Virus record (IMG/VR): IMGVR_UViG_2565956626_000019
Location: 1-23,118 of that record
Direction: 5' to 3' (one strand)
Origin: a virus
Lineage: Duplodnaviria > Heunggongvirae > Uroviricota > Caudoviricetes
Length of the DNA: 23,118 nucleotides
The notes under the pieces are model-generated. The model made no database searches and had not been told where the DNA came from. It saw only the letters and a list, made by a program, of their open reading frames with translations. The translations under genes and the position numbers were made by a program. This document shows positions 1 to 23,118 of the stretch, piece after piece (within the stretch, counting starts at the first letter, position 1; the number at the start of each line of letters is the position of its first letter).

Positions 1-1158
1 ATGCTCACCGTTAAGCAGATTGAAGCAGCAAAGCCGAAAGAAAAACCATACCGCCTTCTCGATGGTAATGGCCTGTACCTTTATGTCCCTGTATCAGGGA
101 AAAAGGTATGGCAGCTTCGCTACAAGATTGACGGTAAGGAGAAAATCCTGACTGTCGGAAAATATCCGCTTATGACTTTGCAGGAAGCAAGGGATAAGGC
201 ATGGACTGCGAGGAAAGACATCTCGGTTGGCATCGATCCGGTAAAGGCGAAAAAGACTTCGTCTAACAACAATTCATTTAGTGCGATTTACAAGGAATGG
301 TACGAGCACAAGAAGCAAGTCTGGTCAGTAGGCTATGCAACTGAACTTGCCAAAATGTTTGATGACGACATTTTACCCATCATCGGCGGTCTTGAAATTC
401 AGGATATTGAGCCGATGCAACTGCTGGAAGTAATCCGCAGATTTGAAGATCGCGGTGCAATGGAGCGAGCCAACAAAGCACGCAGAAGATGCGGCGAGGT
501 TTTCCGTTACGCTATTGTCACCGGCAGGGCTAAATATAACCCGGCACCTGACCTTGCAGACGCCATGAAAGGATACCGCAAGAAGAACTTCCCGTTTCTT
601 CCAGCAGACCAGATCCCTGCATTCAACAAAGCACTGGCAACATTTTCAGGAAGCATCGTATCGCTCATTGCGACCAGAGTTTTACGCTACACAGCCCTAA
701 GAACGAAAGAGCTTCGTTCCATGCAATGGAAGAACGTCGATTTTGAAAACAGGATTATCACCATCGATGCCAGTGTGATGAAGGGTCGAAAAATTCATGT
801 GGTCCCGATGTCAGACCAGGTGGTTGAACTTCTCACTACGCTAAGCTCAATCACCAAACCAGTCTCAGAGTTTGTTTTTGCCGGGCGCAACGATAAGAAG
901 AAGCCAATCTGCGAGAACGCGGTATTGCTTGTGATCAAACAAATCGGCTATGAGGGTCTGGAAAGCGGTCACGGATTCAGGCATGAATTCAGCACGATTA
1001 TGAACGAGCACGAATGGCCTGCTGACGCTATTGAAGTGCAACTGGCACATGCCAACGGCGGATCTGTGCGCGGGATTTACAACCATGCTCAGTATCTGGA
1101 TAAGCGCAGAGAAATGATGCAGTGGTGGGCGGACTGGCTTGATGAAAAGGTGGAGTGA
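1..1158 (+). CDS. int: Tyrosine integrase, P4-like family (N-terminal arm-binding domain plus C-terminal catalytic domain). ATG sits at window base 1, so an upstream extension cannot be excluded.
   Basis: 385-aa ORF. N-terminus LTVKQIEAAKPKEKPYRLLDGNGLYLYV...GKEKILTVGKYP is typical of P4-type integrases. C-terminus has HGFRHEF (His/Arg box) and RGIYNHAQYL (candidate Tyr nucleophile). Stop TGA at 1156-1158. Confidence 0.9.
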   Translation: MLTVKQIEAAKPKEKPYRLLDGNGLYLYVPVSGKKVWQLRYKIDGKEKILTVGKYPLMTLQEARDKAWTARKDISVGIDPVKAKKTSSNNNSFSAIYKEWYEHKKQVWSVGYATELAKMFDDDILPIIGGLEIQDIEPMQLLEVIRRFEDRGAMERANKARRRCGEVFRYAIVTGRAKYNPAPDLADAMKGYRKKNFPFLPADQIPAFNKALATFSGSIVSLIATRVLRYTALRTKELRSMQWKNVDFENRIITIDASVMKGRKIHVVPMSDQVVELLTTLSSITKPVSEFVFAGRNDKKKPICENAVLLVIKQIGYEGLESGHGFRHEFSTIMNEHEWPADAIEVQLAHANGGSVRGIYNHAQYLDKRREMMQWWADWLDEKVE

Positions 1159-1184
1159 ACCATCTTAAAAATCAATGAAAACAT

Positions 1185-1216
1185 GCAAGGCCTGGCACTC
1201 AAGTTACAGGCCTTGC
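1185..1216. terminator. Perfect 10-bp inverted repeat (GCAAGGCCTG / CAGGCCTTGC, 12-nt loop) between the convergent int and tailspike genes; likely bidirectional terminator, possibly part of the att region.
   Basis: Read directly in sequence. On the minus strand the hairpin is followed by AUGUUUUCAUUGAUUUUU; on the plus strand by an AT-rich tract (1217-1266). Confidence 0.4.
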
Positions 1217-1266
1217 GCATACAATTTATCAACTAATAATTTAATTTTTTAAAATATCAATTAATT

Positions 1267-3444
1267 CTATCTAATCCTGAACATTACAATTGGAGCAGAG
1301 CCAGAAGATAAAGGGCCTGACCAATGGTATCTAATTCTGAAAGAAGACTCACTTGGAGTTCCGATAATTTCTATTGGACTTAAAGTTGCACCTTCTGCAG
1401 AACCAGCAGGTTGTCTAAACCCCAACACAGCAATCTGGTTTGGTGTTGGGGCATACAGAAAATTATGCTCAATATCAACCTCGTTAGATTCGCTACCTGT
1501 TGGGTTTGGCATATTCCACTCAATATAATCGTCAGTTGATTTCCCATTTATTGAGTTTCCAACTGTTGCCATAATCGTCCACGTACACGTCCTGTTAAGG
1601 GCTGCCATTCTATCACCTAAAAACCTATTATAACCATTTGCGCCTGAAGTGATTAATCTTATATTCTCTGATGCACATGTGCCAATGCTGTTAAATCCAG
1701 TGCAATCAGAAGAAAGCCCCTTCGCAGTTATATCTACGCTGTTCGCAAAACAAATTGTTGTTGAATTTACTGCATCGCGAATAAGAGCAGAACCCGAAAA
1801 CAAATTATCACACGAACCTCTTATATTATTACCACCGCCGGATAAGTAACATAAATTTCCTTTTATCCTCTTGGATGTAAAAGTAACATTGTTATTGTCA
1901 CCAGTAACAGAAAGAAGCGAGGCTTTAATAGGGGCATTGTCACTCTGCAACTGACCAATTTGGTTTATTGTAACTACATTGTTGTTGCCTGATATAGCTA
2001 TCTGATACCCATCATCATCAATTGAAGGTGAATATCTTTGTGCTTTTATATTGATGTTAAGTGTCCAGATTTTACCGTTATCCAGAAGCATGTCGCGGAG
2101 AGGAGAAATTGAATCGCCAGTGTAGTTATCTGGCATTCTTCCGCACGCCCTGGCTTCTGCGATGGCAACAACACCATGTGCCCCGTTGGTAAACCAGTAA
2201 CCACCTAAACTATTATCAACACACACGTGCCTCGCATTGAATCGGTTAACACCCAGCGTCTTAAATCCATAGCCATAATACACAGCATATACATGGATGT
2301 AATTTATATCGACATGTCCTGTATAAGGAGACTGATTATCAAGAACAATTCCATGACATGATTCTCCTGGATAAAGAAGGCTTTGTTGGCTTGTTGCTGT
2401 TAATCTTGCGCTGTAAGGAGGAAGTCCACACAGGCCAAAAACAATATAATCTAGGTTAATATCACCTGGCCCCCTGAACACAACCCCCTCTCTCCCTGAA
2501 ATTCTTCCCGTTATCCTCACTTCAGAGGCGTGTTCCTGATTATCATGAAATGATCCATACCCCTCTGAATAGAGAGCATGTTCTGCAACATTATTAATCT
2601 CAACGTCAATGTGGTACATGCTGCCGAATATTTTAATGGCAGTTCCATAGTCATTGTTAACAGTGTCGCAAGTTCTCCATGAGTTTGTATCTCTTTGCAA
2701 GTCAAGATAATTACCATCAATGGTCATATCTTTTATGCTAAATCCATATGGCGCATCAGACAGATTTTCCACAACGCCAAAGCCATGTGTTTTAAATACA
2801 TCTGTATTACTACCTTTTTTAACATACAGAAATGTTGCTCTCTTTCCAGAGCCTTTATGATGAACGCCTGTATAAAGAATGATAGGAGAATCTATTAAAT
2901 AAACACCTGGAGGGTAAAATATTTCCCCACCACCATTATTAAAAGCAGCTAATGCTGCGGCATTAATGGCATCAGAATCTGATGTCAATCCATCTGCTTT
3001 AGCTCCATAGTATTGAGGTGTTTTCCTGATTGCATCGTAAACCGTTGAAGCGCCGAAACCGATATATTTACTACCATCTGTACCGCCAATAAGTAATTTA
3101 AACTGATCCGGGTCGTACTTCAACACATTAGGAAAATTGAACTGCTGCGCCCCATATGCATCATAAACAGCCATAGAATGGCCTTGCACAGTTACGAACT
3201 TGGCAATCTGTCCGTTATATACCGGGTAACCAGCAGCGTTAATGATGATTGGTTGAGAAACAGGAACGTGAGAGCCGTCTTCGTTCTCCACATAAACCTG
3301 AATCTGGTTTTCTGGATTTACTGGGTCAGTGTCAATTTTACCGATATAAATTTTACCATTGGCAACTGCTTTAAAAGAACGCGCCATAGTGAAGAGTTGC
3401 GATGGCATGCTTACCACAACATTGGCATTTATTGAATCTGTCAT
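1267..3444 (-). CDS. Tailspike protein: P22-gp9-type N-terminal head-binding domain fused to a divergent beta-helix-like receptor-binding domain.
   Basis: 725 aa. N-terminus [44 protein letters not shown]...[13 protein letters not shown]...[10 protein letters not shown] closely matches my recollection of the P22 tailspike N-terminus. Remainder is Gly/Asn/Ser-rich repeat-like sequence. ATG at 3444 with GGAG 8 nt upstream; TAG stop at 1267-1269. Confidence 0.85.
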
Positions 3445-3576
3445 TTAATTTGCTCCAGATACAAGGAATCACCGCAGCATGGCTACGGTTGGAATTTGTT
3501 ACATACCTAAACGGTACGATTGTTGATTTGTACAGTGGGTTTTACGATGCCATTCCACCCATTTGGTGAGGCATTG

Positions 3577-3834
3577 ATGATGTACAGCAAATACGATGAG
3601 GCGCAGTTCCACTTGAGGCTTACACACGAGTTGCACGCTAAGATTAAGCAGCGTGCAAAAATGAATAACAGGTCTATCAATTCCGAAATTGTGGCTACGA
3701 TGGAAGAATCACTCTCCAAACCATCACCTGTAAGCGGGTATCGTGATGAAGAAGAGAGGCTGGCCTCATTAATCTCGGAACGAGTAAAAGAAGTTGCGGC
3801 TGATATCCTTAGAAAAGAAAAAACCCGCGATTAA
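3577..3834 (+). CDS. mnt: Mnt-like ribbon-helix-helix repressor (Arc/MetJ superfamily with C-terminal oligomerisation helix).
   Basis: Residues NNRSINSEIVATMEESLSKPSPVSGYRDEEERLASLI align with recalled P22 Mnt (NGRSMNSELLQIVQDALSKPSPVTGYRNDAERLA). ATG-ATG at 3577-3582 preceded by GGTGAGG 5 nt upstream. The track ORF from 3520 starts at a TTG and is probably an artefactual extension. Confidence 0.8.
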   Translation: MMYSKYDEAQFHLRLTHELHAKIKQRAKMNNRSINSEIVATMEESLSKPSPVSGYRDEEERLASLISERVKEVAADILRKEKTRD

Positions 3835-3850
3835 GCGGGTTTAGTTGGTT
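3811..3850. terminator. Bidirectional intrinsic terminator shared by convergent mnt (+) and the arc-bro-ant-orf73 operon (-).
   Basis: Stem AAACCCGC (3821-3828), loop GATTAA, stem GCGGGTTT (3835-3842). A-run at 3813-3823 gives UUUUUUCUUUU after the hairpin on the minus strand; T-rich TTTAGTTGGTT follows on the plus strand. Overlaps the mnt stop codon. Confidence 0.65.
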
Positions 3851-4070
3851 AGTTATCAAAAAGTCCGTACGTTTCTTCTTCTTCAGGTGTAAGGGGAAGA
3901 ATCTCTACTCTATCTATAGATACCTTTTCAATGTACCCATGAGGTCTACTTAAAATTAAAGCTCTCTCATGCCACAGAACTCCAAGAATGTGATACCTTC
4001 CAGCATCGCCTTTTACCCTGGCTCTTCCTTTGATTCTTGGAGGCATAATGCCATATTTTTTCTTTGCCAT
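3849..4070 (-). CDS. Hypothetical small basic protein with acidic C-terminal tail (73 aa), translationally coupled to the upstream Ant-like gene.
   Basis: ATG at 4070-4068 overlaps the upstream TAA in a TAATG arrangement. Sequence MAKKKYGIMPPRIKGRARVKGD...LTPEEEETYGLFDN. No family recognised. Confidence 0.5.
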   Translation of the reverse strand: MAKKKYGIMPPRIKGRARVKGDAGRYHILGVLWHERALILSRPHGYIEKVSIDRVEILPLTPEEEETYGLFDN

Positions 4071-4798
4071 TATGCAACATTACTCCCATGAATCAGGTGT
4101 TGTAGTGCTTTAACACCTTCCGCATTGTAGCGGAATGCTTCCACCTGTTTGCTGGAATGCGCAGATTTATCCAGGAAGAACTTCCCGTACTGCTCAGTTT
4201 TGAGGTTGTTTGCGTTAGCAATGCGACCAATCTTGTTGGCCGTTACTCCAAGCTGCTCTGCAACCTCCCCTGCTGAGTAGTAATGCTCTTCTATTGCCGG
4301 AAGAGGTATTGCATTAAAACCAACGAGCGGGTTGATTATACTTGCTGCCGCTGTCTGCTTTGCCTCAGGCGCAAGATTTGGCATCAGATCGAACAGATTG
4401 GTAACAGCTTCAACCGTCATTTTCAGTGTTCGCGCCTGGCGATACTCAACAAGTCCACTCGACGATTTACCGCTTTTAATGTGCGCTTCTTGCATACTTT
4501 CAAGTTGGTCTACAAGTGAGCGGCGAACAGCTTTAGATTCACGAGCAGCCACTCGAAGGGCTTGCTTAATTGACATAACAACTTTTTCAGAAGTTGTCTT
4601 GTTTGATTTTTGAACTACGAAAATTTCGTAGTGCTCACCTTCAAGTTCATCCTTAATGCGTGCAATAAAGTCGTTATTGCGAACTTCTTTTTCCCCGCAC
4701 TGTCTACGAGCATGATTGACCATCTCTAACAGGTACTGGCTATCAATGGTTTTATCCGTGACAACGGATCCGATGTTTGCTACATTCTTAAAAGTCAT
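4070..4798 (-). CDS. Antirepressor-like protein with C-terminal KilAC/ANT-type domain.
   Basis: 242 aa from ATG at 4798, with AAGGAA 6 nt upstream. C-terminal segment YYSAGEVAEQLGVTANKIGRIANANNLKTEQYGKFF resembles the antirepressor KilAC DNA-binding motif. The track ORF to 4885 begins at a TTG. Confidence 0.6.
   Translation of the reverse strand: MTFKNVANIGSVVTDKTIDSQYLLEMVNHARRQCGEKEVRNNDFIARIKDELEGEHYEIFVVQKSNKTTSEKVVMSIKQALRVAARESKAVRRSLVDQLESMQEAHIKSGKSSSGLVEYRQARTLKMTVEAVTNLFDLMPNLAPEAKQTAAASIINPLVGFNAIPLPAIEEHYYSAGEVAEQLGVTANKIGRIANANNLKTEQYGKFFLDKSAHSSKQVEAFRYNAEGVKALQHLIHGSNVA
4758..4786 (+). promoter_or_regulatory. Candidate sigma70 promoter on the plus strand, antisense to the ant-like gene start (P_sar-like).
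   Basis: -35 GTGACA at 4758-4763, 17-nt spacer, -10 TACATT at 4781-4786. Predicted start about 4793, reading across the ant-like start codon (4796-4798) and its Shine-Dalgarno (4805-4810). Confidence 0.4.
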
Positions 4799-4866
4799 TA
4801 GGCATTCCTTATGTGGTAGTAAGGGTGTGACATAGGCCGCCAGCAGCACACTGGCGGTTTTCTTTT
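4793..4866 (+). ncRNA. Candidate ~75-nt antisense RNA (sar-like) covering the ant-like ribosome-binding site, ending at a plus-strand intrinsic terminator.
   Basis: Plus-strand terminator: stem CCGCCAG (4837-4843), loop CAGCACA, stem CTGGCGG (4851-4857), then TTTTCTTTT (4858-4866). It lies inside a minus-strand operon and would not terminate minus-strand transcripts. Architecture mirrors P22 sar in the immI region. Confidence 0.45.
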
Positions 4867-4885
4867 GCGCCGTCCTGGGCACCAA

Positions 4886-5512
4886 TCAATGAATCCATTC
4901 CTCGCCGCGAAGTTTTGCCAGCATTGGCTGAGCGTTCTTTACGACAAAATTGTTGGGATCAAGATTCTTCATTTCACGAAGAAGCGATTTCTTGGTTTCT
5001 TCTGACATGTAGCGAGTCTCATATGCAATATCGTAAATCCTTCCTGAAAGCTCAGAACCAATTTGCTTCATTCCTGGGTAGATGTGTTTGCACATTTGTT
5101 GACTCTTCTCCATCCACAATTGTAAGTAGCAGAGATTAACCAGTTCTTCGTCAGTAAACTGTTTTGCAATCGGTGAGCATTCTGCCTGCCGATCCAAAAT
5201 ATCCAGCACCCAGCGGCGGAACTCTTTGGCTACCGGAGTGCGAGCAAACATCGCGATTAGGTGGGCACCGCGTAGTGAGAAAACTCGCACTTTTTTGCGA
5301 TAATTTCCTGAGGTACTCACTTCGAGTACCTGAGTCATTCCGGCGCTAAACTCATCGCTATACTTGTTATAAATCATTGTTACTGCACGGCTATTTGCAT
5401 ATTTAAGTGCAGATGCAATATTAGATGATGTAAACCAAACACCATGCATATCACGGGTGGGCACCAACTCAACTCCGTGGAAGTTGTAATCTGATTTTGC
5501 TACAATATTCAT
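4886..5512 (-). CDS. BRO-N/AntA-like antirepressor-family protein.
   Basis: 208 aa from ATG at 5512, with AAGGAAA 7 nt upstream. N-terminal region ...GVELVPTRDMHGVWFTSSNIASALKYANSRAV... and ...LIAMFARTPVAKEFRRWVLDIL match the BRO-N/KilA-N pattern. Alternative ATGs at 5542 and 5617 lack good SD. Confidence 0.65.
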   Translation of the reverse strand: MNIVAKSDYNFHGVELVPTRDMHGVWFTSSNIASALKYANSRAVTMIYNKYSDEFSAGMTQVLEVSTSGNYRKKVRVFSLRGAHLIAMFARTPVAKEFRRWVLDILDRQAECSPIAKQFTDEELVNLCYLQLWMEKSQQMCKHIYPGMKQIGSELSGRIYDIAYETRYMSEETKKSLLREMKNLDPNNFVVKNAQPMLAKLRGEEWIH

Positions 5513-5585
5513 GTTAGTTTCCTTGCATACGGTTACTGACATAGAGGCCCGGTTTGTGTTCGCGCACTGCCGGGCTTCACTATTT

Positions 5586-5759
5586 TTATTGGATGACAAC
5601 ATCGCCCTTTGCCTCAAGTTTCATCAATAACTCCATTCGATAAGCTATCTCTGCCTGAATTGACCTATGGCATCTTTTTGCTGATTCGCGGATATGTGAA
5701 TCAACCTTTTCTGTAAAACGAACCTGACGCGGCTTGATGGAAGATATCTTTTCAGTCAT
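5586..5759 (-). CDS. arc: Arc-like ribbon-helix-helix repressor, 57 aa (not in the supplied ORF track because it is under 60 aa).
   Basis: My translation: MTEKISSIKPRQVRFTEKVDSHIRESAKRCHRSIQAEIAYRMELLMKLEAKGDVVIQ. Aligns with recalled P22 Arc (..FNLRWPREVLDLVRKVAEENGRSVNSEIYQRVMESFKKEG). AGGAG 6 nt upstream of ATG (5759-5757); TAA at 5588-5586; first gene of the minus-strand operon. Confidence 0.6.
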   Translation of the reverse strand: MTEKISSIKPRQVRFTEKVDSHIRESAKRCHRSIQAEIAYRMELLMKLEAKGDVVIQ

Positions 5760-5858
5760 TATGCACTCCTGTTTTTGAAAAACTCATAATCTCACTTTTT
5801 GTAGTTTGATTATTCACTCACACTCAGTATGAGTCAATGAATTTTTTATGGTGAACTA
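5760..5858. promoter_or_regulatory. Divergent, overlapping promoter/operator region between the arc operon (-) and the CI-like operon (+).
   Basis: Minus-strand promoter: -35 TTGACT (5837-5832), 17-nt spacer, -10 AATAAT (5814-5809). Plus-strand candidate: -35 TTGATT (5806-5811), -10 TATGAG (5828-5833). Palindrome ACTCAgtaTGAGT (5822-5834) and tandem CACTCA repeats (5815-5826) overlap both promoters. Confidence 0.45.
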
Positions 5859-6500
5859 ATGAATTTTGACGATCAATTCCCATCAAGAGTATCTCTGGCA
5901 AGACAGTCCAGGGGTATGACGCAGGCGCAGTTGTCAAAATTAGCTGGTGTTGTTCAACGTCAAATAGCTGCATACGAGGGTGGTGAGGCTAAACCACGGC
6001 TTCGTGTATTGCAGGCATTAGCCAACGCATTAGGCACTACGGCTGAGTGGTTAGCTCTGGGTGAAGGTCAGGGGCCTGGAACAAAAAACGTCATGCCTGA
6101 CGTTCTGGTAAAGCAAATACCAATCCTCAAACTAGATGAAGTTATGCATTACCTAAACACAGGTGAACATTCATCGTCTAGATTTCATCCGGCAATATAC
6201 AATGTTGGTGACTCTGCATTTGCATTGACTATTGAAGGTGAAGCTATGACTACAAGTTCAGGTATTAGCTTTCCCAGAGGATCAGTTGTCACGTTCAGCC
6301 CTCTAGTAAAAGCTAAAAGCAAAGATTATGTAATAGCATCATTGGATAAAGAGCAAATATTGAGCTTCAAGCAGGTTTACATTGGTGAAATAGAGACAAA
6401 CTTAGTATCCCTAAACCCAATGTATCCTAATATTCTTGTTAGAAATGAAGATGTTAGTATTTTGGCAACCGCAGTTTACCTTGAAATCCCGTTGCTTTGA
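5859..6500 (+). CDS. Lambda CI-like repressor (XRE HTH plus S24/LexA-like C-terminal domain) that appears non-cleavable.
   Basis: 213 aa. HTH GMTQAQLSKLAGVVQRQIAAYEGG. C-domain DSAFALTIEGEAM...DYVIASL...SFKQV...LNPMYPNIL aligns with lambda CI DSAFWLEVEGNSM...DFCIARL...TFKKL...LNPQYPMIP. Ser149 equivalent is Ala; Lys192 equivalent retained; Ala-Gly scissile site position reads Asp-Glu. Confidence 0.8.
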   Translation: MNFDDQFPSRVSLARQSRGMTQAQLSKLAGVVQRQIAAYEGGEAKPRLRVLQALANALGTTAEWLALGEGQGPGTKNVMPDVLVKQIPILKLDEVMHYLNTGEHSSSRFHPAIYNVGDSAFALTIEGEAMTTSSGISFPRGSVVTFSPLVKAKSKDYVIASLDKEQILSFKQVYIGEIETNLVSLNPMYPNILVRNEDVSILATAVYLEIPLL

Positions 6501-6564
6501 TATCCTTTAGGAAGCGACACATTATCATCCGGTGTTCTGCTCAAAACTAAGGAGTGGCTACTCA

Positions 6565-7203
6565 ATGAAAAAAATAGATATATATAGCGATACATCAGCC
6601 TATGTCATAGGCTCATTGGGTTTTTTAATTTTTTTTGTTTGGCAGTACCAGTCACTATCTCCAGGATGGAGATTTTTGGGGATGTCTTTGATATCACTTG
6701 GTGCAGGAATAGCAACGCAGGTGTTGATGTATCTCTTTAATGGATGGATCTCAAAAAGAGTTGAGAAAAAAAGAGCTACTTCAATATGTAGAAGCCTAGC
6801 TATTCCAGAAGACTCTACAGATCAGGATGATATTGCAAAATGTTGGCGGTATATGATTGCAAGATACTCAAATGAGTTACTGGCAAACAGACTGTCCGAC
6901 TTAATCGGGATCGTAGTTACCTCTGTTGGAACAATCATCAGTATAGGGATATCAATTTGGTATGTCGGGATGATTGTCTATTTTGTTTGGAATAGAGACT
7001 TCAATGAACCTTCCCTTCTTTTTATACCTTTATTTTTCAGGGTATTAGCATTCATATGTGAGTTATTGCTCTCTTTTTTCTGCAATGTTTTGTTCAACAG
7101 ATACCCAGGTGAAGCAAGAAAGTTTAATAAAAACTATGATGAGTTAAGGAGAACAGATCCTTTTCTATCAAGCAAAGAGTTCCGCGATTCCATTCGCAAT
7201 TAA
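6565..7203 (+). CDS. Multi-pass inner-membrane protein (4-5 predicted TM helices), co-operonic with the CI-like gene; function unknown (exclusion/immunity candidate).
   Basis: 212 aa from ATG at 6565, with AAGGAG 10 nt upstream. Hydrophobic segments AYVIGSLGFLIFFVWQY, FLGMSLISLGAGIATQVLMYLF, LIGIVVTSVGTIISIGISIWYVGMIVYFVW, LLFIPLFFRVLAFICELLLSFFCNVLF. Visibly AT-rich. Track ORF start at 6532 is an extension. Confidence 0.6.
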   Translation: MKKIDIYSDTSAYVIGSLGFLIFFVWQYQSLSPGWRFLGMSLISLGAGIATQVLMYLFNGWISKRVEKKRATSICRSLAIPEDSTDQDDIAKCWRYMIARYSNELLANRLSDLIGIVVTSVGTIISIGISIWYVGMIVYFVWNRDFNEPSLLFIPLFFRVLAFICELLLSFFCNVLFNRYPGEARKFNKNYDELRRTDPFLSSKEFRDSIRN

Positions 7204-7224
7204 CAACATCCATGACATCAACCC

Positions 7225-9066
7225 TTAGCGATCAGTTGCATCATTGGCAAGTATTGGTCTGATGGCATTTGCGGCGTTATTCAGCGCTCTTTCATAGGCT
7301 GGCGTTCCAGCTTTAGTGTTTGCCAGACGTAAGAGCGCATTCCTTGCTGCTTTGGACTCATACAAGCGCATCATTGCACCGAAACCAGCCTCAAGCCCCA
7401 TTGATACGCCAAGAGTCGCAGTTGCGCCAATCGTCCTTATCCTGTTGGCTTGCGATTGCCCCGTCTGAGTTACTACATTTGCGGTGTCTGACCTTGCTGT
7501 TTGCTGTAGAACTTCATTAAGAGCATCAAGTTCTTTCATGTGCTTTCCAGAAAAAATAGTGTTGTAAATTTCACCTCCTGACTGAGATTTCAGCTTATTA
7601 ACTTCAGTGATGAACTTGGCTGGAGAGTCGCCGGCCTTTTCCGCTATTTTGCTGACGTAAGCTGCACGCATAGCATCTTTCCCTTTATCATCCAGTGCGC
7701 TCCAGATTCGTTTCACGTCAGATGGTTTTCTGCTTAATACAACGGTATTTATAAGTTCAGGACTGGCTTCACTGCTTGCCTTGTTGAGCTTGTTGGCAAT
7801 GTTTTTATTAAGCACCTTATTATAAACGTTTGCATAATCGGAATTTGCTTTAAGGTATTTTGCTGCGTCTGATGCACCGAGGTTTTTAGCAACTGCGTTA
7901 CGAAGGTCTTTTGACATTGCATTCTCTACCATATTGGTAGCTGCTTTTGCCTGGTTGGGGAAGACCATAGCATCTCCCTGAACATTAGATCTAAATGCTG
8001 TTCTGTGCTGACGCAAGAGATCAAACGTAACATCCAAATCAGTTGCAGGGTTTGCTAATTCTTCACGTAGGTTACGCAAGGATGTAAGCAGGCTTTGATT
8101 GGCAGACGTCCCAAGCCGTTCCTGTCTTGCGATCGCTGTATTCAGAGCATTCATGGTATTTGTGGTATCAACTGCGGCATTACCCATTTTATTGGTGACG
8201 TCATTGATAACAGCGCCAGCGGCATCCTTCCGCCCCCTTAACGTGGTGGTAAGAGATTTCACCACATCATCAGGGTTGTACTCACCAAAACGGTCAAAAT
8301 AATTGCTTACCAGTTTACTACGCGTTGCATATTGCTCCGCTCTCTTTGAGCCTGTCCCGAGCAAAGCCCCCTCGGCATCCTGAGTAAGGCCACGAGTGAA
8401 AGCATTTTTCGGCGGGATAACATCAGATGTCATTGGTGTCACGCCCATCGATTCTGATGTGGCAATTTTCTTCGCCACTTCTGGCGCAATATCACCTTTT
8501 ATAGCCGTTATTCCACGCCCTATTCCCTTTGCTGCTGCGGAAAGAACACCCTGAGCGGCAAGGTTAACTCCGGCATTTTTGGCTGCATTTTGTGCGAAAT
8601 CGCCTTTCTGATTTGCGGCCTCTGCCAGTGATCCAATAGCCATGCTTCCTGCCATTCCAACTCCTGGAACTAAATACCCGCCAATTGTTTCTCCAGCTTG
8701 CGCATAAGGGTCTGTTGGTCGATCTACTGGACGATAAACATCATCCAAAACCTTGGGGCCACCAAGACCCTGGCTGATTGCATTAATCAGACTTGCGCCA
8801 CCCTGCAATACGTCAAATGGTATGTTTACCAGACCACGGCCAGCCTGTTCTGCAATTTGCCCTGCACTTTGACCACCAGTGAGCCAATCGCCAGCTTGTT
8901 GCATCAATGATGGTTCTTCACGTGCTGGTTCATTATTGGCCTGATTAACTGTTTGTTGCTGAACAGCCTGACCAGCAAAATACTCATCAATGGCGGTGCC
9001 AATATCTTCCGTGCTCGTACCATCAGGAAAGGTAAATGTCTTACCGTTTGCAGTTACTTTCATCAT
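7225..9066 (-). CDS. Ejection (pilot/E) protein, P22 gp16-like.
   Basis: 613 aa; size and position match P22 gp16 (the last gene before the accessory region). ATG pair at 9066/9063 overlaps the upstream stop. Confidence 0.65.
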
Positions 9067-10538
9067 TCCACCGTAAATTGAATGCCTGATTTTGAGGTAT
9101 ATGATCCGGATTGACTCTGCTGCTGTTGGGTATTTGTCGGTTGTTGGCTATTGCTCTGTTGTTGACTATTTGCAGCACTTGAAACCACCAAAGCATCATA
9201 AACGCGACCAGACTGACCACGTAATGAGTTATATTGGCCCTGCATTTTTCGCATTTTTGTTTCAGTAGCAGCCTTGGAATCACCGGGCTGAGGCAGGTAC
9301 ATTTTGGAATACTCCTGCATCTCTGGCAGAGTAATTGCTGCACCTGTTTCTGGGCGCAAAATTGCATACAAGGCGTCTCTCGCATTTACCATATATTGCT
9401 GCTCCGCTGGTGATAGGCTTAAATTTGCAATAGTCCCATCACCAAGAGAGCGATTTATTAATGCAACTCGCTTAGGGTCAATGCTTTTACTAAGCTGATT
9501 CATTGAGTCCATTGAATCTTTTAATCGCAAAGCAAATCCTGCCGCCTTCTTGGAACCCTCATTAGCCTTATCTATGATGCTTTGCGCTTGTGGCAAACTA
9601 ATTGGTTTAATGCCATCACCAGATATAGGTTGGTTTAGTTTTCCTGCTTCCTCGCTGCCATCGGTGTAATACTTAGTTACCGAGCCATCAGGATTGGTTT
9701 CAACCTTAAGTAATTTCTTAGCATTGGGATTAATTCCCGCCGCTGCCGCAAATGCCGCTGCACCATCTGGATCCGCCTTTAACATTTGCGCGTACTGATT
9801 GTAATTCTGCATTGCGGCTGTTGGTGCATATGCTGACGTTAACGCATTTGCTCGGCTAATATCCTGCCCTCTCGCCTGAAGTGCTTCGCTGGCCTGATTG
9901 CTGCGGATTGTCTCTGCCAGTCTGCCTCGGTCAATCTCACGACCAGCTATCTTGTCCTGAACAGCAAACGCCTTTTCTGGCCCAAGTGCACCGAGAGACA
10001 TAGTAGTCAGCATGTGTGATAGCTGCTCTGGATTCTGAATACCTGTCTGAATCATCCAGTCAGCATTCGCCCCCACGCGATTTAACCTGTCCTTGTTATC
10101 AGTAATGAATTTACTGTAGGCTTCCGGTCCCTGAGAAAGAGCGACGTTAGCCCTCATGGCTAAATCGCCCATATCGTTGCGTTGCTGCTCATTAAGACCG
10201 GAAAATGCCTGTTGTGCCTGTGCAACAAACGCTGGATTTTCCTGGGCAAACTTAAATAGTCCCGATGGATCACCAGAAGCCCATGCATCAGCATGAACCT
10301 TATTGAACGCATTAATCGCTTTCTGTTGCTGTTCCTGCTTATAAATATCAGCAACTCCAGCCAGACCACGTAACGCGGTCAGACCAACGTTATTTGCACC
10401 TGAGCGAGCCAGTTCATTGTTTTCGCGGATCAGACCAAGCGTTGCGTTAATGTCGCTTGCTTTTGGCGCATTCTCATTTTGCGCACCAATGCCAGCCAGA
10501 AAACCACCAGAATTAATACCCTGTTGCCACGTAGCCAT
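9063..10538 (-). CDS. Ejection protein, P22 gp20-like.
   Basis: 491 aa; Ala/Gln-rich low-complexity sequence; synteny with P22 gene 20. Stop TGA at 9063-9065 overlaps the gp16-like start. Confidence 0.65.
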
Positions 10539-10548
10539 TGATTAACCC

Positions 10549-11244
10549 TTAAAACAGTGAACCAAGAAGACCAAGACCGCCGCCAACAGCGGCACCAATA
10601 CCAGTACCAATACCGGGAACAATGCTGCCAAGCTGTGCTCCAGCAATTGCTCCAGAGGCAGCCCCGCCTATTGCAGATTGAAGGCCGGAAGGTCTATTAG
10701 CGTTTGCCGCCGCCAGTGCCGCGCTTTGCTGTGAAATCTGGCTCATGTTGTTGGCATATGTTTGCCCGGCGTTTGCCTGCCCCTGAAGAGCGCCAAGACC
10801 AATATTTGCCAGATTCTGGTAGTTGTTCATCTGGCCAGACAGCCATTGCTGACCAAGCGTTGGTGCGATTGTTGCTAACTGATTACCGGTTGCAGTGGAA
10901 CCCAATCCACCTGTTGCTTCCGCTGCAGCCAGACTCTGATAGCGAGCCTGACCAGCAAGATCTTTGTACTGCTGAGAGTTGTAATACTGGTTAAGTGCCT
11001 GACCTTGCCCTTCCAGAGACGATAAGTTCTCGAGGCTGCCGACATACTTATCAGCCAGAGGAGTAAACGGCTTCAGGTTGTTCATGATGGTGTTGAACTG
11101 CTGATTTTGCAGGTCTGCTGCATACTTCTGAGCTTCTGCGGCATACTTTGCGCTTTTATCAGAACTGCCACCTTTCCCGCCTTTTTCATGGCAATAAGGT
11201 TCCTCGCCGCGCAGTTTTCTGCCCAGCTTAAATGCATATAACAT
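10549..11244 (-). CDS. Ejection protein, P22 gp7-like.
   Basis: 231 aa. N-terminus MLYAFKLGRKLRGEEP...KGGKGGSS and Gly-rich C-terminus; size and order match P22 gp7. Confidence 0.7.
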   Translation of the reverse strand: MLYAFKLGRKLRGEEPYCHEKGGKGGSSDKSAKYAAEAQKYAADLQNQQFNTIMNNLKPFTPLADKYVGSLENLSSLEGQGQALNQYYNSQQYKDLAGQARYQSLAAAEATGGLGSTATGNQLATIAPTLGQQWLSGQMNNYQNLANIGLGALQGQANAGQTYANNMSQISQQSAALAAANANRPSGLQSAIGGAASGAIAGAQLGSIVPGIGTGIGAAVGGGLGLLGSLF

Positions 11245-11246
11245 GG

Positions 11247-11702
11247 CTATCTCCCGTGATTCAGGAAGTCGATTAGTTCTTCGCGTGTAGCACTGTAAAA
11301 TGTCACGTCATCCACGCCTTTGAAGTATTTCTTGATGGTTCCTACACGCTTAAGGCCAATCATTGCGCAGTACATCTGACCGTGGCGGAATTTGCGTGCG
11401 GCGAACGATGTGACGCACTGAACGGTGGTGTTAGTCAGAATGTATCGCCAGAACGCCAGCCCGATTTCCTTGCTGAAGCCGCGAATCTCTGGCAGGTACA
11501 TGGCGTGGCAATCGAATGTCAGCGGCTGAATCTCCTGATAGTAAACAATTCCGCCGAACTGCCCGTGCACGTTCACCTCAAAGTAACGGCATTCAGGTTT
11601 GTAGTCGTATCCATCACCGTTGTTGCTTCCGGCAATAATGTCAGGGTGATTTCCGACTGCTTCTATCAGGTCGATGTTTCGCGTTGGTTTGAATGTAATC
11701 AT
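11247..11702 (-). CDS. Virion assembly/ejection-associated protein, P22 gp14-like (assigned by synteny only).
   Basis: 151 aa between the tail-needle and gp7-like genes. ATG at 11702 overlaps the upstream TGA (ATGA). No sequence motif recognised. Confidence 0.45.
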   Translation of the reverse strand: MITFKPTRNIDLIEAVGNHPDIIAGSNNGDGYDYKPECRYFEVNVHGQFGGIVYYQEIQPLTFDCHAMYLPEIRGFSKEIGLAFWRYILTNTTVQCVTSFAARKFRHGQMYCAMIGLKRVGTIKKYFKGVDDVTFYSATREELIDFLNHGR

Positions 11703-12403
11703 CAGTCAATCAGCCCATGTAATCTAAGTGCTGTTTCAAGCGCCAGAATACGCTGCCGCGCCTGCTGCAAACCTGTAGCGAGAGCCGCGACTTCGGATTG
11801 TGTGTACGTAGTGCCGACCGTGTATGACTGGTTAGCGTTGAATGAGCCAAGAAGAGGTGTACCTGTGGCTGCAGTCCATCCGGTATTTCTTGCTCCAACA
11901 ACCTGAATTCCATCAACTGAATATGACGTTTTTACATCCAGCGGTGACGCAAGAGACTGCGATTCGGTTACGGTTTTCGATACGTAATCACTCTTAATGC
12001 CAGAGACATCGTTTTCTACGTCATCCAGTCTTTGGTCAACAGTGACCAGATGCGCCTGAATATCGATAACCTCATCCAGCAAGTAATCAACATCGCTACG
12101 CAGTACGACTATCTTCCCTTCGGCGGTTGTTAACCTGACCTCAAGGAGATTTATCGCTTTTGTGTTTGCGGTGATTCTTGCGTCGTGATCAGCCAGTTCG
12201 ACATCCTGTTCATCGTTTTTTACCTGGGCATCGTAAGCGCCCTGACCAGCCTGATTTGCCTTCCCGGCAATTGCGCCGACATCAGCCCCCTGATTAATGA
12301 CATACAACAGGTAAGACTGGCTGAATATATTGCGTGGAAGGACTGATGTGTCGAGTCGTGTAGTCTGAATGATTACCGGCTCATTGAGATTCGAATCAGC
12401 CAT
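11702..12403 (-). CDS. Tail needle (cell-envelope-penetrating fibre), P22 gp26-like.
   Basis: 233 aa. [73 protein letters not shown]... closely matches recalled P22 gp26; coiled-coil C-terminus ending ...RLHGLID. Confidence 0.85.
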
Positions 12404-13821
12404 TACTCAATCCTTATCTGGCAGCCAGACAGAGTGACAGGTGACTTCGTGATAACGCGCAATTTGAAACCAATGTTTTTCCTGATGCGCCCTACTCGCT
12501 TCCACAAAACACGCTTGTCGTAAACGAACGGTTCATTCTGCTCAATCATCTGCTCACGCCCGTAATTGATGCCGTCAGTGGTTGCAGAGAGAAAAAGGCG
12601 GTCGGCGTACTGCGCAACGCCAGTTGACGATTCAACCTCAAGGTCGAAAACTCTGGCGTTATCTGCTTTGAAGAGTGGGGTAAACAGCAGATGTTCCTGT
12701 TGCTTGTCGTACTGGCTGCTGATATCGAACTGCAATTTCCCGGTCACGGATTCCAGCTTATCGCCGCACGTTATCTGATTGCCTTCGTAAATGAAGTCGA
12801 TAGCGCGGTACACATCGTCATACAAGCCAGTTTTCAACACACACCATTGCGGACCATTGGCGCTTGAAGATGCGTCGTACACGAGAACATGGCGCGGAAG
12901 GTGGATAATCAGCAACTCATGAGCATCAAATCGCAGCGATTCCATCACACCATCAGCCAGTTCATCAGCAGTGTAGGAGCGGAGGATTTTCTCAATGCTC
13001 GCGCTGGCGATTGGTGATACCTGACCTGAGCCGATGATGTATACAGACGGCGCACCTGTTGCCGGATTGCTGATGAACGCATACGAGTCAGCAAACGGCG
13101 TTTTGCAGTAGGTTCCGGCAATGCCTTTCTGCACCATCAGCGATGGCTGTGCGACATACAAAGCGGCACCAACAGTGGTTGCACCTGTCAGGGAGAAATA
13201 TTCAATCGTTGATGAACCAAAGCAGACGATGAAGTCTCGCCATGTCCCTATGCCGATGATGCCATCAGGCTGTGATTCTGCGCGATATTGTGCGCTGTAT
13301 CGGTCAGGATGCGATTCGTCTTCAAGGTCAGTGATAAACCATGAATCAGTGCCGTCTTTTGACCACGCATAACGACCACGTAAGCGCGTAATGTCACGGA
13401 CCGAACCTAACTCATACTGTGTGAATCCGCTGTCCGCAGGCCAGTTTGAGACTGTTTTAACCGTGCCATCATAGCGATACTCGACCAGTTGACCATTAAC
13501 ACCTACCGCCTGTGATGTCCGACCATGCGCCATTGATACACGACCACTTCCGGCGACGTCACCGACTTCACTTTCGCCTTTGTACAGCTTGCCACCACAC
13601 ACACGATAAACAGCATTCTGCGCCATGTTGTACTCGACGCCGCGCGATACGCCGTTCACATCAGAACGTTTGGCAATGCCCGGGAATGAGCGAAGATATC
13701 CGCTGCTGTTAAGGATTTCTTTGGGTGTAGCCAACATATTCACTGGCAGATAGTCGATATAGTCGGCGTTTCGGAAGTCTTTGCCGACACCTTTCATAAG
13801 CGGAAGTTGCTGAATAGGCAT
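12403..13821 (-). CDS. Tail hub / tail accessory factor, P22 gp10-like.
   Basis: 472 aa, the same length as P22 gp10. N-terminus [49 protein letters not shown] matches recalled gp10. Confidence 0.85.
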
Positions 13822-13830
13822 TTATTCACC

Positions 13831-14292
13831 TCACGTGCTCGGATCATCTTTCTCGATGTAAAACCGATTCCACGTAAACGCGCTTTTGTTACCACTACCG
13901 CGAGGCATGTCATTTCGCCGCTCAAGTGGTGGTATTTTGGTTAAAGCGATACAGATTGTTTGATATGCACTGTCAGCAGCGGTAAGGAGAGCGTCTGACG
14001 GCTGAATGACGTTATCCATGCACACTTGCACAGCGAGTTTCAAAGCGACGCCATCATTTGCCCATGCAGGGATACCTGAATCATCGTCAGGTAACGGCAT
14101 GATGCCGTTTTCTGTATCAGCAAACTGATATCCAAGCTCGATACCTTTAGCCTGCCATGCTGCCATCATGTCTTCGAGGTCATTAATGGCATCTTCAATT
14201 GCCTGAGGGTCAGCATCTGTCAACGTGGCATTGGAATACAGCCCGGCTTTTCGTAAAGCCTTAAGAACGAGATCACCCTTCGTTTTCGCCAT
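13831..14292 (-). CDS. Head-to-tail adaptor, P22 gp4-like.
   Basis: 153 aa. MAKTKGDLVLKALRKAGLYSNATLTDADPQAIEDAINDLEDMMAAW resembles the recalled gp4 N-terminus; positioned directly upstream of the gp10-like gene. Confidence 0.7.
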   Translation of the reverse strand: MAKTKGDLVLKALRKAGLYSNATLTDADPQAIEDAINDLEDMMAAWQAKGIELGYQFADTENGIMPLPDDDSGIPAWANDGVALKLAVQVCMDNVIQPSDALLTAADSAYQTICIALTKIPPLERRNDMPRGSGNKSAFTWNRFYIEKDDPST

Positions 14293-14461
14293 CTTCTTCC
14301 GCCTTAGCCACTTTATGCTTCGTTGCGGTTTCTTCAGGAGTTTTTACCCAGCCTTTTTTCAGGTGAGATTTAACTTCTTCGTCATCAACAATGATGTAAT
14401 CGACAGCAAACTGACCACAGGTGATCATGTTGCCAGGCTTATAGAGCATTGTTCGTGCCAT
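14273..14461 (-). CDS. Small hypothetical protein between the coat and gp4-like genes.
   Basis: 62 aa from ATG at 14461, with GGGAGAAG upstream. Track ORF from 14500 starts at a non-ATG codon inside the terminator hairpin. Overlaps the gp4-like start by 20 nt. Confidence 0.4.
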   Translation of the reverse strand: MARTMLYKPGNMITCGQFAVDYIIVDDEEVKSHLKKGWVKTPEETATKHKVAKAEEDGENEG

Positions 14462-14469
14462 TGTCTTCT

Positions 14470-14502
14470 CCCAATAAAAATGGGGCCGAAGCCCCACCAA
14501 AA
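14470..14502 (-). terminator. Intrinsic terminator/attenuator immediately downstream of the coat gene.
   Basis: Minus strand: coat stop TAA (14505-14503), then hairpin UGGGGC-UUCG-GCCCCA (14496-14481), then UUUUUAUU. Confidence 0.5.
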
Positions 14503-15762
14503 TTACTGCCCGGCAATAACGATGCCCGTATATTCAGGAACAAGTACAGAGCAACCGTACAGGGTGGTGAAACGCGCAGTGGTTACACCTTTGATGTGGT
14601 CGAAGGCGTAAGACATGATCAGCGTAGCGCCCTGCTCGGTGGTTGCTGTCATTACCTGTGGACCCTGACCAGTCGGGAACGCCAGTTTGCCGTACATCAG
14701 CTCAACAGAACCATCAGCCCAGAACAGGTTAGCAGGTGCTGCGTTCTTGTTGAGAATGGTGATTGCTGCAGTTTCTGCCGGCTTGGCATCGACGTTTGCA
14801 TATGGACGGCTCGCAACATCGGCATTTCCAACAGGGAGAATCTTTGGAGAGATTGTTACGGTGGTTCCTGCTGTGTCTACTGCCAGAACGCGGAATACCT
14901 GCGGCTGCCCGGTGGTATCTTTGGTGATCTGGTGTACGGAATTCACACCTGCGATGGTAAACGCATCGCCAACCTGCAAGCCTTTAGCAGATACCGTAAT
15001 GGTCCCCTGTCGGTTATCAACAGGCATGCCATTTGAATCTTTCGCTTCAACCTTGTGTTCAGGTTGATTTGATACTGTCAAGGTTTCAGTGCTTCCTGCC
15101 GGTAATCGACCGGAAATATCGGTCTTGTAGCTATCAAAGGAAGCAACCGGAGGGATCTGCGCTTTTTCGTATGCTGTCAGGGTTGCGCCCTGAGCGTAGG
15201 CACGGTGACCAAGCTCGCCAGCAAGGTCTTTGTAGTTGAATGGGTTCCAGAAAGAGCGACGGTTGATACCCTGAGGTACACCAATCGCCGTCATGGTGGC
15301 ATCAATATCTGCCGCACCATTCCACAAGGCGAGGCCCCGTGAGCCATTTTCTGAGGCAGGAATTGCGACCACGTTAGTAGCACGCTGCGTGACCATGGAA
15401 ATCAGGTCAGAGTCAATCTGTGCAGCAAGGCGCATGCCTGCGGCTCGACCAGCTTCAGTTTTATGTTCCGGGTCACGCATTTCACGCGCATCCAGAGTGT
15501 ACAGAATGTTTTTCGGCTCCTTGAACACAGAAGGAACAAGGCGCTGAACCAGTGCTGTTGGTGTTTTTTCGCTGAGGTCCAAGCCCTCCTCAATGTTCAT
15601 GTGGTAATGCTGCGGACGATACAGAACATCACCTGCTCGCTGCATTGCTGTATCACCGGGACGGAATTTTTTAGCGTTACGGGAAACTACGCAGGCGGCC
15701 TCAAAGCCTTCAACGTAGTTTTCGAACATGATTTCAAGGTCTTTTGCTAATTGGTTAGCCAT
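14503..15762 (-). CDS. Major capsid (coat) protein, P22 gp5/Sf6 gp5-like.
   Basis: 419 aa. Segments KKFRPGDTAMQRAGDVLYRP and NLFWADGSVELM parallel recalled P22 coat [20 protein letters not shown] and NVFWADDAIRIV. GGAG 8 nt upstream of ATG at 15762. Confidence 0.8.
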   Translation of the reverse strand: MANQLAKDLEIMFENYVEGFEAACVVSRNAKKFRPGDTAMQRAGDVLYRPQHYHMNIEEGLDLSEKTPTALVQRLVPSVFKEPKNILYTLDAREMRDPEHKTEAGRAAGMRLAAQIDSDLISMVTQRATNVVAIPASENGSRGLALWNGAADIDATMTAIGVPQGINRRSFWNPFNYKDLAGELGHRAYAQGATLTAYEKAQIPPVASFDSYKTDISGRLPAGSTETLTVSNQPEHKVEAKDSNGMPVDNRQGTITVSAKGLQVGDAFTIAGVNSVHQITKDTTGQPQVFRVLAVDTAGTTVTISPKILPVGNADVASRPYANVDAKPAETAAITILNKNAAPANLFWADGSVELMYGKLAFPTGQGPQVMTATTEQGATLIMSYAFDHIKGVTTARFTTLYGCSVLVPEYTGIVIAGQ

Positions 15763-15780
15763 GCTTAATGCTCCGATAGG

Positions 15781-16674
15781 TTATTTTTTTGCCTTTTTAG
15801 CGGCGAAATACGGCGTCCAGTCACCAGTTTCCAGCGCCTTGGCTTTCAATTTGTCGAGGTTGTTGATTACTGCGCCGTTGCTCCCCTTAACTGTCGGGGT
15901 TGTGGCTGCCGTGGTTTTTGCTTTTGGCATGATTCTGGCCTTCGATTCGATACGTTCCAGCAGACGACCAATTGCTACGGGGTTGGTAGCTTCTGCCAGT
16001 TGCTTGCGCAGTTCAGCGTTGCGACCAAGCGCCAGAACAACGATTTCCGGCTTCTCTGACTCAAACAGGATCGCGTTTTGTGTCTCGATGGGGATTTCCT
16101 CGAGTACGGCCTGTTCTGCTTCCTGATAGCCAGGAACTTTGAGAGCCTTAACACGTTGCTGATATTTGGATAATCGCTCTTGATAGGCAGCCTGAAGCTC
16201 CTGCTCCTTCTGCTTGCGAGCCATCTCCTGTTGCTGGTACTTGCCGTTATCCTCTGCCCACTTAGCCATGCGTTGCTGGTAGATTTCTTCATCGAAACCG
16301 ATGTCCTCATCATCCAGTTTTGGCATTCGCGGTGGTTGAGTTATTACCGGCTGCTGCTCGACGGGTTTCTGAGACTGACGCATCAGCTCTTTCAGCTCGC
16401 GGTCTTTCTCTTTAATCGTCTTGCGCAGGTGTTTTACCAGTCCATGCTCTGCGCCATCTTCGCTGGTTGGCGAATCCAGCTTTTCGTCACCAAAGTAGAA
16501 TTCCTGCTCTGATTCGTCGTCATCAGTTTCAGTAGCTTCCTCTGCATCATTGCCGGAGGACTCACTGCCATCTTCTGTTTCGACTTCTTCAGCCAGTTCG
16601 ACATCATCAGGAATCTGCTCTGACGCGTCGGTTTCGATTTCAACTTCTGGTGTGTTTTCTGCCATCTGGTCCAT
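15781..16674 (-). CDS. Scaffolding protein, P22 gp8-like.
   Basis: 297 aa. Highly acidic N-terminus, coiled-coil middle, basic helix-turn-helix-like C-terminus (...LDKLKAKALETGDW...AKKAKK). Lies between the portal and coat genes. Confidence 0.75.
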   Translation of the reverse strand: MDQMAENTPEVEIETDASEQIPDDVELAEEVETEDGSESSGNDAEEATETDDDESEQEFYFGDEKLDSPTSEDGAEHGLVKHLRKTIKEKDRELKELMRQSQKPVEQQPVITQPPRMPKLDDEDIGFDEEIYQQRMAKWAEDNGKYQQQEMARKQKEQELQAAYQERLSKYQQRVKALKVPGYQEAEQAVLEEIPIETQNAILFESEKPEIVVLALGRNAELRKQLAEATNPVAIGRLLERIESKARIMPKAKTTAATTPTVKGSNGAVINNLDKLKAKALETGDWTPYFAAKKAKK

Positions 16675-16764
16675 TTGTTACCCCTGTTTACTCGATGTTC
16701 AGCCCATCGGAAGGCAATAGGGTGCCAGGCCTCATAAAGACAGCCATTGCACGTTATGGGTTAA

Positions 16765-18963
16765 TTACTGCTGTGGTTGTTGCTGAGTTGATTTTTGCAG
16801 GATGCTGCTGATGTCCATGCGCTGCGCATGGCCCTGTGCCTGACTTTTCAGGACAAGCTCTGCATCAGCACGGGCATTGTCTCCTTGCTGTTGCTGGAAC
16901 TGTCCGAGCAGTTTCAGAGCCTCGCGGATATCAGATTTCTGCTGGCTATCGGCAGATGCGAGGATTTTCACAACATTTGCCGCTGCAACCTGAGCATCAG
17001 TCTGTGCCTGGAATGCTTTAACCTGAATGGCTGCCTGCTCGTTCTGCGCTTTCTGCAATTCAGCCTGACCAGCAAGAAGCTGACCTTGCGCTGCAACCAT
17101 AGCCGGATCTGGCTGACTGGCCTGTTGTTGTTTCGCCTGCTCAACCATCTGCTGTTCTTCTGGCGTTCTCGGCTTGATAACTCCAGACAGAAGCAACTGA
17201 TTGCGGTTGTATTCTTTAAGATCGTCCATCCCTTCGCCGTCCATATTGTCGAGGATCATCGACGATACAAGGTCGTGTTTCGGCGTTCCGGGCGGGATAA
17301 GTGCCAGCATGGAAAGTAACGACTTAACCGTTGCATCACGGCGAGTAGCGAACGACTGACCGACATCGACAGTCACTTCATAGTTACCCTGCGAAAGGTC
17401 GTTAAGCGCGATAACCTGCCCTGTCTGACGGTCAACCACTTCACCAGTCATCAGCGCCACGTCATCGCTGCCGTCCTCATTAACGACACGCATCGGCGTA
17501 TCACTGCCATAGACTTCACGAGCCATAGAAAGCCACACGACGCCAGCGCGGCGCATGGATTTAGCCATGTTGTCCATGTAGATATAGGACTGCGTGTCCA
17601 TCCGGTTAAAGATGCTATCAACGGTATCGGTAGCGACGTTGCTCGGCATGTTCTCAAGCTGCGACGCACCTGTAATTTGCTGAATAGCAGTTCCGGTGTA
17701 CTGCAATAGCCCGGCAAGAGCAGGAGGCATTTGTGTCGGAGGTGTCCAGCCAGCAACCTGAGCCTCTGAAATGACCGTTCCGTTTTTGTCCTTCTTGCTC
17801 GTCATGGGAAGAACTGCAGGTCTTTTCTTATTCCTCTCTGCCCAGTAATTCATTAATGGGCCGGGAATGAAATCAACATCCACGATAGGAATGCCATCAC
17901 CGCCAGCCTGAGTAGCGTTATCTGCAATCATGGAAACCATCAGGTTCTCAAGACGCTGTGCATCCATCGCTTTTGCTGCGTGGCCTTCGATTCGCTCCTG
18001 ATTATCAACAAATGAGCGACGCCCATATACCGGGATGAGTGGAATATGTTCGCCCGGAATACGCTTCGGTTCTTCCAGCCATTCAGCGCCAGACAGAAGG
18101 CCGCAATAAACGCGGCGTTTCTTCACAGTTCGCTCACCAATCAGTTCGAATGCGCCATCGGTTAGCTCGTCGACAATATCTTTGATTTGCTCTTCATCAT
18201 AGATTGCCGTTTCTCCGCTGACAGGGTTACGCCACGCCGTGAGATTCACCTTCTCTATGCGAACTTCGTAGTAGCGTCCAACATAGATGGCATCGGGCGT
18301 TGACCAGTCATATTGAGTGCCAGTGTCATCACGAGAAAGGCTTGCCGCGATGGAATCAGGGTATTCAGCCTCGAACGCTTTGGGCGTCATGGAGAACATT
18401 TCCATAGCCCACATAGCATCAGAGCGGTCATATTGCTTGCTGTCCTGATCGAAGAAGACGCATGTCGCCGGGTCGTAAACAGGAAGAAGGCTAATGCGTC
18501 GCTGCTCGTTACTTGGGTCCATTTCATCTTCGTAATCGGCACACATGCGGAAACAACCGAATCCGCCCGTTACAGCATCATCAAATGCGTTATCACACGC
18601 TTCACCACCGGATGTTTCCTGATAATCAGCGCGGAATTTGCCGTTCATCTTTTCGGCTAACGCTTCCGATGCCTTATCGTCCTTCGGTCTGAATTTAACG
18701 CTGATGCGATTCTGTCGATACTCGCCAATGATGCGATCACATTCACGGGCAATCTTATTCAGTTCAAAGCGCGGATAATGCTCAAACCTGCCTTCATCAA
18801 ATGAGTAACCAGCGTTTGTGCTGCCTTCCCACTGTGCGCCGGACACCCTGACGAAGCGTTGAGCTTCTATAATCTGCTCACGCATATCCTGCGTTGCTGA
18901 CCAGGCATTATCAAAGTTGCACAGCACCTTGCGATGCCAGTCAGTCATCTTTTTTTCTGCCAT
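16765..18963 (-). CDS. Portal protein, P22 gp1-like.
   Basis: 732 aa. Gln-rich C-terminal barrel ...EEQQMVEQAKQQQASQPDPAMVAAQGQLLAGQAELQKAQNEQ...QRMDISSILQ parallels recalled P22 portal C-terminus; positioned after the large terminase gene. Confidence 0.9.
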   Translation of the reverse strand: MAEKKMTDWHRKVLCNFDNAWSATQDMREQIIEAQRFVRVSGAQWEGSTNAGYSFDEGRFEHYPRFELNKIARECDRIIGEYRQNRISVKFRPKDDKASEALAEKMNGKFRADYQETSGGEACDNAFDDAVTGGFGCFRMCADYEDEMDPSNEQRRISLLPVYDPATCVFFDQDSKQYDRSDAMWAMEMFSMTPKAFEAEYPDSIAASLSRDDTGTQYDWSTPDAIYVGRYYEVRIEKVNLTAWRNPVSGETAIYDEEQIKDIVDELTDGAFELIGERTVKKRRVYCGLLSGAEWLEEPKRIPGEHIPLIPVYGRRSFVDNQERIEGHAAKAMDAQRLENLMVSMIADNATQAGGDGIPIVDVDFIPGPLMNYWAERNKKRPAVLPMTSKKDKNGTVISEAQVAGWTPPTQMPPALAGLLQYTGTAIQQITGASQLENMPSNVATDTVDSIFNRMDTQSYIYMDNMAKSMRRAGVVWLSMAREVYGSDTPMRVVNEDGSDDVALMTGEVVDRQTGQVIALNDLSQGNYEVTVDVGQSFATRRDATVKSLLSMLALIPPGTPKHDLVSSMILDNMDGEGMDDLKEYNRNQLLLSGVIKPRTPEEQQMVEQAKQQQASQPDPAMVAAQGQLLAGQAELQKAQNEQAAIQVKAFQAQTDAQVAAANVVKILASADSQQKSDIREALKLLGQFQQQQGDNARADAELVLKSQAQGHAQRMDISSILQKSTQQQPQQ

Positions 18964-18964
18964 A

Positions 18965-20380
18965 TCAACCTACACCACAAGGAATTGAGTAACTGGAATA
19001 GTCGGGTTGCGCAGCCGACTCCGGGCAATGCATACACATCATCAGCGCATCAGCCAGGTTAGGAGATGGAATACCGAGCTTCTGCTTCATTTCGACCTTA
19101 GTCATAAGCTCCAGCTTCCCGTTGTTATTGAATTTGCGCTGAATCTGCGTCAGTTCTGCAAACAGCTTCTCCAGCATCTTCTCGCCTATCGCTTCTTTGT
19201 CGAAACTCAGCATGTCGTCGGGGTCTGCATACTCACCGTGAACAACCGCCCGATATGTCAGATACAGCCTGTCAGCCAGCGCGTAATAGAATTGCGCTCG
19301 CTTATTGCGGAACACATCGCCAATAGTGCGAACGTTGTCGCCCTGCACGACTTCATCAGCCCATGCCCCGGCCTGATACGGTGCATCTTCATCGAATGGC
19401 GATTCGCTGCCCTTGAACATCGTGGCGGTGATTTTCTTGCCGGAGAACGCTTCCGTTGTCTGTCTGCGCAGCCCTGCACCGACACCATCGCCATCCCACA
19501 GGTAATGGTCAGCGCCGTCTTCAATCGCCAGCGAAGTAGCCCAGTCAGCACCCTCGTTGATGTCCATCAGCAGACCTTCGGCAATGCGCTTAACTACCGA
19601 ACCGTGACGCGATGCATAACCTTTAGCATCTGGCCCTGTATCTGATGGGTCATGCGCAGAGACAACAGCGCCTTTCGCTTTCCATCCGAGTTTCTTGTGC
19701 GCATCGGTTGCGGCTTCAAGCCATTCACGTTTGATGATTGCCATATCACTTGCGCTTACCGGCTCACCAAGCCAGATGTGACGATACAGTGTCGGGTTTC
19801 TGCGTTTACACTCTTCCATCTCCAGACGGAGAACTTCAGGAAAGTGCGGGTTGTCGGTGTAGTTCACCGTCAGCAGACAAATATCATCGGGAGGGTTTAC
19901 TACGAATCGCTGATAGGTATCGTCGAGTATGTTCTTCGGGTTAAAGCTCACCCATATTTCAGAGAACGGCTTACGGATGGTTGGTATCAGGATATCCCAT
20001 GATTCCTTCGTTACCGCTTCCGCTTCTTCCACCCAGCAGATATCAATGCCTTCGAGAGATTTAATCTTCGTCGGGTTGTTTTTGATGCCGTAGAACATGA
20101 ATTCAGCATTCGTTCCGAGATGACGAATCATTGAACGCTGAATTTCAAACTCAGCCGAATACCCTTCACGCTCGATAGTGTCTTCAAGCAACCGGATTAC
20201 CGAATCGCTGATACTGTTTTGCAGTTCACGAGCGCAGAGAATACGCACTGGCTGCCGACGCACCGCTTCAACAAGCAGTCTCGCGATTGCCCATGACTTA
20301 CCGCTACCTCGACCGCCTTTGGCGACTTTGTAGCGATGCGCCTCAATGAACGGTTCAAAGATAGGATTAATCGAGGTCAT
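18965..20380 (-). CDS. Terminase large subunit, Sf6 gp2-like.
   Basis: 471 aa. Walker A KVAKGGRGSGKSW near the N-terminus; start overlaps the small-terminase stop (ATGA). Confidence 0.9.
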   Translation of the reverse strand: MTSINPIFEPFIEAHRYKVAKGGRGSGKSWAIARLLVEAVRRQPVRILCARELQNSISDSVIRLLEDTIEREGYSAEFEIQRSMIRHLGTNAEFMFYGIKNNPTKIKSLEGIDICWVEEAEAVTKESWDILIPTIRKPFSEIWVSFNPKNILDDTYQRFVVNPPDDICLLTVNYTDNPHFPEVLRLEMEECKRRNPTLYRHIWLGEPVSASDMAIIKREWLEAATDAHKKLGWKAKGAVVSAHDPSDTGPDAKGYASRHGSVVKRIAEGLLMDINEGADWATSLAIEDGADHYLWDGDGVGAGLRRQTTEAFSGKKITATMFKGSESPFDEDAPYQAGAWADEVVQGDNVRTIGDVFRNKRAQFYYALADRLYLTYRAVVHGEYADPDDMLSFDKEAIGEKMLEKLFAELTQIQRKFNNNGKLELMTKVEMKQKLGIPSPNLADALMMCMHCPESAAQPDYSSYSIPCGVG

Positions 20381-20802
20381 TTTCCGAATAGAGTGCTCAT
20401 CGGTGATGTTTCAATCTGAATTGCGCCGCCGTCCTTACCGACAAGCTCGTTAGTTACCTTGTCGCCATACTTACGGGGATTCATTCGGGCCAGCGCCCAT
20501 TTGCGGGTATCAACGCGAAGTCTTGCCTTTGCCACCTCGGCGGCATCAGGGATTACGTCGTCAGCAATTTCGAATATCTCTTCGAAAATAGAGTCGGCCC
20601 GAGTCTCTGTTGCCTTCGCGTACTGGTCACGAAACTCCTGATGTTCAGCCAGCCAGCGAAAAACTGATGTTTTGCTCGGCATTCCTGGGCGTTCGCAAAC
20701 TTTGCGCAGACTCTCACCGGAGGAAAGCAATGCGCAAATGTCATTAGCCACCTCCGGCATATAATCAGAGGGGCGACCACCTTTCTTTTTCTCAGTCGCC
20801 AT
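20377..20802 (-). CDS. Terminase small subunit, Sf6 gp1-like.
   Basis: 141 aa. MATEKKKGGRPSDYMPEVANDICALLSSGESLRKVCERPGMPSKTSVFRWL (HTH-like) resembles my recollection of Sf6 small terminase. Confidence 0.8.
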   Translation of the reverse strand: MATEKKKGGRPSDYMPEVANDICALLSSGESLRKVCERPGMPSKTSVFRWLAEHQEFRDQYAKATETRADSIFEEIFEIADDVIPDAAEVAKARLRVDTRKWALARMNPRKYGDKVTNELVGKDGGAIQIETSPMSTLFGK

Positions 20803-20881
20803 ATTGATTATTTCCCTTCTGCTTGCTTATCCCATTCATCGCGGAATTTGGATGGGTTGTCGAAACCTTGAGTTGCCATGT

Positions 20882-21124
20882 TTACGCTCCCGTAGTGAAC
20901 AGGTCTAACGCTTCCTTCGATTTACGCACCGCTTCGATTGTGCGGGTCGTGATATCTGAATTAGCGCCGCCTGACTGGAAGTGAATTTTGAATAGCTCAA
21001 GCTTCAGCTCGTCAGTGCCAATGAACTGAAATGCTTCCTCTGCGGCTGCGTTCTGGTTCATGACCAGTTTGTAAATCTCTAACTGGAATTTCTGTTCTTC
21101 AGTCATGGGAATAATCTCTGCCAT
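20882..21124 (-). CDS. Hypothetical protein (80 aa).
   Basis: ATG at 21124 with GGAG 6 nt upstream; no recognisable family. Confidence 0.4.
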   Translation of the reverse strand: MAEIIPMTEEQKFQLEIYKLVMNQNAAAEEAFQFIGTDELKLELFKIHFQSGGANSDITTRTIEAVRKSKEALDLFTTGA

Positions 21125-21227
21125 TGTTGGCTCCGTTTATCCGTTAAAAGGGATATCAGTTAAGTTATCCCGTGTAGGGTATAAGCCATTATCAAAGCCA
21201 CTCTGTAGGGAATGGCTTTTGTAATAA

Positions 21228-21608
21228 CTACTGTTCGCTTAACTTCTGCTTCAGCAAGTAACCTTCGAGCATCCAGATTTTGTTTACAGCATTCTGCCGG
21301 GCAATCTTCCGACCAATTTCTGCATCAAAATTTTCCGGACTTGCACAGGCGCTCTCGCCGGTGACGGTGAAGCCATTCTTCAGCACCAGTACGCAGAAAG
21401 TGAGCAACTTCAATGGTGATAAATCACGATCGCCTTCTTCTGGTTTTTCCCTGCCACAATATTCGTTGCTGGAAATGGCACCATTTCGTCCATCATAAGC
21501 AGTAAAGTAATGCTCGCTTTTAATCACGTCTTCGATGTGCTGCGGGGTGATTCGCGGAGCGGTTTTGCCTTTCTCAACGATTTCTTTTTCGATTTGCTGG
21601 TCGTTCAT
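21228..21608 (-). CDS. Hypothetical phage protein; my tentative guess is the N4-gp49/Sf6-gp66-like family.
   Basis: 126 aa; C-terminal motif ...ENFDAEIGRKIARQNAVNKIWMLEGYLL. The family assignment rests on memory of the family and on position upstream of the terminase genes, not on a search. Confidence 0.45.
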   Translation of the reverse strand: MNDQQIEKEIVEKGKTAPRITPQHIEDVIKSEHYFTAYDGRNGAISSNEYCGREKPEEGDRDLSPLKLLTFCVLVLKNGFTVTGESACASPENFDAEIGRKIARQNAVNKIWMLEGYLLKQKLSEQ

Positions 21609-21924
21609 AATTATGACCCTGTAGAGTGGTTGCTTGATTAGGATGTCTTTCCATCAGTCCGCCACCACAAAGAATCTTTTTTGCCATAAGGCTGGAGGTT
21701 CATCTTTCAGTGGCTGCCAGTGTTATTTCCCCACTTTTTGGCTTGGGTTGTTTCGTGGTACTGCCGTTAACTGGTGGCGCACAGATTTAGTTAAATCCGT
21801 TCTCGCCTGAACTATCTTTTACATACCCGGATTGTGGGGATGTAAATCACGGTTTCATTATCAAGCCCACCAGTAGATGGGCTTTGTAATGAAGAGTTGT
21901 TATGAAAATTGCTCTAAACAAGCA

Positions 21925-22413
21925 TTAATAGCCATCAGAAGTAATCGCTACAGATTTCAATCCCTCAATGTCATCCTTGGACAGGGCGAACCATTCACCG
22001 TGCTTTCTCTTTGCGGCAAATTTGCGATGAAGCATGTTTTCAGTTTCTCTTCCACCAGGGATCAGGCACTCAAGCTTCAAGCAGTCTGGTCCAGAGTTGC
22101 CAAGCGATTTGATGCGTTGTGGAATGTTGGATGAATACCCAATTTTGGTTAGCCCAGTTTTCTTCGATGACAAAACGTATACCTGAGGAGGTTCTTTTCT
22201 CTGGTCTTCCATTACACGTCTCATTGTTGCCATAAGTCCGCCGTGCATCAGCATTTCAACAAAGAACGCTGACCGAACACCTGACGACTTAAGCATGCCA
22301 GAAAATTCACTTGCCAATTCCATTAACTCTGCGATGTTTTCAGGAACTTTTTGGCAGTTATCTTCCTTGTATAAGGAAATCATTCTTTGAAGCTTTTCTT
22401 CTAATTGGTTCAT
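21925..22413 (-). CDS. T5orf172 (GIY-YIG-superfamily-like) domain protein with unknown ~75-aa helical N-terminal region.
   Basis: C-terminal motifs QVYVLSSKKTGLTKIGYSSNIPQRIKSLG...ENMLHRKFAAKRKHGEWFAL fit the T5orf172/MUG113 pattern. ATG at 22413; track start at 22449 is a GTG. Visibly AT-rich. Confidence 0.6.
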   Translation of the reverse strand: MNQLEEKLQRMISLYKEDNCQKVPENIAELMELASEFSGMLKSSGVRSAFFVEMLMHGGLMATMRRVMEDQRKEPPQVYVLSSKKTGLTKIGYSSNIPQRIKSLGNSGPDCLKLECLIPGGRETENMLHRKFAAKRKHGEWFALSKDDIEGLKSVAITSDGY

Positions 22414-22560
22414 AGCGTCTTTACCTTTTAGAAAGTGAGCCTGTCTCACAGAAAAGCCGCCCCGAGATGGTCGCCACCATATACGGCAGTTCTCAGGCTC
22501 AACTTTCTGAAAGGCTCGGGTGATGTAATATGCGCGTGAGATGCGCTGTGAAATTCAGAT

Positions 22561-22590
22561 GTAAAAAAAGCCCCGCATCGCGAGGCTCAT
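22561..22590 (-). terminator. Intrinsic terminator downstream of the Rz/Rz1 lysis genes.
   Basis: Minus-strand RNA: stem AGCCUCGC, loop GAU, stem GCGGGGCU (8 bp with one G-U pair), followed by UUUUUUU (plus-strand A-run 22563-22569). Confidence 0.6.
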
Positions 22591-22618
22591 TAAATTGACT
22601 TTGTGATTTGCAAAAAAA

Positions 22619-23056
22619 TTATTTCAGGCACTGAGTCCTGATGTACTCCTGCAGGTAGTTAACCTGCACGGTTATCTTGTCGATTCCACTTCGGAGACGG
22701 TAATAATTGAGTTCAGCATCTGCTGTAAGTCTTGGGCTTTCTCCATCGCCCATGCTGCTGGCTCCGGTCGTTGACTTTGCACAGGTGGCGGCGACTTGCA
22801 GGCGCTTACGCCCAGCAGAAACATCAGCACGAAGGCTTTCGATAGTAGCGTTAGCATCAGCAAGCTCCTTTGTGTATCTGGCGTCGAGTTCTGCTACATC
22901 ACGTTGACGCTTCTGCATGTCAGCGATTGTGGATGTGGCCTTATCGCGCTGCTCTTTGTAGGCGATTGCGTTATCACGGTAATGATTAACAGCCCATGAC
23001 AGGCAGACGATGATACAGATAACCAGAGCAGAGATAATCGCGGTGACTCTGCTCAT
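22619..23056 (-). CDS. Rz: i-spanin Rz (lysis).
   Basis: 145 aa. N-terminal 30 residues [31 protein letters not shown] match recalled lambda Rz, including the TM anchor; coiled-coil periplasmic domain. ATG overlaps the upstream endolysin stop. Confidence 0.9.
22672..22857 (-). CDS. Rz1: o-spanin Rz1 lipoprotein, embedded in the +1 frame of Rz.
   Basis: 61 aa from ATG at 22857. Lipobox LLGVSAC followed by proline-rich [18 protein letters not shown], like lambda Rz1. Track ORF start at 22863 is a TTG. Confidence 0.75.
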
Positions 23057-23118
23057 ACCTCAATCTCTCTGACCGCTCCGCCAGCCTCTTTGAATTTTGC
23101 AATCAGGCTGTCAGCCTT
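23053..23118 (-). CDS. R: Endolysin 3' end (lambda R-like lytic transglycosylase), truncated by the window edge.
   Basis: The last 21 codons translate to [21 protein letters not shown], near-identical to recalled lambda R C-terminus (...[21 protein letters not shown]). Stop TGA overlaps the Rz ATG. Confidence 0.8.

Follow-up and report, generated by a model that had tools for sequence, protein, structure and literature searches.

The receptor-binding domain (RBD) of the HK620 tailspike gp9, from a Lederbergvirus, is a characterised endo-N-acetylglucosaminidase for O18A1. Among the corresponding parts of related tailspikes, that of P22 gp9 is an endorhamnosidase, that of Sf6 gp14 is annotated as an endorhamnosidase for the S. 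flexneri O-antigen, and that of CUS-3 is an endosialidase for the K1 capsule. It has been known since at least 2008 that head-binding residues 1-115 are conserved among the P22-like phages and that their O-antigen-cleaving C-terminal domains are unrelated (PMC2629481). The RBDs of Lederbergvirus and Uetakevirus prophages move horizontally and track the O-serogroup of the host (Pas et al. 2023, PMC10408124), and the tailspike of an O104:H4 prophage has been used for pyocin retargeting (PMC3303846).

The whole stretch of DNA analysed here (23,118 nucleotides, IMG/VR record IMGVR_UViG_2565956626_000019, referred to as the window) is the prophage, integrated at argW, of a temperate P22-like (Lederbergvirus-type) phage. 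A complete tailspike gene with an ATG start and an intact open reading frame of 725 aa lies on the minus strand at 1267..3444. It matches PHROG 8280 (‘tail spike protein’) over its full length (E 9e-225), and identical copies in RefSeq are labelled ‘phage tailspike protein’. Convergent with it is an ORF for an argW-type integrase, IntS (1..1158, plus strand); intS is annotated beside tRNA-Arg in E. coli Ecol_276 and in sibling prophages. An AT-rich spacer (1159..1266, GC 28.7%) separates the two genes. In a simple scan of 1050-3900 no canonical terminator turned up in the spacer separating int from the tailspike gene, and promoter-like sites over the scanned region were at chance level (7 found versus 8.2 expected).

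Upstream of the tailspike gene, an immI-like region (3445..5617), assigned from its ORFs and the RefSeq annotation of Ecol_276, encodes Arc-family regulators and an antirepressor-like protein with a P22AR C-terminal domain. It is followed by the P22-type virion module (7225..20802, minus strand), in which ejection proteins, needle, head-closure, coat, scaffold, portal and terminase were identified by PHROG matches (E 1e-67 to 1e-279), and the virion gene set in the window is complete. In Ecol_276, where the region is 99.7% identical to the window, the order is tRNA-Arg (argW), intS, tailspike. The tailspike gene is thus at the end of the P22-type virion module, past the ejection-protein genes and the immI/ant ‘moron’, and the order virion module, immI-like region, tailspike matches that of P22, HK620 and CUS-3. 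The window prophage has no O-antigen-modification gene between tailspike and integrase, unlike P22, which carries gtrABC between the tailspike gene and attP, Sf6, which carries oac, and HK620, which has such a gene after its tailspike; the sibling prophage in DETEC-E601 also differs from the window in having an acyltransferase gene in the tailspike/integrase interval.

The head-binding (virion-anchor) domain is encoded by codons 1-114 (3103..3444, minus strand). Pfam assigned aa 4-114 to PF09008 (Head_binding; E 2.8e-64, 214.8 bits versus a cut-off of 24), and the best sequence matches in the PDB were the Sf6 tailspike gp14 (aa 1-217) and constructs of the P22 head-binding domain (aa 5-117). 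Across aa 1-114 identity is 98.2% with HK620, 95.6% with CUS-3, 91.2% with Sf6 and 74.6% with P22. The initial annotation had described the first ~115 residues as near-identical to P22; the domain is indeed P22-type, but on these identities it is HK620, not P22, to which it is nearly identical. The AlphaFold2 model of this part was poor (pLDDT 25-55). From its membership of the head-binding family, the N-terminal 114 residues would dock the spike onto the tail.

Pairwise comparison with the P22, Sf6, HK620 and CUS-3 tailspikes, which had been suggested as a check, located the end of similarity near the head-binding boundary. The BLASTP alignments covered query aa 1-117 for P22 (72.7% identity), 1-130 for HK620 (89.2%), 1-175 for CUS-3 (71.0%) and 1-218 for Sf6 (56.6%), and no significant match to any of the four tailspikes was obtained beyond these end-points. 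The abrupt loss of similarity foreseen from the sequence was therefore recovered, the protein matches stopping at or shortly after aa 105-114. At the DNA level, blastn similarity to all four phages stops at window position ~3101. The same place was found with three sibling E. coli prophages integrated at the same argW site (EC17CM7, ACN001 and DETEC-E601), which match the window at 95-97% from 1 to 1153/1168 and again from 3098/3101 to 5592/6000, and have unrelated sequence in place of 1168-3100. As the siblings share both flanks and differ between them, the exchanged cassette is delimited at ~1168-3100; it comprises the receptor-binding part and the AT-rich 3’ spacer, which is inside the cassette from ~1168.

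A nucleotide alignment of eight tailspike genes (that of the window and seven comparators) placed the 5’ junction (J1, 3098..3102) directly past the codons for KYDPDQ(F). Before KYDPDQ (gene nucleotide ~343) identity to the window is 83-100% for the six E. coli/Shigella-type genes and 50-80% for P22, while past these codons it falls to ~20-50% for all seven comparators. All the aligned genes part from each other at this position, and not only from the window. The predicted breakpoint near 3100 was thus right to within a few bases. The 3’ junction (J4), deduced from the sibling end-points, is likewise sharp and is at ~1167/1168, only a few bases beyond the stop codon of the integrase gene. These data support a recombinant tailspike gene, whose 5’ junction at ~3100 joins a conserved P22-type head-binding module to a receptor-binding module of foreign origin.

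Base composition gave a less clear-cut picture. The GC content is 40.0% in 1267-3100, 42.7% in 3101-3444 and 47.8% in the rest of the window. GC in the receptor-binding part falls below that of the remaining window (p = 1.6e-10), a value as low being reached in only 1.4% of equal-sized windows elsewhere, but it does not differ significantly from that of the head-binding part (chi-square p = 0.38). At third codon positions the difference between the two parts is larger, 30.0% for the receptor-binding part versus 42.1% for the head-binding part (Fisher p = 0.012). The description of the receptor-binding DNA as visibly more AT-rich therefore applies relative to the prophage and to third positions, and not to overall GC across the junction. 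Most virion genes have a third-position GC of 0.50-0.55, and as the ejection-protein genes (7225-10538) are at 0.38-0.40, low GC is not peculiar to the receptor-binding segment. Measured against the whole prophage the break in composition is genuine, but at the junction itself it is weak.

A second tailspike gene shares the receptor-binding DNA and allowed this part to be dissected further. It belongs to a different prophage in E. coli NR379, one that is inserted beside yfgI and encodes large internal proteins as well as a core protein of the T7-gp14 family. Its product (WP_074158656.1, P0002 family) is annotated as a ‘glycosyl hydrolase family 28-related protein’ and is 87% identical to the window protein over aa 127-725. 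The N-terminal 165-214 aa of the NR379 protein match the epsilon15 tailspike gp20 (71.5%) and epsilon15-like coliphages (95-96%), so that its first ~200 aa form an epsilon15/phiV10-type anchor instead of PF09008. Conversely, the gp20-type anchor (about 165-205 aa) is absent from the window protein, which has PF09008 in its place.

Binned nucleotide identity between the two genes changes in steps, showing that the window gene is a mosaic of at least four parts. Before codon ~150 (above ~2994) identity is 35-52%. This region includes the linker and the start of the beta-helix N-terminal cap (codons ~115-154, 2983..3102, minus strand), which is shared neither with the epsilon15-type gene (35-52%) nor with HK620, Sf6 or P22 and is similar to the linker found in a different family of E. 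coli P22-type tailspikes (P0018); aa 119-139 within it have low pLDDT. From codon ~155 to ~585 (~2982 to ~1690) identity rises to 97-100%, and this recently exchanged segment is the beta-helix core (1690..2982, minus strand). Its 5’ junction (~2982) is just past a GAKxDG cap motif common to PF12708-type beta-helices. Over the C-terminal ~140 codons (~1689-1267) identity drops to about 43-77%; this part (codons ~586-725, 1267..1689, minus strand), containing the last helix turns and a small beta domain, is homologous to that of the epsilon15-type protein but diverged. As judged from these DNA identities, the beta-helix core alone has been exchanged, and very recently, between Lederbergvirus-type and Uetakevirus-type prophages. 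Host specificity would accordingly be a portable cassette, since the core is found on the tailspike of an epsilon15-type prophage. The proposal that the receptor-binding module had been swapped is borne out both by the siblings, which are unrelated between the shared flanks, and by the presence of the core behind an epsilon15-type anchor, though the gene consists of at least four segments and not two.

The RBD DNA had no match in deposited phage genomes, and the best protein match among phage records, which is unannotated and comes from phage vB_EcoP_R4596, is 29.6% identical, so that no characterised phage lends a function to this domain. In a large protein database, full-length proteins at 99% identity form a group of 148 members (P0001) named ‘phage tailspike protein’; they represent the same mosaic gene in related strains and none is a characterised tailspike, so that they do not amount to the full-length similarity to a single known tailspike that would have spoken against a swap. 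The C-terminal ~600 aa are also found behind other N-termini, in Escherichia (P0002, 87%, a cluster of 23 members) and in Atlantibacter hermannii (P0003, 74%). More distant proteins with these ~600 aa are about 44-53% identical, several of them named from Pseudomonas, and part of this set has a TSP1/gp66-type N-terminal domain (PF18668). A further E. coli P22-type tailspike family is 28% identical in the receptor-binding part. The C-terminal ~550 aa showed no homology in sequence with P22 gp9, the BLASTP alignment stopping at aa 117, and the RBDs of HK620, Sf6 and CUS-3 likewise have no sequence homology to that of the window.

Structure prediction, the other check that had been proposed, was carried out with AlphaFold2 and a 36-sequence alignment. 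The mean pLDDT was 80 and reached about 90 across aa 140-725, nearly all of which was modelled as beta strand, including the C-terminal part (codons ~586-725; pLDDT about 66-91). PF12708 (Pect-lyase_RHGA_epim) was detected at aa 146-257, over the N-terminal cap and first coils (42.2 bits versus a gathering cut-off of 27), and Foldseek likewise returned the beta-helix family. The receptor-binding part is thus predicted with high confidence to be a right-handed parallel beta-helix, without a close solved relative. The initial annotation had considered it unrelated to the P22 endorhamnosidase; this holds for the sequence, but in predicted fold both belong to one broad class, the right-handed beta-helices. 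Uronate polymers are the substrates of the top structural neighbours. Similarity to the A-module of the Azotobacter mannuronan C5-epimerase AlgE4 (2pyg) and to other pectate-lyase-like beta-helices is at the level of the fold only; the AlgE4 module is 16% identical, has uronate substrates and is not a phage protein. An RBD family profile searched against PDB sequences matched only the generic N-cap and gave no clue to the substrate.

Among 34 family members, the charged or aromatic mid-helix residues D280, E319, D328, D369, E379, H384 and Y386 are invariant or nearly so. By analogy with the acidic pairs or triads of P22, Sf6 and HK620, and from their conservation, D280, E319, D328, D369 and E379 may include the catalytic carboxylates. 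Judging from the predicted fold and from how the P22, Sf6 and HK620 tailspikes act, residues ~140-725 would form a beta-helix, presumably as a trimer, by which a surface polysaccharide of the host is bound and probably also cleaved, and such cleavage would let the virion reach the outer membrane.

The RBD DNA was present in 11 of 5,426 complete E. coli genomes. Ten of the copies are the P22-type gene (99.3-100% identical DNA) and the remaining one is that of NR379. The O-antigen cluster was located in ten of the 11 carriers, and it is O25b-type in nine of these, the epsilon15-type carrier among them, and O16 in one (EC32). MNCRE44, OZ040950, Ecol_276, GN04171, CAVp367 and OZ039045 have an intact O25 cluster with an identical wzx (WP_001296215.1). 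The cluster carries an IS1 insertion in AR_0058, has one glycosyltransferase gene split in strain 875 and has lost rfbBDAC-wzx by deletion in NR379. An O25-type locus is present in 462 of the 5,426 genomes overall, ~2% of which carry the RBD. The enrichment in O25b genomes is strong (odds ratio 87, p = 2e-8, with 8/9 as the count), but because all carriers look like one lineage, sharing a ~350-kb spacing and identical WP accessions, the statistic is not independent evidence. This lineage is presumably ST131, judged from MNCRE44.

With nine of ten hosts O25b-type, we infer that the O25b O-antigen of this ST131-type lineage is the most likely receptor, an argument tempered by the hosts being a single lineage. 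An unqualified designation of the module as O25b-specific is weakened by the O16 host EC32 and by the same lineage confound. The P22-type gene occurs in at least three contexts: at argW with the backbone of the window, at argW with another backbone beyond 3477, and beside torT with an integrase remnant only. The last is exemplified by the EC20 copy, which adjoins an integrase remnant of just 84 bp. The location of this copy on a ‘plasmid’ was rejected, as the contig has torT, torR and torCAD beside the prophage end and is most likely a mislabelled chromosomal contig. The occurrence on two phage chassis and in at least three contexts suggests that the host surface selects the RBD, rather than plain vertical descent.

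The O25B antigen contains only Glc, Rha and GlcNAc, and homology to O16 has led to the prediction that it includes a 2-O-acetylated 3-linked Rha (PMC8260533). With O25b as the receptor, a glycoside hydrolase and not a lyase would therefore be expected, speculative as this is. The O25b and O16 clusters of the carriers share rfbBDAC (90% nucleotide identity) and wbbJ/wbbK-like genes (67%), and it may be speculated that a sub-structure common to both antigens explains the O16 carrier.

Several other explanations of the gene were weighed. Fast evolution of receptor-binding proteins, and a fold class shared with P22, Sf6 and HK620, could be taken to mean that no module was exchanged and that the C-terminal part diverged under selection from an ancestral P22-type tailspike. 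Against such divergence, identity falls from 83-100% to 20-50% over only a few bases and does so at one position in all seven comparators, and third-position GC shifts from 42% to 30%. The unrelated inserts between 95-97% identical sibling flanks, the junction alignment and the 97-100% identity of the core to a gene with another N-terminal anchor effectively refute it. It is also very improbable that the gene is an inactive remnant of a defective prophage without present function. The EC20 copy beside its integrase remnant and the loss of O-antigen genes in some carriers would fit such decay, but the ORF is intact, its DNA is conserved at 99.3-100% in ten genomes, the residues invariant across the family are retained and the window holds the complete set of P22-type virion genes.

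As to the receptor, capsule-specific domains do occur on P22-type anchors, the CUS-3 endosialidase being an example, and a capsule (K antigen), colanic acid or another exopolysaccharide might be targeted in place of the O-antigen, perhaps by a lyase- or epimerase-like activity. The O16 type of EC32, the damaged O-antigen clusters of three carriers and a PHROG 8280 label, ‘colonic acid degradation’, point in this direction, and the uronate substrates of the top structural neighbours count against the O25b reading. The label (‘colonic acid degradation activity’) was not accepted, being an inherited annotation that fits the narrow host distribution poorly: colanic acid is made by most E. coli and so does not explain a presence in 11 of 5,426 genomes. 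Moreover, single-tailspike Lederbergvirus and Uetakevirus prophages typically track the O-serogroup (PMC10408124), and a target other than the O-antigen is considered quite unlikely. Unlikely too, if not to the same degree, is an O25b association arising by clonal hitch-hiking, the true receptor being unrelated to O25b, or else a sub-structure that O25b and O16 have in common or some other surface feature of the lineage. All ten hosts have the same chromosomal layout, most with identical WP accessions around the O-antigen locus, and the O16 locus of EC32, together with the wbbJ/wbbK-like genes common to both clusters and the 2-O-acetyl-L-Rha predicted from O16, counts in its favour. Against it, the same core is carried within the lineage by two phage chassis that are unrelated to each other, and it has at least three contexts of insertion, which suggests selection by the host surface, and the RBD is sporadic even among genomes with an O25 locus (~2%).

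The explanation held to be highly probable is thus that of an ordinary modular tailspike, in which a P22-type anchor was recombined with a swapped-in, uncharacterised RBD whose core was recently shared with an epsilon15-type prophage, O25b being the most likely receptor. The observed domain identity, junctions, cassette sharing and host distribution would be connected by homologous or microhomology-guided recombination at conserved boundaries. These would be the position past the KYDPDQ codons (~3100), where all P22-type tailspike genes switch sequence, the vicinity of the GAKxDG cap motif (~2982), the vicinity of codon ~585 (~1690), and a point just beyond the integrase stop codon (~1168). 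A more specific version, offered tentatively and somewhat doubtful, is that the core is an uncharacterised O25b-specific endoglycosidase module, passed as a near-identical cassette among the P22-type and epsilon15-type prophages found in the pandemic ST131 lineage, and that it may recognise a Rha2Ac-GlcNAc element common to O25b and O16.

None of this alters current concepts, but the locus provides a clean and well-delimited cassette exchange at the conserved KYDPDQ boundary, together with a very recent transfer of the beta-helix core alone from one genus to another. Its practical value comes from where the module occurs, which is almost exclusively in the O25b (ST131-type) lineage, and this lineage is a major multidrug-resistant pathogen. 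If the specificity is true, other anchors could receive the module by grafting, following the O104:H4 precedent (PMC3303846), and it would offer a ready-made means of recognition for ST131 diagnostics, for tailocin or phage retargeting and for O-antigen stripping. O25 and O25b are not among the serogroups assigned in PMC10408124, the text of which has no occurrence of ‘O25’, and no P22-type tailspike specific for O25b or ST131 was found described in the literature searched.

Compared with the known systems, the window tailspike is closest in its anchor to HK620 gp9, with which sequence similarity ends past aa ~130. P22 gp9 has in common with it the PF09008 family, the two-module plan and the position of the junction, and differs in a more distant head-binding domain and an RBD unrelated in sequence. 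With Sf6 gp14 a weak alignment continues across the beta-helix N-cap as far as aa ~217 before the RBDs part, and CUS-3 combines a similar head-binding domain with a different RBD. The NR379 tailspike presents the reverse relationship: it shares near-identical DNA in the beta-helix core and an O25b-type host, and differs in its anchor, in the diverged C-terminal ~140 aa and in its site beside yfgI. A conserved anchor with an exchangeable RBD is also the plan of the receptor-binding protein subtypes of PMC10408124 and of the O104:H4 tailspike. The architecture is therefore a textbook one, and the protein, already annotated as a tailspike in RefSeq, is an uncharacterised addition to a well-known tailspike type.

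The O-antigen loci of lysogens carrying DNA for the receptor-binding beta-helix part of the window tailspike were compared, and a damaged O25b O-antigen cluster was found in three of the ten checked. The cluster of AR_0058 has an IS1 insertion (L012, the locus of this strain, 3449-4146), a glycosyltransferase gene is split in two in strain 875 (L022, 1-747), and rfbBDAC-wzx are deleted in NR379, an epsilon15-type carrier (L018, 6936-8004). These lesions would fit phage pressure driving loss of the O-antigen, though IS1-bearing O25 clusters occur in non-carriers too. In all O25b clusters examined, the interval between the GT4 gene and wbbJ (2997-4059 in L009, a record holding one such cluster, and its equivalents) bears the same pseudogene call, "frameshifted hypothetical protein", and this may be the wzy polymerase gene, wrongly called by the annotation pipeline.

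Relatives of the beta-helix part sharing 44-53% identity (P0004-P0016) were found in Pseudomonas and in metagenomes on other N-terminal anchors, which were either PF18668 (TSP1/gp66-type) or of no recognised kind. The range of the beta-helix family extends well past enterobacterial podoviruses.

Position 1 of the window is exactly the ATG of intS, and the tRNA-Arg (argW) attachment site known from related genomes is located just beyond this edge. The AR_0058 copy (match H45) is otherwise 98% identical in the stretch equivalent to window 1-5592, and contains there an additional gene whose product has the HNH endonuclease signature motif. The copy in EC20 occupies a site different from argW, with only an 84-bp remnant of an integrase beside it. 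This copy was reported as plasmid-borne ("plasmid p3", L023 8943-15446), but it adjoins the chromosomal genes torT, torR and torCAD, and the contig that carries it, 176 kb long, probably belongs to the chromosome and was mislabelled.

Within the window, the two large ejection/DNA-transfer protein genes (7225-10538) have a GC3 of 0.38-0.40, compared with 0.50-0.55 in the other virion genes, and may constitute a second horizontally exchanged segment. Between them and the immI-like region (3445-5617) lies an ORF of 213 aa on the plus strand (5859-6500) with an N-terminal helix-turn-helix region, annotated in related genomes only as "helix-turn-helix domain-containing protein".

An O-antigen-modification gene is absent between the tailspike and integrase genes of the window prophage (1159-1266), and its lysogen probably undergoes no seroconversion from this locus. 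In this respect the prophage differs from P22, Sf6, HK620 and the DETEC-E601 sibling prophage (compare L021 1746-2333), in which the tailspike-integrase interval is occupied by gtr, oac or acyltransferase genes.

Follow-up and report, generated by a model that had tools for sequence, protein, structure and literature searches.

The analysed window, a 23,118-nt stretch of an E. coli P22-like prophage, carries an antirepressor region that is probably, though by no means certainly, a mosaic "ant moron" made of two juxtaposed, independently regulated units. Judged from their sequences, Unit A (about 3821–6500 plus the adjoining sieA-like gene) would be a portable cassette containing an HTH-S24 repressor, a promoter, a gene for a 57-aa ribbon-helix-helix-like protein (RHH57), a sar-like RNA and swappable antirepressor genes. 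Unit B (3445–3834) would be a leftover mnt gene of the P22 type, equipped with an operator and a promoter of its own, next to the tailspike gene, a state also seen in ST64T and Sf101. The antirepressor module was previously known from sequence. What appears to be new here is an S24 domain with neither the catalytic Ser nor an Ala-Gly site, a putative sar relative between RHH57 and ant, and a second candidate antisense RNA (sar2) over the ant2 start.

Organization of the antirepressor region

The gene order is tailspike (1267–3444, minus strand), the Mnt-like gene (plus), a terminator, orf73, ant2, the Bro-N/P22_AR_C gene ant and RHH57 (all minus), the HTH-S24 repressor gene and a SieA-like gene (both plus), and the gp16-like gene lies at 7225–9066 (minus). 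The module occupies the slot between the gp16-like/SieA-like side and the tailspike gene, just as P22 immI lies between gene 16/sieA and gene 9, and none of its reading frames is disrupted in the window. The mnt-like gene is divergent from the tailspike gene and convergent with the 3' end of the operon, its stop codon lying 14 bp from that of orf73. The initial annotation had described this layout correctly, coordinates included. It had also rightly placed mnt about 2 kb away, and its statement that the layout is unlike that of P22 is borne out, since a CI-like repressor occupies the position of P22 mnt.

Regulators at the head of the operon

The first operon gene (5586–5759, minus strand) encodes RHH57, which the initial annotation had called arc. 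The label is not confirmed: the gene has the first position in the operon, and a profile comparison by hhalign with an Arc/Mnt alignment gave a probability of 86% (E 4.9e-6), but RHH57 has no Pfam Arc match and reaches ParD_like only below threshold (E 8e-4; 19.8 bits, cut-off 23). RHH57 may thus be regarded as a positional analogue of Arc that is RHH-like by profile comparison only. It matches phrog_10182 (function unknown), the family is 81–93% identical between genera, and its DNA-reading part, KPRQVRF, is invariant throughout the family.

The divergent gene (5859–6500, plus strand) encodes a 213-aa protein with HTH_3 (E 9e-13) and Peptidase_S24 (E 1.3e-12) domains, in agreement with its earlier description as a CI-like repressor; its match to the C-terminal domain of lambda CI has an E value of 1e-7. 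This gene falls just beyond the interval 3577–5858 in which the module was originally noticed. In the alignment the catalytic Ser is replaced by Ala (GEAM where lambda CI has GNSM) and the Lys is kept. At the Ser position, five of the six nearest members of the clade likewise have Ala, and every distant relative has Ser. No Ala-Gly (or Cys-Gly) is found at the canonical cleavage site after (I/V)P(L/V)x, where the window reads IPILKLDEVM; a single distant relative, P0315, has MAG at this position. Since both the S24 nucleophile and the Ala-Gly site are absent, the repressor should escape SOS cleavage and act as a stable maintenance repressor. It would be a second repressor, because the phage JEP4, which has the same module, carries a separate immC region of its own (c2/cro/c1).

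Downstream of the repressor gene lies the SieA-like gene (6562–7203, plus strand), with a promoter-like site upstream of it at 6497–6525. The encoded membrane protein matches phrog_7745 "SieA-like" (E 6.6e-21) and is 28% identical to P22 SieA by BLASTP (E 8e-25), from which an exclusion function is predicted.

The best promoter match in the region, TTGACT-17-AATAAT (10/12), is at 5837–5809 on the minus strand, where it would drive the operon. Two operator-like elements accompany it, O1 (ACTCATACTGAGT, 5822–5834) in the promoter spacer and O2 (GTGAGATTATGAGT, 5782–5795) at about +8 to +21, so that promoter and elements together span 5782–5837. TGAGT occurs four times in 99 bp of this region, against 0.2 expected. 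Both elements are kept in cassettes whose repressors are 72–92% identical, and in the JEP4 genome their exact sequences are found only at the ant promoter; three one-mismatch matches to O1 lie in JEP4 late genes. Between −35 and −10, distant clades carry a perfect 17-bp palindrome of the kind expected for an HTH dimer; the palindrome at this position varies among clades while the recognition helix stays constant. Neither the DNA-reading part of the HTH-S24 protein (VVQRQIAAYE) nor that of RHH57 varies within the family, so that covariation cannot assign O1 or O2 to either protein.

Antirepressor genes and the operon 3' end

The gene ant (4886–5512, minus strand) is the positional counterpart of P22 ant. 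Its 208-aa product combines Bro-N (Pfam E 2.2e-10), in place of P22_AR_N, with P22_AR_C (E 4.6e-14), which bears out its earlier reading as a BRO-N-type antirepressor gene. It matches phrog_245 "anti-repressor Ant" (E 2.8e-53) and shares 29% identity over 69 aa with P22 Ant, in the C-terminal part of the latter (E 2e-9).

The next gene, ant2 (4070–4801, minus strand), encodes a two-module antirepressor-family protein of 243 aa that matches phrog_1726 "anti-repressor" (E 1.4e-100). That match stands, but the proposed KilAC type does not: a search of 21 ant2 family members with Pfam ANT (PF03374) gave zero matches even at E<=10, and hhalign against ANT proteins found nothing in the C-terminal part and a sole 17-residue N-terminal match at 55% probability. 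We therefore rejected ant2 as a KilAC/ANT member. Its C-terminal module recurs behind Bro-N, Phage_pRha, ORF6N and KilA-N domains, and its N-terminal module recurs together with ORF6N and ANT. By these domain combinations, the two modules belong to the Bro-N/KilA-N/Rha antirepressor domain-shuffling network.

As previously noted, ant2 is followed by a translationally coupled 73-codon frame, orf73 (3849–4070, minus strand), whose ATG overlaps the ant2 stop codon (TAATG); it has no Pfam match and matches phrog_4977 (function unknown, E 5.5e-54). The intrinsic terminator of the operon (3821–3842, minus strand) consists of an eight-pair GC-rich stem followed by TTTTTTCTTTT and overlaps the last mnt codons, an overlap that leaves room for convergent transcription to couple Units A and B. 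An identical hairpin lies in VSe13 downstream of a different ant remnant.

Two predicted antisense RNAs

A sar-like antisense unit is predicted between RHH57 and ant (5478–5590, plus strand), with a promoter, TGGAAG-17-TACAAT, at 5478–5506 and an RNA of about 5513–5590 that spans the ant start codon and ribosome-binding site. The two-hairpin fold is the same as that of P22 sar (z −6.2), and the geometry from promoter to RNA agrees with P22. In the alignment, 93.7% of cells are paired, compared with 32–50% in slid controls, and six pairs show compensatory changes. A covariance model (R1) built with the window excluded found the element as its sole match in the window (5513–5590, plus strand; 36.1 bits, E 1.9e-5). 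The Rfam sar model, RF00262, which scored 97.8 bits with P22 and 48 bits with SPN3UB, gave no match in the window at the gathering threshold or at E<=1, nor at E<=10 in 141 nt. The element thus appears to be a member of an extended sar family that lies below the Rfam model.

Promoter and terminator scans revealed a second candidate antisense unit, sar2, over the ant2 start (4758–4868, plus strand). Its promoter, GTGACA-17-TGcTACATT (4758–4786), precedes a predicted RNA of about 4793–4868 with a terminator hairpin at 4836–4861 and a subsequent T run. The hairpin is found antisense between the first and second antirepressor genes at 12 distinct loci besides the window (13 ids, two of which are JEP4). 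The promoter is kept in all ten aligned sequences regardless of the flanking gene families, and it sits inside coding sequence, in a short N-terminal tag common to unrelated proteins. The hairpin stem is invariant and the loops are variable, so that compensatory changes give no support; sar2 is accordingly put forward as a candidate second conserved promoter-terminator unit.

The mnt-like gene and its putative operator

The mnt-like gene (3577–3834, plus strand) encodes an 85-aa RHH repressor with an Mnt-type C-terminal tail. It belongs to the Pfam Arc family (PF03869, E 7.9e-15, 54.9 bits against a cut-off of 20.4), aligns with PDB 1mnt over residues 7–79 (E 3e-16) and is 46.6% identical to P22 Mnt, with beta-strand residues QFHLR where P22 Mnt has HFNFR. 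A TACC-N5-GGTA inverted repeat at 3504–3516, TACCTAAACGGTA, is its candidate operator: it matches, column by column, the ST64T palindrome AGACCACGGTGGTCT and the annotated P22 mnt operator. It is the single relevant copy in the window, beside mnt, and the sole copy in the whole JEP4 genome. The candidate mnt promoter, TTGTTG-17-TACGAT (3520–3548, plus strand), is homologous in position to the annotated P22 Pmnt, TTGAGA-17-TATCAT; it scores under the promoter-scan threshold, and the Pant remnant is likewise weak by consensus.

The mnt-tailspike intergenic region is colinear with the P22 Omnt/Pmnt region. In ST64T, Sf101 and VSe13, mnt likewise adjoins and diverges from the tailspike gene without the Unit A cassette, and VSe13 shares the terminator and mnt block with the window behind another ant remnant. 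An mnt beside the tailspike gene is therefore an ordinary state and the cassette is found elsewhere without mnt, so that the initial annotation's description of a "rearranged" immI cannot be upheld.

Distribution of the cassette

We found an HTH-S24 gene divergent from RHH57, followed by one to three antirepressor-type genes, in 14 of the 14 contexts sampled (Yersinia, Hafnia, Klebsiella and metagenomes), with siphovirus tail, myovirus baseplate or podovirus gene clusters as backbones; a downstream mnt is absent in all 14. RHH57 and the RNA elements are conserved between genera. Twenty-seven complete E. coli genomes (95–99% identity) carry the entire module in one piece, as does the plaque-forming phage JEP4, where the arrangement is identical at 95% identity. 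The E. coli HS prophage (HS-1/phiHS4) has it as well (96.5%), with an IS3 inserted in ant2/orf73. The initial annotation had counted an identical, already characterized arrangement in a described phage as evidence against it, and this applies by half: the arrangement does exist in JEP4 and in the HS prophage, where it was drawn in 2008 (PMC2629481), but no functional study of either module was found in the literature. In E. coli AH19B041, an mnt-type RHH gene and arc replace HTH-S24 and RHH57, and ant, ant2, orf73 and the mnt-like gene are the same.

Proposed regulation and alternative explanations

These observations suggest a circuit in which Unit A follows the logic of P22 immI with different parts, the binding events, transcription and antirepressor targets being predictions. 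In the lysogen, the HTH-S24 repressor would be made, probably together with the SieA-like exclusion protein, and would shut the divergent promoter via the ATGAG-type repeats O1 and/or O2, the role of Mnt in P22. Upon infection of a repressor-free cell, the promoter would fire, and RHH57, the first product, would shut it again, as Arc does in P22. The sar-like RNA would limit translation of the Bro-N/P22_AR_C antirepressor, and sar2 would probably limit ant2 and the coupled orf73 likewise. CI/C2-type repressors of lambdoid phages, whether resident or incoming, would be the targets that the antirepressor(s) inactivate. The operon would end at the terminator at 3842–3821, through which late transcripts must read to reach the tailspike gene. 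In Unit B, the Mnt-like protein would act locally, on itself and on a vestigial Pant-type promoter facing the tailspike gene, and may act in trans on incoming phages with a matching operator.

The initial annotation favored one regulatory wiring with up to three repressors, in which the Mnt-like protein, RHH57 and the CI-like protein would all control the antirepressor operon; Mnt would then act from 2 kb away via an unrecognized operator or by convergent transcription into the operon 3' end. The mnt and orf73 stops being 14 bp apart and the terminator overlapping the last mnt codons, transcriptional interference is possible, and the mnt-like gene is kept in both the CI-like and the mnt/arc variants of the module. 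The candidate Mnt operator is, however, restricted to the site beside mnt in the window and in the JEP4 genome; the mnt-operator-tailspike block occurs without any ant operon, the cassette occurs without mnt in the 14 other contexts and many backbones, and AH19B041, where an mnt-type gene already stands at the promoter, would need no second Mnt there. We thus consider a single rewired immI unlikely. An operator unique to mnt, an mnt block without the cassette and a cassette without mnt together argue for two separately regulated units.

A question internal to Unit A is whether the HTH-S24 protein acts mainly elsewhere, as a second immunity repressor or decoy (at operators of other prophages or as a partner of an antirepressor), leaving RHH57 alone to run the operon. 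Such a role would suit a CI-like protein with a dimerization-type S24 domain, small RHH proteins are able to autoregulate operons alone, and short ATGAG repeats such as those of the operators are more usual at RHH sites. That the HTH-S24 gene invariably stands divergent to RHH57 and the promoter, in all 14 contexts sampled, points instead to a local target, and the palindrome between −35 and −10 in distant clades is of the HTH-dimer type. The confinement of exact O1 and O2 to the ant promoter in JEP4 also speaks against a remote role, yet five O1-type matches, against 0.53 expected from shuffles, allow for a distal site; on balance, we regard this explanation as quite improbable. Far less credible still is a decaying remnant without current regulatory function. 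The loss of the S24 nucleophile, the IS3 in the HS prophage and the progressive loss of ant genes in VSe13, ST64T and Sf101 would fit decay, but the frames in the window are intact, the module is contiguous in the 27 E. coli genomes and in JEP4, and RHH57 and the RNA elements are conserved between genera.

The two-unit reading with a repressor of the CI type in Unit A also admits a speculative extension, which we hold to be improbable. To our knowledge, Mnt is an RHH protein untouched by antirepressors. With a CI-like repressor swapped for Mnt, the cassette's own repressor might be a target of its own antirepressor(s), and leaky Ant would derepress its own promoter. The result would be a self-amplifying switch, damped by RHH57 and the two antisense RNAs and uncoupled from SOS by the loss of the S24 nucleophile, and any antirepressor genes placed behind this portable controller would come under its control.

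Relation to known antirepressor systems

The textbook example of an antirepressor kept in check by two repressors plus an antisense RNA is P22 immI. The module resembles it (mnt, Pant-arc-sar-ant) in its slot and in its logic: the maintenance repressor gene diverges from the operon, the operon opens with a small RHH-like gene, a sar-type RNA covers the ant start, the antirepressor has a P22_AR_C domain, a terminator precedes gene 9 and sieA adjoins. It differs in that the maintenance repressor is of the HTH-S24 type rather than Mnt, the first gene lies outside Pfam Arc, and ant has Bro-N in place of the P22_AR_N of P22. In addition, ant2, orf73 and a probable second antisense RNA are present, and the Mnt homologue stands 2 kb off at the far end with its own operator, instead of diverging from and overlapping the ant promoter. 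Villafane et al. (2008; PMC2629481) drew the HS-1 ant moron and remarked that its antirepressor control must differ from that of P22; they saw no arc in HS-1 and proposed no mechanism. To that account we add RHH57, the sar-type elements, an S24 site without its catalytic Ser and the cassette's portability, for which no description was found in the literature searched.

The mnt-only morons of ST64T, ST104 and Sf101 share an mnt divergent beside the tailspike gene, and their palindrome and promoter are colinear with P22 Omnt/Pmnt. Here, in contrast, mnt is flanked on its other side by a full antirepressor cassette, and the operator half-sites and Mnt beta-strand residues differ. The SPN3UB-type siphovirus cassette (mnt-type RHH, arc-sar-ant-second gene) shares ant at 93.7% nucleotide identity and has the same antisense terminator after ant; its sar matches Rfam, its regulators are of the Arc family, and neither its second nor its third gene is related to ant2 or orf73.

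If the proposed circuit is correct, the same immI logic has been built from a portable controller (HTH-S24, the 57-aa RHH-like protein and sar) that moves among siphovirus, myovirus and podovirus backbones of several Enterobacterales. It would be a compact natural case in which regulators are replaced and the circuit design is conserved, with a second sar-type RNA whose promoter lies in an N-terminal tag common to unrelated proteins, and with a CI-family repressor that abandoned self-cleavage. Such a circuit would bear on the mutual induction of co-resident prophages; its impact is moderate, as the diversity of ant morons is already recognized and no known principle is broken. By analogy, antirepressors silenced by a repressor of the LexA/CI superfamily are also found in the LexA-controlled Gifsy systems (Lemire et al. 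2011, PMC3121763) and in phage 186 Tum. Those are controlled by host LexA and SOS-inducible, whereas the repressor described here is a phage product without the catalytic Ser, predicted to be unresponsive to RecA.

Gene organization and protein assignments

The initial annotation described a rearranged immI-like module with up to three repressors, and its gene map agreed in coordinates and order with the gene calls and the domain and PHROG annotation. The window begins exactly at the prophage integrase gene intS (1-1158), which adjoins a tRNA-Arg gene in E. coli EC17CM7, and continues into minus-strand late genes of the P22 type. The tailspike gene (1267-3444, minus strand) matches other phages at the DNA level only in its first ~100 bases, the head-binding end, indicating that its receptor-binding portion belongs to another allele. 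Next to it lies the Mnt-like gene (3577-3834, plus strand), followed by the minus-strand ant operon, which reads RHH57, a 57-aa gene (5586-5759), ant (4886-5512), ant2, a second antirepressor-like gene (4070-4801), and orf73 (3849-4070), whose ATG overlaps the ant2 stop codon (TAATG); the operon terminator lies at 3842-3821. The divergent gene (5859-6500, plus strand) encodes a protein with the Pfam domains HTH_3 and Peptidase_S24 (HTH-S24 repressor). Beyond it are a SieA-like gene (6562-7203, plus strand) and a gp16-like injection gene (7225-9066, minus strand). The SieA-like protein is 28% identical to P22 SieA with an N terminus ~50 aa longer, and a promoter-like site just 5' of its gene (6497-6525) overlaps the end of the repressor gene.

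The Mnt-like assignment is solid: the protein matched Pfam Arc (E 7.9e-15) and PDB 1mnt (E 3e-16), the latter alignment running through the C-terminal region, and is 46.6% identical to P22 Mnt. The ant product carries Bro-N (2.2e-10) and P22_AR_C (4.6e-14) domains. The label "arc" for RHH57 stood as to position and RHH-like fold, but not as to Pfam family: Pfam Arc gave no match and ParD_like only a sub-threshold one, whereas profile comparison aligned RHH57 with Arc/Mnt at 86% probability (E 4.9e-6), spanning the strand and both helices. By these searches RHH57 is an RHH-like protein in the arc position rather than a demonstrated member of the Arc family. The description of ant2 as "KilAC-type" was not borne out, since no ANT/KilAC match was obtained in Pfam at E<=10 (21 family members), in PDB, or by hhalign against ANT proteins. 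ant2 falls in phrog_1726 "anti-repressor", and other proteins carry its C-terminal module after a Bro-N, Rha, ORF6N or KilA-N domain. It thus belongs to the antirepressor family in the domain-shuffling sense, not to KilAC. For orf73, our searches returned only an unannotated PHROG and no other family or function. No homology was found between SPN3UB genes 2 and 3 and ant2 or orf73, nor between SPN3UB arc and RHH57.

The region reads as a portable cassette joined to an mnt-tailspike block

Comparison with other loci indicates that the region is better read as two units than as one rearranged unit. We sampled 14 contexts from Yersinia, Hafnia, Klebsiella and metagenomes, and in all 14 the HTH-S24 gene was divergent from RHH57, with one to three genes of antirepressor type after RHH57 and no downstream mnt in any of them (0/14). 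The payload genes were of the Bro-N, P22_AR_N/C, Rha, ORF6N or KilA-N+ANT types, and the cassettes had inserted among genes for siphovirus tails or myovirus baseplates, or in podovirus gene clusters. Judged from this distribution, HTH-S24 and RHH57 together form a controller that is portable. E. coli AH19B041 has the ant-ant2-orf73-mnt block of the window under another controller, which consists of an mnt-type RHH gene and an arc gene and has an intergenic region of its own. RefSeq calls the divergent Arc-family gene of this locus (5433-5732 in the coordinates of that locus) an incomplete pseudogene; an intact ~83-aa ORF of the mnt type, including the C-terminal helix, is present.

For mnt, a position directly 5' of the tailspike gene and in divergent orientation to it is the usual one, seen in ST64T, Sf101 and VSe13, all of which lack the cassette. 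VSe13 has the operon terminator and mnt block in common with the window, behind a different, truncated ant remnant. Thus, the layout noted initially is real, but its reading as a single rearranged unit was not supported.

The stretch between mnt and the tailspike gene is colinear with P22 Omnt/Pmnt. A TACC-N5-GGTA palindrome (3504-3516), a candidate Mnt-like operator, can be aligned with the operators of ST64T and P22, and the TTGTTG-17-TACGAT after it, a candidate mnt promoter, aligns with the annotated P22 Pmnt. Around the ant promoter, the window contains no copy of the palindrome, and it is present as a single copy in the genome of phage JEP4 (Lederbergvirus), which has the identical layout at 95% identity. 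On the strand facing the tailspike gene, only a degenerate equivalent of Pant could be seen by eye, and the promoter scan returned none. TTGTTGATTTGTACAG at 3520-3535, which is one mismatch from the LexA box (CTGT-N8-ACAG), overlaps the candidate mnt promoter.

Candidate operators and the HTH-S24 repressor

TTGACT-17-AATAAT (5837-5809, operon strand) was the top match of the promoter scan in the region. The 99-bp intergenic region contains four copies of TGAGT, against 0.2 expected. Among cassettes with repressors 72-92% identical, two candidate operators are conserved: O1 (5822-5834), an inverted ATGAG pair directly past the -35 element, and O2 (5782-5795), a direct GTGAG/ATGAG pair at ~+8 to +21. 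In more distant clades the spacer contains a perfect 17-bp palindrome, and ATGAGTTT is retained downstream. The exact O1 and O2 sequences occur in the JEP4 genome only at the ant promoter. Neither the repressor's recognition helix nor the RHH57 beta-strand varies across the family; therefore, protein-operator covariation could not match O1 or O2 to either protein.

An initial hypothesis placed ant under SOS-inducible control by a cleavable CI/LexA-like repressor. In the alignment with lambda CI, the Lys is retained and GEAM replaces the GNSM of CI (Ser149). Residue 129 of the window repressor, in this motif, is Ala; four of the five closest relatives share the Ala, whereas all distant relatives have Ser, and the canonical Ala-Gly site is not present in the window repressor when aligned with its relatives. 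With the catalytic Ser changed to Ala and no Ala-Gly site, self-cleavage is not expected, and we rejected SOS-inducible control here. Matches to the LexA box all had one mismatch and occurred at about the chance rate (three in 4 kb versus ~1.5 expected by our own estimate).

Two predicted antisense RNA units

The 73-nt RHH57-ant gap aligns with the P22 arc-ant gap, and its antisense strand is predicted to form two hairpins as in P22 sar (z -6.2). The -10 element of this candidate sar unit, TACAAT, ends 7 nt 5' of the predicted start, a geometry identical to that of P22. The Rfam sar model did not match in the window, though P22 and SPN3UB matched, so that membership in the Rfam family failed. 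A covariance model trained on four cassette sequences plus those of P22 and SPN3UB, with the window left out, matched 5513-5590 on the plus strand (36.1 bits, E 1.9e-5) and nowhere else in the window. The two-hairpin structure was 93.7% paired, compared with 32-50% in slid controls, and included six compensatory pairs. A weak Rfam symR match on this element at 5510-5581 (plus strand) scored 21.8 bits, where the gathering score is 61, and most likely reflects a fortuitous likeness of the same two hairpins. In loci L012, L015, L016, L017 and L019, the called start of the first antirepressor gene lies inside RHH57 (at ~5158-5250 in the coordinates of those loci) and the sar model matches this stretch on the opposite strand. 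The genes therefore probably start further downstream, and the annotation conceals sar.

A probable second antisense unit, sar2, lies over the ant2 start. The promoter scan predicted GTGACA-17-TGcTACATT (4758-4786) and the terminator scan GCCGCCAG...CTGGCGGTTTT (4836-4861), both antisense to the operon. The hairpin is found antisense between genes 1 and 2 in 12 distinct loci as well as the window, and the promoter is conserved in ten aligned sequences irrespective of the flanking gene families. The stem of the predicted transcript is invariant, and hence covariation is uninformative. Unrelated gene-2 proteins (ant2, Rha, KilA-N/ANT types and the SPN3UB "regulator") have their first ~15 codons in common, MTxKNVANxxSVVT, and these codons carry the conserved antisense promoter (window 4758-4801; loci L010, L015-L018, L022 and L023).

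Proposed regulation and previous occurrences

From the directly observed anatomy, synteny, conservation and loss of Ser, we propose that the HTH-S24 protein would stand in for Mnt, keeping the ant promoter stably repressed in the lysogen as a maintenance repressor. RHH57 would stand in for Arc, closing this promoter once a burst has occurred on infection. The sar RNA, and probably sar2, would curb translation of ant and ant2, respectively, the antirepressors would inactivate CI/C2-type repressors, and operon transcription would end at the 3842-3821 terminator. The Mnt-like protein would govern its own small unit alone, and possibly incoming phages with a matching operator. Late antiterminated transcripts would reach the tailspike gene only by readthrough, as has been described for P22 (PMC2629481).

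Overall, the initial observation was largely right and its interpretation partly right. An identical arrangement was already known from sequenced phages, in JEP4 and, with an IS3 in ant2/orf73, in the E. coli HS prophage, but it is uncharacterized, and our literature searches found no functional study of the cassette. A 2008 paper depicted the "ant moron" of the HS prophage and remarked that, lacking arc, it must control ant differently (PMC2629481). This prophage is phiHS4, whose induction by mitomycin C was recently shown in work that did not analyze this region. The present analysis mainly adds the reading of the region as two units, the portability of the controller, the dead site in the S24 domain and two antisense units, one of them probable. 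Among 5426 complete E. coli genomes, 27 carry the entire module as one contiguous stretch. JEP4 has a separate immC c2-cro-c1 region, indicating that the immI repressor is a second repressor.

Follow-up and report, generated by a model that had tools for sequence, protein, structure and literature searches.

Antirepressors determine if a resident prophage remains silent, and the sar RNA of phage P22 has for decades been the textbook case of an antisense RNA that limits an antirepressor. Its promoter, Psar, is stimulated by transcription from Pant. The c4 RNA of phages P1 and P7, which underlies heteroimmunity, is organized differently: it lies on the same strand as ant, upstream of it in one transcript from which it is processed, and it has partly complementary sites. 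According to a review, c4 blocks synthesis of the antirepressor (ant, icd-ant) via pairing around the ribosome-binding site. The sar RNA has been described as pairing with the ant mRNA, and recent reviews still give it as the example for the phage group of P22. For the anti-sRNAs of EHEC prophages (AgvB, AsxR), a highly conserved 3′ region including the terminator and a variable 5′ region have been reported. Published transcriptomes contain antirepressor mRNAs in uninduced Salmonella lysogens, and their authors suggest post-transcriptional control.

Here, we describe a second, predicted antisense unit, unrelated in sequence to sar, that is common in enterobacterial prophages and always faces an antirepressor-type gene. 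That another antirepressor should have its antisense RNA would not surprise the specialist; the useful part is the breadth of the family, the promoter embedded in codons, the portability of the unit, and its tandem arrangement with sar.

The prophage operon and the predicted antisense RNA

The stretch of DNA analyzed (23,118 nucleotides, hereafter the window) belongs to a P22-like (Lederbergvirus) prophage; among phage records, Escherichia phage JEP4 and Klebsiella phage phiKp_30 come closest. Two IMG/VR contigs are identical to the region of the antisense unit. Of 5426 complete E. coli genomes, 373 match the region, and in many complete genomes of this species, strain 55989 included, the prophages are 98–99% identical to it. 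For strain 55989, the identity is 98.7% (NC_011748 2,671,812-2,672,713), and the counterpart of the unit falls between EC55989_RS13370 and RS13375. The unit sits in an immI-type region whose operon runs on the minus strand (Table 1). Its terminator lies in the 87-nt gap between the BRO-N/P22_AR_C gene and the following gene, which we call gene X.

For gene X, the true start is ATG 4798, with a good Shine-Dalgarno (SD) sequence, TAAGGAA, at 4811-4805. A longer version extended to a TTG codon, given in the program's list of open reading frames, would run through the terminator. Gene X matched PHROG 1726 'anti-repressor' with E = 1e-100, and no Pfam domain was found in it; from this family annotation, we infer that it encodes an antirepressor-type protein. 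The signature of P22 Ant (BRO-N + P22_AR_C) belongs to the upstream gene (4886-5512), which also has a sar homologue of its own (see below). Thus, the antisense RNA would target a second antirepressor-type gene.

Table 1. Features of the antirepressor operon and of its two predicted antisense units in the window
Feature	Position	Strand	Basis or remark
Pant-like operon promoter, TTGACT-17-AATAAT	5809-5837	−	Promoter scan
Arc-like ribbon-helix-helix gene, first gene of the operon	5586-5759	−	ORF and domain/family searches
Predicted second antisense unit, true sar homologue	5478-5587	+	Promoter TGGAAG-17-TGcTACAAT 5478-5506; RNA 5513-5587
BRO-N + P22_AR_C antirepressor homologue, upstream of gene X	4886-5512	−	Pfam, PHROG
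Intrinsic terminator	4834-4866	+	Stem 4834-4843 with 4851-4860, loop 4844-4850, U-run TTTTCTTTT 4858-4866
SD complement TTCCTTA (gene X SD TAAGGAA)	4805-4811	+	In the 5′ arm of the first hairpin
CAT, complement of the gene X start codon	4796-4798	+	3–5 nt inside the RNA
Imperfect 5′ hairpin of the RNA	4794-4831	+	Modest support
Predicted antisense RNA, ~72–76 nt	4793-4868	+	Start A4793 (range 4792-4794); 3′ end in U-run 4862-4868
Extended −10, TGcTACATT	4778-4786	+	TG 4778-4779, hexamer TACATT 4781-4786; gene X codons 5–7 (AAT GTA GCA)
−35 hexamer, GTGACA	4758-4763	+	Inside gene X codons 12–14 (..GTT GTC ACG..)
Gene X, 242 aa, antirepressor-type (PHROG 1726)	4070-4798	−	Antisense target
73-aa ORF			After gene X in operon order
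Terminator of the minus strand	3821-3842	−	After the 73-aa ORF, before the tailspike gene

A preliminary description of this DNA had proposed a promoter GTGACA-17-TACATT inside the start of an ant-like gene, a plus-strand terminator (7-bp GC stem and U-run) within the minus-strand operon, in the gap between the BRO-N gene and the ant-like gene, and a transcript antisense to the SD and the start codon. We found the terminator in place, in that gap, with a core of 7 Watson-Crick pairs of which 6 are G-C. The promoter is present as described and has in addition an extended −10 TG that had gone unmentioned; with its 17-nt spacer, it matches 9 of 12 consensus positions. The RNA predicted from these two elements spans the complements of both the SD and the start codon. 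As to the target, gene X is of antirepressor type by its family annotation (PHROG 1726), and the homologue of P22 Ant is the upstream gene.

Below the Watson-Crick core, the terminator stem continues with 2 G-U pairs and 1 A-U pair at its base, giving 10 pairs in all, and TTTTCTTTT comes right after the hairpin, whose loop measures 7 nt in the window. Read on the minus strand, the hairpin is followed by CUAUGUCAC and not by a U-run, so that termination is expected on the plus strand only.

The start of the RNA was placed by the rule of 7 nt after the −10, which holds for the annotated P22 sar. Folding of the RNA, a check that the preliminary description had called for, predicted two hairpins, the imperfect 5′ one and the terminator, with −25.1 kcal/mol and z = −2.5. 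The 5′ hairpin is predicted in most leader classes of the relatives yet is weak (mean z = −1.0); as the leader classes are not alignable, this domain was folded sequence by sequence only. Predicted RNA lengths among the relatives range from 61 to 79 nt. Inside the RNA of the window, we found no small ORF, and its sole AUG has two codons after it. In raw folding, the plus strand was better than its complement by 2.4–7.2 kcal/mol in eight of eight variants. This advantage comes from composition, the plus strand being G+T rich (58%), and after correction by shuffling, the mean z was −3.35 on both strands. The asymmetry was therefore dropped as evidence for a plus-strand RNA, which leaves the U-run and the promoter as the grounds for assigning the strand.

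Judged from the window alone, the promoter does not exceed chance expectation: between 3500 and 6500, 4 promoter-like sites were observed versus 6.2 expected, and the terminators numbered 6 versus 2.6 expected. The significance of the promoter stems from comparison with other loci.

Conservation and mosaicism of the unit in related loci

Relatives of gene X were retrieved from 80 viral contigs, with 69–100% amino-acid identity, and 60 distinct ones were compared. Conservation in the locus was highest between the −35 and the U-run, both included. Diversity at third codon positions was 0.11–0.12 in the first 50 nt of gene X versus 0.17–0.51 elsewhere in the gene, and the non-coding positions 4809-4868 had a diversity of 0.08–0.14, below that of most of the coding sequence.

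We also scanned IMG/VR with the terminator alone, as the pattern GCCGCCAG-N4-9-CTGGCGGTTTT. The scan yielded at least 119 stretches, with 83 distinct sequences among the matches listed. A promoter of a quality at least that of the window was sought in an interval of 55 nt, for starts 60–115 nt upstream of the hairpin. Among the matches listed, 74 of the 83 distinct sequences had such a promoter in the expected interval (background 0.028 each, ~2.3 expected in total) and 70 of the 83 had the TG motif (background 0.006 each, ~0.5 expected), counts that overstate the number of independent events since many of the sequences compared are related. The diversity of the classes, described below, is the stronger argument. 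The remaining 9 of these 83 listed sequences, those without the promoter, were unrelated terminators from other organisms.

In the alignment of the relatives, TGnTAnAnT is invariant. Among 63 distinct relatives bearing the extended −10, xxGACA stands exactly 17 nt from it in 62; the sole exception, L114, is a mis-hit of the pattern, and the promoter there was scored as TCGACA-17-TAAAGT. The −35 is always built on a GTC valine codon, and GTC accounts for 17% of the valine codons gene-wide. Under the TG, the codon is GCA in 60 of the 63 (GCA makes up 30% of the alanine codons gene-wide), and the others are TCA, ACA, and CCA, which keep nCA. The codon before it is always nTA (GTA 42, TTA 16, ATA 4, CTA 1). 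Hence, the residues encoded under the −10 vary (V, L or I, then A, S, T or P) while the codons stay nTA nCA. This pattern indicates that selection on the promoter acts at the level of the nucleotides and not of the encoded residues. Among the relatives, the promoter lies 12 to 27 nt into the target gene, and the predicted RNA still spans the SD and the start codon every time.

Upstream of the −10, one locus (L202) shows no homology and has the sequence of a KilA-N gene, and ATGACA is still found at 17 nt. In one unrelated leader class, a different and stronger promoter, TTGACT-16-GATAAT, takes the same position. Salmonella phage SPN3UB shares the terminator and has TCGACA-17-TGcTACATT within the 5′ end of a gene for which BLASTP gives no alignment with gene X. 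According to these comparisons, selection acts on promoter, spacing, and terminator as one unit. At the sequence level, the comparisons establish a promoter, a fixed spacing, a terminator, and complementarity to the target, as well as the conservation of these elements under selection.

Across the relatives, the stem of the terminator is near-invariant, and its loop is free to vary in sequence and in length (5–7 nt). A compensated change, from C-G to G-U, was seen in one relative. It is the one compensated pair in a terminator whose covariation is otherwise almost nil, since the stem hardly varies and since the retrieval pattern itself demanded the stem. Relatives with different N-termini carry other hairpins at the same position.

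Beyond the U-run, the DNA switches among several unrelated upstream genes, which places a mosaic joint directly after the terminator. A set of 104 loci comprised 11 classes of target-gene body, 11 leader classes, and 31 classes of DNA past the terminator, in 52 combinations. Single-linkage clustering of the target proteins merged all of them through domain shuffling, and they were re-clustered with a stricter coverage. Their N-terminal domains are ORF6N, Rha, Bro-N, or KilA-N, and their C-terminal domains ANT/KilAC or related ones. By these annotations, the targets are the classic shuffled repertoire of antirepressors, and the unit faces at least 11 different antirepressor-type genes.

Complete units were found in ~10 genera of Enterobacterales among the GTDB species representatives, namely Citrobacter, Serratia, Pantoea, Rahnella, Lonsdalea, Buttiauxella, Rosenbergiella, Intestinirhabdus, Scandinavium, and Dryocola. 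The cassette, as we also call the unit, was sought in Gifsy-2 and in P22 and is absent from both. In prophages that carry it, which Gifsy-2 itself does not, the cassette is a candidate mechanism for the post-transcriptional control suggested for the Salmonella lysogens.

Proposed action of the antisense RNA and alternative readings

We consider it probable that positions 4758-4868 form a self-contained gene for a cis-antisense RNA of ~75 nt, which would pair over the ribosome-binding site of gene X and limit its translation. RNA polymerase would start at the sigma-70 extended −10 promoter written, on the opposite strand, into the first 14 codons of gene X. Transcription would then cross the complements of the start codon and of the SD, and it would end at the terminator, shortly before the upstream antirepressor gene is reached. 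On the model of P22 sar, the RNA would base-pair with the mRNA of the operon where gene X has its ribosome-binding site; initiation of translation would be blocked, and the duplex may become exposed to RNase III. The output of gene X would in this way be capped whenever the antirepressor operon is transcribed. Production of the RNA, its action by pairing, and the negative sign of its effect are what we presume. As the promoter is written into the codons of gene X, clean synonymous knock-outs are possible.

Other readings start from the same elements. The RNA might be made and yet work mainly through convergent transcription, by promoter occlusion or by collision of polymerases with Pant-driven and late transcription, or the unit might serve as an insulator against stray antisense entry into the upstream antirepressor gene. 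The promoter would indeed fire against the direction of the operon and of late transcription heading for the tailspike gene, and a terminator stands just before the upstream gene in every context. Collisions, however, would have little room in an overlap of just ~75 nt. Moreover, the RNA spans the SD and the start codon whatever the leader or the distance from promoter to ATG, which is what pairing at the ribosome-binding site requires, and P22 sar is itself described as pairing with its mRNA. We thus hold this reading to be unlikely. Still less credit goes to another set of readings: that the stretch is an element of the mRNA (for processing, stability, or translational coupling), or a relic of a module boundary kept by recombination, the plus-strand hexamers being a by-product of a conserved N-terminal peptide. 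It is true that the hairpin, once corrected for composition, is equally stable on the mRNA strand, that the end of the U-run is where the mosaic breakpoints fall, and that a short N-terminal motif (NVA....VV) is common to otherwise different genes. Yet the run of A that precedes the hairpin on the mRNA is always kept and has no known role there. A peptide origin fits poorly with promoter nucleotides that stay fixed (nTA nCA, GTC, the 17-nt spacing) while the residues vary, and with the unrelated leader class in which a different and better promoter, TTGACT-16-GATAAT, occupies the same place. We regard this set as quite improbable.

A further possibility was that the inverted repeat GCCGCCAG...CTGGCGGC acts as DNA, as the operator of a dimeric regulator or as a recombination site, and not as an RNA structure. 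A stem that is near-invariant across otherwise unrelated leaders would be unusual for a mere terminator, and this speaks for such a site. But the distance between the half-sites changes from 5 to 7 nt around a spacer of freely varying sequence, a U-run always follows the repeat, one relative alters both arms in a compensating way, and other N-termini come with different hairpins at the same place. Taken together, this makes a DNA site very improbable indeed, and we return to an antisense RNA over the gene X ribosome-binding site as the preferred reading.

A bolder version of the antisense reading, which we put forward as speculation and rather doubt, sees in the ~110 bp of promoter, leader, and terminator a portable 'antisense guard' cassette that is swapped among unrelated antirepressor genes, with the near-invariant terminator hairpin as the recombination joint. 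RNAs of co-resident prophages could then cross-pair, and with the upstream sar unit, they would form a two-tier antisense network. Such cross-pairing with the antirepressor mRNAs of other prophages is conceivable because the 3′ segment is common to all leader classes. The 11 leader classes could define pairing specificity, a situation to be compared with P1/P7 c4 heteroimmunity. If this were true, the two tiers of specificity would set which prophages can induce one another.

The sar homologue upstream and comparison with known systems

The operon of the window holds another predicted antisense unit, at the arc-ant junction, that is a true sar homologue by its sequence (Table 1). Just as in P22, the start immediately follows the CAT, here that of the BRO-N gene, and the RNA ends at the arc stop codon. 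The sequence of this RNA is alignable with P22 sar and folds into two hairpins (z = −6.2). It lies ~650 nt from the cassette RNA. The Rfam sar model did not detect it in the window, and only a weak, sub-threshold match to SymR was seen. With R1, a covariance model that we built from P22 sar and 10 diverged relatives, it scored 91.7 bits.

Run on 100 cassette-bearing loci, R1 found 66 sar-type RNAs, most of those in cassette loci being overlooked by the Rfam model. The covariation of the sar-type RNAs is strong (95.8% of cells paired, 11 of 18 pairs changed on both sides, a level reached by 0 of 500 shuffles). A sar-type RNA lies on the same strand as the cassette in 63 of 92 cassette loci, 559–940 nt (median 653) beyond the cassette terminator. 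One locus (L129) has the order arc, sar, ant, cassette, and then a Rha-type gene, and its sar reaches an Rfam score of 64.2 bits. Each of the two antirepressor genes of the operon thus appears to have an antisense RNA. From the tandem found in these 63 of 92 loci and from L129, with its Rfam-validated sar, we infer that the usual layout is two antirepressor-type genes, each with its own facing antisense RNA.

The cassette RNA itself is a different matter as regards family. The preliminary description had likened it to P22 sar, and the likeness extends to architecture and presumed mechanism, not to a sequence family. The Rfam sar model (RF00262, gathering score 43 bits) gave no match in the window at threshold and none at E ≤ 10 on 4600-5000; as positive controls, P22 scored 97.8 bits and L129 64.2 bits. 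Nor did R1, with filters off, return anything at 4793-4868 even at E ≤ 10, and direct alignment of the cassette RNA with P22 sar revealed no meaningful similarity. Rfam matches of the region to ctRNA_p42d, SgrS, and NsiR4 were discarded, being at chance level and due to the terminator part alone. The location differs as well, the cassette lying at the junction of the ant homologue and gene X and not at the arc-ant junction, as in the sar family. The cassette RNA would thus be sar-like by design and not, as far as detectable, by descent. Within the library that we searched, EHEC anti-sRNA and Pas sRNA papers included, no description of an antisense RNA at this site was found, and in the database records examined, neither the cassette RNA nor the sar homologue was annotated.

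At the sequence level, the cassette has these elements of the sar-like class: an opposite-strand sigma-70 promoter inside the 5′ end of the target, a terminator on the same strand as this promoter, placed for an RNA of 60–80 nt, and complementarity to the SD. With P22 sar, the predicted cassette RNA shares a size of ~70 nt and the nature of a cis-antisense RNA that covers the ribosome-binding site of its target in an arc-ant type operon. Both have an extended −10 (TGc) promoter in the first codons of the target and a start 7 nt after the −10 (as annotated for P22). For both, two hairpins are predicted, although the first is weak in the cassette family; the second is the intrinsic terminator, located in the intergenic region upstream. 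By family annotation, the target of the cassette would be of the antirepressor class as well. In contrast to P22 sar, which begins immediately outside it, the cassette RNA includes the complement of the start codon. The terminator of the cassette is of the classical U-run kind, its −35 is the better one, and the cassette faces a second, other antirepressor-type gene while coexisting with a true sar homologue.

Like c4 of P1/P7, the cassette RNA would be a small RNA that blocks antirepressor synthesis by pairing around a ribosome-binding site. Unlike c4, the cassette has its promoter and terminator on the strand opposite to the operon, and its RNA would be fully complementary to the target. The lambda OOP RNA and E. 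coli SymR have the same compact design, from promoter to terminator, opposite the mRNA of their target, and SymR also covers the 5′ UTR and the ribosome-binding site. Their targets, however, are cII and the SymE toxin, there is no sequence relationship with the cassette, and OOP overlaps the 3′ end of its target. AgvB and AsxR of the EHEC prophages have the modular pattern that we observed in the cassette, conserved towards the 3′ end and variable towards the 5′ end; they differ in that they act in trans on host sRNAs and are located downstream of PR′, whereas the cassette is antisense to an antirepressor-type gene.

A sar homologue and the tandem layout of cassette loci

A diverged homologue of P22 sar, the antisense RNA acting on ant, was found at the junction of arc and the BRO-N ant gene. 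It carries a promoter with an extended -10 (TGcTACAAT) and two predicted hairpins (fold z = -6.2), and its predicted RNA runs from just past the start codon of ant to the stop codon of arc. This homologue escaped Rfam's sar model; the covariance model that we built from P22 sar and 10 diverged relatives matched it at 91.7 bits. Rfam RF00262 gave a match in one of the seven loci tested, as compared with 66 sar-type RNAs in 100 loci with our model. Therefore, the Rfam family is too narrow.

Among the IMG/VR loci carrying the cassette, that is, the predicted antisense promoter, leader and terminator (L087-L186), the common order was arc, sar, ant, cassette, and second antirepressor. In 63/92 cassette loci, the strand of the cassette also carried a sar-type RNA, 559-940 nt beyond it. 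Complete cassettes of enterobacterial type also occurred on two contigs (L206 and L218) of assembly CACSKA01, labelled 'Chryseobacterium sp. 18061', which suggests that this assembly is contaminated or mislabelled. A match in a Firmicutes MAG (L212), devoid of a -35 and of a start codon, was rejected as a chance match.

Start codon and N-terminus of the target genes

A mechanical ORF list had stretched gene X, the second antirepressor-type gene of the operon on the minus strand, across the terminator to a TTG at 4885 (ORF 4070-4885). ATG 4798 has an SD 7 nt upstream and is the start in RefSeq and GenBank records; it is the biologically sensible start, rather than the TTG. In the cassette family, the first 8-15 target codons encode short leader peptides (MTSKNVAN, MQQSSSTAVNVA, MTKLTLAN, MTALKIAD) joined to unrelated antirepressor domains, so that the module boundary falls inside the target coding sequence, just past the -35. 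The predicted antisense promoter, in effect, sets the N-terminal peptide of the target proteins.

Genes flanking the operon

Features in the window and in an example locus
Feature	Position	Strand	Remarks
Second Arc/Mnt-like ribbon-helix-helix gene	3520-3834	+	convergent with antirepressor operon end
Terminator	3842-3821	-	AAACCCGC...GCGGGTTT + T-run
sar homologue, diverged	5478-5587	+	arc/BRO-N ant junction
HTH + Peptidase_S24 repressor gene	5859-6500	+	CI/C2/LexA-like, self-cleaving type (domains)
223-aa ORF	6532-7203	+	several hydrophobic stretches
L129 (IMG/VR), tandem layout	4177-4248 and 4896-4920

Because an A-run lies on its other side, the predicted minus-strand terminator may be bidirectional.

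The Peptidase_S24 repressor gene and the Pant-like promoter of the operon are oriented divergently. In E. coli 55989, an Arc/Mnt-family gene occupies the position of this repressor gene. It looks as if the regulator of the antirepressor operon had been swapped, a hint that Pant may be under direct SOS control in this phage.

A Pfam search with the 223-aa ORF gave no match; its place is that of the superinfection-exclusion gene sieA in P22.

Follow-up and report, generated by a model that had tools for sequence, protein, structure and literature searches.

The 57-codon open reading frame (ORF) at positions 5586..5759 (minus strand, stop codon included) of the window, by which we mean the whole 23,118-nucleotide stretch of the virus record IMGVR_UViG_2565956626_000019, is probably a genuine, translated ribbon-helix-helix (RHH) gene of a divergent Arc subfamily, which leads the ant operon of a P22-like immunity I (immI) region and most likely encodes an Arc-like repressor. 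The deduced protein is MTEKISSIKPRQVRFTEKVDSHIRESAKRCHRSIQAEIAYRMELLMKLEAKGDVVIQ. An earlier note on this DNA had introduced the gene as unannotated, but it already exists as JEP4_15 in the phage JEP4 record, as RefSeq entry WP_021518013.1 and as PHROG 10182, in each case without a function. WP_021518013.1 is called a hypothetical protein in all 28 carriers among 5,426 complete E. coli genomes, and among the homologues returned a single cluster, P0024 (with a Yersinia enterocolitica record cited in its source names), is named Arc family DNA-binding protein. The copy in E. coli HS (3608-3781 of the locus) carries the tag ECHS_RS25735, out of series with RS01605 and RS01610. The gene was indeed absent from the ORF track supplied with the window, as the same note had remarked, solely because the ORF is shorter than the 60-residue default of the lister.

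Coding status of the 57-codon ORF

The minus-strand ORF and its AGGAG Shine-Dalgarno sequence, both read by the earlier note from the letters alone, were confirmed. The Shine-Dalgarno sequence lies at 5766..5770 (minus strand), six nucleotides before the ATG (5757-5759), and the frame is under purifying selection. We compared homologues from Klebsiella, Yersinia, Pantoea, Hafnia, Serratia, and Atlantibacter loci. In the annotated frame, synonymous sites are saturated (pS 0.705) and pN is 0.137, giving a ratio of 0.195, with variable columns distributed 22/16/50 over the three codon positions. The same ratio exceeds 1 in four of the other five frames, the fifth (antisense) giving 0.37. The 73-nt non-coding spacer directly downstream of the gene, used as a negative control, showed 18/20/22 variable columns and a pN/pS of 0.75, i.e., no periodicity. 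Across nine diverged loci the ATG is conserved, and the Shine-Dalgarno sequence is kept in all nine as (A/G)AGAGG(A/T)G or AGGAG. Nearly every one of the 30 database clusters has a protein of 57 residues, the Pantoea protein having 58, and 26 positions are invariant. Judged by these substitution patterns, the ORF is a real gene, far beyond chance.

Relationship to the Arc family

Against Pfam Arc (PF03869) the protein scored 16.0 bits (E 0.011), below the gathering threshold of 20.4. Its best single Pfam match, ParD_like (PF11903; 19.8 bits, E 8e-4), was also below the respective threshold of 23. An NCBIfam scan of the protein matched no model, and BLASTP produced no alignment between it and the canonical Arc of a sister prophage (E. 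coli AH19B041). It matches PHROG 10182, a family of 57-residue proteins, at 2e-37. A profile search of the family against 1.84 billion representative proteins returned nine proteins only. In this collection, the family profile found P0032 (2e-7), P0034 (1e-4), and P0036 (8e-4), which score 29.1, 30.9, and 87.5 bits on Pfam Arc, all passing its gathering score. The family profile enlarged by these three sequences retrieved AmrZ (8e-6), single-chain Arc (2.7e-4), and Arc (0.03) from the PDB. Profile-profile comparison by hhalign with a small Arc/Mnt alignment gave a probability of 94.2% (E 1e-7) and placed P10-Q57 on Arc Q9-A53, so that Q12, R14, and F15 fall on Arc N11, R13, and W14, and the loop H-R-S on G-R-S. 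The P22 Arc sequence used in the comparison is 100% identical to record X01916. When a shallow profile of the family was compared by hhalign with P22 Arc as a lone sequence, the probability was an uninformative 12%. The HMM comparison with Arc, which the earlier note had recommended, was divided in its outcome: the direct Pfam score is sub-threshold, whereas profile and transitive searches reach the Arc family.

The N-terminal strand R11-Q12-V13-R14-F15 alternates polar and hydrophobic residues and is invariant in the close family. The turn entering helix B reads H-R-S, in which the Ser of the G-x-S/T/N pattern is present and His takes the place of Gly, as in the solved RHH protein AmrZ. More distant homologues and relatives carry Gly-Pro (Pantoea) or Gly-Arg-Thr in this loop. 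Cys30 and His31, invariant in the close family, are not typical of Arc. Transitive homology, the matches to solved structures, the profile-profile comparison, and the arc slot described below all support the original proposal of an Arc-like RHH protein, a divergent Arc-family member of the RHH (MetJ/Arc) superfamily.

Predicted structure

We used AlphaFold predictions of the monomer, in which the intersubunit β-ribbon cannot appear. A first model, from 30 sequences more than 80% identical to one another, consisted of one helix spanning residues 17-51 (pLDDT 88.7), for which Foldseek found no RHH match. A second model, from 15 diverse rows, has an extended N-terminus, a helix of residues 17-29, a four-residue loop, and a helix of residues 34-51 (pLDDT 86.7); six added sequences of 33–43% identity brought the helix-loop-helix back. 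This second model matches RHH structures, the antitoxins TacA, MazE9, VapB12, and HicB being among the fold matches. It contains the topology of strand, helix A, short loop, and helix B, and the protein ends six residues past helix B. We regard the first model as superseded because its input consisted of near-identical sequences, and a continuous helix from 17 to 51 as unlikely because natural loop variants carry Gly-Pro or Gly-Arg-Thr. Structure prediction, named in the earlier note as a possible refutation of the fold, came near to being one with the first model, whereas the model from the diverse alignment is RHH-like. For this small obligate-dimer fold, a shallow alignment led AlphaFold to a confident yet misleading single helix.

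With P22 Arc (reference structures PDB 1ARQ and 1PAR) the protein shares the size class (57 versus 53 residues) and the predicted topology at approximately 21% identity. Unlike Arc, it has His instead of Gly in the loop, the invariant Cys30, a longer second helix, and a conserved G-D-V-V-I-Q tail. The Arc-family RHH regulator AmrZ from Pseudomonas aeruginosa (PDB 3QOQ) has the loop H-R-S in common with the 57-residue protein. Encoded on the chromosome, AmrZ regulates alginate and motility genes, bears an oligomerisation domain at its C-terminus, and is not linked to the control of an antirepressor.

Gene order and comparison with P22 immI

The region matches Escherichia phage JEP4 (Lederbergvirus), the prophage of E. 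coli HS, and other P22-like E. coli prophages. By its sequence and gene order, the window is a P22-like prophage in which the 57-residue gene occupies the arc slot of the immI (“ant moron”) region. According to the JEP4 and RefSeq annotations, the locus is situated, as immI is, between homologues of gene 16 (DNA transfer protein, 7225-9066, minus strand) and gene 9 (tailspike, 1267-3444, minus strand). The small RHH gene opens the ant operon, and behind it come a sar antisense RNA and ant itself, which bears out the place at the head of the antirepressor operon that the earlier note had given it. P22 arc likewise stands first in its ant operon, upstream of sar and ant and divergent from the gene for the maintenance repressor.

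The antirepressor Ant (4886..5512, minus strand; 208 residues from the ATG at 5512) combines Bro-N (Pfam, 2e-10) with P22_AR_C (3e-14) and matches PHROG 245 at 3e-53. Downstream of it are a second, KilA-like antirepressor-like gene (4070..4798, minus strand; PHROG 1726, 2e-100; start taken from RefSeq relatives), a 73-residue ORF (3849-4070, minus strand), and a gene of the Mnt/Arc family (3520-3834, plus strand; Pfam Arc, 8e-15), annotated as “regulatory protein mnt” in JEP4. This Mnt-like gene adjoins the tailspike gene at the distal end of the moron and is convergent with the ant operon.

The locus resembles P22 immI (mnt-arc-sar-ant) in location, gene order, the geometry of the sar promoter, and the two-hairpin structure of sar. 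It differs in the head of Ant, which is Bro-N here and P22_AR_N in P22, and in carrying two additional genes further downstream, one of them antirepressor-like (the second such gene) and the other Mnt-like. A further difference concerns the divergent partner, which in P22 is the RHH protein Mnt. Here, the mnt position is occupied by a lambda CI-like repressor with HTH_3 and Peptidase_S24 domains (5859..6500, plus strand; Pfam 9e-13 and 1e-12, respectively), which aligns to lambda CI, and the Mnt-like gene is 2 kb away. A SieA-like superinfection exclusion gene (6532-7203, plus strand; PHROG 7745, 8e-21) sits between this repressor gene and the DNA transfer gene, and is absent from that place in phage JEP4.

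Where lambda CI reads GNSM, the repressor reads GEAM (IEGEAMT, approximately residues 124-130), with Ala for the nucleophile Ser149, whereas G[DE]SM is found in each of the seven relatives from other genera. The repressor retains the catalytic Lys (FKQ), and the linker is devoid of an evident Ala-Gly cleavage site. The E. coli repressor allele is probably not RecA-cleavable.

The sar antisense RNA and the start of ant

A Rfam scan of the window at gathering scores detected no family, and at a loose threshold only a weak symR-like match (E 0.14) was obtained, lying over the sar homologue. For comparison, the Rfam sar model (RF00262) scores 97.8 bits in the P22 record. Used as a DNA query against the phage collection, the arc-ant spacer did not retrieve P22, and the homology to sar became visible only by direct comparison with the P22 immI record. 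The diverged sar homologue (5513..5585, plus strand) comprises two hairpins and is complementary to the ribosome binding site of ant. Between the stop codon of the 57-residue gene and the ATG of ant, the stem of a hairpin shows compensating substitutions among loci. When the antisense strands of eight loci were aligned with P22 sar, the two hairpins, with 20 pairs, were 92.7% paired, compared with approximately 40% when the pairing partners were slid. Nine pairs have changes on both sides, and none of 500 shuffles reached the observed score. About 31 cells of the alignment are G-U pairs, which on the sense strand would be A-C mismatches, so we assign the structure to the antisense RNA. A candidate sar promoter with an extended -10 element, TGcTACAAT (5498..5506, plus strand), can be read from the sequence, its spacing to the predicted start at about 5513 being equal to that of TGcTATACT in P22. 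With a diverged sar present, there is more reason to regard the whole locus as a circuit of the P22 type. The Rfam sar model itself appears too narrow.

The frame of ant is open for 33–36 codons upstream in all nine non-P22 loci (5513-5617 of the window, minus strand) and includes an in-frame ATG at 5600-5602, within the end of the 57-residue gene; gene callers often choose this long form of ant. We rejected this upstream start, as the stretch has no codon periodicity and a pN/pS of 0.75. The start of ant was set at 5512 because the upstream extension lacks a coding signature; by the same measure, the extension is probably untranslated.

Promoter and candidate operators

The predicted promoter of the RHH-ant operon, the analogue of Pant, is TTGACT-17-AATAAT (5809..5837, minus strand), with 10 of 12 matches to the sigma70 consensus. 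It is the sole sigma70-like site found in 5300-6000, although one such site per 700 bp is not above the number in shuffled sequence (mean 2.0). The sigma70-like promoter claimed upstream of the gene is predicted from the site itself and its conservation, and not from the count, which is no better than that of shuffles. In nine diverged loci, TTGAC of the -35 element is invariant and the position of the -10 element is kept, and it is this conservation, together with that of the Shine-Dalgarno sequence and the ATG, that makes the promoter call count.

Three elements in this region are candidate operators. The dyad ACTCATACTGAGT (5822..5834), read from the sequence, lies in the spacer between the -35 and -10 elements, and comparable dyads occupy the same place in other loci. 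The inverted repeat ATAATCAAACT / AGTGAGATTAT (5786..5813), whose 11-nt arms are 82% complementary and 6 nt apart, covers the -10 element and the predicted start site. The 11-mer TATGAGTTTTT in the 5′ leader (5778..5788, minus strand) was picked out by conservation: it is exact in six of eight diverged loci and has one or two changes elsewhere, the remaining control region being about half conserved. In other loci, each control region has two dyads of the form ATGA-N4/5-TCAT, related to TATGAGTTTTT. The intergenic comparison of 11 loci thus yielded dyads and a conserved 11-mer, none attributable to either protein. Covariation of the DNA was uninformative for the operators because both the RHH strand and the recognition helix of the repressor are invariant across close loci. 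In sequence, the operator region has nothing in common with the arc operator of P22.

Conservation and exchange of the module

The arrangement of an S24 repressor gene divergent from an RHH gene that is followed by one or more antirepressor genes is shared by loci of Klebsiella, Yersinia, Pantoea, Hafnia, Serratia, and Atlantibacter, and recurs in at least seven other genera and three tail types, the surroundings containing podovirus, siphovirus, or myovirus tail genes. At each of the loci examined, approximately 100 bp separate the RHH gene from a divergently transcribed HTH/S24 repressor gene, and one or two antirepressors (Bro-N/P22_AR_C, P22_AR_N, KilA-N, ORF6N, or pRha) follow downstream. 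The same module surrounds homologues only 40–43% identical.

In the sister prophage of E. coli AH19B041, this slot is filled by a Pfam-positive Arc of 57 residues (45.2 bits) beside a truncated pseudogene of the Mnt type, the two standing in place of the RHH gene and the S24 repressor gene. Alignment of this locus (2684-3127) with the window (5586-5900) places the switch point at the stop codon that ends the small gene; beyond it, the two DNAs are near-identical, with one mismatch in the spacer. This swap identifies the 57-residue gene as the positional counterpart of arc and indicates that the block of repressor, RHH gene, and operator behaves as an exchangeable cassette.

Proposed regulatory role

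DNA binding, the operator, and the direction of regulation of the 57-residue protein we infer by analogy with P22 Arc. In the lysogen, the lambda CI-like HTH/S24 protein would act as the standing repressor in place of Mnt. Upon infection or derepression, the operon promoter would fire and the RHH protein would accumulate and dimerise, and its β-ribbon (R11-Q12-V13-R14-F15) would enter the major groove of an operator presumably located within the 99-bp region between the 57-residue gene and the divergent repressor gene. The bound protein would shut off the ant promoter by feedback, and possibly the divergent repressor promoter as well. The diverged sar, covering the ribosome binding site of ant, would in addition damp ant translation. 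As an outcome, Ant would be made only in a brief burst.

Several other roles can be envisaged. That the ORF arose by chance, or is a mere leader of the ant transcript giving no protein, is scarcely credible: the ORF is short and, according to the out-of-series tag and the published account (PMC2629481), was left out when E. coli HS was first annotated, but the selection on it is frame-specific with saturated synonymous sites, and its length, start, and Shine-Dalgarno sequence are conserved across seven genera. An RHH antitoxin of the ParD-like kind, belonging to a toxin-antitoxin pair, is very improbable as well. Such a role would agree with the sub-threshold ParD_like match, the best in Pfam for a single model, and with TacA, MazE9, VapB12, and HicB among the fold matches; the RHH fold does not discriminate, because these antitoxins share it. 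None of 12 loci has an adjacent toxin gene, antirepressors of the Bro-N, P22_AR_N, KilA-N, or ORF6N type always being found downstream, and a length of 57 residues leaves no C-terminal extension for binding a toxin.

Somewhat less remote, yet still improbable, is a small helical protein that does not bind DNA and acts by protein contact, for instance on Ant or on the S24 repressor. The long, high-confidence helix of the first AlphaFold model and the invariant Cys30/His31, atypical of Arc, would suit such a protein, but that model came from closely similar sequences and gave way to an RHH-like helix-loop-helix with a diverse alignment, the Gly-Pro and Gly-Arg-Thr loop variants speak against a continuous helix, and sequence profiles tie the protein to DNA-binding RHH proteins. 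The alternative that deserves most weight, although we consider it unlikely, is a Cro-like half of a bistable switch, whose main target would be the promoter of the S24 repressor and which would flip the locus to “ant on”. A first gene divergent from a lambda CI-like repressor gene across about 100 bp is the classic cI/cro layout, and the pairing and its spacing are conserved in every locus examined. However, the sigma70 scan of 5300-6000 found no promoter for the repressor on the plus strand, and a true Arc fills the same slot in the sister prophage. Moreover, one protein may play both roles, as P22 Arc does in repressing Pant as well as Pmnt. An Arc-like repressor of the ant operon remains the reading that we favour.

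Implications for immI regions and the Arc family

An analysis of the HS-1 prophage in 2008 reported that it apparently lacks arc and that ant is hence controlled otherwise than in P22 (PMC2629481). This statement rests on an annotation without the 57-residue gene. By our comparisons, ant morons of the HS-1 type possess both an Arc-like gene and an RNA resembling sar, and depart from P22 in the standing repressor, the Mnt layer having been replaced. Our literature search found no study of the module of S24 repressor, RHH protein, and antirepressor beyond that analysis. The 57-residue protein is a divergent new member of the known Arc family, and the prophage control circuit to which it belongs is likewise of a known kind; a family without a function in RefSeq (E. 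coli), the JEP4 record, and PHROG 10182 now gains a likely one. Both Pfam Arc and Rfam sar overlook diverged members that comparative analysis recovers.

It is possible, although we propose it only tentatively, that these loci form a distinct and widespread class of immI, with an S24 repressor instead of Mnt, a co-inherited Arc subfamily, and a retained sar, which together would constitute an SOS-coupled mobile cassette, locked in E. coli by the exchange of Ser for Ala. If so, release of the antirepressor would be coupled to RecA-stimulated self-cleavage of the S24 repressor, and induction would depend on SOS without the host LexA and without cleavage of the main repressor. The cassette would travel between Enterobacterales prophages of the podo-, sipho-, and myovirus types, and the Ser-to-Ala exchange in the E. 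coli allele would have made a non-inducible, Mnt-like lock. As a natural variant of P22 immI that is readily open to experiment, the module is suited to studying what limits antirepressor bursts, and it lets one ask whether a phage-encoded S24 repressor makes such bursts SOS-responsive.

Follow-up and report, generated by a model that had tools for sequence, protein, structure and literature searches.

The antirepressor genes of prophage HS-1 raise the question of how they are controlled, by which repressor and through which DNA sites. This prophage was named by Villafane et al. (2008, PMC2629481), for whom the antirepressor block found between gene 16 and the tailspike gene is the "ant moron". 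Its antirepressor genes apparently came without arc, and it was argued on that ground that their control must differ from that of P22 (PMC2629481). The window, that is the whole stretch of 23,118 nucleotides analyzed here, is this P22-like prophage of Escherichia coli HS. A database comparison of positions 5560-6520 gave 100% identity with the E. coli HS chromosome and at least 98.5% identity with 28 other E. coli genomes, the best phage match (95%) being JEP4, a P22-like Lederbergvirus of Escherichia. The orientation of the window is opposite to that of the usual P22 map.

The region under study is the 99-nt gap (5760-5858) located between a gene for an Arc-like protein and a divergent gene for a CI-like protein. 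The initial annotation had seen in it the control of two repressor genes transcribed in opposite directions, a description that is supported. The reading favored here, with moderate confidence and on the strength of sequence comparisons, is that this gap is probably the control region of a mobile antirepressor module working like P22 immI, in which two conserved blocks would serve as repressor sites.

Gene content and spread of the module

The antirepressor operon is encoded on the minus strand. It begins with the Arc-like gene (5586-5759) and continues with ant (4886-5512; Pfam BRO-N and P22_AR_C, PHROG 245 at 3e-53), a second antirepressor-family gene (4070-4801; PHROG 1726 'anti-repressor', 1e-100) and a small ORF (3849-4070). 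The tailspike gene (1267-3444) and a gp16-like gene (7225-9066) are found on the same strand. The plus strand carries the CI-like gene (5859-6500), which combines a 434-type HTH with an S24 (LexA/CI) C-terminal domain, a SieA-like gene (6562-7203) and a Mnt homologue (3580-3834; Pfam Arc, 4e-15). The latter, 46.6% identical to P22 Mnt, faces the ant operon tail to tail and has the tailspike gene, not the Arc-like gene, as its divergent neighbor. The arc-ant intercistronic region (5513-5585) is homologous to that of P22 and presents a hairpin and a T-run on the plus strand; its alignment with the P22 spacer contains 60 invariant columns, including the hairpin and GTCAGTAA. In P22, this spacer encodes the antisense sar RNA. 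An Rfam search of 3300-7300 returned a single, non-significant symR-like match, located in the same spacer, where no promoter for an equivalent RNA was identified.

The 'arc', 'CI-like' and 'Mnt-like' identities proposed initially hold at the family level, on the basis of Pfam, PDB and profile matches. The CI-like protein matches Pfam HTH_3 (9e-13) and Peptidase_S24 (1e-12), and its N-terminal domain matches the 434 repressor in the PDB (E 4e-6). The 57-aa Arc-like protein gave no BLASTP match to P22 Arc. When a profile of 15 diverse members of its family was compared with the PDB, the top matches were all ribbon-helix-helix proteins, namely pArc (7e-5), AmrZ (1e-4), Arc (3e-3), the CopG family (7e-3) and Mnt (9e-3). 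The alignment of this family with P22 Arc by hhalign (probability 77%, E 2e-5) placed beta-strand on beta-strand, and Pfam Arc matched 8 of the 15 members, the present one falling below the curated cut-off. The AF2 monomer, a confident model, shows one long continuous helix and not a ribbon-helix-helix, a fold whose members are obligate intertwined dimers. From its profile matches, the 57-aa protein is probably a ribbon-helix-helix protein, Arc-like at the family level. A remote Arc-like gene, placed in PHROG 10182 under 'unknown function', has now been found in a prophage described in 2008 as apparently lacking arc (PMC2629481).

Yersinia genomes and many viral contigs contain CI-like proteins 35-46% identical to this one. 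All of these relatives, except the most distant, partial matches (L110-L114), share the same layout, in which a CI-like gene faces a gene for a 56-58-aa Arc-like protein plus Ant across about 100 nt. The module occurs in P22-like contexts and, elsewhere, beside tape-measure or other tail genes, and homologues of its Arc-like protein are present in Salmonella, Klebsiella, Serratia, Hafnia, Enterobacter, Atlantibacter and Yersinia. Judged from these gene neighborhoods, the antirepressor module is a self-contained and mobile unit, a moron carried by several phage types. Its identification as a defence system was rejected, the matches given by PADLOC being generic HTH matches only. Literature searches found no paper describing the module.

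The arc-ant promoter and the conserved blocks of the gap

All the elements named in the initial annotation, two interleaved promoters, a palindrome and a tandem repeat, were found at their coordinates. The minus-strand promoter is made of a -35 hexamer TTGACT (5837..5832) and a -10 hexamer AATAAT (5814..5809) separated by 17 nt. It is the sole 10/12 match in a promoter scan of 3300-7300. In the window alone this promoter is nevertheless marginal: dinucleotide-shuffled versions of the gap reach its score with P ~0.065 per strand, and the whole 23 kb contains four sites of at least 10/12. Conservation across relatives is decisive. Indeed, 19 of 20 diverse relatives have a minus-strand promoter scoring 8-11/12 at 20-23 nt from the CI-like ATG, the motif G.GTCAA is invariant family-wide, and GATTATT (5808-5814) is invariant in subgroup A1. 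On this comparative evidence, TTGACT-17-AATAAT can be regarded as a real promoter, and the proposal that a strong minus-strand promoter drives arc is upheld by its conservation at a fixed distance from the CI-like ATG. Upstream of the -35, where the minus strand reads AAAAAATTCA, an A/T-rich stretch (5838-5849) is possibly UP-element-like and is part of a direct repeat AATGAATTTT with 5858-5867. The predicted transcription start (~5802), placed from the -10 hexamer, falls in a variable stretch (5799-5807).

The conservation of the gap was measured within subgroup A1, consisting of the window and of L116, L119, L121 and L127, relatives reached through their Arc-like homologues. These members have near-identical CI-like DNA-binding domains and well-diverged DNA. 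With L119, L121 and L127, saturated at their silent sites, the background identity at third codon positions is 50-60% in arc and 36-43% in the CI-like gene. Within the gap, the identical bases number 36-37/39 in the arc leader (5760-5798), 3-5/9 in the start region (5799-5807), 7/7 over the -10 (5808-5814), 7/15 in the spacer (5815-5829), 10/10 over TGAGTCAATG (5830-5839), which is fully identical in all divergent comparisons, and 16/19 in the remainder (5840-5858). The start-site region and the spacer are thus ~33-55% identical in divergent relatives. The absence of any difference (0/99) between JEP4 and the window across the gap is uninformative, the flanks being themselves ~98.5% identical.

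Two repeats had been put forward as operator candidates, a 13-bp palindrome ACTCAgtaTGAGT (5822-5834) and a tandem CACTCA in two copies (5815-5826). The tandem repeat is not supported in this role: its first copy, with the following 2 nt (5815-5822), is not conserved, and relatives whose repressors have near-identical DNA-binding domains present GACCGCGC, GACTGCAT or GATGCTTT instead. CTCA (5823-5826) and TGAG (5830-5833), on the other hand, are kept in four of the five A1 members, L116 having CTCG. The dyad centers differ in all five (GTA, GAA, AGA, TGG and TAA), and the rest of the spacer is ~47% identical. What is conserved is therefore an 11-bp dyad, CTCA-N3-TGAG (5823-5833), lying in the spacer and overlapping the -35, instead of the tandem repeat or of the 13-bp palindrome, of which only the core is preserved as a candidate operator. 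This dyad is short for a helix-turn-helix dimer. As TGAG adjoins the -35, its conservation could have promoter reasons alone.

That last consideration extends to a reading of the gap in which nothing but the promoter has a function, chance in an A/T-rich region having produced the palindrome, the tandem repeat and the inverted heptamers, and the conservation at the -35 reflecting promoter strength. In the window alone, no repeat beats shuffled controls: P is 0.18 for inverted-repeat arms reaching at least the observed maximum, 0.09 (family-wise) for the four copies of ACTCA in the gap and 0.49 for its repeated hexamers. The loss of the tandem CACTCA and the contiguity of TGAG with the -35 hexamer also agree with such a reading. 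It does not account, however, for the retention of CTCA, 5 nt into the spacer, in four of five members while its neighbors were randomized, at a place where sigma-70 has no base preference. Nor does it account for a 39-nt leader that lies downstream of the start and is 92-95% conserved compared with ~50% at silent sites. Finally, the repeat excess across the family and the co-variation of the two sites within genomes are both significant. Repeated hexamers of the ACTCAT, CATGAG, ATTGAG and ATGAAG kind number 124 family-wide for 68.7 expected (P <0.001), and the match of the -35 word to an inverted leader word is closer inside a genome than across genomes (permutation P 0.002). A gap with a promoter as its sole functional element is thus considered improbable.

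The density of ACTCA/TGAGT in the gap is about 20-fold the average of the window (0.2 copies per 99 nt), and of the four copies of ACTCATA in the 23 kb, two are found in the gap, in mutually inverted orientation (5782-5788 and 5828-5834). The dyad geometry depends on the subgroup, with 11 bp here, ~18 bp in A2 and 17 bp in A3. A single operator geometry for the whole family was sought as a 13-bp ACNC-N5-GNGT and as a 17-bp TATGA-N5-TCATA, and neither holds across subgroups; the same is true of an 8-bp or 10-11-bp direct-repeat phasing and of looping between the two sites.

The leader (5760-5798, minus strand) corresponds to predicted positions +4 to +43 and is a candidate downstream operator. 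It is the best-conserved non-coding element, and at p = 0.5 the binomial probability of at least 36 identities out of 39 is ~2e-8. It includes the Shine-Dalgarno AGGAG of the Arc-like gene (5766-5770, 6 nt upstream of the ORF), a 17-bp dyad TTTTGA-N5-TCATAA (5773-5789), a second CTCA (5791-5794) and the heptamer ACTCATA (5782-5788), which repeats 5828-5834 in inverted orientation. In L119 and L121, the 17-bp dyad has no mismatch (TTATGA-N5-TCATAA). This 39-nt leader with its own dyad had been missed in the initial annotation. A mini-ORF starting at the leader ATGAGT was discarded as non-coding, being out of frame or truncated in relatives when inspected by eye.

This leader block could alternatively function as RNA, in translational control or as an antisense target, DNA control being then restricted to the -35-proximal dyad. 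The leader is indeed transcribed and includes a ribosome-binding site, and P22 immI makes use of the antisense sar, whose homologous arc-ant spacer is kept here. Folding, however, gave no stable or unusual structure for the leader (z = 0.41) or for the whole gap (z = -1.29), and the region has no significant Rfam match. Moreover, a TATGA-N5-TCATA dyad is present in subgroup A3 in the untranscribed spacer, beside the -35. This dyad, together with the inverted heptamer common to the leader and to the -35 site, suggests recognition at the DNA level. An RNA function of the leader is consequently viewed as unlikely.

On the plus strand, TTGATT-16-TATGAG (5806-5833; -35 at 5806-5811, -10 at 5828-5833) had been proposed to drive the CI-like gene. 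This proposal finds no support in the sequence: the candidate scores 8/12, without T at the last -10 position, a value equaled by 93% of shuffles, and the promoter scan of 3300-7300 did not call it. Both hexamers change even among close relatives, which have AATGAG, GATGAG or GGTGAG at the -10 and TGGATT at the -35, and no consistent plus-strand candidate was found across the family. The Shine-Dalgarno GGTGA of the CI-like gene (5850-5854), conserved as GGTG in relatives, places any plus-strand start upstream of ~5848. The interleaved geometry of the proposed pair nonetheless reproduces the annotated Pant/Pmnt arrangement of P22. In the P22 immI record, the -35 and -10 of Pant occupy 302-307 and 325-330 and, on the other strand, the -10 and -35 of Pmnt occupy 307-312 and 330-335, so that each -10 touches or overlaps the -35 of the opposing promoter. 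The mnt ATG is 23 nt from the Pant -35 in P22; the CI-like ATG is 22 nt from the -35 here. The layout is therefore P22-like, in spite of the unsupported plus-strand sequence.

Candidate repressors of the antirepressor operon

From their conservation and repeated words, we infer that the two conserved blocks are candidate repressor-binding sites. Three proteins, Arc-like, CI-like and Mnt-like, had been named as possible occupants. For the Mnt-like protein, the proposal runs against the distribution of its gene. No Mnt homologue was found within 7 kb in relatives carrying the same conserved blocks, the A1-type module of L129-L131 runs directly into the tailspike gene without mnt, and Mnt homologues detected by tblastn are confined to P22-like contexts. 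As mnt is absent from most relatives that keep the blocks, the latter are independent of Mnt. Nothing resembling the P22 O-mnt or O-arc was found in the window either, and an action of Mnt at 5760-5858 appears unlikely.

A host repressor has also to be envisaged, LexA controlling the antirepressor promoter and the phage CI-like protein being irrelevant. Antirepressors controlled by LexA are found in Gifsy prophages (GfoA/GfhA), SPC32H, 186 (Tum) and N15 (AntC). The pattern is known (PMC3121763). At this locus, however, no LexA box (CTGT-N8-ACAG) was found over the promoter in 5700-5900, where the best match reaches 5-6/8 for the core and 10/20 overall, and every relative of the module possesses its own divergent repressor gene. 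Without such a box, control by host LexA is very improbable.

The choice between the CI-like and Arc-like proteins was approached through recombinant modules. The Arc-like proteins of L094 and L086 are 98% identical and their site sets are different. L086 and L095 have Arc-like proteins 63% identical, CI-like N-terminal domains 87% identical, and two sites 97% and 89% identical. In this comparison, a given site set goes along with the CI-like gene, although this could reflect linkage and a small number of recombination events. In addition, three CI-like subgroups have the same Arc-like beta-strand (KPRQVRF) but three different -35-proximal dyads, whereas the word TATGAGTTTT of the leader occurs in each of them. 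The global correlation of site similarity is about equal (rho) with Arc-like and with CI-like similarity. These comparisons lead us to lean towards recognition of the -35-proximal dyad by the CI-like protein; the leader may be used by the Arc-like protein or by both. A correlation between CI-like residue 33 and the base preceding GTCAA (Arg with T in 7/7, non-Arg with A in 12/13) is not relied on because this base also decides between TTGACT and TTGACA, and because the samples are related.

The following scheme is proposed on these bases. The minus-strand sigma-70 promoter, starting near 5802, would transcribe the Arc-like gene, the two antirepressor genes and the small ORF. The first presumed site would be the dyad CTCA-N3-TGAG merged with the -35 (5823-5839) and the second the leader (5760-5798), the two having ACTCATA in common in inverted orientation. 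In the most likely division of labor, the CI-like protein would take the role of Mnt and keep the operon off in the lysogen. Silencing of the strong promoter by the CI-like protein might also free the polymerase for the presumably weak promoter of its own gene. P22 Pmnt is precisely a weak promoter, which gains when Pant is silenced. The Arc-like protein, made first, would feed back to shut the promoter after infection, as P22 Arc does.

The C-terminal domain of the CI-like protein aligns with that of lambda CI (EGEAM for EGNSM) and reveals that the catalytic Ser is replaced by Ala, the Lys being kept. No Ala-Gly or Cys-Gly cleavage site was found when AG and CG were sought in its linker, and none is conserved in relatives. 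With Ala at the catalytic position, self-cleavage of the HS protein is unlikely, and this protein would be a stable repressor, RecA-proof. Both Ser and Lys are intact in 26 of 38 distinct CI-like relatives. Among the closest relatives with diverged DNA, L119 has GDSM and L121 has GESM, the Ala being common to L116 and L127. This substitution had been overlooked in the initial annotation.

These data bear directly on the possibility that the CI-like/Arc-like pair forms a CI/Cro bistable switch in the style of lambda, with a multipartite operator, self-activation and SOS cleavage. A CI-family gene is indeed divergent from a gene for a small DNA-binding protein, and the Ser/Lys dyad is kept in most relatives. 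Against this are the Ala at the catalytic Ser here, the linker without an Ala-Gly site and the absence of three spaced 17-bp operators. The operon moreover encodes antirepressors, not lytic genes, and the module is located in the late region, as a moron of several phage types. A lambda-style switch is accordingly rated as very unlikely.

Beyond the immI-like scheme, two extensions can be put forward, both speculative and rather doubtful. In the first, the module would be a dedicated sensor relay encoded by the phage, in which the CI-like protein, with its Ser-Lys dyad intact in most relatives, may be cleaved there, via RecA or another signal, at a non-canonical site. If true, this cleavage would release the antirepressors and lead to inactivation of the main prophage repressor, and the Ser-to-Ala allele of HS, also found in L116 and L127, would be a locked version uncoupled from the signal. 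In the second, separate extension, the 39-nt leader would constitute a new operator shared by HTH-S24 and ribbon-helix-helix proteins.

Relation to known control regions

Antirepressor modules set prophage awakening and can act in trans on other prophages of the same cell. In the present one, a repressor of the lambda/434 type has been identified in the place of Mnt and conserved non-coding blocks have been mapped. Its hosts are Escherichia, Salmonella, Klebsiella, Yersinia, Serratia, Hafnia and Enterobacter, with several phage backgrounds, so that a single characterization would serve to annotate many prophages. The Ser-intact and Ser-to-Ala alleles offer a natural contrast for deciding whether the module senses a signal.

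The region is a variant of the immI-type control region that lacks one defining feature, its divergent repressor not being Mnt. The likeness to P22 immI includes the slot, which extends from gene 16 to the tailspike gene in both. Here too, ant is preceded in its operon by a small gene of the Arc family, and the gene of the presumed maintenance repressor diverges from this operon at ~90-100 nt. The arc-ant spacer is homologous to that of P22, with its sar region, and candidate sites for repressors are found within the promoter spacer and shortly after the start. In P22, the Arc operator lies between the -35 and the -10 of Pant and the Mnt operator at the transcription start. CTCA-N3-TGAG occupies roughly the same space as this Arc operator, overlapping the -35 and the spacer. 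The differences are equally clear. The divergent gene encodes a 434/lambda-type HTH and S24 protein, whereas that of P22 encodes the ribbon-helix-helix tetramer Mnt; the sites do not resemble O-arc or O-mnt, and BLAST does not detect the Arc-like protein with P22 Arc. The two candidate sites here have a word in common, whereas the two operators of P22 are unrelated in sequence. A promoter equivalent to Pmnt is not recognizable, and the true mnt lies elsewhere in the moron.

With the immunity regions of lambda, 434 and P22 immC (CI or C2 with Cro), the region shares a CI-family gene divergent from the gene of a small DNA-binding protein and a ~100-nt gap containing dyads. It differs from them by a partner which is probably ribbon-helix-helix and not an HTH Cro, by the absence of a tripartite operator, by the loss of the catalytic Ser, and by the control of antirepressors in place of early lytic genes. 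The analogy with Gifsy GfoA/GfhA, SPC32H Ant and 186 Tum would reside in an antirepressor silenced at its promoter by an S24-family repressor and, as for LexA-controlled antirepressors in general, relaying a signal to the main prophage repressor. Unlike LexA, however, the repressor is here encoded by the phage beside its target, without a LexA box, and is predicted to be non-cleaving.

Modules pairing a transcription factor with a small protein have been described in Vibrio phages, where the factor activates a neighboring small ORF (Silpe et al. 2023, PMC10432266). They resemble the present module in being accessory, located away from the main immunity region and in control of an inactivator of the master repressor. 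The difference lies in the sign of the regulation, the layout and the protein families indicating here a repression of BRO/Ant antirepressors. As for the term 'bistable switch' used in the initial annotation, it is a reasonable analogy for this putative switch.

Start codon and catalytic residue of the CI-like protein

The CI-like gene (5859-6500, plus strand) is annotated differently in the Lederbergvirus Escherichia phage JEP4 (L001), where the "repressor protein C2" (L001 5505-6074) begins 24 codons later than the form adopted here, which starts at 5859. This shorter form would cost the HTH domain its first helix. The longer form is supported by its N-terminus, since MNFDD..RV is kept across the whole family. 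The start codon itself falls inside the second copy of an exact 10-nt direct repeat, AATGAATTTT, found at 5836-5845 and 5858-5867, with the copies 22 nt apart. In the relatives, both repeat positions read ATGA(A/G)TTTT. The repeat could be the coincidence of an A/T-rich stretch adjacent to the promoter and a conserved M-N/S-F N-terminus.

In the CI-like protein, residue 129 (within EGEAM) is an alanine in place of the catalytic Ser149 of lambda CI; the catalytic lysine is retained. Within the closest subgroup, this alanine is common to the window, L116 and L127; the serine is kept in L119 and L121, whose CI-like proteins are otherwise near-identical to that of the window, as well as in most of the family. 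The window's protein thus seems to have lost self-cleavage recently.

Dyads of the -35 region in related phages

In one relative, the viral contig IMGVR_UViG_2907842514_000001 (L086), the -35 region is a 19-bp palindrome, TTGACACtttatGTGTCAA, that gives a perfect TTGACA on each strand; the window shows no such arrangement. In L104, L105 and L107, which make up the most distant subgroup, the repeated word of the intergenic region is ACTTCAT, present as two to three direct copies at 10-11 bp spacing plus one inverted copy. The -35 of L104 lies at the centre of a perfect palindrome of 17 bp, CTTCATTGTCAATGAAG.

The gap between the Mnt homologue and the tailspike gene

The Mnt homologue (3580-3834, plus strand) and the tailspike gene are divergent and separated by about 135 nt (3445-3579). 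This gap, which holds a 20-bp near-dyad, GTACGATTGTTGATTTGTAC, at 3514-3533, may be the site of Mnt action in this prophage, as the remnant of a Pmnt/Pant-type region now facing the tailspike gene.

The arc-ant spacer and the antirepressor operon

The arc-ant intercistronic region (5513-5590) aligns with its P22 counterpart, which encodes the antisense sar RNA. Among the features that both spacers share are a hairpin of the GAAGCCC...GGGCTTC type, the sequence GTCAGTAA and the start of ant; in the window, the hairpin is followed by a T-run on the plus strand. An Rfam search of 3300-7300 returned a single symR-like match, in this spacer, which was non-significant.

The operon continues with tandem antirepressor-family genes (4070-5512), namely Ant (BRO-N/P22_AR_C) and then a PHROG 1726 "anti-repressor". 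Where the two meet, at 4834-4860, the plus strand, which is antisense to this operon, has a hairpin that resembles a terminator and includes a T-run; the minus-strand reading of the hairpin is without a T-run. The second antirepressor-family gene, replaced in relatives by ORF6N, pRha or P22_AR_N types, is followed by a conserved 73-aa ORF (3849-4070) with no assigned function.

Follow-up and report, generated by a model that had tools for sequence, protein, structure and literature searches.

A CI-like phage repressor with a predicted inactive S24 site as the likely maintenance repressor of an antirepressor cassette

The window analysed here, a 23,118-nucleotide stretch of a P22-like coliphage genome (Caudoviricetes; IMG/VR record IMGVR_UViG_2565956626_000019), carries a CI-like repressor which, in our best reading, is an SOS-blind functional analogue of phage P22 Mnt; we infer that this repressor does not cleave itself, binds DNA and represses transcription. 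Most likely, it holds a portable antirepressor cassette off, as the unrelated Mnt does in P22. For the joint reading, i.e., a dedicated, uncleavable maintenance repressor of the antirepressor cassette in an 'ant moron', we estimate a probability of about 70%. The genes and elements concerned are listed below.

3578-3834, plus strand: genuine Mnt homologue (Pfam Arc, 7.9e-15); the mechanical ORF runs from 3520
3849-4070, minus strand: 73-residue ORF, last in the antirepressor operon, equivalent to JEP4_18
4070-4885, minus strand: antirepressor 2 (phrog_1726; PHROG anti-repressor, 2e-100), likely start near 4798
4886-5512, minus strand: antirepressor 1 (Bro-N plus P22_AR_C), likely ATG start at 5512; the mechanical ORF extends to 5617
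5498-5590, plus strand: candidate sar-like antisense RNA, with an extended -10 (TGcTACAAT) at 5498-5506 and a transcript of about 5512-5590
5586-5759, minus strand: gene for a 57-residue Arc-like ribbon-helix-helix (RHH) protein, first in the antirepressor operon (phrog_10182, PHROG 2.3e-36)
5760-5858, no strand: divergent control region of 99 bp separating the RHH and repressor genes
5859-6500, plus strand: CI-like repressor gene, 213 residues (ORF, Pfam, and PDB sequence and fold matches)
6565-7203, plus strand: SieA-like membrane protein (PHROG superinfection exclusion SieA-like, 7.5e-21); the mechanical ORF runs from 6532

The repressor matches HTH_3 (PF01381; residues 14-65, E 9.3e-13) and Peptidase_S24 (PF00717; residues 108-206, E 1.3e-12), with scores that exceed the curated Pfam cut-offs in both cases, and has the same architecture as lambda CI, P22 C2 and 434 cI. 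The protein comprises a helix-turn-helix (HTH) domain (residues 7-67), a low-confidence linker (about 68-85) and an S24-fold C-terminal domain (86-209). A PDB search matched it to the N-terminal domain of the 434 repressor (E 4e-6), and phmmer aligned residues 108-206 with the lambda CI C-terminal domain at E 1e-7 with two short gaps, the identity being 30-34%. Its AlphaFold (AF2) model, with a pLDDT of 86, was superimposed by Foldseek on the lambda CI C-terminal domain (1f39_A) with a TM score of 0.84 and an rmsd of 1.8 Å. Profile, sequence and fold searches thus bear out the preliminary description of this DNA, which had recognised a CI-like ORF with a lambda CI-type S24 domain. No NCBIfam model scores above its cut-off for the repressor (the top match, RstR, reaches 41 bits vs. 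a cut-off of 80), and PHROGs assigns only the generic phrog_4, 'transcriptional repressor'. The protein matches JEP4_14 of phage JEP4 and WP_001008290.1 of the HS-1 prophage in E. coli HS at 100% identity; apart from JEP4_14, the nearest phage repressor shares only about 30% identity.

Three sites in the C-terminal half bear on self-cleavage.

6141-6146, plus strand: Val95-Met96, aligned to the lambda Ala111-Gly112 scissile bond (MAFFT, P0016 register)
6243-6245, plus strand: Ala129 (codon GCT), aligned with the S24 nucleophile (lambda Ser149, LexA Ser119)
6369-6371, plus strand: Lys171 (codon AAG), equivalent of the general base lambda Lys192 (HMMER, MAFFT)

In the HMMER alignment, 'ltiEGEAMtt' of the repressor lies over 'levEGNSMta' of lambda, and 'sFKqv' lies over 'tFKkl'. 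A MAFFT alignment of 140 sequences (lambda CI, the JEP4 C2 repressor, 137 relatives and the repressor itself) agrees, mapping S149 to Ala129 and K192 to Lys171. Compared with lambda CI, the repressor therefore keeps the position of the Lys general base and the G-x-x-M around the nucleophile, whereas the Ser of the G-x-S-M motif, the nucleophile in lambda CI, P22 C2 and 434 cI, is replaced by Ala. The earlier assignments of EGEAM to lambda EGNSM and of a retained Lys192 equivalent were thus both correct, and the repressor has neither Ser nor Thr in the nucleophile column. The scissile site was only partly right in that account. Ala-Gly is indeed lost, and neither Ala-Gly nor Cys-Gly occurs in the repressor linker or elsewhere in residues 60-125; the protein lacks Cys altogether and its sole Ala-Gly, residues 29-30, lies within the HTH. 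However, the proposed bond at Asp93-Glu94 is ruled out, as the MAFFT alignment and the register of the relative P0016, which retains 'IPVFTHIMAG', both place the site at Val95-Met96. In lambda CI, P22 C2 and 434 cI, this position is an Ala-Gly bond, whereas in the repressor it is Val-Met within a segment (residues 92-101) predicted to be helical by DSSP on the AF2 model.

It is well established that a Ser-to-Ala change at the S24 nucleophile abolishes cleavage in LexA and lambda CI; structures of LexA S119A are present in the PDB. With Ala in the nucleophile position, neither Ala-Gly nor Cys-Gly in the linker and a predicted helix at the cleavage site, the repressor is not expected to cut itself, and RecA* or the SOS response should therefore not inactivate it. 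By sequence, the repressor appears to keep an intact S24 fold that is catalytically dead.

The loss of cleavage determinants, described earlier for this protein, holds for the repressor, although it is not peculiar to it and instead belongs to a family-wide decay. Ala-Gly is missing from nearly all of the family, and Ser and Lys have decayed repeatedly within it, the Lys171 column being Arg, Met or Val in several relatives. Ser, Lys and Ala-Gly or Cys-Gly occur together in only 33 of the best 137 relatives, while about two thirds of the close relatives retain both Ser and Lys, so that some residual catalytic role may persist in the family. An 81%-identical relative (in locus L002) has Ser (TCT) in the Ala129 column, one transversion away from the repressor codon. 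Such Ser/Ala toggling at one column, together with Lys-to-Arg changes elsewhere among close relatives, indicates relaxed catalytic constraint, and the toggling provides natural controls for the role of a non-cutting S24 fold. P0016 and P0045 retain Ser, Lys and Ala-Gly together, so the ancestor of the family was probably cleavable. Judging from these alignments, the Ser-to-Ala change in the repressor is the apparent last step of a family-wide drift away from autoproteolysis.

The retained Lys171 and the probably cleavable ancestor could also be taken to suggest that the repressor is still an SOS sensor, which would be cut at a non-canonical site, would use another nucleophile (Thr131, Thr132, Ser133 or Ser134) or would act through cleavage in trans, with the phage C2, LexA and UmuD as candidates. 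We consider this highly improbable, since Ala occupies the nucleophile position within an otherwise conserved motif, the very exchange that inactivates LexA and lambda CI, and since the linker composition, the predicted helix and the relaxed constraint among relatives all argue against it. The labels 'LexA family', 'repressor C2' and 'S24 peptidase', and predictions of SOS inducibility made from them, are unreliable for such proteins.

The loss of catalytic residues, together with the shortened start given to the gene in the JEP4 annotation, could also be expected of a decaying second immunity repressor that is now functionless. This is scarcely credible. The frame is intact, with an ATG start and an upstream GGTG that makes a good ribosome-binding site, and the partner genes and the control region are conserved. 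The identical protein is encoded by 25 IMG/VR contigs, and the pair of repressor and RHH genes is found at at least 95% identity in 28 of 5,426 complete E. coli genomes. The dN/dS ratio is 0.02-0.05 in both domains, and the Ala-bearing C-terminal domain is thus under strong purifying selection; these ratios and the sequence identity across genomes rule out a decaying pseudogene.

Catalytic decay within a C-terminal domain that is nevertheless strongly conserved would also fit an interaction domain. The repressor would then not be hard-wired, and a partner protein or ligand sensed by an exapted S24-like domain would relieve repression, the candidate partners being the antirepressor of a co-resident or superinfecting phage or the RHH protein or Ant of the cassette itself. 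The cassette would in that case be a relay in prophage cross-talk, for which the trans-acting antirepressors that coordinate the Gifsy prophages offer a parallel (PMC3121763). However, we regard such a relay as unlikely, as the sequence indicates no specific partner, and dimerisation plus cooperativity explain the purifying selection equally well. The precedent of P22 speaks against it too: there, Ant works chiefly from superinfecting genomes, so that nothing has to inactivate Mnt. A further proposal, which we hold to be quite unlikely, is that the family as a whole is a mobile induction-control cassette whose S24-like domain, formerly self-cleaving, has been co-opted to receive signals. If this were true, the domain might bind RecA* without cutting itself, or bind another protein or a ligand, members with Ser and Lys and no Ala-Gly might cleave another substrate in trans, and a non-SOS cue would release trans-acting antirepressors and rank the induction of co-resident prophages.

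The preferred reading, a dedicated maintenance repressor, draws on the position of the gene. It lies in the late region, between homologues of gp16 and the tailspike (Pfam PF09008), divergent from the RHH-antirepressor operon and upstream of the SieA-like gene, in the same order as P22 mnt and then sieA. The position of the gp16-like ORF matches the 'DNA transfer protein' of JEP4 and E. coli HS, and the adjoining gp20-like ORF matches PF16928 (Inj_translocase). Unlike the genes of lambda CI, P22 C2 and 434 cI, the repressor gene is outside immC and is paired with the RHH-antirepressor operon rather than with cro; JEP4 carries a separate P22-type C2/cro pair, in which C2 has SAG, GDSM and FKK. 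P22 mnt occupies the same slot, flanked by genes 16 and 9, with arc-ant diverging from it and sieA downstream, and Mnt has the same inferred job, keeping the ant promoter off in the lysogen without sensitivity to SOS. However, Mnt is a ribbon-helix-helix protein, whereas the repressor combines an HTH with an S24-like domain, an unrelated fold. The SieA-like gene has a promoter-like site of its own at 6497-6525 (promoter scan); it is absent from JEP4 and present in E. coli HS.

The earlier placement in the position of Mnt stands as far as the divergence from an antirepressor operon and the location outside immC are concerned, although a genuine Mnt homologue is also present at 3578-3834. This gene, annotated 'regulatory protein mnt' in JEP4, converges on the antirepressor operon, diverges from the tailspike gene and lies about 2 kb from the repressor gene. 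The repressor therefore fills the Mnt slot of an added cassette and has not taken the place of the only Mnt of the phage; the Mnt homologue of the same region might act on the antirepressor operon too.

As a single sequence, the 57-residue protein reaches only sub-threshold Pfam scores (ParD_like 8e-4, Arc 0.011); its family profile matches AmrZ (3e-4), Arc (5e-4 to 0.015), Mnt (0.035) and also CopG in the PDB, and hhalign gives 80% probability against P22 Arc, so that an RHH fold is likely from these comparisons. Antirepressor 1 matches P22_AR_C (4.6e-14) and Bro-N (2.2e-10) in Pfam and anti-repressor Ant in PHROGs (4.9e-66). Antirepressor 2 is annotated KilA in JEP4. A terminator-like hairpin follows the 73-residue ORF at 3821-3842.

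The control region between the two divergent units contains the following elements.

5782-5788, minus strand: box 2, TATGAGT inverted, within the antirepressor leader and about 47 bp away from box 4
5809-5837, minus strand: candidate RHH-antirepressor promoter, TTGACT (5837-5832), a 17-bp spacer and AATAAT (5814-5809)
5828-5834, plus strand: box 4, TATGAGT (continuing to ...TCAA), a candidate operator half-site over the predicted -35, conserved across loci

A consensus scan gave 10 of 12 matches for the promoter, and GTCAA (the complement of TTGAC) recurs with a -10-like element at the same spacing in most family loci. The layout is conserved: among 52 distinct family loci, the control region measures 97-100 bp in 41. 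Boxes 2 and 4 present one clear half-site each and change together, as ACTCAT/ATGAGT in the near family and as ACTTCAT/ATGAAGT in a distant branch. Box 4 also covaries with the repressor: clusters with Arg at residue 33 of helix 3 have TGTGTCAA at box 4 in 6 of 6 cases, and clusters with another residue there have TGAGTCAA in 13 of 16 (Fisher p 1.3e-5, in a test that ignores phylogeny). In a neighbour-joining tree built from 28 sequences, proteins with Arg and proteins with Pro at this residue are intermingled. Since residue 33 covaries with a box at the antirepressor -35, the repressor probably binds box 4 over this element, as far as sequence covariation can indicate. Co-transfer of the N-terminal domain and the operator by recombination would yield the same covariation, and a functional link would still be implied; some of the boxes may be bound chiefly by the RHH protein. 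The covariation also offers a ready-made specificity swap.

Two further candidates in this region were rejected. First, the 13-bp palindrome ACTCAgtaTGAGT (5822-5834) was considered as the operator, and its left arm is not conserved beyond the closest clade; outside that clade, the right-hand ATGAGT(CAA) is its sole conserved part. Second, a simple rule was considered that pairs residue 33 with the base preceding TG[A/T]GTCAA (A for Gln, G for Arg, T for Pro). Gln and Pro obey it, and Arg is mixed; the robust covariation lies at the next position, TGT vs. TGA.

In the proposed mechanism, the 434/lambda-type HTH of the repressor would bind TATGAGT-type boxes, one overlapping the -35 element of a strong sigma-70 promoter and the other lying inverted in the leader, and this binding would silence the RHH-ant1-ant2 operon in the lysogen. 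The S24-fold C-terminal domain would serve dimerisation and probably cooperativity. The repressor would thus be a non-orthologous replacement of P22 Mnt, with the 57-residue RHH protein as the counterpart of Arc and the conserved candidate antisense RNA as that of sar.

Control by the host LexA was considered for the ant operon and rejected: no LexA box (CTGT-N8-ACAG, at most one mismatch) occurs within 5760-5858, and window-wide matches are at chance level. LexA-controlled antirepressor modules include Tum of coliphage 186 and AntC of N15. In the Gifsy prophages, too, GfoA and GftA belong to LexA-controlled antirepressor units away from the immunity region (PMC3121763). The present cassette resembles the Gifsy modules in that an antirepressor unit apart from the immunity region is held off by a repressor of the LexA superfamily. 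It differs in that the phage itself encodes this repressor, which serves the cassette alone and is predicted to be uncleavable, and in that there is no host LexA box. The SOS link, central to the Gifsy modules, is therefore predicted to be absent here.

The candidate antisense RNA is predicted to fold into two hairpins with a U tract (MFE -33.8 kcal/mol, z -5.3) and is complementary to the ribosome-binding site and start codon of ant. Its promoter is conserved as well, and the element sits where sar would be expected, sar of P22 spanning the arc-ant junction. A comparable layout of hairpins and terminator is found in nearly all of 28 diverse loci folded, with one clear exception (L046). From a plain MAFFT alignment, RNAalifold retrieved no more than the base of hairpin 2, in which 5 of the 7 recovered pairs show compensatory changes; hairpin 1 appears in single-sequence folds only. 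A search of Rfam at E up to 0.1 returned no family for this RNA, symR being sub-threshold at E 0.7.

The cassette, in which the repressor and the control region of about 99 bp are joined by the 57-residue Arc-like protein, the candidate antisense RNA and between one and three antirepressor genes, is conserved and mobile. In 71 of 72 IMG/VR viral loci, the repressor homologue is preceded, at a distance of about 99 bp, by a divergent gene for an RHH homologue, and in most of 46 loci the first ORF after the RHH gene encodes an antirepressor-type domain (Bro-N 32, P22_AR_C 15, P22_AR_N 9, ANT 3, KilA-N 2, Rha 2; these counts overlap, as one protein can carry two domains). The cassette is found in P22-like and lambda-like phages across Enterobacterales, including phages of Escherichia, Salmonella, Klebsiella, Yersinia, Providencia, Morganella and Xenorhabdus. 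The carrier phages differ in morphotype. The cassette repressor is an extra repressor, as locus L009 has a CI and Cro of its own and JEP4 has its P22-type C2. We reject the reading that the repressor provides the primary immunity of a satellite or defective element, since the cassette holds regulators and antirepressors only and lies within late or tail operons of otherwise complete phages. Together with the covariation of residue 33 and box 4, this conservation supports the role in an accessory module suggested in the preliminary description. Antirepressors let one phage induce or overcome another, and their control therefore influences how stable prophages are and how they compete in polylysogens.

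The present cassette follows the four-part logic of P22 immI (mnt-arc-sar-ant) and of the Mnt-like/Arc-like/Ant cassette in Salmonella phage SPN3UB, with a divergent repressor, a small first gene for a likely RHH protein, a candidate antisense RNA across the start of ant, and ant itself. The front end of SPN3UB is Mnt-like, whereas that of the present cassette is CI-like, and BLASTP found no similarity between the 57-residue RHH protein and the Arc-like protein of SPN3UB. The ant gene of SPN3UB, behind its Mnt-like/Arc-like front end, nevertheless shares 93.7% nucleotide identity with that of antirepressor 1, and the front ends are therefore interchangeable. The P22 immI logic of maintenance repressor, Arc, sar and Ant thus has a second front end, a CI/LexA-type protein that has discarded the protease function and kept the fold.

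In the literature covered, mostly outside subscription journals, nothing on the repressor or the cassette, experiments included, was found except a remark by Villafane et al. 2008 (PMC2629481) on an 'HS-1 type ant moron' without a recognisable arc, in which ant must therefore be controlled differently. That paper describes neither the CI-like repressor with its apparently dead active site nor the RHH protein or the candidate antisense RNA. This moron is the same cassette: window positions 5586-6500 are 100% nucleotide-identical to ECHS_RS01605 and its neighbour in E. coli HS. In that strain, the antirepressor 2 gene is split by an IS3, which matches the drawing in PMC2629481.

The CI-like repressor gene is a real feature. 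Its 213-aa ORF at 5859-6500 (+) begins with ATG behind a GGTG Shine-Dalgarno motif, and its product exceeds the curated Pfam cut-offs for both HTH_3 (residues 14-65, E 9.3e-13) and Peptidase_S24 (residues 108-206, E 1.3e-12). The window represents a P22-like (Lederbergvirus) genome that runs opposite to Escherichia phage JEP4 and matches it at 94% nucleotide identity over 4000-6554. An identical protein, JEP4_14, is annotated there as 'repressor protein C2' from a start (locus L001, MT740315 14133-14702) 24 codons 3' of the ATG used for the window ORF. A protein made from this annotated start would lack the first HTH helix and some of the second, so the true JEP4_14 product is likely the longer ORF, as in RefSeq WP_001008290.1. 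Furthermore, 5586-6500, which carries the genes for the ribbon-helix-helix (RHH) protein and the repressor, matches prophage HS-1 of E. coli HS at 100% nucleotide identity, across ECHS_RS01605 (WP_001008290.1) and the adjacent gene. Among 5,426 complete E. coli genomes, 28 carry the gene pair at an identity of at least 95%. The surrounding features are as follows.

1-1158 (+): integrase
1267-3444 (-): tailspike
3578-3834 (+): true Mnt homologue (Pfam Arc, 7.9e-15)
3821-3842: terminator-like hairpin
3849-4070 (-): 73-aa ORF
4070-4885 (-): antirepressor 2 (phrog_1726, 2e-100)
4886-5512 (-): antirepressor 1 (Bro-N + P22_AR_C)
5586-5759 (-): 57-aa protein (phrog_10182)
between the 57-aa gene and the CI-like gene: control region, 99 bp
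6565-7203 (+; ORF from 6532): SieA-like membrane protein (phrog_7745, 7.5e-21)
right of the SieA-like gene: gp16-like and gp20-like ejection proteins

The order in P22 is 16, sieA, orf59a, mnt, then divergent arc, sar, ant, 9; therefore the CI-like gene stands exactly where P22 has mnt, and a sieA-like gene follows it. This bears out the preliminary description, which had placed the gene outside the usual immC location and divergent from an antirepressor operon, where P22 has Mnt; its flanks are the ant operon and the sieA-like gene. The latter lies directly 3' of the repressor gene, has its own promoter-like site (TTGATA-17-CATTAT, 6497-6525), mirroring P22 mnt...sieA, and has a counterpart in E. 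coli HS (L083, 20980-21618); it is missing from JEP4. The region thus holds both a Mnt and a CI-like repressor. The Mnt gene, at the opposite end of the operon, is convergent with ant and divergent from the tailspike gene (upstream region 3445-3577), and a possible target of its product is a promoter directed at the tailspike gene. The tailspike differs from that of E. coli HS. The integrase and tailspike genes are convergent and only ~108 bp apart, which a circular or virion-form genome, but not an integrated prophage, would show across attP.

It had been claimed that the C-terminal domain resembles the lambda CI S24 domain, with Ala at the Ser149 nucleophile position and the Lys192 equivalent retained. 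A phmmer search of the PDB aligns residues 108-206 with the C-terminal domain of lambda CI (E 1e-7), with 'ltiEGEAMtt' over 'levEGNSMta' and 'sFKqv' over 'tFKkl'. A MAFFT alignment of the protein with lambda CI, the JEP4 C2 repressor and 137 relatives likewise places Ala129 (GCT, 6243-6245) at S149 and Lys171 (6369-6371) at K192. An AlphaFold2 model built from the family alignment (pLDDT 86.4) showed the expected N-terminal domain of five helices and a beta-rich C-terminal domain, which Foldseek superposes on lambda CI 1f39_A (TM 0.84, rmsd 1.8 Å, 32% identity). All three claims hold. The scissile position had also been described as lost and read as Asp-Glu. The loss stands, there being no Ala-Gly or Cys-Gly in the linker, but the register was two residues off: the A111-G112 columns fall on Val95-Met96 (6141-6146), and the homologue P0016, which keeps 'IPVFTHIMAG' opposite 'IPILKLDEVM', independently confirms this register. 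Save for this point, the earlier interpretation is essentially correct. In the model, residues 92-101 are predicted to be helical, in place of the strand and loop that hold the cleavage site in LexA and lambda CI. Compared with autocleaving S24 repressors, the protein lacks the two defining features, the Ser nucleophile and the Ala-Gly/Cys-Gly site; although Lys171 is kept, inactivation by a non-canonical SOS cleavage is highly improbable.

Catalytically degenerate S24 domains are common among the 137 top HTH-S24 relatives, and Ala-Gly was found at the aligned scissile position in 0 of 72 viral loci.

Catalytic states in the 48 closest cluster representatives and in all 137 top relatives
Ser + Lys, no Ala-Gly: 32; 60
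Ser + Lys + Ala-Gly/Cys-Gly: 2; 33
Ser + Arg: 4; 17
Ala + Lys: 6; 11
Ala + Arg: 2; 10
Other: 2; 6

Several branches no longer have Ser (EGEAM and GDAM here, IGDAM, a DPAM/DSAM/DAAM branch, EDEGM, QGDGM), and the Lys column holds Arg, Met or Val in other members. Within the clade of at least 71% identity, Ala is present in the window and in homologues P0002, P0004 and P0005, and Ser in P0003 (81% identical); TCT and GCT differ by one transversion, i.e., the nucleophile position toggles. Gly127 is nearly invariant and Met130 invariant in the family alignment, which indicates that the G-x-x-M motif is retained for structure while the constraint on the nucleophile is relaxed. When the window is compared with the Ala-bearing loci L017 and L031, the C-terminal domain has dN/dS values of 0.02 and 0.05 (dS 0.14-0.17). 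Judged by these ratios, the S24-fold domain is not decaying, and the idea that the gene, with its lost catalytic residues, is a non-functional remnant is barely credible. Distant Ser-retaining relatives (P0012-P0021, L044-L068) carry an additional C-terminal tail of ~50-70 aa (alignment columns 265-344) with a heptad-like motif of coiled-coil appearance, e.g., ERLSALENRLDEIMHLIR, which may be an extra oligomerisation element; it is missing from the window's clade in the family alignment.

Repressor homologues down to 33% identity were collected from protein collections and IMG/VR. A homologue of the 57-aa protein is divergent from the repressor gene in 71 of 72 IMG/VR loci; of 52 distinct sequences, 41 have a spacer of 97-100 bp. 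In 46 distinct loci, the first ORF after the RHH gene matches Bro-N (32), P22_AR_C (15), P22_AR_N (9), ANT (3), KilA-N (2) or Rha (2), counts that overlap since one protein may have two domains. The cassette lies between tape-measure/minor-tail genes or tail genes K/I in lambda-like siphoviruses (L002, L008), beside an integrase (L005-L007), in another tailspike phage (L004) and in the P22-like ant moron of the window, in hosts including Escherichia, Salmonella, Klebsiella, Leclercia, Yersinia, Tatumella, Providencia, Xenorhabdus and Morganella. Prophage L009 has its own CI and Cro besides the cassette repressor, and JEP4 has a separate P22-type C2 with SAG, GDSM and FKK; therefore, the cassette protein is an additional repressor. 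The ant of Salmonella phage SPN3UB (L094, NC_019545, 12049-13371) is 93.7% identical in nucleotides to 4836-5514, similarity stopping at about the ant start codon. Its front end has a divergent Mnt-like regulator (N-terminus 58% identical to P22 Mnt) and a 57-aa Arc-like gene preceding ant, unrelated to the window's 57-aa protein. This suggests that whole control front ends are exchanged at the ant-start junction, CI-like and Mnt-like ones being interchangeable control units for one payload.

The window's 57-aa protein probably has the ribbon-helix-helix fold and takes the part of Arc: its profile (39 homologues) matches AmrZ, Arc, CopG and Mnt in the PDB (E 3e-4 to 0.035), and hhalign against P22 Arc gives 80% probability. 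Spanning the RHH-ant junction is a candidate sar-like cis-antisense RNA (5498-5590, +). Complementary to the ribosome-binding site and ATG of ant, it has an extended -10 TGcTACAAT (5498-5506), two hairpins and a U tract (MFE -33.8 kcal/mol, z -5.3). It matched no Rfam family. Of 28 diverse cassette loci, nearly all show a like hairpin/terminator layout, with L046 a clear exception, and hairpin 2 has compensatory changes among them.

A minus-strand promoter candidate graded strong, TTGACT-17-AATAAT (5837-5809; 10 of 12 consensus positions), reads into the RHH-ant operon, and TTGAC with a -10-like element at equal spacing recurs family-wide. Inverted TATGAGT boxes, single half-sites with ~47 bp between them, lie at 5828-5834 (+; box 4), overlapping the -35, and at 5782-5788 (-), in the leader; in a distant branch both are altered together (ACTTCAT/ATGAAGT). 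Helix 3 of the HTH is nearly invariant (V-x-RQIAAYEGG) except for residue 33. All 6 protein clusters with Arg33 have TGTGTCAA, and 13 of the 16 with other residues have TGAGTCAA (residue 33-box 4 covariation, Fisher p 1.3e-5, uncorrected for phylogeny). Arg and Pro forms interleave in the neighbour-joining tree (L052 with L051, L067 with L059), and both pairs have RHH proteins of the same type. These observations suggest that box 4 is read by the CI-like protein rather than by the RHH protein, which makes the CI-like protein the candidate repressor of the ant promoter. Several homologues (P0002, P0003, P0007, P0008, P0010, P0011, P0016) have a gene-called N-terminal extension 'MSQ...', which arises where the conserved ATGAGTCAA box (-35/operator) in frame reads Met-Ser-Gln; in most loci it probably reflects misannotation, because the frame closes at once in the window (ATG AGT CAA TGA, 5829-5840).

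We favour, at roughly 70%, an SOS-blind maintenance repressor of the cassette, functionally analogous to Mnt, whose HTH would sit on the boxes bracketing the ant promoter, whose S24-fold domain would serve dimerisation and probably cooperativity, and which would be incapable of self-cleavage. The control region contains no LexA box. Inactivation by a protein partner or ligand, in place of cleavage, is an unlikely alternative for this uncleavable-looking yet conserved fold, though the least improbable of those considered.

Such a maintenance repressor would work like Mnt yet lies outside the Mnt family, and it shares fold and HTH with lambda CI and P22 C2 but is not in immC. Its nearest conceptual relatives are the LexA-controlled antirepressor units of the Gifsy phages (PMC3121763), whereas here the LexA-like protein is cassette-private and predicted uncleavable. 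Because degenerate S24 domains are common and Mnt is already an SOS-insensitive ant maintenance repressor, this is not a novel kind of system. No description of the protein family or cassette was found in open-access text. Three points are of added value. First, a four-part cassette is conserved. Second, the protease has decayed repeatedly despite strong purifying selection on the fold. Third, there is a testable specificity determinant. Villafane et al. (2008) drew the HS-1 ant moron and remarked that, without a recognisable arc, its control of ant must differ from that in P22 (PMC2629481); the CI-like repressor is a candidate for that mechanism. In E. coli HS (L083, NC_009800; locus 17411-19212), an IS3-family element interrupts the cassette's second antirepressor gene, and a BREX-1 system lies ~14 kb off, beyond the prophage end.

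Follow-up and report, generated by a model that had tools for sequence, protein, structure and literature searches.

A gene for a CI-like repressor that is followed on the same strand by a gene for an AT-rich membrane protein raises the question of whether the two act together as a phage defence operon. Such a pair was found in a 23,118-nucleotide stretch of viral DNA (Caudoviricetes; positions 1 to 23,118 of IMG/VR record IMGVR_UViG_2565956626_000019), referred to hereafter as the window. An initial annotation, made from the sequence alone, had likened the pair to lambda cI-rexB and to P22 sieA, and had put it forward as the best candidate for an uncharacterized exclusion, abortive-infection or immunity function. 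The two plus-strand open reading frames, ORF1 (5859-6500) and ORF2 (6565-7203), were confirmed. They lie between a gene-16 homologue and an immI-like region, in exactly the position and orientation of P22 sieA, which is likewise located between genes 16 and 9 and convergent with gene 16; the annotation was right on this point also. The evidence presented below makes it very probable that the pair represents two adjacent, independently inherited 'ant moron' cassettes of P22-like phages, one carrying sieA type B and the other ORF1 and the control of ant, rather than one defence operon.

ORF2 fits its description as an AT-rich, multi-pass membrane protein. The G+C content of the gene is 36.3%, as compared with 47.0% for the window and 46.8% for the adjacent gene-16 homologue. 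Hydropathy and an AlphaFold2 model (mean pLDDT 75) predicted four helices, at residues 6-25, 33-78, 105-143 and 149-177, together with a charged loop (approximately residues 59-109) and, at the C-terminus, a basic tail. No specific family had been recognized for this protein, but it matched the SieA-like PHROG 7745 (E=6.5e-21) and P22 SieA itself, with 28% identity over 148 aa by BLASTP (E=8e-25) and with E=1e-11 when P22 sieA was compared by tblastn. It also contains the SieA motif FxRYPxEAxxFNK, as FNRYPGEARKFNK at residues 177-189. The fixed residues of the motif were constant in 11 type B homologues except at the third position after EA, where F is replaced by I in one homologue (P0004) and by M in another (P0010). 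The ATG start that gives the 212-aa product is preceded by a Shine-Dalgarno sequence, AAGGAG (6549-6554). An alternative, annotated GTG start at 6532 gives a protein of 223 aa, and every residue of this version matched ABV04710.1 (EcHS_A0321) of Escherichia coli HS. The DNA from 5700 to 7300 is 100% identical to that of E. coli HS, with the same neighbours on both sides, and the gene itself shows no difference from that of HS1 SieA. Judged by its sequence, then, ORF2 is a member of the SieA family, identical to a type B protein that has been published and tested, and is already known. A Foldseek search of the AlphaFold2 model against PDB and BFVD returned nothing at E<=0.001, so that nothing points to a transporter or to another known fold. 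All ORF2 homologues belong to a precomputed family, PF26849, to which ORF2 gave no match in the local Pfam scan.

Table 1. Coordinates of features at and around the ORF1-ORF2 locus (positions in the window).
Feature	Position	Strand	Evidence or remarks
Tailspike (gene-9 homologue)	1267-3444	-	
Mnt homologue, 95 aa, Arc/Mnt family, beside tailspike gene	3547-3834		46% identical to P22 Mnt
Second antirepressor-family gene	4070-4798	-	PHROG 1726 anti-repressor, E=2e-100; KilA-like in JEP4
Antirepressor Ant, 208 aa from ATG 5512	4886-5512	-	Pfam Bro-N + P22_AR_C; PHROG 245 Ant, E=5e-66
sar-like antisense RNA (candidate)	5511-5590	+	A first hairpin, then a GC-rich one with a U-run after it
Putative ribbon-helix-helix (Arc-like) protein, 57 aa, first gene of antirepressor operon	5586-5759	-	PHROG 10182, E=2e-37
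Divergent control region, Arc-like gene/ORF1	5760-5858	.	Promoter-like site, palindrome, motif pair
ORF1, second CI-like repressor (HTH_3 + S24-fold C-terminal domain), at P22 mnt position	5859-6500	+	Pfam, alignment, neighbourhood
Promoter-like site, TTGATA/17-bp spacer/CATTAT	6497-6525	+	Consensus scan, 9/12 matches
Conserved leader/junction, 36 bp, ACATTATCATCCGGTGTTCTGCTCAAAACTAAGGAG	6519-6554	+	Homology breakpoints at both ends
ORF2, sieA type B (HS1-type), inner-membrane superinfection-exclusion protein, 212 aa	6565-7203	+	Identity, PHROG, motif
Gene-16 homologue (ejection/DNA-transfer protein), proposed SieA target with gp20	7225-9066	-	PHROG 770, E=3e-279; P22 layout

Leavitt et al. 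(2024, mBio 15:e02169-23, PMC10883804) cloned EcHS_A0321 under the name 'HS1 SieA, type B'; they defined SieA types A, B and C and placed the motif in the cytoplasm, near the C-terminus. In Salmonella galK, HS1 sieA fully excluded phages P22, L, MG40, MG178 and LP7, and HS1 SieA was indistinguishable in its behaviour from P22 SieA. The clone had the sense orientation within the gal operon, and 106 bp of upstream DNA sufficed (PMC10883804). These measurements were made in Salmonella against P22-type phages and not in the window's own host. P22 SieA, of type A, shares with ORF2 the motif and three C-terminal transmembrane helices, and has the same published exclusion spectrum. ORF2 differs from it by an N-terminal extension of ∼44 residues that provides a fourth transmembrane helix, in agreement with the description of type B as the three helices of P22 SieA plus one N-terminal helix (PMC10883804). 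The suspicion of superinfection exclusion was thus well founded. The function is nevertheless not an uncharacterized one: identity with EcHS_A0321 makes ORF2 a known and characterized protein, and what had seemed the best candidate for a new exclusion function is SieA type B, tested in 2024. A false lead is thereby removed.

ORF1 encodes a protein of 213 aa with HTH_3 (Pfam, E=9e-13) and Peptidase_S24 (E=1e-12) domains, in keeping with its annotation as a CI-like repressor, and it aligns to structures of the lambda CI C-terminal domain. It shares with lambda CI, P22 C2 and LexA the N-terminal HTH and the C-terminal S24 fold, and it retains the catalytic lysine. It differs from them in that Ala129 (G-E-A129-M) aligns with the catalytic Ser149 of lambda CI (G-N-S149-M), in that neither of the cleavage dipeptides, Ala-Gly or Cys-Gly, is present in the linker (residues 70-115), and in that it is not the primary repressor. 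Most relatives of ORF1, including one that is 81% identical, have GDSM at the position of the serine.

The region to the left of ORF1 has the same gene order and orientation as P22 immI (mnt - Omnt/Oarc - arc - sar - ant). The shared plan comprises a small first gene, which in the window encodes a putative ribbon-helix-helix protein, an antisense RNA of two hairpins (a candidate in the window) over the ant ribosome-binding site, an antirepressor, and a divergent maintenance-repressor slot succeeded by sieA. The window differs from P22 immI in that the Mnt slot is occupied by a 213-aa HTH + S24-fold protein and not by an 83-aa ribbon-helix-helix protein. Its Arc-like candidate has also diverged strongly, and it has a second antirepressor-family gene and, at another site, a gene for a Mnt homologue (Table 1). 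The 57-aa protein agrees with Arc in size and in position; its ribbon-helix-helix signals were weak (ParD_like, E=8e-4; Arc-like PHROG, E=0.0045), as were those obtained with a profile of 10 of its homologues (AmrZ, E=0.0019; Arc, E=0.03-0.2). The sar-like candidate is antisense to the ribosome-binding site and start codon of ant (ATG 5512, minus strand), and its predicted folding is stable (MFE -35.8 kcal/mol, z=-5.24). The same layout was present in P22 sar and in 10 other loci, an identical terminator hairpin was found in locus L008, and compensatory changes affected 7 of 11 pairs of the terminator stem. The candidate is surrounded by a conserved island of 119 bp (5474-5592). An Rfam scan of the window found no family at gathering score. 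Its only match, a sub-threshold symR-like one (E=0.72), corresponds to the sar-like hairpins, which were not taken for a relative of SymR. In the HS1-type 'ant moron', Villafane et al. (2008) saw no obvious arc gene, so that control must differ from that in P22. The comparison made here offers an explanation: the region appears to have a sar homologue and a divergent gene of the Arc type, and a CI-like protein takes the place of Mnt.

The control region between the 57-aa gene and ORF1 contains a minus-strand promoter-like site (TTGACT 5837-5832/AATAAT 5814-5809) and a motif pair, ACTCAT ... ATGAGTCAA. The second motif, ATGAGTCAA, was constant in five aligned control regions whose repressors are 44-81% identical to ORF1, and was found again in the majority of the 15 such regions compared. 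Putative ORF1 operators may be assigned to this region. The sequence ACTCAGTATGAGT (5822-5834) is a palindrome and overlaps the -35 hexamer of the promoter-like site on the ant side. Its designation as the ORF1 operator would be a guess, since it was not kept as a palindrome in distant modules.

ORF1 is most likely part of a separate, neighbouring antirepressor-control module. We infer that it serves a variant of immI as a maintenance repressor that cannot be cleaved: it would keep the divergent arc-like/sar/ant operon shut in the lysogen, as a functional replacement for Mnt that RecA-stimulated self-cleavage could not remove. The chances seem to us evenly divided that the cassette to which it belongs is an undescribed, portable variant of immI, in which Mnt has been replaced by a CI-like HTH + S24-fold repressor of arc-like/sar/ant that has lost the catalytic serine in this lineage. 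If this is true, a second CI-like repressor that cannot be cleaved, rather than Mnt or host LexA, would control when the antirepressor is released and hence when the prophage is induced. [quoted passage not shown]

The Mnt homologue encoded beside the tailspike gene could itself be the repressor of ant, given its resemblance to P22 Mnt and the putative nature of the ORF1 operators. ORF1 would then act elsewhere, perhaps on no more than sieA and the ORF1 promoter, or on the immunity operators of a heterologous phage, as a decoy or for cross-immunity. This is unlikely in view of the company that ORF1 keeps. ORF1, the 57-aa gene and the control region were co-inherited as one cassette. Among 17 loci encoding ORF1 relatives (37-81% identity), an antirepressor gene lay directly upstream on the opposite strand in 16 and the 57-aa gene was present in 13, and the antirepressor operon was kept in backbones in which tblastn detected no Mnt homologue (e.g. 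L005-L008, L017, L018 and L023). An alternative cassette has an Arc/Mnt-family gene in the slot of ORF1. Finally, the P22-type mnt operator, AGGTCCACCGTGGACCT, was sought in the window with up to three mismatches and was not found. These observations favour ORF1 as the maintenance repressor of the antirepressor operon.

The boundaries of conserved sequence divide the locus into two. Homology breakpoints were located at 5592/5593, 6518/6519, 6554/6555 and 7234/7235, and they delimit cassette A (5593-6518), which comprises ORF1, the divergent control region and the 57-aa gene, and cassette B (6555-7234), which comprises sieA type B. The leader of 36 bp between them, compared by alignment of five loci, carries the Shine-Dalgarno sequence at its 3' end and is common to prophages with different flanking genes. 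In the 5,426 complete genomes of E. coli searched, ORF1 and sieA type B occurred together in four records, three of which were strain HS; ORF1 was found without sieA type B in 24 records and sieA type B without ORF1 in 17. The 36-bp leader alone was matched in nine of these genomes. In a phage collection searched by megablast, JEP4 was the sole match, and it matched the ORF1 half only. In 16 IMG/VR loci, the gene 5' of sieA type B belonged to the ORF1 cassette in five, was a 51-aa Arc-family gene in six and a P22-type mnt in three, so that at least three different kinds of regulator precede sieA type B.

This pattern bears on the proposal that the two genes are a dedicated defence operon on the model of lambda cI-rexAB, in which the repressor would serve the membrane effector as regulator, as sensor or as a required partner. 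The genes point the same way with 64 bp between them, and a search of the gap revealed no terminator and no significant or stable RNA structure; a shared transcript is therefore probable here. There is indeed a likeness to lambda cI-rexA-rexB, in that an exclusion gene lies 3' of a lysogeny-maintenance repressor with which it is probably co-transcribed. However, the linkage is facultative, the two genes assorting independently; three other kinds of gene also precede sieA type B; and sieA was downstream of none of the 17 ORF1 relatives, whose conserved partner is the divergent Arc-like/antirepressor operon. The 106 bp upstream of sieA in the HS1 clone do not include the start and promoter of ORF1, and since this clone excludes phages, ORF1 is not needed. 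ORF2, moreover, showed no homology to RexB or to any other entry in scans of Pfam-A and PADLOC, and the repressor of the pair, in contrast to lambda CI, is not the primary one. The dedicated two-gene operon is thus largely refuted, and we regard it as very improbable. Because ORF1 and sieA most likely belong to separate modules and sieA has already been tested, the pair is an ordinary one and not a new defence system.

The term operon itself held only in part. The lack of a terminator or structure in the 64-bp gap makes read-through from ORF1 into sieA plausible, but the gap also contains a promoter-like site and the two cassettes are inherited separately. P22 has a terminator, orf59a and an annotated promoter for sieA between mnt and sieA, whereas here there is only the gap with its 36-bp leader. 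The -35 of the predicted sieA promoter overlaps the ORF1 stop codon and its -10 is within the conserved leader, and the whole site falls inside the 106 bp cloned with HS1 sieA. Its function is uncertain, since the alternative upstream cassette lacks the -35 and since HS1 sieA was cloned in sense within gal. Transcription of sieA is probably provided by read-through from ORF1 together with a weak promoter in the gap. Its location 3' of a lysogeny-maintenance repressor would ensure expression in the prophage state.

SieA type B made by the prophage would be expected to act at the cytoplasmic membrane, where it would stop superinfecting P22-like phages from delivering their DNA; interference with the conduit formed by the ejection proteins gp20 and gp16 is the most likely means. 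For the SieA family, the DNA of the superinfecting phage fails to enter the cell, P22 SieA was shown to be at the inner membrane, and escape mutations affect the ejection proteins gp16 and gp20 (PMC10883804). ORF2 is a small multi-pass membrane protein without a solved relative, and might in principle act by abortive infection or membrane depolarization, in the manner of RexB or an ion channel. We consider this extremely improbable in the face of the published failure of DNA entry, the inner-membrane location, the escape mutations and the equivalence of HS1 SieA to P22 SieA; a DNA-entry block, and not abortive infection, also sets sieA type B apart from the rex genes.

That ORF1 might be the primary immunity repressor and the pair a true immunity region, as its CI-like architecture could suggest, is refuted for HS1 and JEP4 and has almost no probability in general, since the HS1 prophage and phage JEP4 carry an identical ORF1 plus a separate, canonical c2-cro-c1 region (in each the repressor, such as HS1 C2, has the serine-bearing GDSM and is only 26% identical to ORF1), and the place of ORF1, flanked by genes 16 and 9 and facing the antirepressor operon, is in the late region. 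The JEP4 copy of ORF1 is annotated as 'repressor protein C2'. With respect to the E. coli HS prophage, the window is a different mosaic, having an intact KilA-like gene, a longer tailspike and a full integrase. Among complete E. coli genomes, coverage of the window nowhere exceeded 83%.

The position of sieA, preceded by a conserved leader, is itself a site for cassettes, and the slot was found to hold other small envelope proteins also, which makes these candidates for exclusion screens. If the portable-module reading of the locus is true, the slot would be a site at which small membrane or secreted cargo proteins are swapped. The alternative cargo there belongs to PHROGs 2651, 5962 and 21338, all of unknown function; given such a swap site, these proteins could be exclusion factors.

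The two plus-strand ORFs of the initial annotation, a repressor gene (ORF1) and a membrane-protein gene (ORF2), were both present, and the window has the gene content of a P22-like (Lederbergvirus) prophage. In order, it carries integrase and tailspike genes, an Mnt-like gene, a pair of antirepressor-family genes, a 57-aa gene, ORF1 and ORF2; homologues of the ejection genes (16, 20 and 7) and then head genes follow. The window is distinct from E. coli strain HS (NC_009800.1): 5700-7300 is identical, but the mosaic differs in the tailspike, the integrase and parts of the ejection-protein genes, and no complete E. coli genome covers more than 83% of the window. As had been noted, the membrane-protein gene was AT-rich relative to the flanking virion genes (36.3% G+C as compared with 46.8% for the adjacent gene 16 homologue and 47.0% for the window). 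Its ATG lies 10 nt past a Shine-Dalgarno sequence (AAGGAG, 6549-6554). Hydropathy and an AlphaFold2 model (mean pLDDT 75) bore out the description of a multi-pass protein with a charged loop, giving four membrane-length helices (6-25, 33-58 reaching 78, 105-143 and 149-177) along with a basic C-terminal tail.

Features of the window and of comparison loci (L001, L011, L012), with coordinates in the respective sequence.
Feature	Coordinates	Strand	Description
Second Arc/Mnt-family gene	3547-3834	+	95 aa, 46% identical to P22 Mnt
sar-like antisense RNA candidate	5511-5590	+	two hairpins; covers ant ribosome-binding site and start codon
Cassette A	5593-6518		57-aa gene, control region, ORF1
Promoter-like site	TTGACT 5837-5832, AATAAT 5814-5809	-	in 5760-5858
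Palindrome	within 5760-5858		ACTCAGTATGAGT; overlaps minus-strand promoter-like site
Conserved pair	within 5760-5858		ACTCAT ... ATGAGTCAA
ORF1	5859-6500	+	213 aa; HTH_3 E=9e-13, Peptidase_S24 E=1e-12
Promoter-like site, ORF1-sieA gap	TTGATA 6497, CATTAT 6525	+	17-bp spacer
Leader	6519-6554		36 bp, ACATTATCATCCGGTGTTCTGCTCAAAACTAAGGAG; joins cassettes A and B; 3' end is Shine-Dalgarno AAGGAG
Cassette B	6555-7234		sieA
ORF2 (sieA type B)	6565-7203	+	212 aa from ATG; 223 aa from alternative GTG at 6532
sieA-slot cargo, AR_0058	L011 3564-3932		WP_001334102.1
sieA-slot cargo, EM10-18-28	L012 3862-4191		WP_000895335.1
sieA-slot cargo, phage JEP4	L001 6862-7050		unannotated 62-aa ORF

ORF2 had no match in the local Pfam and PADLOC libraries. 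It was matched by PHROG 7745 ('superinfection exclusion SieA-like', E=6.5e-21), and by tblastn it aligned with sieA in P22 and in 37 records from related Salmonella phages (27.7% identity, residues 44-202, E=1e-11). Pairwise BLASTP against P22 SieA, a comparison proposed at the outset, confirmed homology (28% identity over 148 residues, E=8e-25), so that a protein for which no family had been recognized belongs to the SieA family. The motif FxRYPxEAxxFNK, common to P22 SieA and the SieA of HS1, the P22-like prophage of E. coli HS (PMC10883804), reads FNRYPGEARKFNK in the window protein. The P22 gene order is 9(-) ant(-) arc(-) (operators) mnt(+) orf59a(+) sieA(+) 16(-); its sieA has the same position and orientation as ORF2, both being convergent with gene 16. 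Foldseek searches of PDB and BFVD with the ORF2 model gave nothing significant, and therefore nothing suggests a transporter.

The DNA at 5700-7300 was 100% identical to that of E. coli HS, and the GTG-start translation of ORF2 is identical to ABV04710.1, 'hypothetical protein EcHS_A0321 [Escherichia coli HS]'. This gene is the type B SieA (sieA-B) of HS1 in Leavitt et al. 2024 (PMC10883804). HS1 SieA is there reported to be 24% identical to P22 SieA, with an N-terminal extension of ~30 residues holding an extra transmembrane segment. Cloned in Salmonella galK with 106 bp of upstream DNA, HS1 sieA fully excluded P22, L, MG40, MG178 and LP7; HS1 SieA and P22 SieA acted alike on ejection-protein hybrid phages, and mutations escaping SieA mapped to the C-terminal parts of gp16 and gp20 (PMC10883804). 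The prediction of an exclusion function at the sieA position was right, given the SieA homology, the P22 layout and these tests. Contrary to what had been supposed, the gene is not novel, since the identical EcHS_A0321 was cloned and tested; the membrane protein is thus a known one that already has a family assignment and a tested function. The less-explored parts of the region are ORF1 as an Mnt replacement, a conserved sar homologue and a 36-bp leader with swappable cargo, which are probably variations on the well-studied theme of immI, the P22 secondary immunity region.

A megablast search with 5700-7300 as query matched 54 records among 5,426 complete E. coli genomes. Both ORF1 and sieA-B were found in four (three strain HS assemblies and EC17CM7), the ORF1 half only (5700-6554) in 24, the sieA half only (about 6519-7300) in 17, and the 36 bp at 6519-6554 alone in nine. 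Phage JEP4 carries ORF1 without sieA-B. Blastn against representative loci placed homology breakpoints at 5592/5593, 6518/6519, 6554/6555 and 7234/7235. Other prophages have, in place of cassette A, different 57-aa and 51-aa Arc-family genes (Pfam Arc E=8e-12, 6e-18) and, in place of cassette B, genes for unrelated small proteins (122, 109 or 62 aa) that are hydrophobic or have a signal peptide. Among 16 IMG/VR contigs, the upstream neighbour of sieA-B was the ORF1 cassette in five, an Arc-family cassette in six and P22-type mnt/arc/ant in three, the other two contigs being left unassigned. The comparative evidence indicates that ORF1 and sieA are two separate units, which assort apart, and not the single repressor-plus-membrane-protein unit first proposed.

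The leader is kept across prophages differing in both upstream and downstream genes, with copies at L011 3501-3536, L013 3001-3036 and L003 5001-5036. It looks like a mosaic junction or a common 5' leader for any cargo gene in the sieA slot. The alternative cargo proteins, which fall in PHROGs 2651, 5962 and 21338, all function-unknown families, are further candidates for envelope or exclusion factors expressed by prophages. There was no terminator-like feature between ORF1 and sieA, so transcription from the ORF1 promoter probably reads through into sieA. The promoter-like site in the gap is included in the 106 bp of the Leavitt et al. clone (PMC10883804). An independent promoter predicted there is only plausible, because its -35 is absent from the alternative upstream cassette and the published construct had sieA in sense orientation in the gal operon (PMC10883804).

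Relatives of ORF1 (17 loci, 37-81% identity) occur in Salmonella, Yersinia, Klebsiella, Leclercia, Providencia, Morganella, Tatumella, Lonsdalea and Xenorhabdus. At 16 of the 17 loci, the gene directly upstream on the opposite strand is of an antirepressor family (Bro-N, P22_AR_N/C or pRha); a recognizable 57-aa gene homologue is present at 13, and sieA lies downstream at none of the 17. What stays with ORF1 across loci is thus the divergent operon of the small gene and the antirepressor. The backbones vary: L010 is a P22-like prophage, L005-L007 adjoin an integrase gene, and in L008 (Logan ERR885451 contig, 4134-5681) the ORF1/57-aa/antirepressor module sits between the tape-measure and minor-tail genes of a lambda-like siphovirus tail-gene cluster, with a repressor 81% identical to ORF1 that retains the catalytic Ser. 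The module thus travels between virion-gene backbones that are unrelated.

HS1 and JEP4, whose ORF1 is identical, each have a separate c2-cro-c1 region, which rules out ORF1 as primary repressor there; their C2 repressor carries the catalytic motif GDSM and shares 26% identity with ORF1. In an alignment with the lambda CI C-terminal domain, catalytic Ser149 corresponds to Ala129 of ORF1 (GnSM vs GeAM) and the Lys is kept; the ORF1 linker has no Ala-Gly site. Ala at this S24 position (codon 129) is shared by the closest relatives (GEAM or GDAM), and most relatives, one of them 81% identical, have GDSM. Loss of the catalytic Ser appears limited to the closest relatives of ORF1. The slot filled by ORF1 in the window is filled by mnt in P22. 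From these sequence comparisons, we infer that ORF1 takes over the function of Mnt, acting as a non-cleavable maintenance repressor at the ant promoter. That the candidate elements at 5760-5858 are its operators is a guess.

Judged by its sequence, the antirepressor operon has features of P22 immI: the sar-like candidate and the antirepressor are the counterparts of sar over the ant start and of ant, and the 57-aa gene is a possible counterpart of the small ribbon-helix-helix gene. Ribbon-helix-helix signals in the 57-aa protein were weak but consistent (ParD_like E=8e-4, Arc-like PHROG E=0.0045; weak profile matches to AmrZ, E=0.0019, and Arc, E=0.03-0.2), and its RS-x-Q-x-E-I motif aligned with RSVNSEI of Arc. 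The start codon of ant is the ATG at 5512. The sar-like candidate (MFE -35.8 kcal/mol, z=-5.24) has a possible -10, TACAAT (5501-5506), and a GC-rich second hairpin followed by a U-run, forming a terminator; it matched no Rfam family. The same layout was found in the same place in P22, where sar RNA is annotated, and in ten other loci. The terminator hairpin of L008 is exactly that of P22, and the aligned terminator stem showed compensatory changes in 7 of 11 pairs. The sar-like candidate lies in a 119-bp island (5474-5592) that kept 95% identity between cassettes with different flanks. This region was named the 'ant moron' by Villafane et al. 2008 (PMC2629481), who remarked that in the HS-1 type arc is seemingly absent and ant control must differ; the present comparison fits that remark and refines it.

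The second Arc/Mnt-family gene is flanked by the tailspike gene on one side and the antirepressor operon's end on the other, its stop codon spanned by a perfect 8-bp inverted repeat (AAACCCGC/GCGGGTTT, hairpin 3821-3842). No P22-type mnt operator was found within the window. The tandem antirepressor-family genes (4070-5512, minus strand) comprise a Bro-N/P22_AR_C gene and then a KilA-like gene (PHROG 1726), after which comes a conserved 73-aa gene (3849-4070). The KilA-like gene is intact in the window, and an IS3 element interrupts the copy in E. coli HS.

Follow-up and report, generated by a model that had tools for sequence, protein, structure and literature searches.

A predicted T5orf172/GIY-YIG nuclease gene and its shared, covarying leader in a cargo slot between the lysis and packaging genes of a P22-like Escherichia coli prophage

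What is a gene for a T5orf172-type protein doing between the lysis cassette and the packaging genes of a lambdoid prophage, and how is it carried there? The question arises from the right-hand end of a 23,118-nucleotide stretch of DNA (IMG/VR record IMGVR_UViG_2565956626_000019, positions 1 to 23,118; hereafter the window). The window covers one arm of an E. coli prophage of P22-like (Lederbergvirus) type. It opens with an integrase gene followed by a P22-type tailspike gene, and its late genes all run on the minus strand up to Rz/Rz1 (Table 1). The nearest complete phages, CUS-3 and phiv205-1, are about 95% identical to it over 58% of its length. The placement of the gene in the initial annotation was confirmed, with Rz/Rz1 on one side and the terminase genes on the other; two small genes, N4-gp49/Sf6-gp66-like and DUF2560, separate the T5orf172 ORF from the small terminase gene.

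Table 1. Features of the window and of the T5orf172 cassette. Positions count from the first nucleotide of the window.
Feature	Position	Strand	Remarks
Integrase gene	1-1158	plus	opens the window
P22-type tailspike gene			next after the integrase gene; head-binding domain
TerL gene	18965-20380	minus	
Small terminase gene	20377-20802	minus	Sf6-type
DUF2560 gene	20882-21124	minus	
N4-gp49/Sf6-gp66-like gene	21228-21608	minus	
Non-coding linker downstream of the slot	21642-21781	minus	conserved in lambda-, P22- and HK97-type backgrounds, with any cargo
Downstream hairpin	21863-21885	minus	AAAGCCCA-TCTACTG-GTGGGCTT; lacks a T-run
Cargo-specific DNA	~21892-22408		blastn boundaries
CDS of the 162-aa T5orf172-family protein	21925-22413	minus	ATG 22413, stop 21925-21927; ORF list and conserved start
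C-terminal T5orf172/MUG113 (GIY-YIG-fold) domain	21928-22188	minus	residues 76-162
N-terminal domain	22189-22413	minus	residues 1-75; acidic three-helix bundle, family-specific
Leader hairpin (predicted)	22423-22515	minus	93 nt; Shine-Dalgarno AAGG (22423-22426 region) paired with upstream CCUUU
Small G+C hairpin	22532-22546	minus	GCGC-ATCTCAC-GCGC; follows the terminator and precedes the long hairpin
Intrinsic terminator after Rz/Rz1	22568-22588	minus	GAGCCTCGC-GAT-GCGGGGCTT, T-run to ~22561; 9-bp stem with 6 G-C pairs; terminator scan
Rz/Rz1	22619-23056	minus	Rz: Pfam Phage_lysis, 127.7 bits

The gene was initially delimited as the ORF 21925-22449. A minus-strand ORF is indeed present over this interval and would encode 174 amino acids if begun at its first in-frame start codon, GTG 22449. 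An internal ATG at 22413, giving a protein of 162 amino acids, is the start in most homologs, and the RefSeq copies in HK106 and E. coli are annotated from the equivalent ATG. The 36 nucleotides at 22414-22449 are part of a leader common to unrelated ORFs, and homology with cassettes bearing such ORFs extends exactly to ATG 22413. The GTG start was rejected on these grounds, and the true coding sequence is most likely 21925-22413; the gene stands, and its start moves inward. The GC content of the ORF (0.429) lies below that of the window (0.47) and of the adjacent late genes (0.47-0.52). This puts it in the lowest 0.3 percentile of 489-nt windows between 8000 and 23118, but only at the 20th percentile over the whole window. 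The gene had been described as visibly AT-rich, which is right with respect to its flanks; the bias is nonetheless modest.

The C-terminal part of the protein was predicted to be a T5orf172-type domain, and profile searches agree. Pfam MUG113 (PF13455) matched with 55.7 bits (cut-off 22.3) and T5orf172 (PF10544) with 40.8 bits (cut-off 20); homologs in epsilon34 and at two further viral loci, L010 and L012 (see below), likewise exceed the Pfam T5orf172/MUG113 thresholds. The generic Pfam GIY-YIG profile gave only 12.5 bits, below threshold, with residues 77-104 aligned to profile positions 3-30. PHROGs assigned the protein to phrog_4284, labelled "unknown function". An NCBIfam profile search with the protein gave no match, and nothing was found in PDB sequence searches with either the protein or the family profile. 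An AlphaFold2 model (pLDDT 87.6) shows three long helices at residues 3-71, as expected from the helical N-terminal domain of the initial annotation, and then a beta-beta-alpha-beta-alpha-beta-alpha domain that contains the beta-beta-alpha-beta-alpha core of the GIY-YIG alpha/beta fold. When the C-terminal domain was used in a fold search, the top seven places all went to GIY-YIG nucleases, the model lying nearest to SLX1 and I-TevI. BRO proteins also figure among the fold matches.

Judging from the model, the protein carries the GIY-YIG fold together with the family's Tyr / Lys-Ile-Gly / Arg / Glu motif set. Across 11 aligned homologs there is no variation at Y79, K90-I-G, R100, E125 or H129, and hardly any at E140. 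The spacing of Y79-K90-R100 (11 and 10 residues) equals that of Y6-Y17-R27 in I-TevI, and E125-x-x-L-H parallels E75-x-x-W-I; the I-TevI sequence used for this comparison was verified against 1MK0/1LN0. The correspondence of R100/E125 to I-TevI R27/E75 is drawn from motif spacing, since hhalign yielded no usable alignment between the C-domain profile and I-TevI. The second motif tyrosine is replaced by lysine, and helix 1 has no His/Tyr after the arginine. Odn (ICP1 Gp88), a T5orf172 nuclease whose Glu-dependent activity has been demonstrated, is alike in the putative catalytic Arg/Glu positions, in a helix 1 without His/Tyr and in having Lys for the second Tyr (PMC8263062). The modelled fold and the conserved motif residues are consistent with the possible nucleic-acid-targeting role put forward initially.

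The N-terminal domain is acidic (pI 5.4, versus 9.4 for the basic C-terminal domain), and its fold matches are generic helical bundles only. No DNA-binding domain was found in Pfam, NCBIfam or PHROGs, and a CxxC Zn-finger motif is also absent. A profile of this domain retrieved just 6 proteins from 1.84 billion representatives, all from the same family or fragments of it, which rules out a widespread sensor or DNA-binding module. A part in dimerisation, in regulation or autoinhibition, or in protein docking would be more likely than one in reading DNA sequence. The N- and C-terminal domains are both under purifying selection, dN/dS being 0.14-0.15 for the two domains and spanning 0.12-0.18 in comparisons with 86%-identical homologs.

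The same gene is found elsewhere in the same position, after Rz and a terminator: HK106 gp64 (YP_007151734) is 98.9% identical to it, and the copies in an E. coli prophage (WP_016245257) and in Chlobot (XNS39617) are 100% identical. RefSeq names the HK106 and E. coli copies "GIY-YIG nuclease family protein", and GenBank lists the Chlobot copy as "hypothetical protein". The gene is nevertheless rare. Flanking DNA is shared by 441 phage records, none of which spans 80% of a 2.8-kb query centered on the gene; few of these records carry the gene, and it is not conserved core. By tblastn, close copies (99-100% identity) occur in 3 of 50,697 phage records, namely HK106 (two accessions) and Chlobot; in epsilon34, g341c and NM-3 the slot is taken by a relative at 31% identity. 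In epsilon34 (gp68) the 31% identity extends over both domains and the leader is the same; g341c gp64 is likewise a distant relative. Among complete E. coli genomes, 80 of 5,426 carry the gene and 2,057 share some of the query. A scan of one genome per species (185,579 species) returned a single contig with the gene, probably mis-binned.

Where the gene does occur, it moves between backgrounds. The same allele (98-100% nucleotide identity) lies about 200 nt after Rz in every one of 45 viral contigs, with packaging genes of lambda type (DUF1398/YlcI/Nu1-A) at 21 loci, of P22/Sf6 type at 17, and of HK97 type (HNH gp74) at locus L039 and in HK106. Across loci the ORF is 98.4-100% identical, while the leader falls to as little as 85% and Rz to 77-97%, and in many loci identity drops abruptly at the ATG. 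Phages exchange the ORF as a unit, and it lies where the lysis module meets any of at least three unrelated packaging modules. In other phages, relatives of 87% and 49% identity are placed between lysis and terminase genes. A 51% relative (L010) lies inside a lambda-like tail operon, between the tail-tube and tail-chaperone genes, with terminators on both sides and a GC content of 0.34 versus 0.45 for its flanks; a 38% relative (L012) lies between other structural genes (GC 0.395 versus 0.57-0.61). The suggestion that the gene is horizontally acquired cargo is borne out by its rarity in phages and E. coli and by the presence of one allele in three packaging backgrounds. The opposite possibility, a core gene of uniform composition, is at odds with the small number of relatives that carry the gene and with its departure in GC from the flanks, which is larger elsewhere than in the window.

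The slot itself has been filled in different ways. It is empty in Sf6 and contains Rha+ORF11CD3 in CUS-3 and phiKp_30, KilA-N+ORF11CD3 and an HNH_3 endonuclease in Dewey, and a Tad2-like protein in Huey; its flanks are conserved at 92-98% between relatives with different content. Conserved segments bound the cargo-specific DNA at 22409-22588 upstream and at 21843-21891 and 21642-21781 downstream. The 3' boundary was set by blastn against Sf6, phiKp_30, Dewey, Huey and Chlobot. The downstream hairpin sits in segment 21843-21891, which is conserved behind other cargo and places the 3' edge of the cargo-specific DNA at about 21892. The linker further downstream is 94-98% identical (blastn) in HK106, epsilon34, Chlobot, CUS-3, phiKp_30, Dewey, Huey, Sf6 and E. 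coli 214-4, and the region 21609-21924 has a folding z-score of -4.2. At the equivalent downstream place the L010 and L012 homologs have a terminator-like hairpin with a T-rich tail, flagged by the scan in the former and read by eye in the latter.

On the upstream side, the strong terminator that had been located after Rz/Rz1 at 22561-22590 was recovered, stem and T-run included. It forms the 5' edge of the cassette, and an equivalent precedes nearly all of 38 distinct leader copies inspected. The small G+C hairpin that follows is found at the same position in most copies, with paired changes at L010 (GTGC...GCAC) and L054 (GCGCC...GGCGC), and adjoins the terminator T-run in several of the 38 variants. 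What the initial annotation missed is that the terminator and the region upstream of the gene belong to a conserved cassette scaffold in which unrelated cargo ORFs are found as well. No promoter-like site was found on the minus strand between 20800 and 23118 in a scan restricted to sigma-70 consensus promoters, nor was a conserved -35/-10 pair seen by eye across the 38 leader variants. A cassette-specific sigma-70 promoter was rejected, the only candidates being weak and non-conserved (e.g. TTCACA-N16-TATTAC in the window).

The 150 nt from the terminator to the ATG are conserved ahead of unrelated ORFs. A degenerate pattern from the 3' end of the leader retrieved more than 100 viral loci, which were pooled with loci fetched earlier. 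The ORFs beginning at the ATG were Rha-like in 59 cases, KilA-N in 11, members of a 234-aa family in 2 and T5orf172 in 45, the last figure being inflated by the 45 loci found through the T5orf172 protein itself. HNH_3 endonuclease ORFs are also preceded by the same leader. Identical 130-nt leaders can carry different cargo: one variant precedes Rha and T5orf172 ORFs, and another KilA-N, Rha and T5orf172 ORFs.

The leader is predicted to fold into a long hairpin (minimum free energy -43.3 kcal/mol; z = -3.96 for the 196-nt leader), and this structure is strongly covarying, as judged from the alignments. In a seed alignment of 16 sequences, 96.1% of cells are paired and 9 of the 31 base pairs show compensatory changes; shuffled seed alignments gave 2.3 +/- 1.0 compensatory pairs, with none of 500 reaching the observed 9, and slid-control alignments paired at only 42-55%. 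A covariance model built from the seed found copies outside it, upstream of the 87% and 49% T5orf172 homologs as well as at second sites before HNH_3 ORFs, a KilA-N-like ORF and an unknown ORF. With 39 distinct sequences the paired fraction is 98.1% and 25 of the 31 pairs are compensatory, in an alignment that was fitted to the model and leans towards the structure. The presence of G-U pairs on the sense strand argues for an RNA rather than a DNA structure. Rfam searches of the leader and of the whole window matched no family, and nothing usable describing the rha leader or this slot was found in the searchable literature, older subscription papers on rha lying outside its scope.

Our preferred reading, held tentatively and at slightly less than even confidence, is that of an interchangeable late-operon cassette for a small endonuclease of the T5orf172 branch of the GIY-YIG family, late-transcribed, translationally throttled, and serving homing-like spread or phage-phage conflict. 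The cassette would be transcribed by read-through in the Q-antiterminated late operon, as suggested by the way it is oriented, by the terminator upstream and by the lack of a detected promoter. The predicted leader hairpin would then limit translation, by analogy with I-TevI, segB and mobE, whose ribosome-binding sites are masked by hairpins (PMC2988022). The T4 hairpin contains a late promoter through which the ribosome-binding site becomes free, whereas none is evident in the leader of the window. The product would act as a GIY-YIG-type endonuclease, as do Odn and SNIPE (PMC8263062, PMC13190303), and would cut the DNA of co-infecting or co-resident relatives without the cassette. The break would stimulate recombination and favor inheritance of the cassette together with the adjacent module, amounting to homing-like marker exclusion or phage-phage competition. 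This last step is suggested by the position at the lysis/packaging junction in three backgrounds, by an identity higher than that of the flanks, and by the occurrence of T5orf172 genes at exchange boundaries (PMC10448857).

How close does this come to a homing endonuclease gene (HEG)? The T5orf172 genes of ICP1, T5-like and other phages are putative HEGs; they lie near terminase genes more often than anywhere else and occupy the boundaries of genetic exchange (PMC10448857). The present gene resembles them in Pfam family, in standing free near terminase or structural genes at such boundaries, and in its modular build, with a variable N-terminal part joined to a C-terminal T5orf172 domain. It belongs to a nuclease class recognized for HEGs, and its slot shows intergenic presence/absence or replacement polymorphism. 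Against homing, no sequence-specific DNA-binding module was found: CapR, DUF723 or DUF4397 Zn-finger DNA-binding repeats, present in 87% of T5orf172 HEGs (PMC10448857), are absent here, and Odn has a RepA_N domain where this protein has an acidic three-helix bundle without relatives or evident DNA-binding function. ICP1 and T5-like phages have many T5orf172 copies, as opposed to one per genome here, in a temperate lambdoid phage. In the T4-type HEG products SegB, MobE and I-TevI, the nuclease domain is N-terminal and followed by DNA-binding modules, whereas here it is C-terminal; homing, demonstrated for T4-type HEGs, is here a possibility. Because it has no DNA-recognition module, we do not file the gene as a HEG and keep our confidence short of even. 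The commonest cargo behind the leader is Rha or KilA-N rather than a nuclease, so that the scaffold itself does not imply homing. The abrupt drop in identity at the ATG would fit recombination in short conserved boundaries as well as, or better than, co-conversion from a break, and the identity profile (98-100% in the gene, down to 85% in the leader) is compatible with cleavage and gene conversion without being diagnostic of them.

It is possible, though somewhat unlikely, that the prophage uses the gene for defense or superinfection exclusion. The nuclease would be produced, or switched on, either in the lysogen or upon infection, and would degrade incoming foreign phage DNA or trigger abortive infection; on sensing a phage protein, the N-terminal bundle would release the basic nuclease domain, an autoinhibition suggested by the pairing of an acidic with a basic domain. 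The gene is present in prophages of 80 of the 5,426 E. coli genomes, and other conflict genes use the slot (the Tad2-like gene of Huey, KilA-N proteins). The sole PADLOC match, to candidate system PDC-S57, points the same way (E = 8e-6), but it is weak (23.6 bits) and confined to the nuclease domain. SNIPE and PD-T4-3 share with the protein an effector domain fold and a location on mobile elements or prophages (PMC13190303). However, SNIPE has a transmembrane segment and DUF4041, and PD-T4-3 a different partner domain, none of which was detected; PADLOC and Pfam gave neither a catalogued defense-nuclease profile nor the SNIPE architecture, and the AlphaFold2 model is a soluble helical bundle. 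The N-terminal domain, moreover, is paired with no other effector, unlike typical sensor modules. The insulated, low-GC architecture is moron-like: as with HK97 gp15 and lambda bor, an extra gene of deviant composition lies among late genes, bounded by terminators and polymorphic for presence or absence. Deviant composition is seen here, and the ORF is followed by a terminator in L010 and by a terminator-like hairpin in L012; in the window itself the hairpin that follows has no T-run. A gene counts as a moron only if it comes with its own promoter and the prophage expresses it, whereas no promoter was detected here and the Shine-Dalgarno sequence is sequestered. The lack of a sigma-70 promoter, both on the coding strand and as a conserved element of the leader variants, speaks against the defense reading, and the upstream terminator together with Shine-Dalgarno sequestration disfavors constitutive expression in the lysogen.

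The interchangeability of Rha, KilA-N and T5orf172 ORFs behind identical leaders would also suit a domesticated, non-catalytic T5orf172 protein acting, like Rha and KilA-N, as a regulator or as a DNA- or protein-binding factor in late development. Iyer, Koonin and Aravind reportedly placed such domains, in 2002, in one domain-shuffling network of viral regulators, and the appearance of BRO proteins among the fold matches agrees with this. CapR of PLE, a regulator derived from a HEG, offers a precedent (PMC10448857). The lysine at the second motif tyrosine and the missing His/Tyr after the arginine of helix 1 might be taken for loss of catalysis, but the active nuclease Odn also has Lys-Ile-Gly and also lacks the helix-1 His/Tyr (PMC8263062). 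With the Arg and Glu that would correspond to the catalytic residues of GIY-YIG nucleases invariant, E140 nearly so, and an insulation tight enough to suggest a toxic product, a regulator of this kind is quite improbable. Most improbable, in our estimate, is a late nuclease of general purpose, attacking the DNA of host or competitors without specificity so as to salvage nucleotides or clear DNA ahead of packaging, with no selfish or defensive role. The location in the late operon beside the packaging genes, the basic catalytic domain and the missing specificity module would agree with it; yet the gene is dispensable, most relatives being without it, late expression would come too late for salvage, and a non-specific enzyme would hit the phage's own concatemers too.

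The preferred reading, a late-operon endonuclease cassette, could be carried further than we think likely. The terminator, the small hairpin and the Shine-Dalgarno-sequestering hairpin might together constitute a cis-regulatory "adaptor" RNA, so far undescribed, in temperate phages of enterobacteria. Thanks to it, genes with toxic or conflict functions (T5orf172 and HNH nucleases, Rha, KilA-N) could be exchanged ORF for ORF, their expression being confined to a specific late or triggered condition. The T5orf172 protein, with its orphan acidic N-terminal domain, would then be not a classical homing enzyme but a new kind of nuclease weapon, guided by protein and aimed at co-resident prophages or satellites.

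As far as its sequence tells, the gene is an ordinary and already annotated accessory nuclease (predicted) of the T5orf172/GIY-YIG type, and the shared leader is the more novel part of the locus. The gene adds a T5orf172 example at a module boundary of phage mosaicism, in temperate lambdoid rather than lytic ICP1- or T5-like phages. The leader presents one covarying structure ahead of ORFs from no fewer than four unrelated families, which are swapped precisely at the start codon, and its covariance model would provide a simple sequence handle for finding such cargo slots. HK106 or the E. coli prophage would offer a tractable system for asking if module exchange is driven by T5orf172 nucleases. 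Control of translation by the hairpin, if real, would explain how nucleases and regulators that may be toxic can be kept by lambdoid phages within their late operon.

Cargo ORFs of the Rha, KilA-N, HNH and T5orf172 types are all preceded by one conserved leader RNA, in which a terminator is followed by a small GC hairpin and then by a 93-nt hairpin sequestering the Shine-Dalgarno sequence. Covariation is strong in this structure, for which no matching family was found in Rfam. Diverged extra copies of the leader occur at further sites within four phage contigs. The ORFs lying 3' of them comprise two HNH_3-type endonucleases, both of 170 aa (one assigned by Pfam, the other by motif), a KilA-N-like ORF assigned by eye and an unknown ORF of 141 aa. 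On the other side of the slot, the non-coding linker is 94-98% conserved across lambda-, P22- and HK97-type phages, independently of the cargo; the 316 nt around it (window 21609-21924) gave a folding z of -4.2.

Features of the leader, the linker and the immI-like region
Feature	Location	Strand	Remark
Leader terminator	window 22568-22588	-	conserved leader
Leader small GC hairpin	window 22532-22546	-	conserved leader
Leader 93-nt hairpin	window 22423-22515	-	conserved leader
Linker, ~140 nt	window 21642-21781		downstream of slot
Extra leader copy	L053 633-741		downstream of terminator
Extra leader copy	L031 1437-1542		downstream of terminator
Extra leader copy	L121 341-434		downstream of terminator
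Extra leader copy	L058 8534-8625		downstream of terminator
P22-type antirepressor (Bro-N + P22_AR_C)	window 4886-5617	-	
LexA-like repressor (HTH_3 + Peptidase_S24)	window 5859-6500	+	divergent

The antirepressor adjoins the divergent repressor in an immI-like region of the window. Pfam returned no match for the neighbouring ORFs (window 4070-4885, 6532-7203 and 7225-9066).

Variant and decayed copies of the T5orf172 gene were also seen (P0002, P0010-P0012, P0015; L055 1089-1346). The representative of a 114-member cluster among the variants carries D110Y together with E140G, a change at a nearly invariant residue. Several decayed copies are 95-111-aa fragments, some with the N-domain only, and one copy in a lambda-type prophage is truncated at its 5' end. 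A gene 100% identical to the window's lies on a short contig (L177, JAEWTL010000129.1; 2.9 kb) from a MAG labelled Bacillota; the likeliest source of this contig is an enterobacterial phage whose DNA was mis-binned.

In phage Huey, the same slot holds a 166-aa ORF (L009 997-1497), deposited as 'anti-CRISPR protein', whose domain is Thoeris anti-defence 2 (Tad2-like). Counter-defence genes are therefore among the slot's cargo. A search of the Huey slot for an alignable counterpart to the window's terminator-leader segment found none.

A complete cassette, consisting of terminator, leader, a 163-aa T5orf172 homolog and a second terminator, was found in a lambda-like phage (L010 4810-5540, Logan SRR32625600 contig). 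Its insertion between the tail-tube and tail-assembly-chaperone genes shows that the cassette can reach a new site as an entire unit, and not solely as an exchanged ORF.
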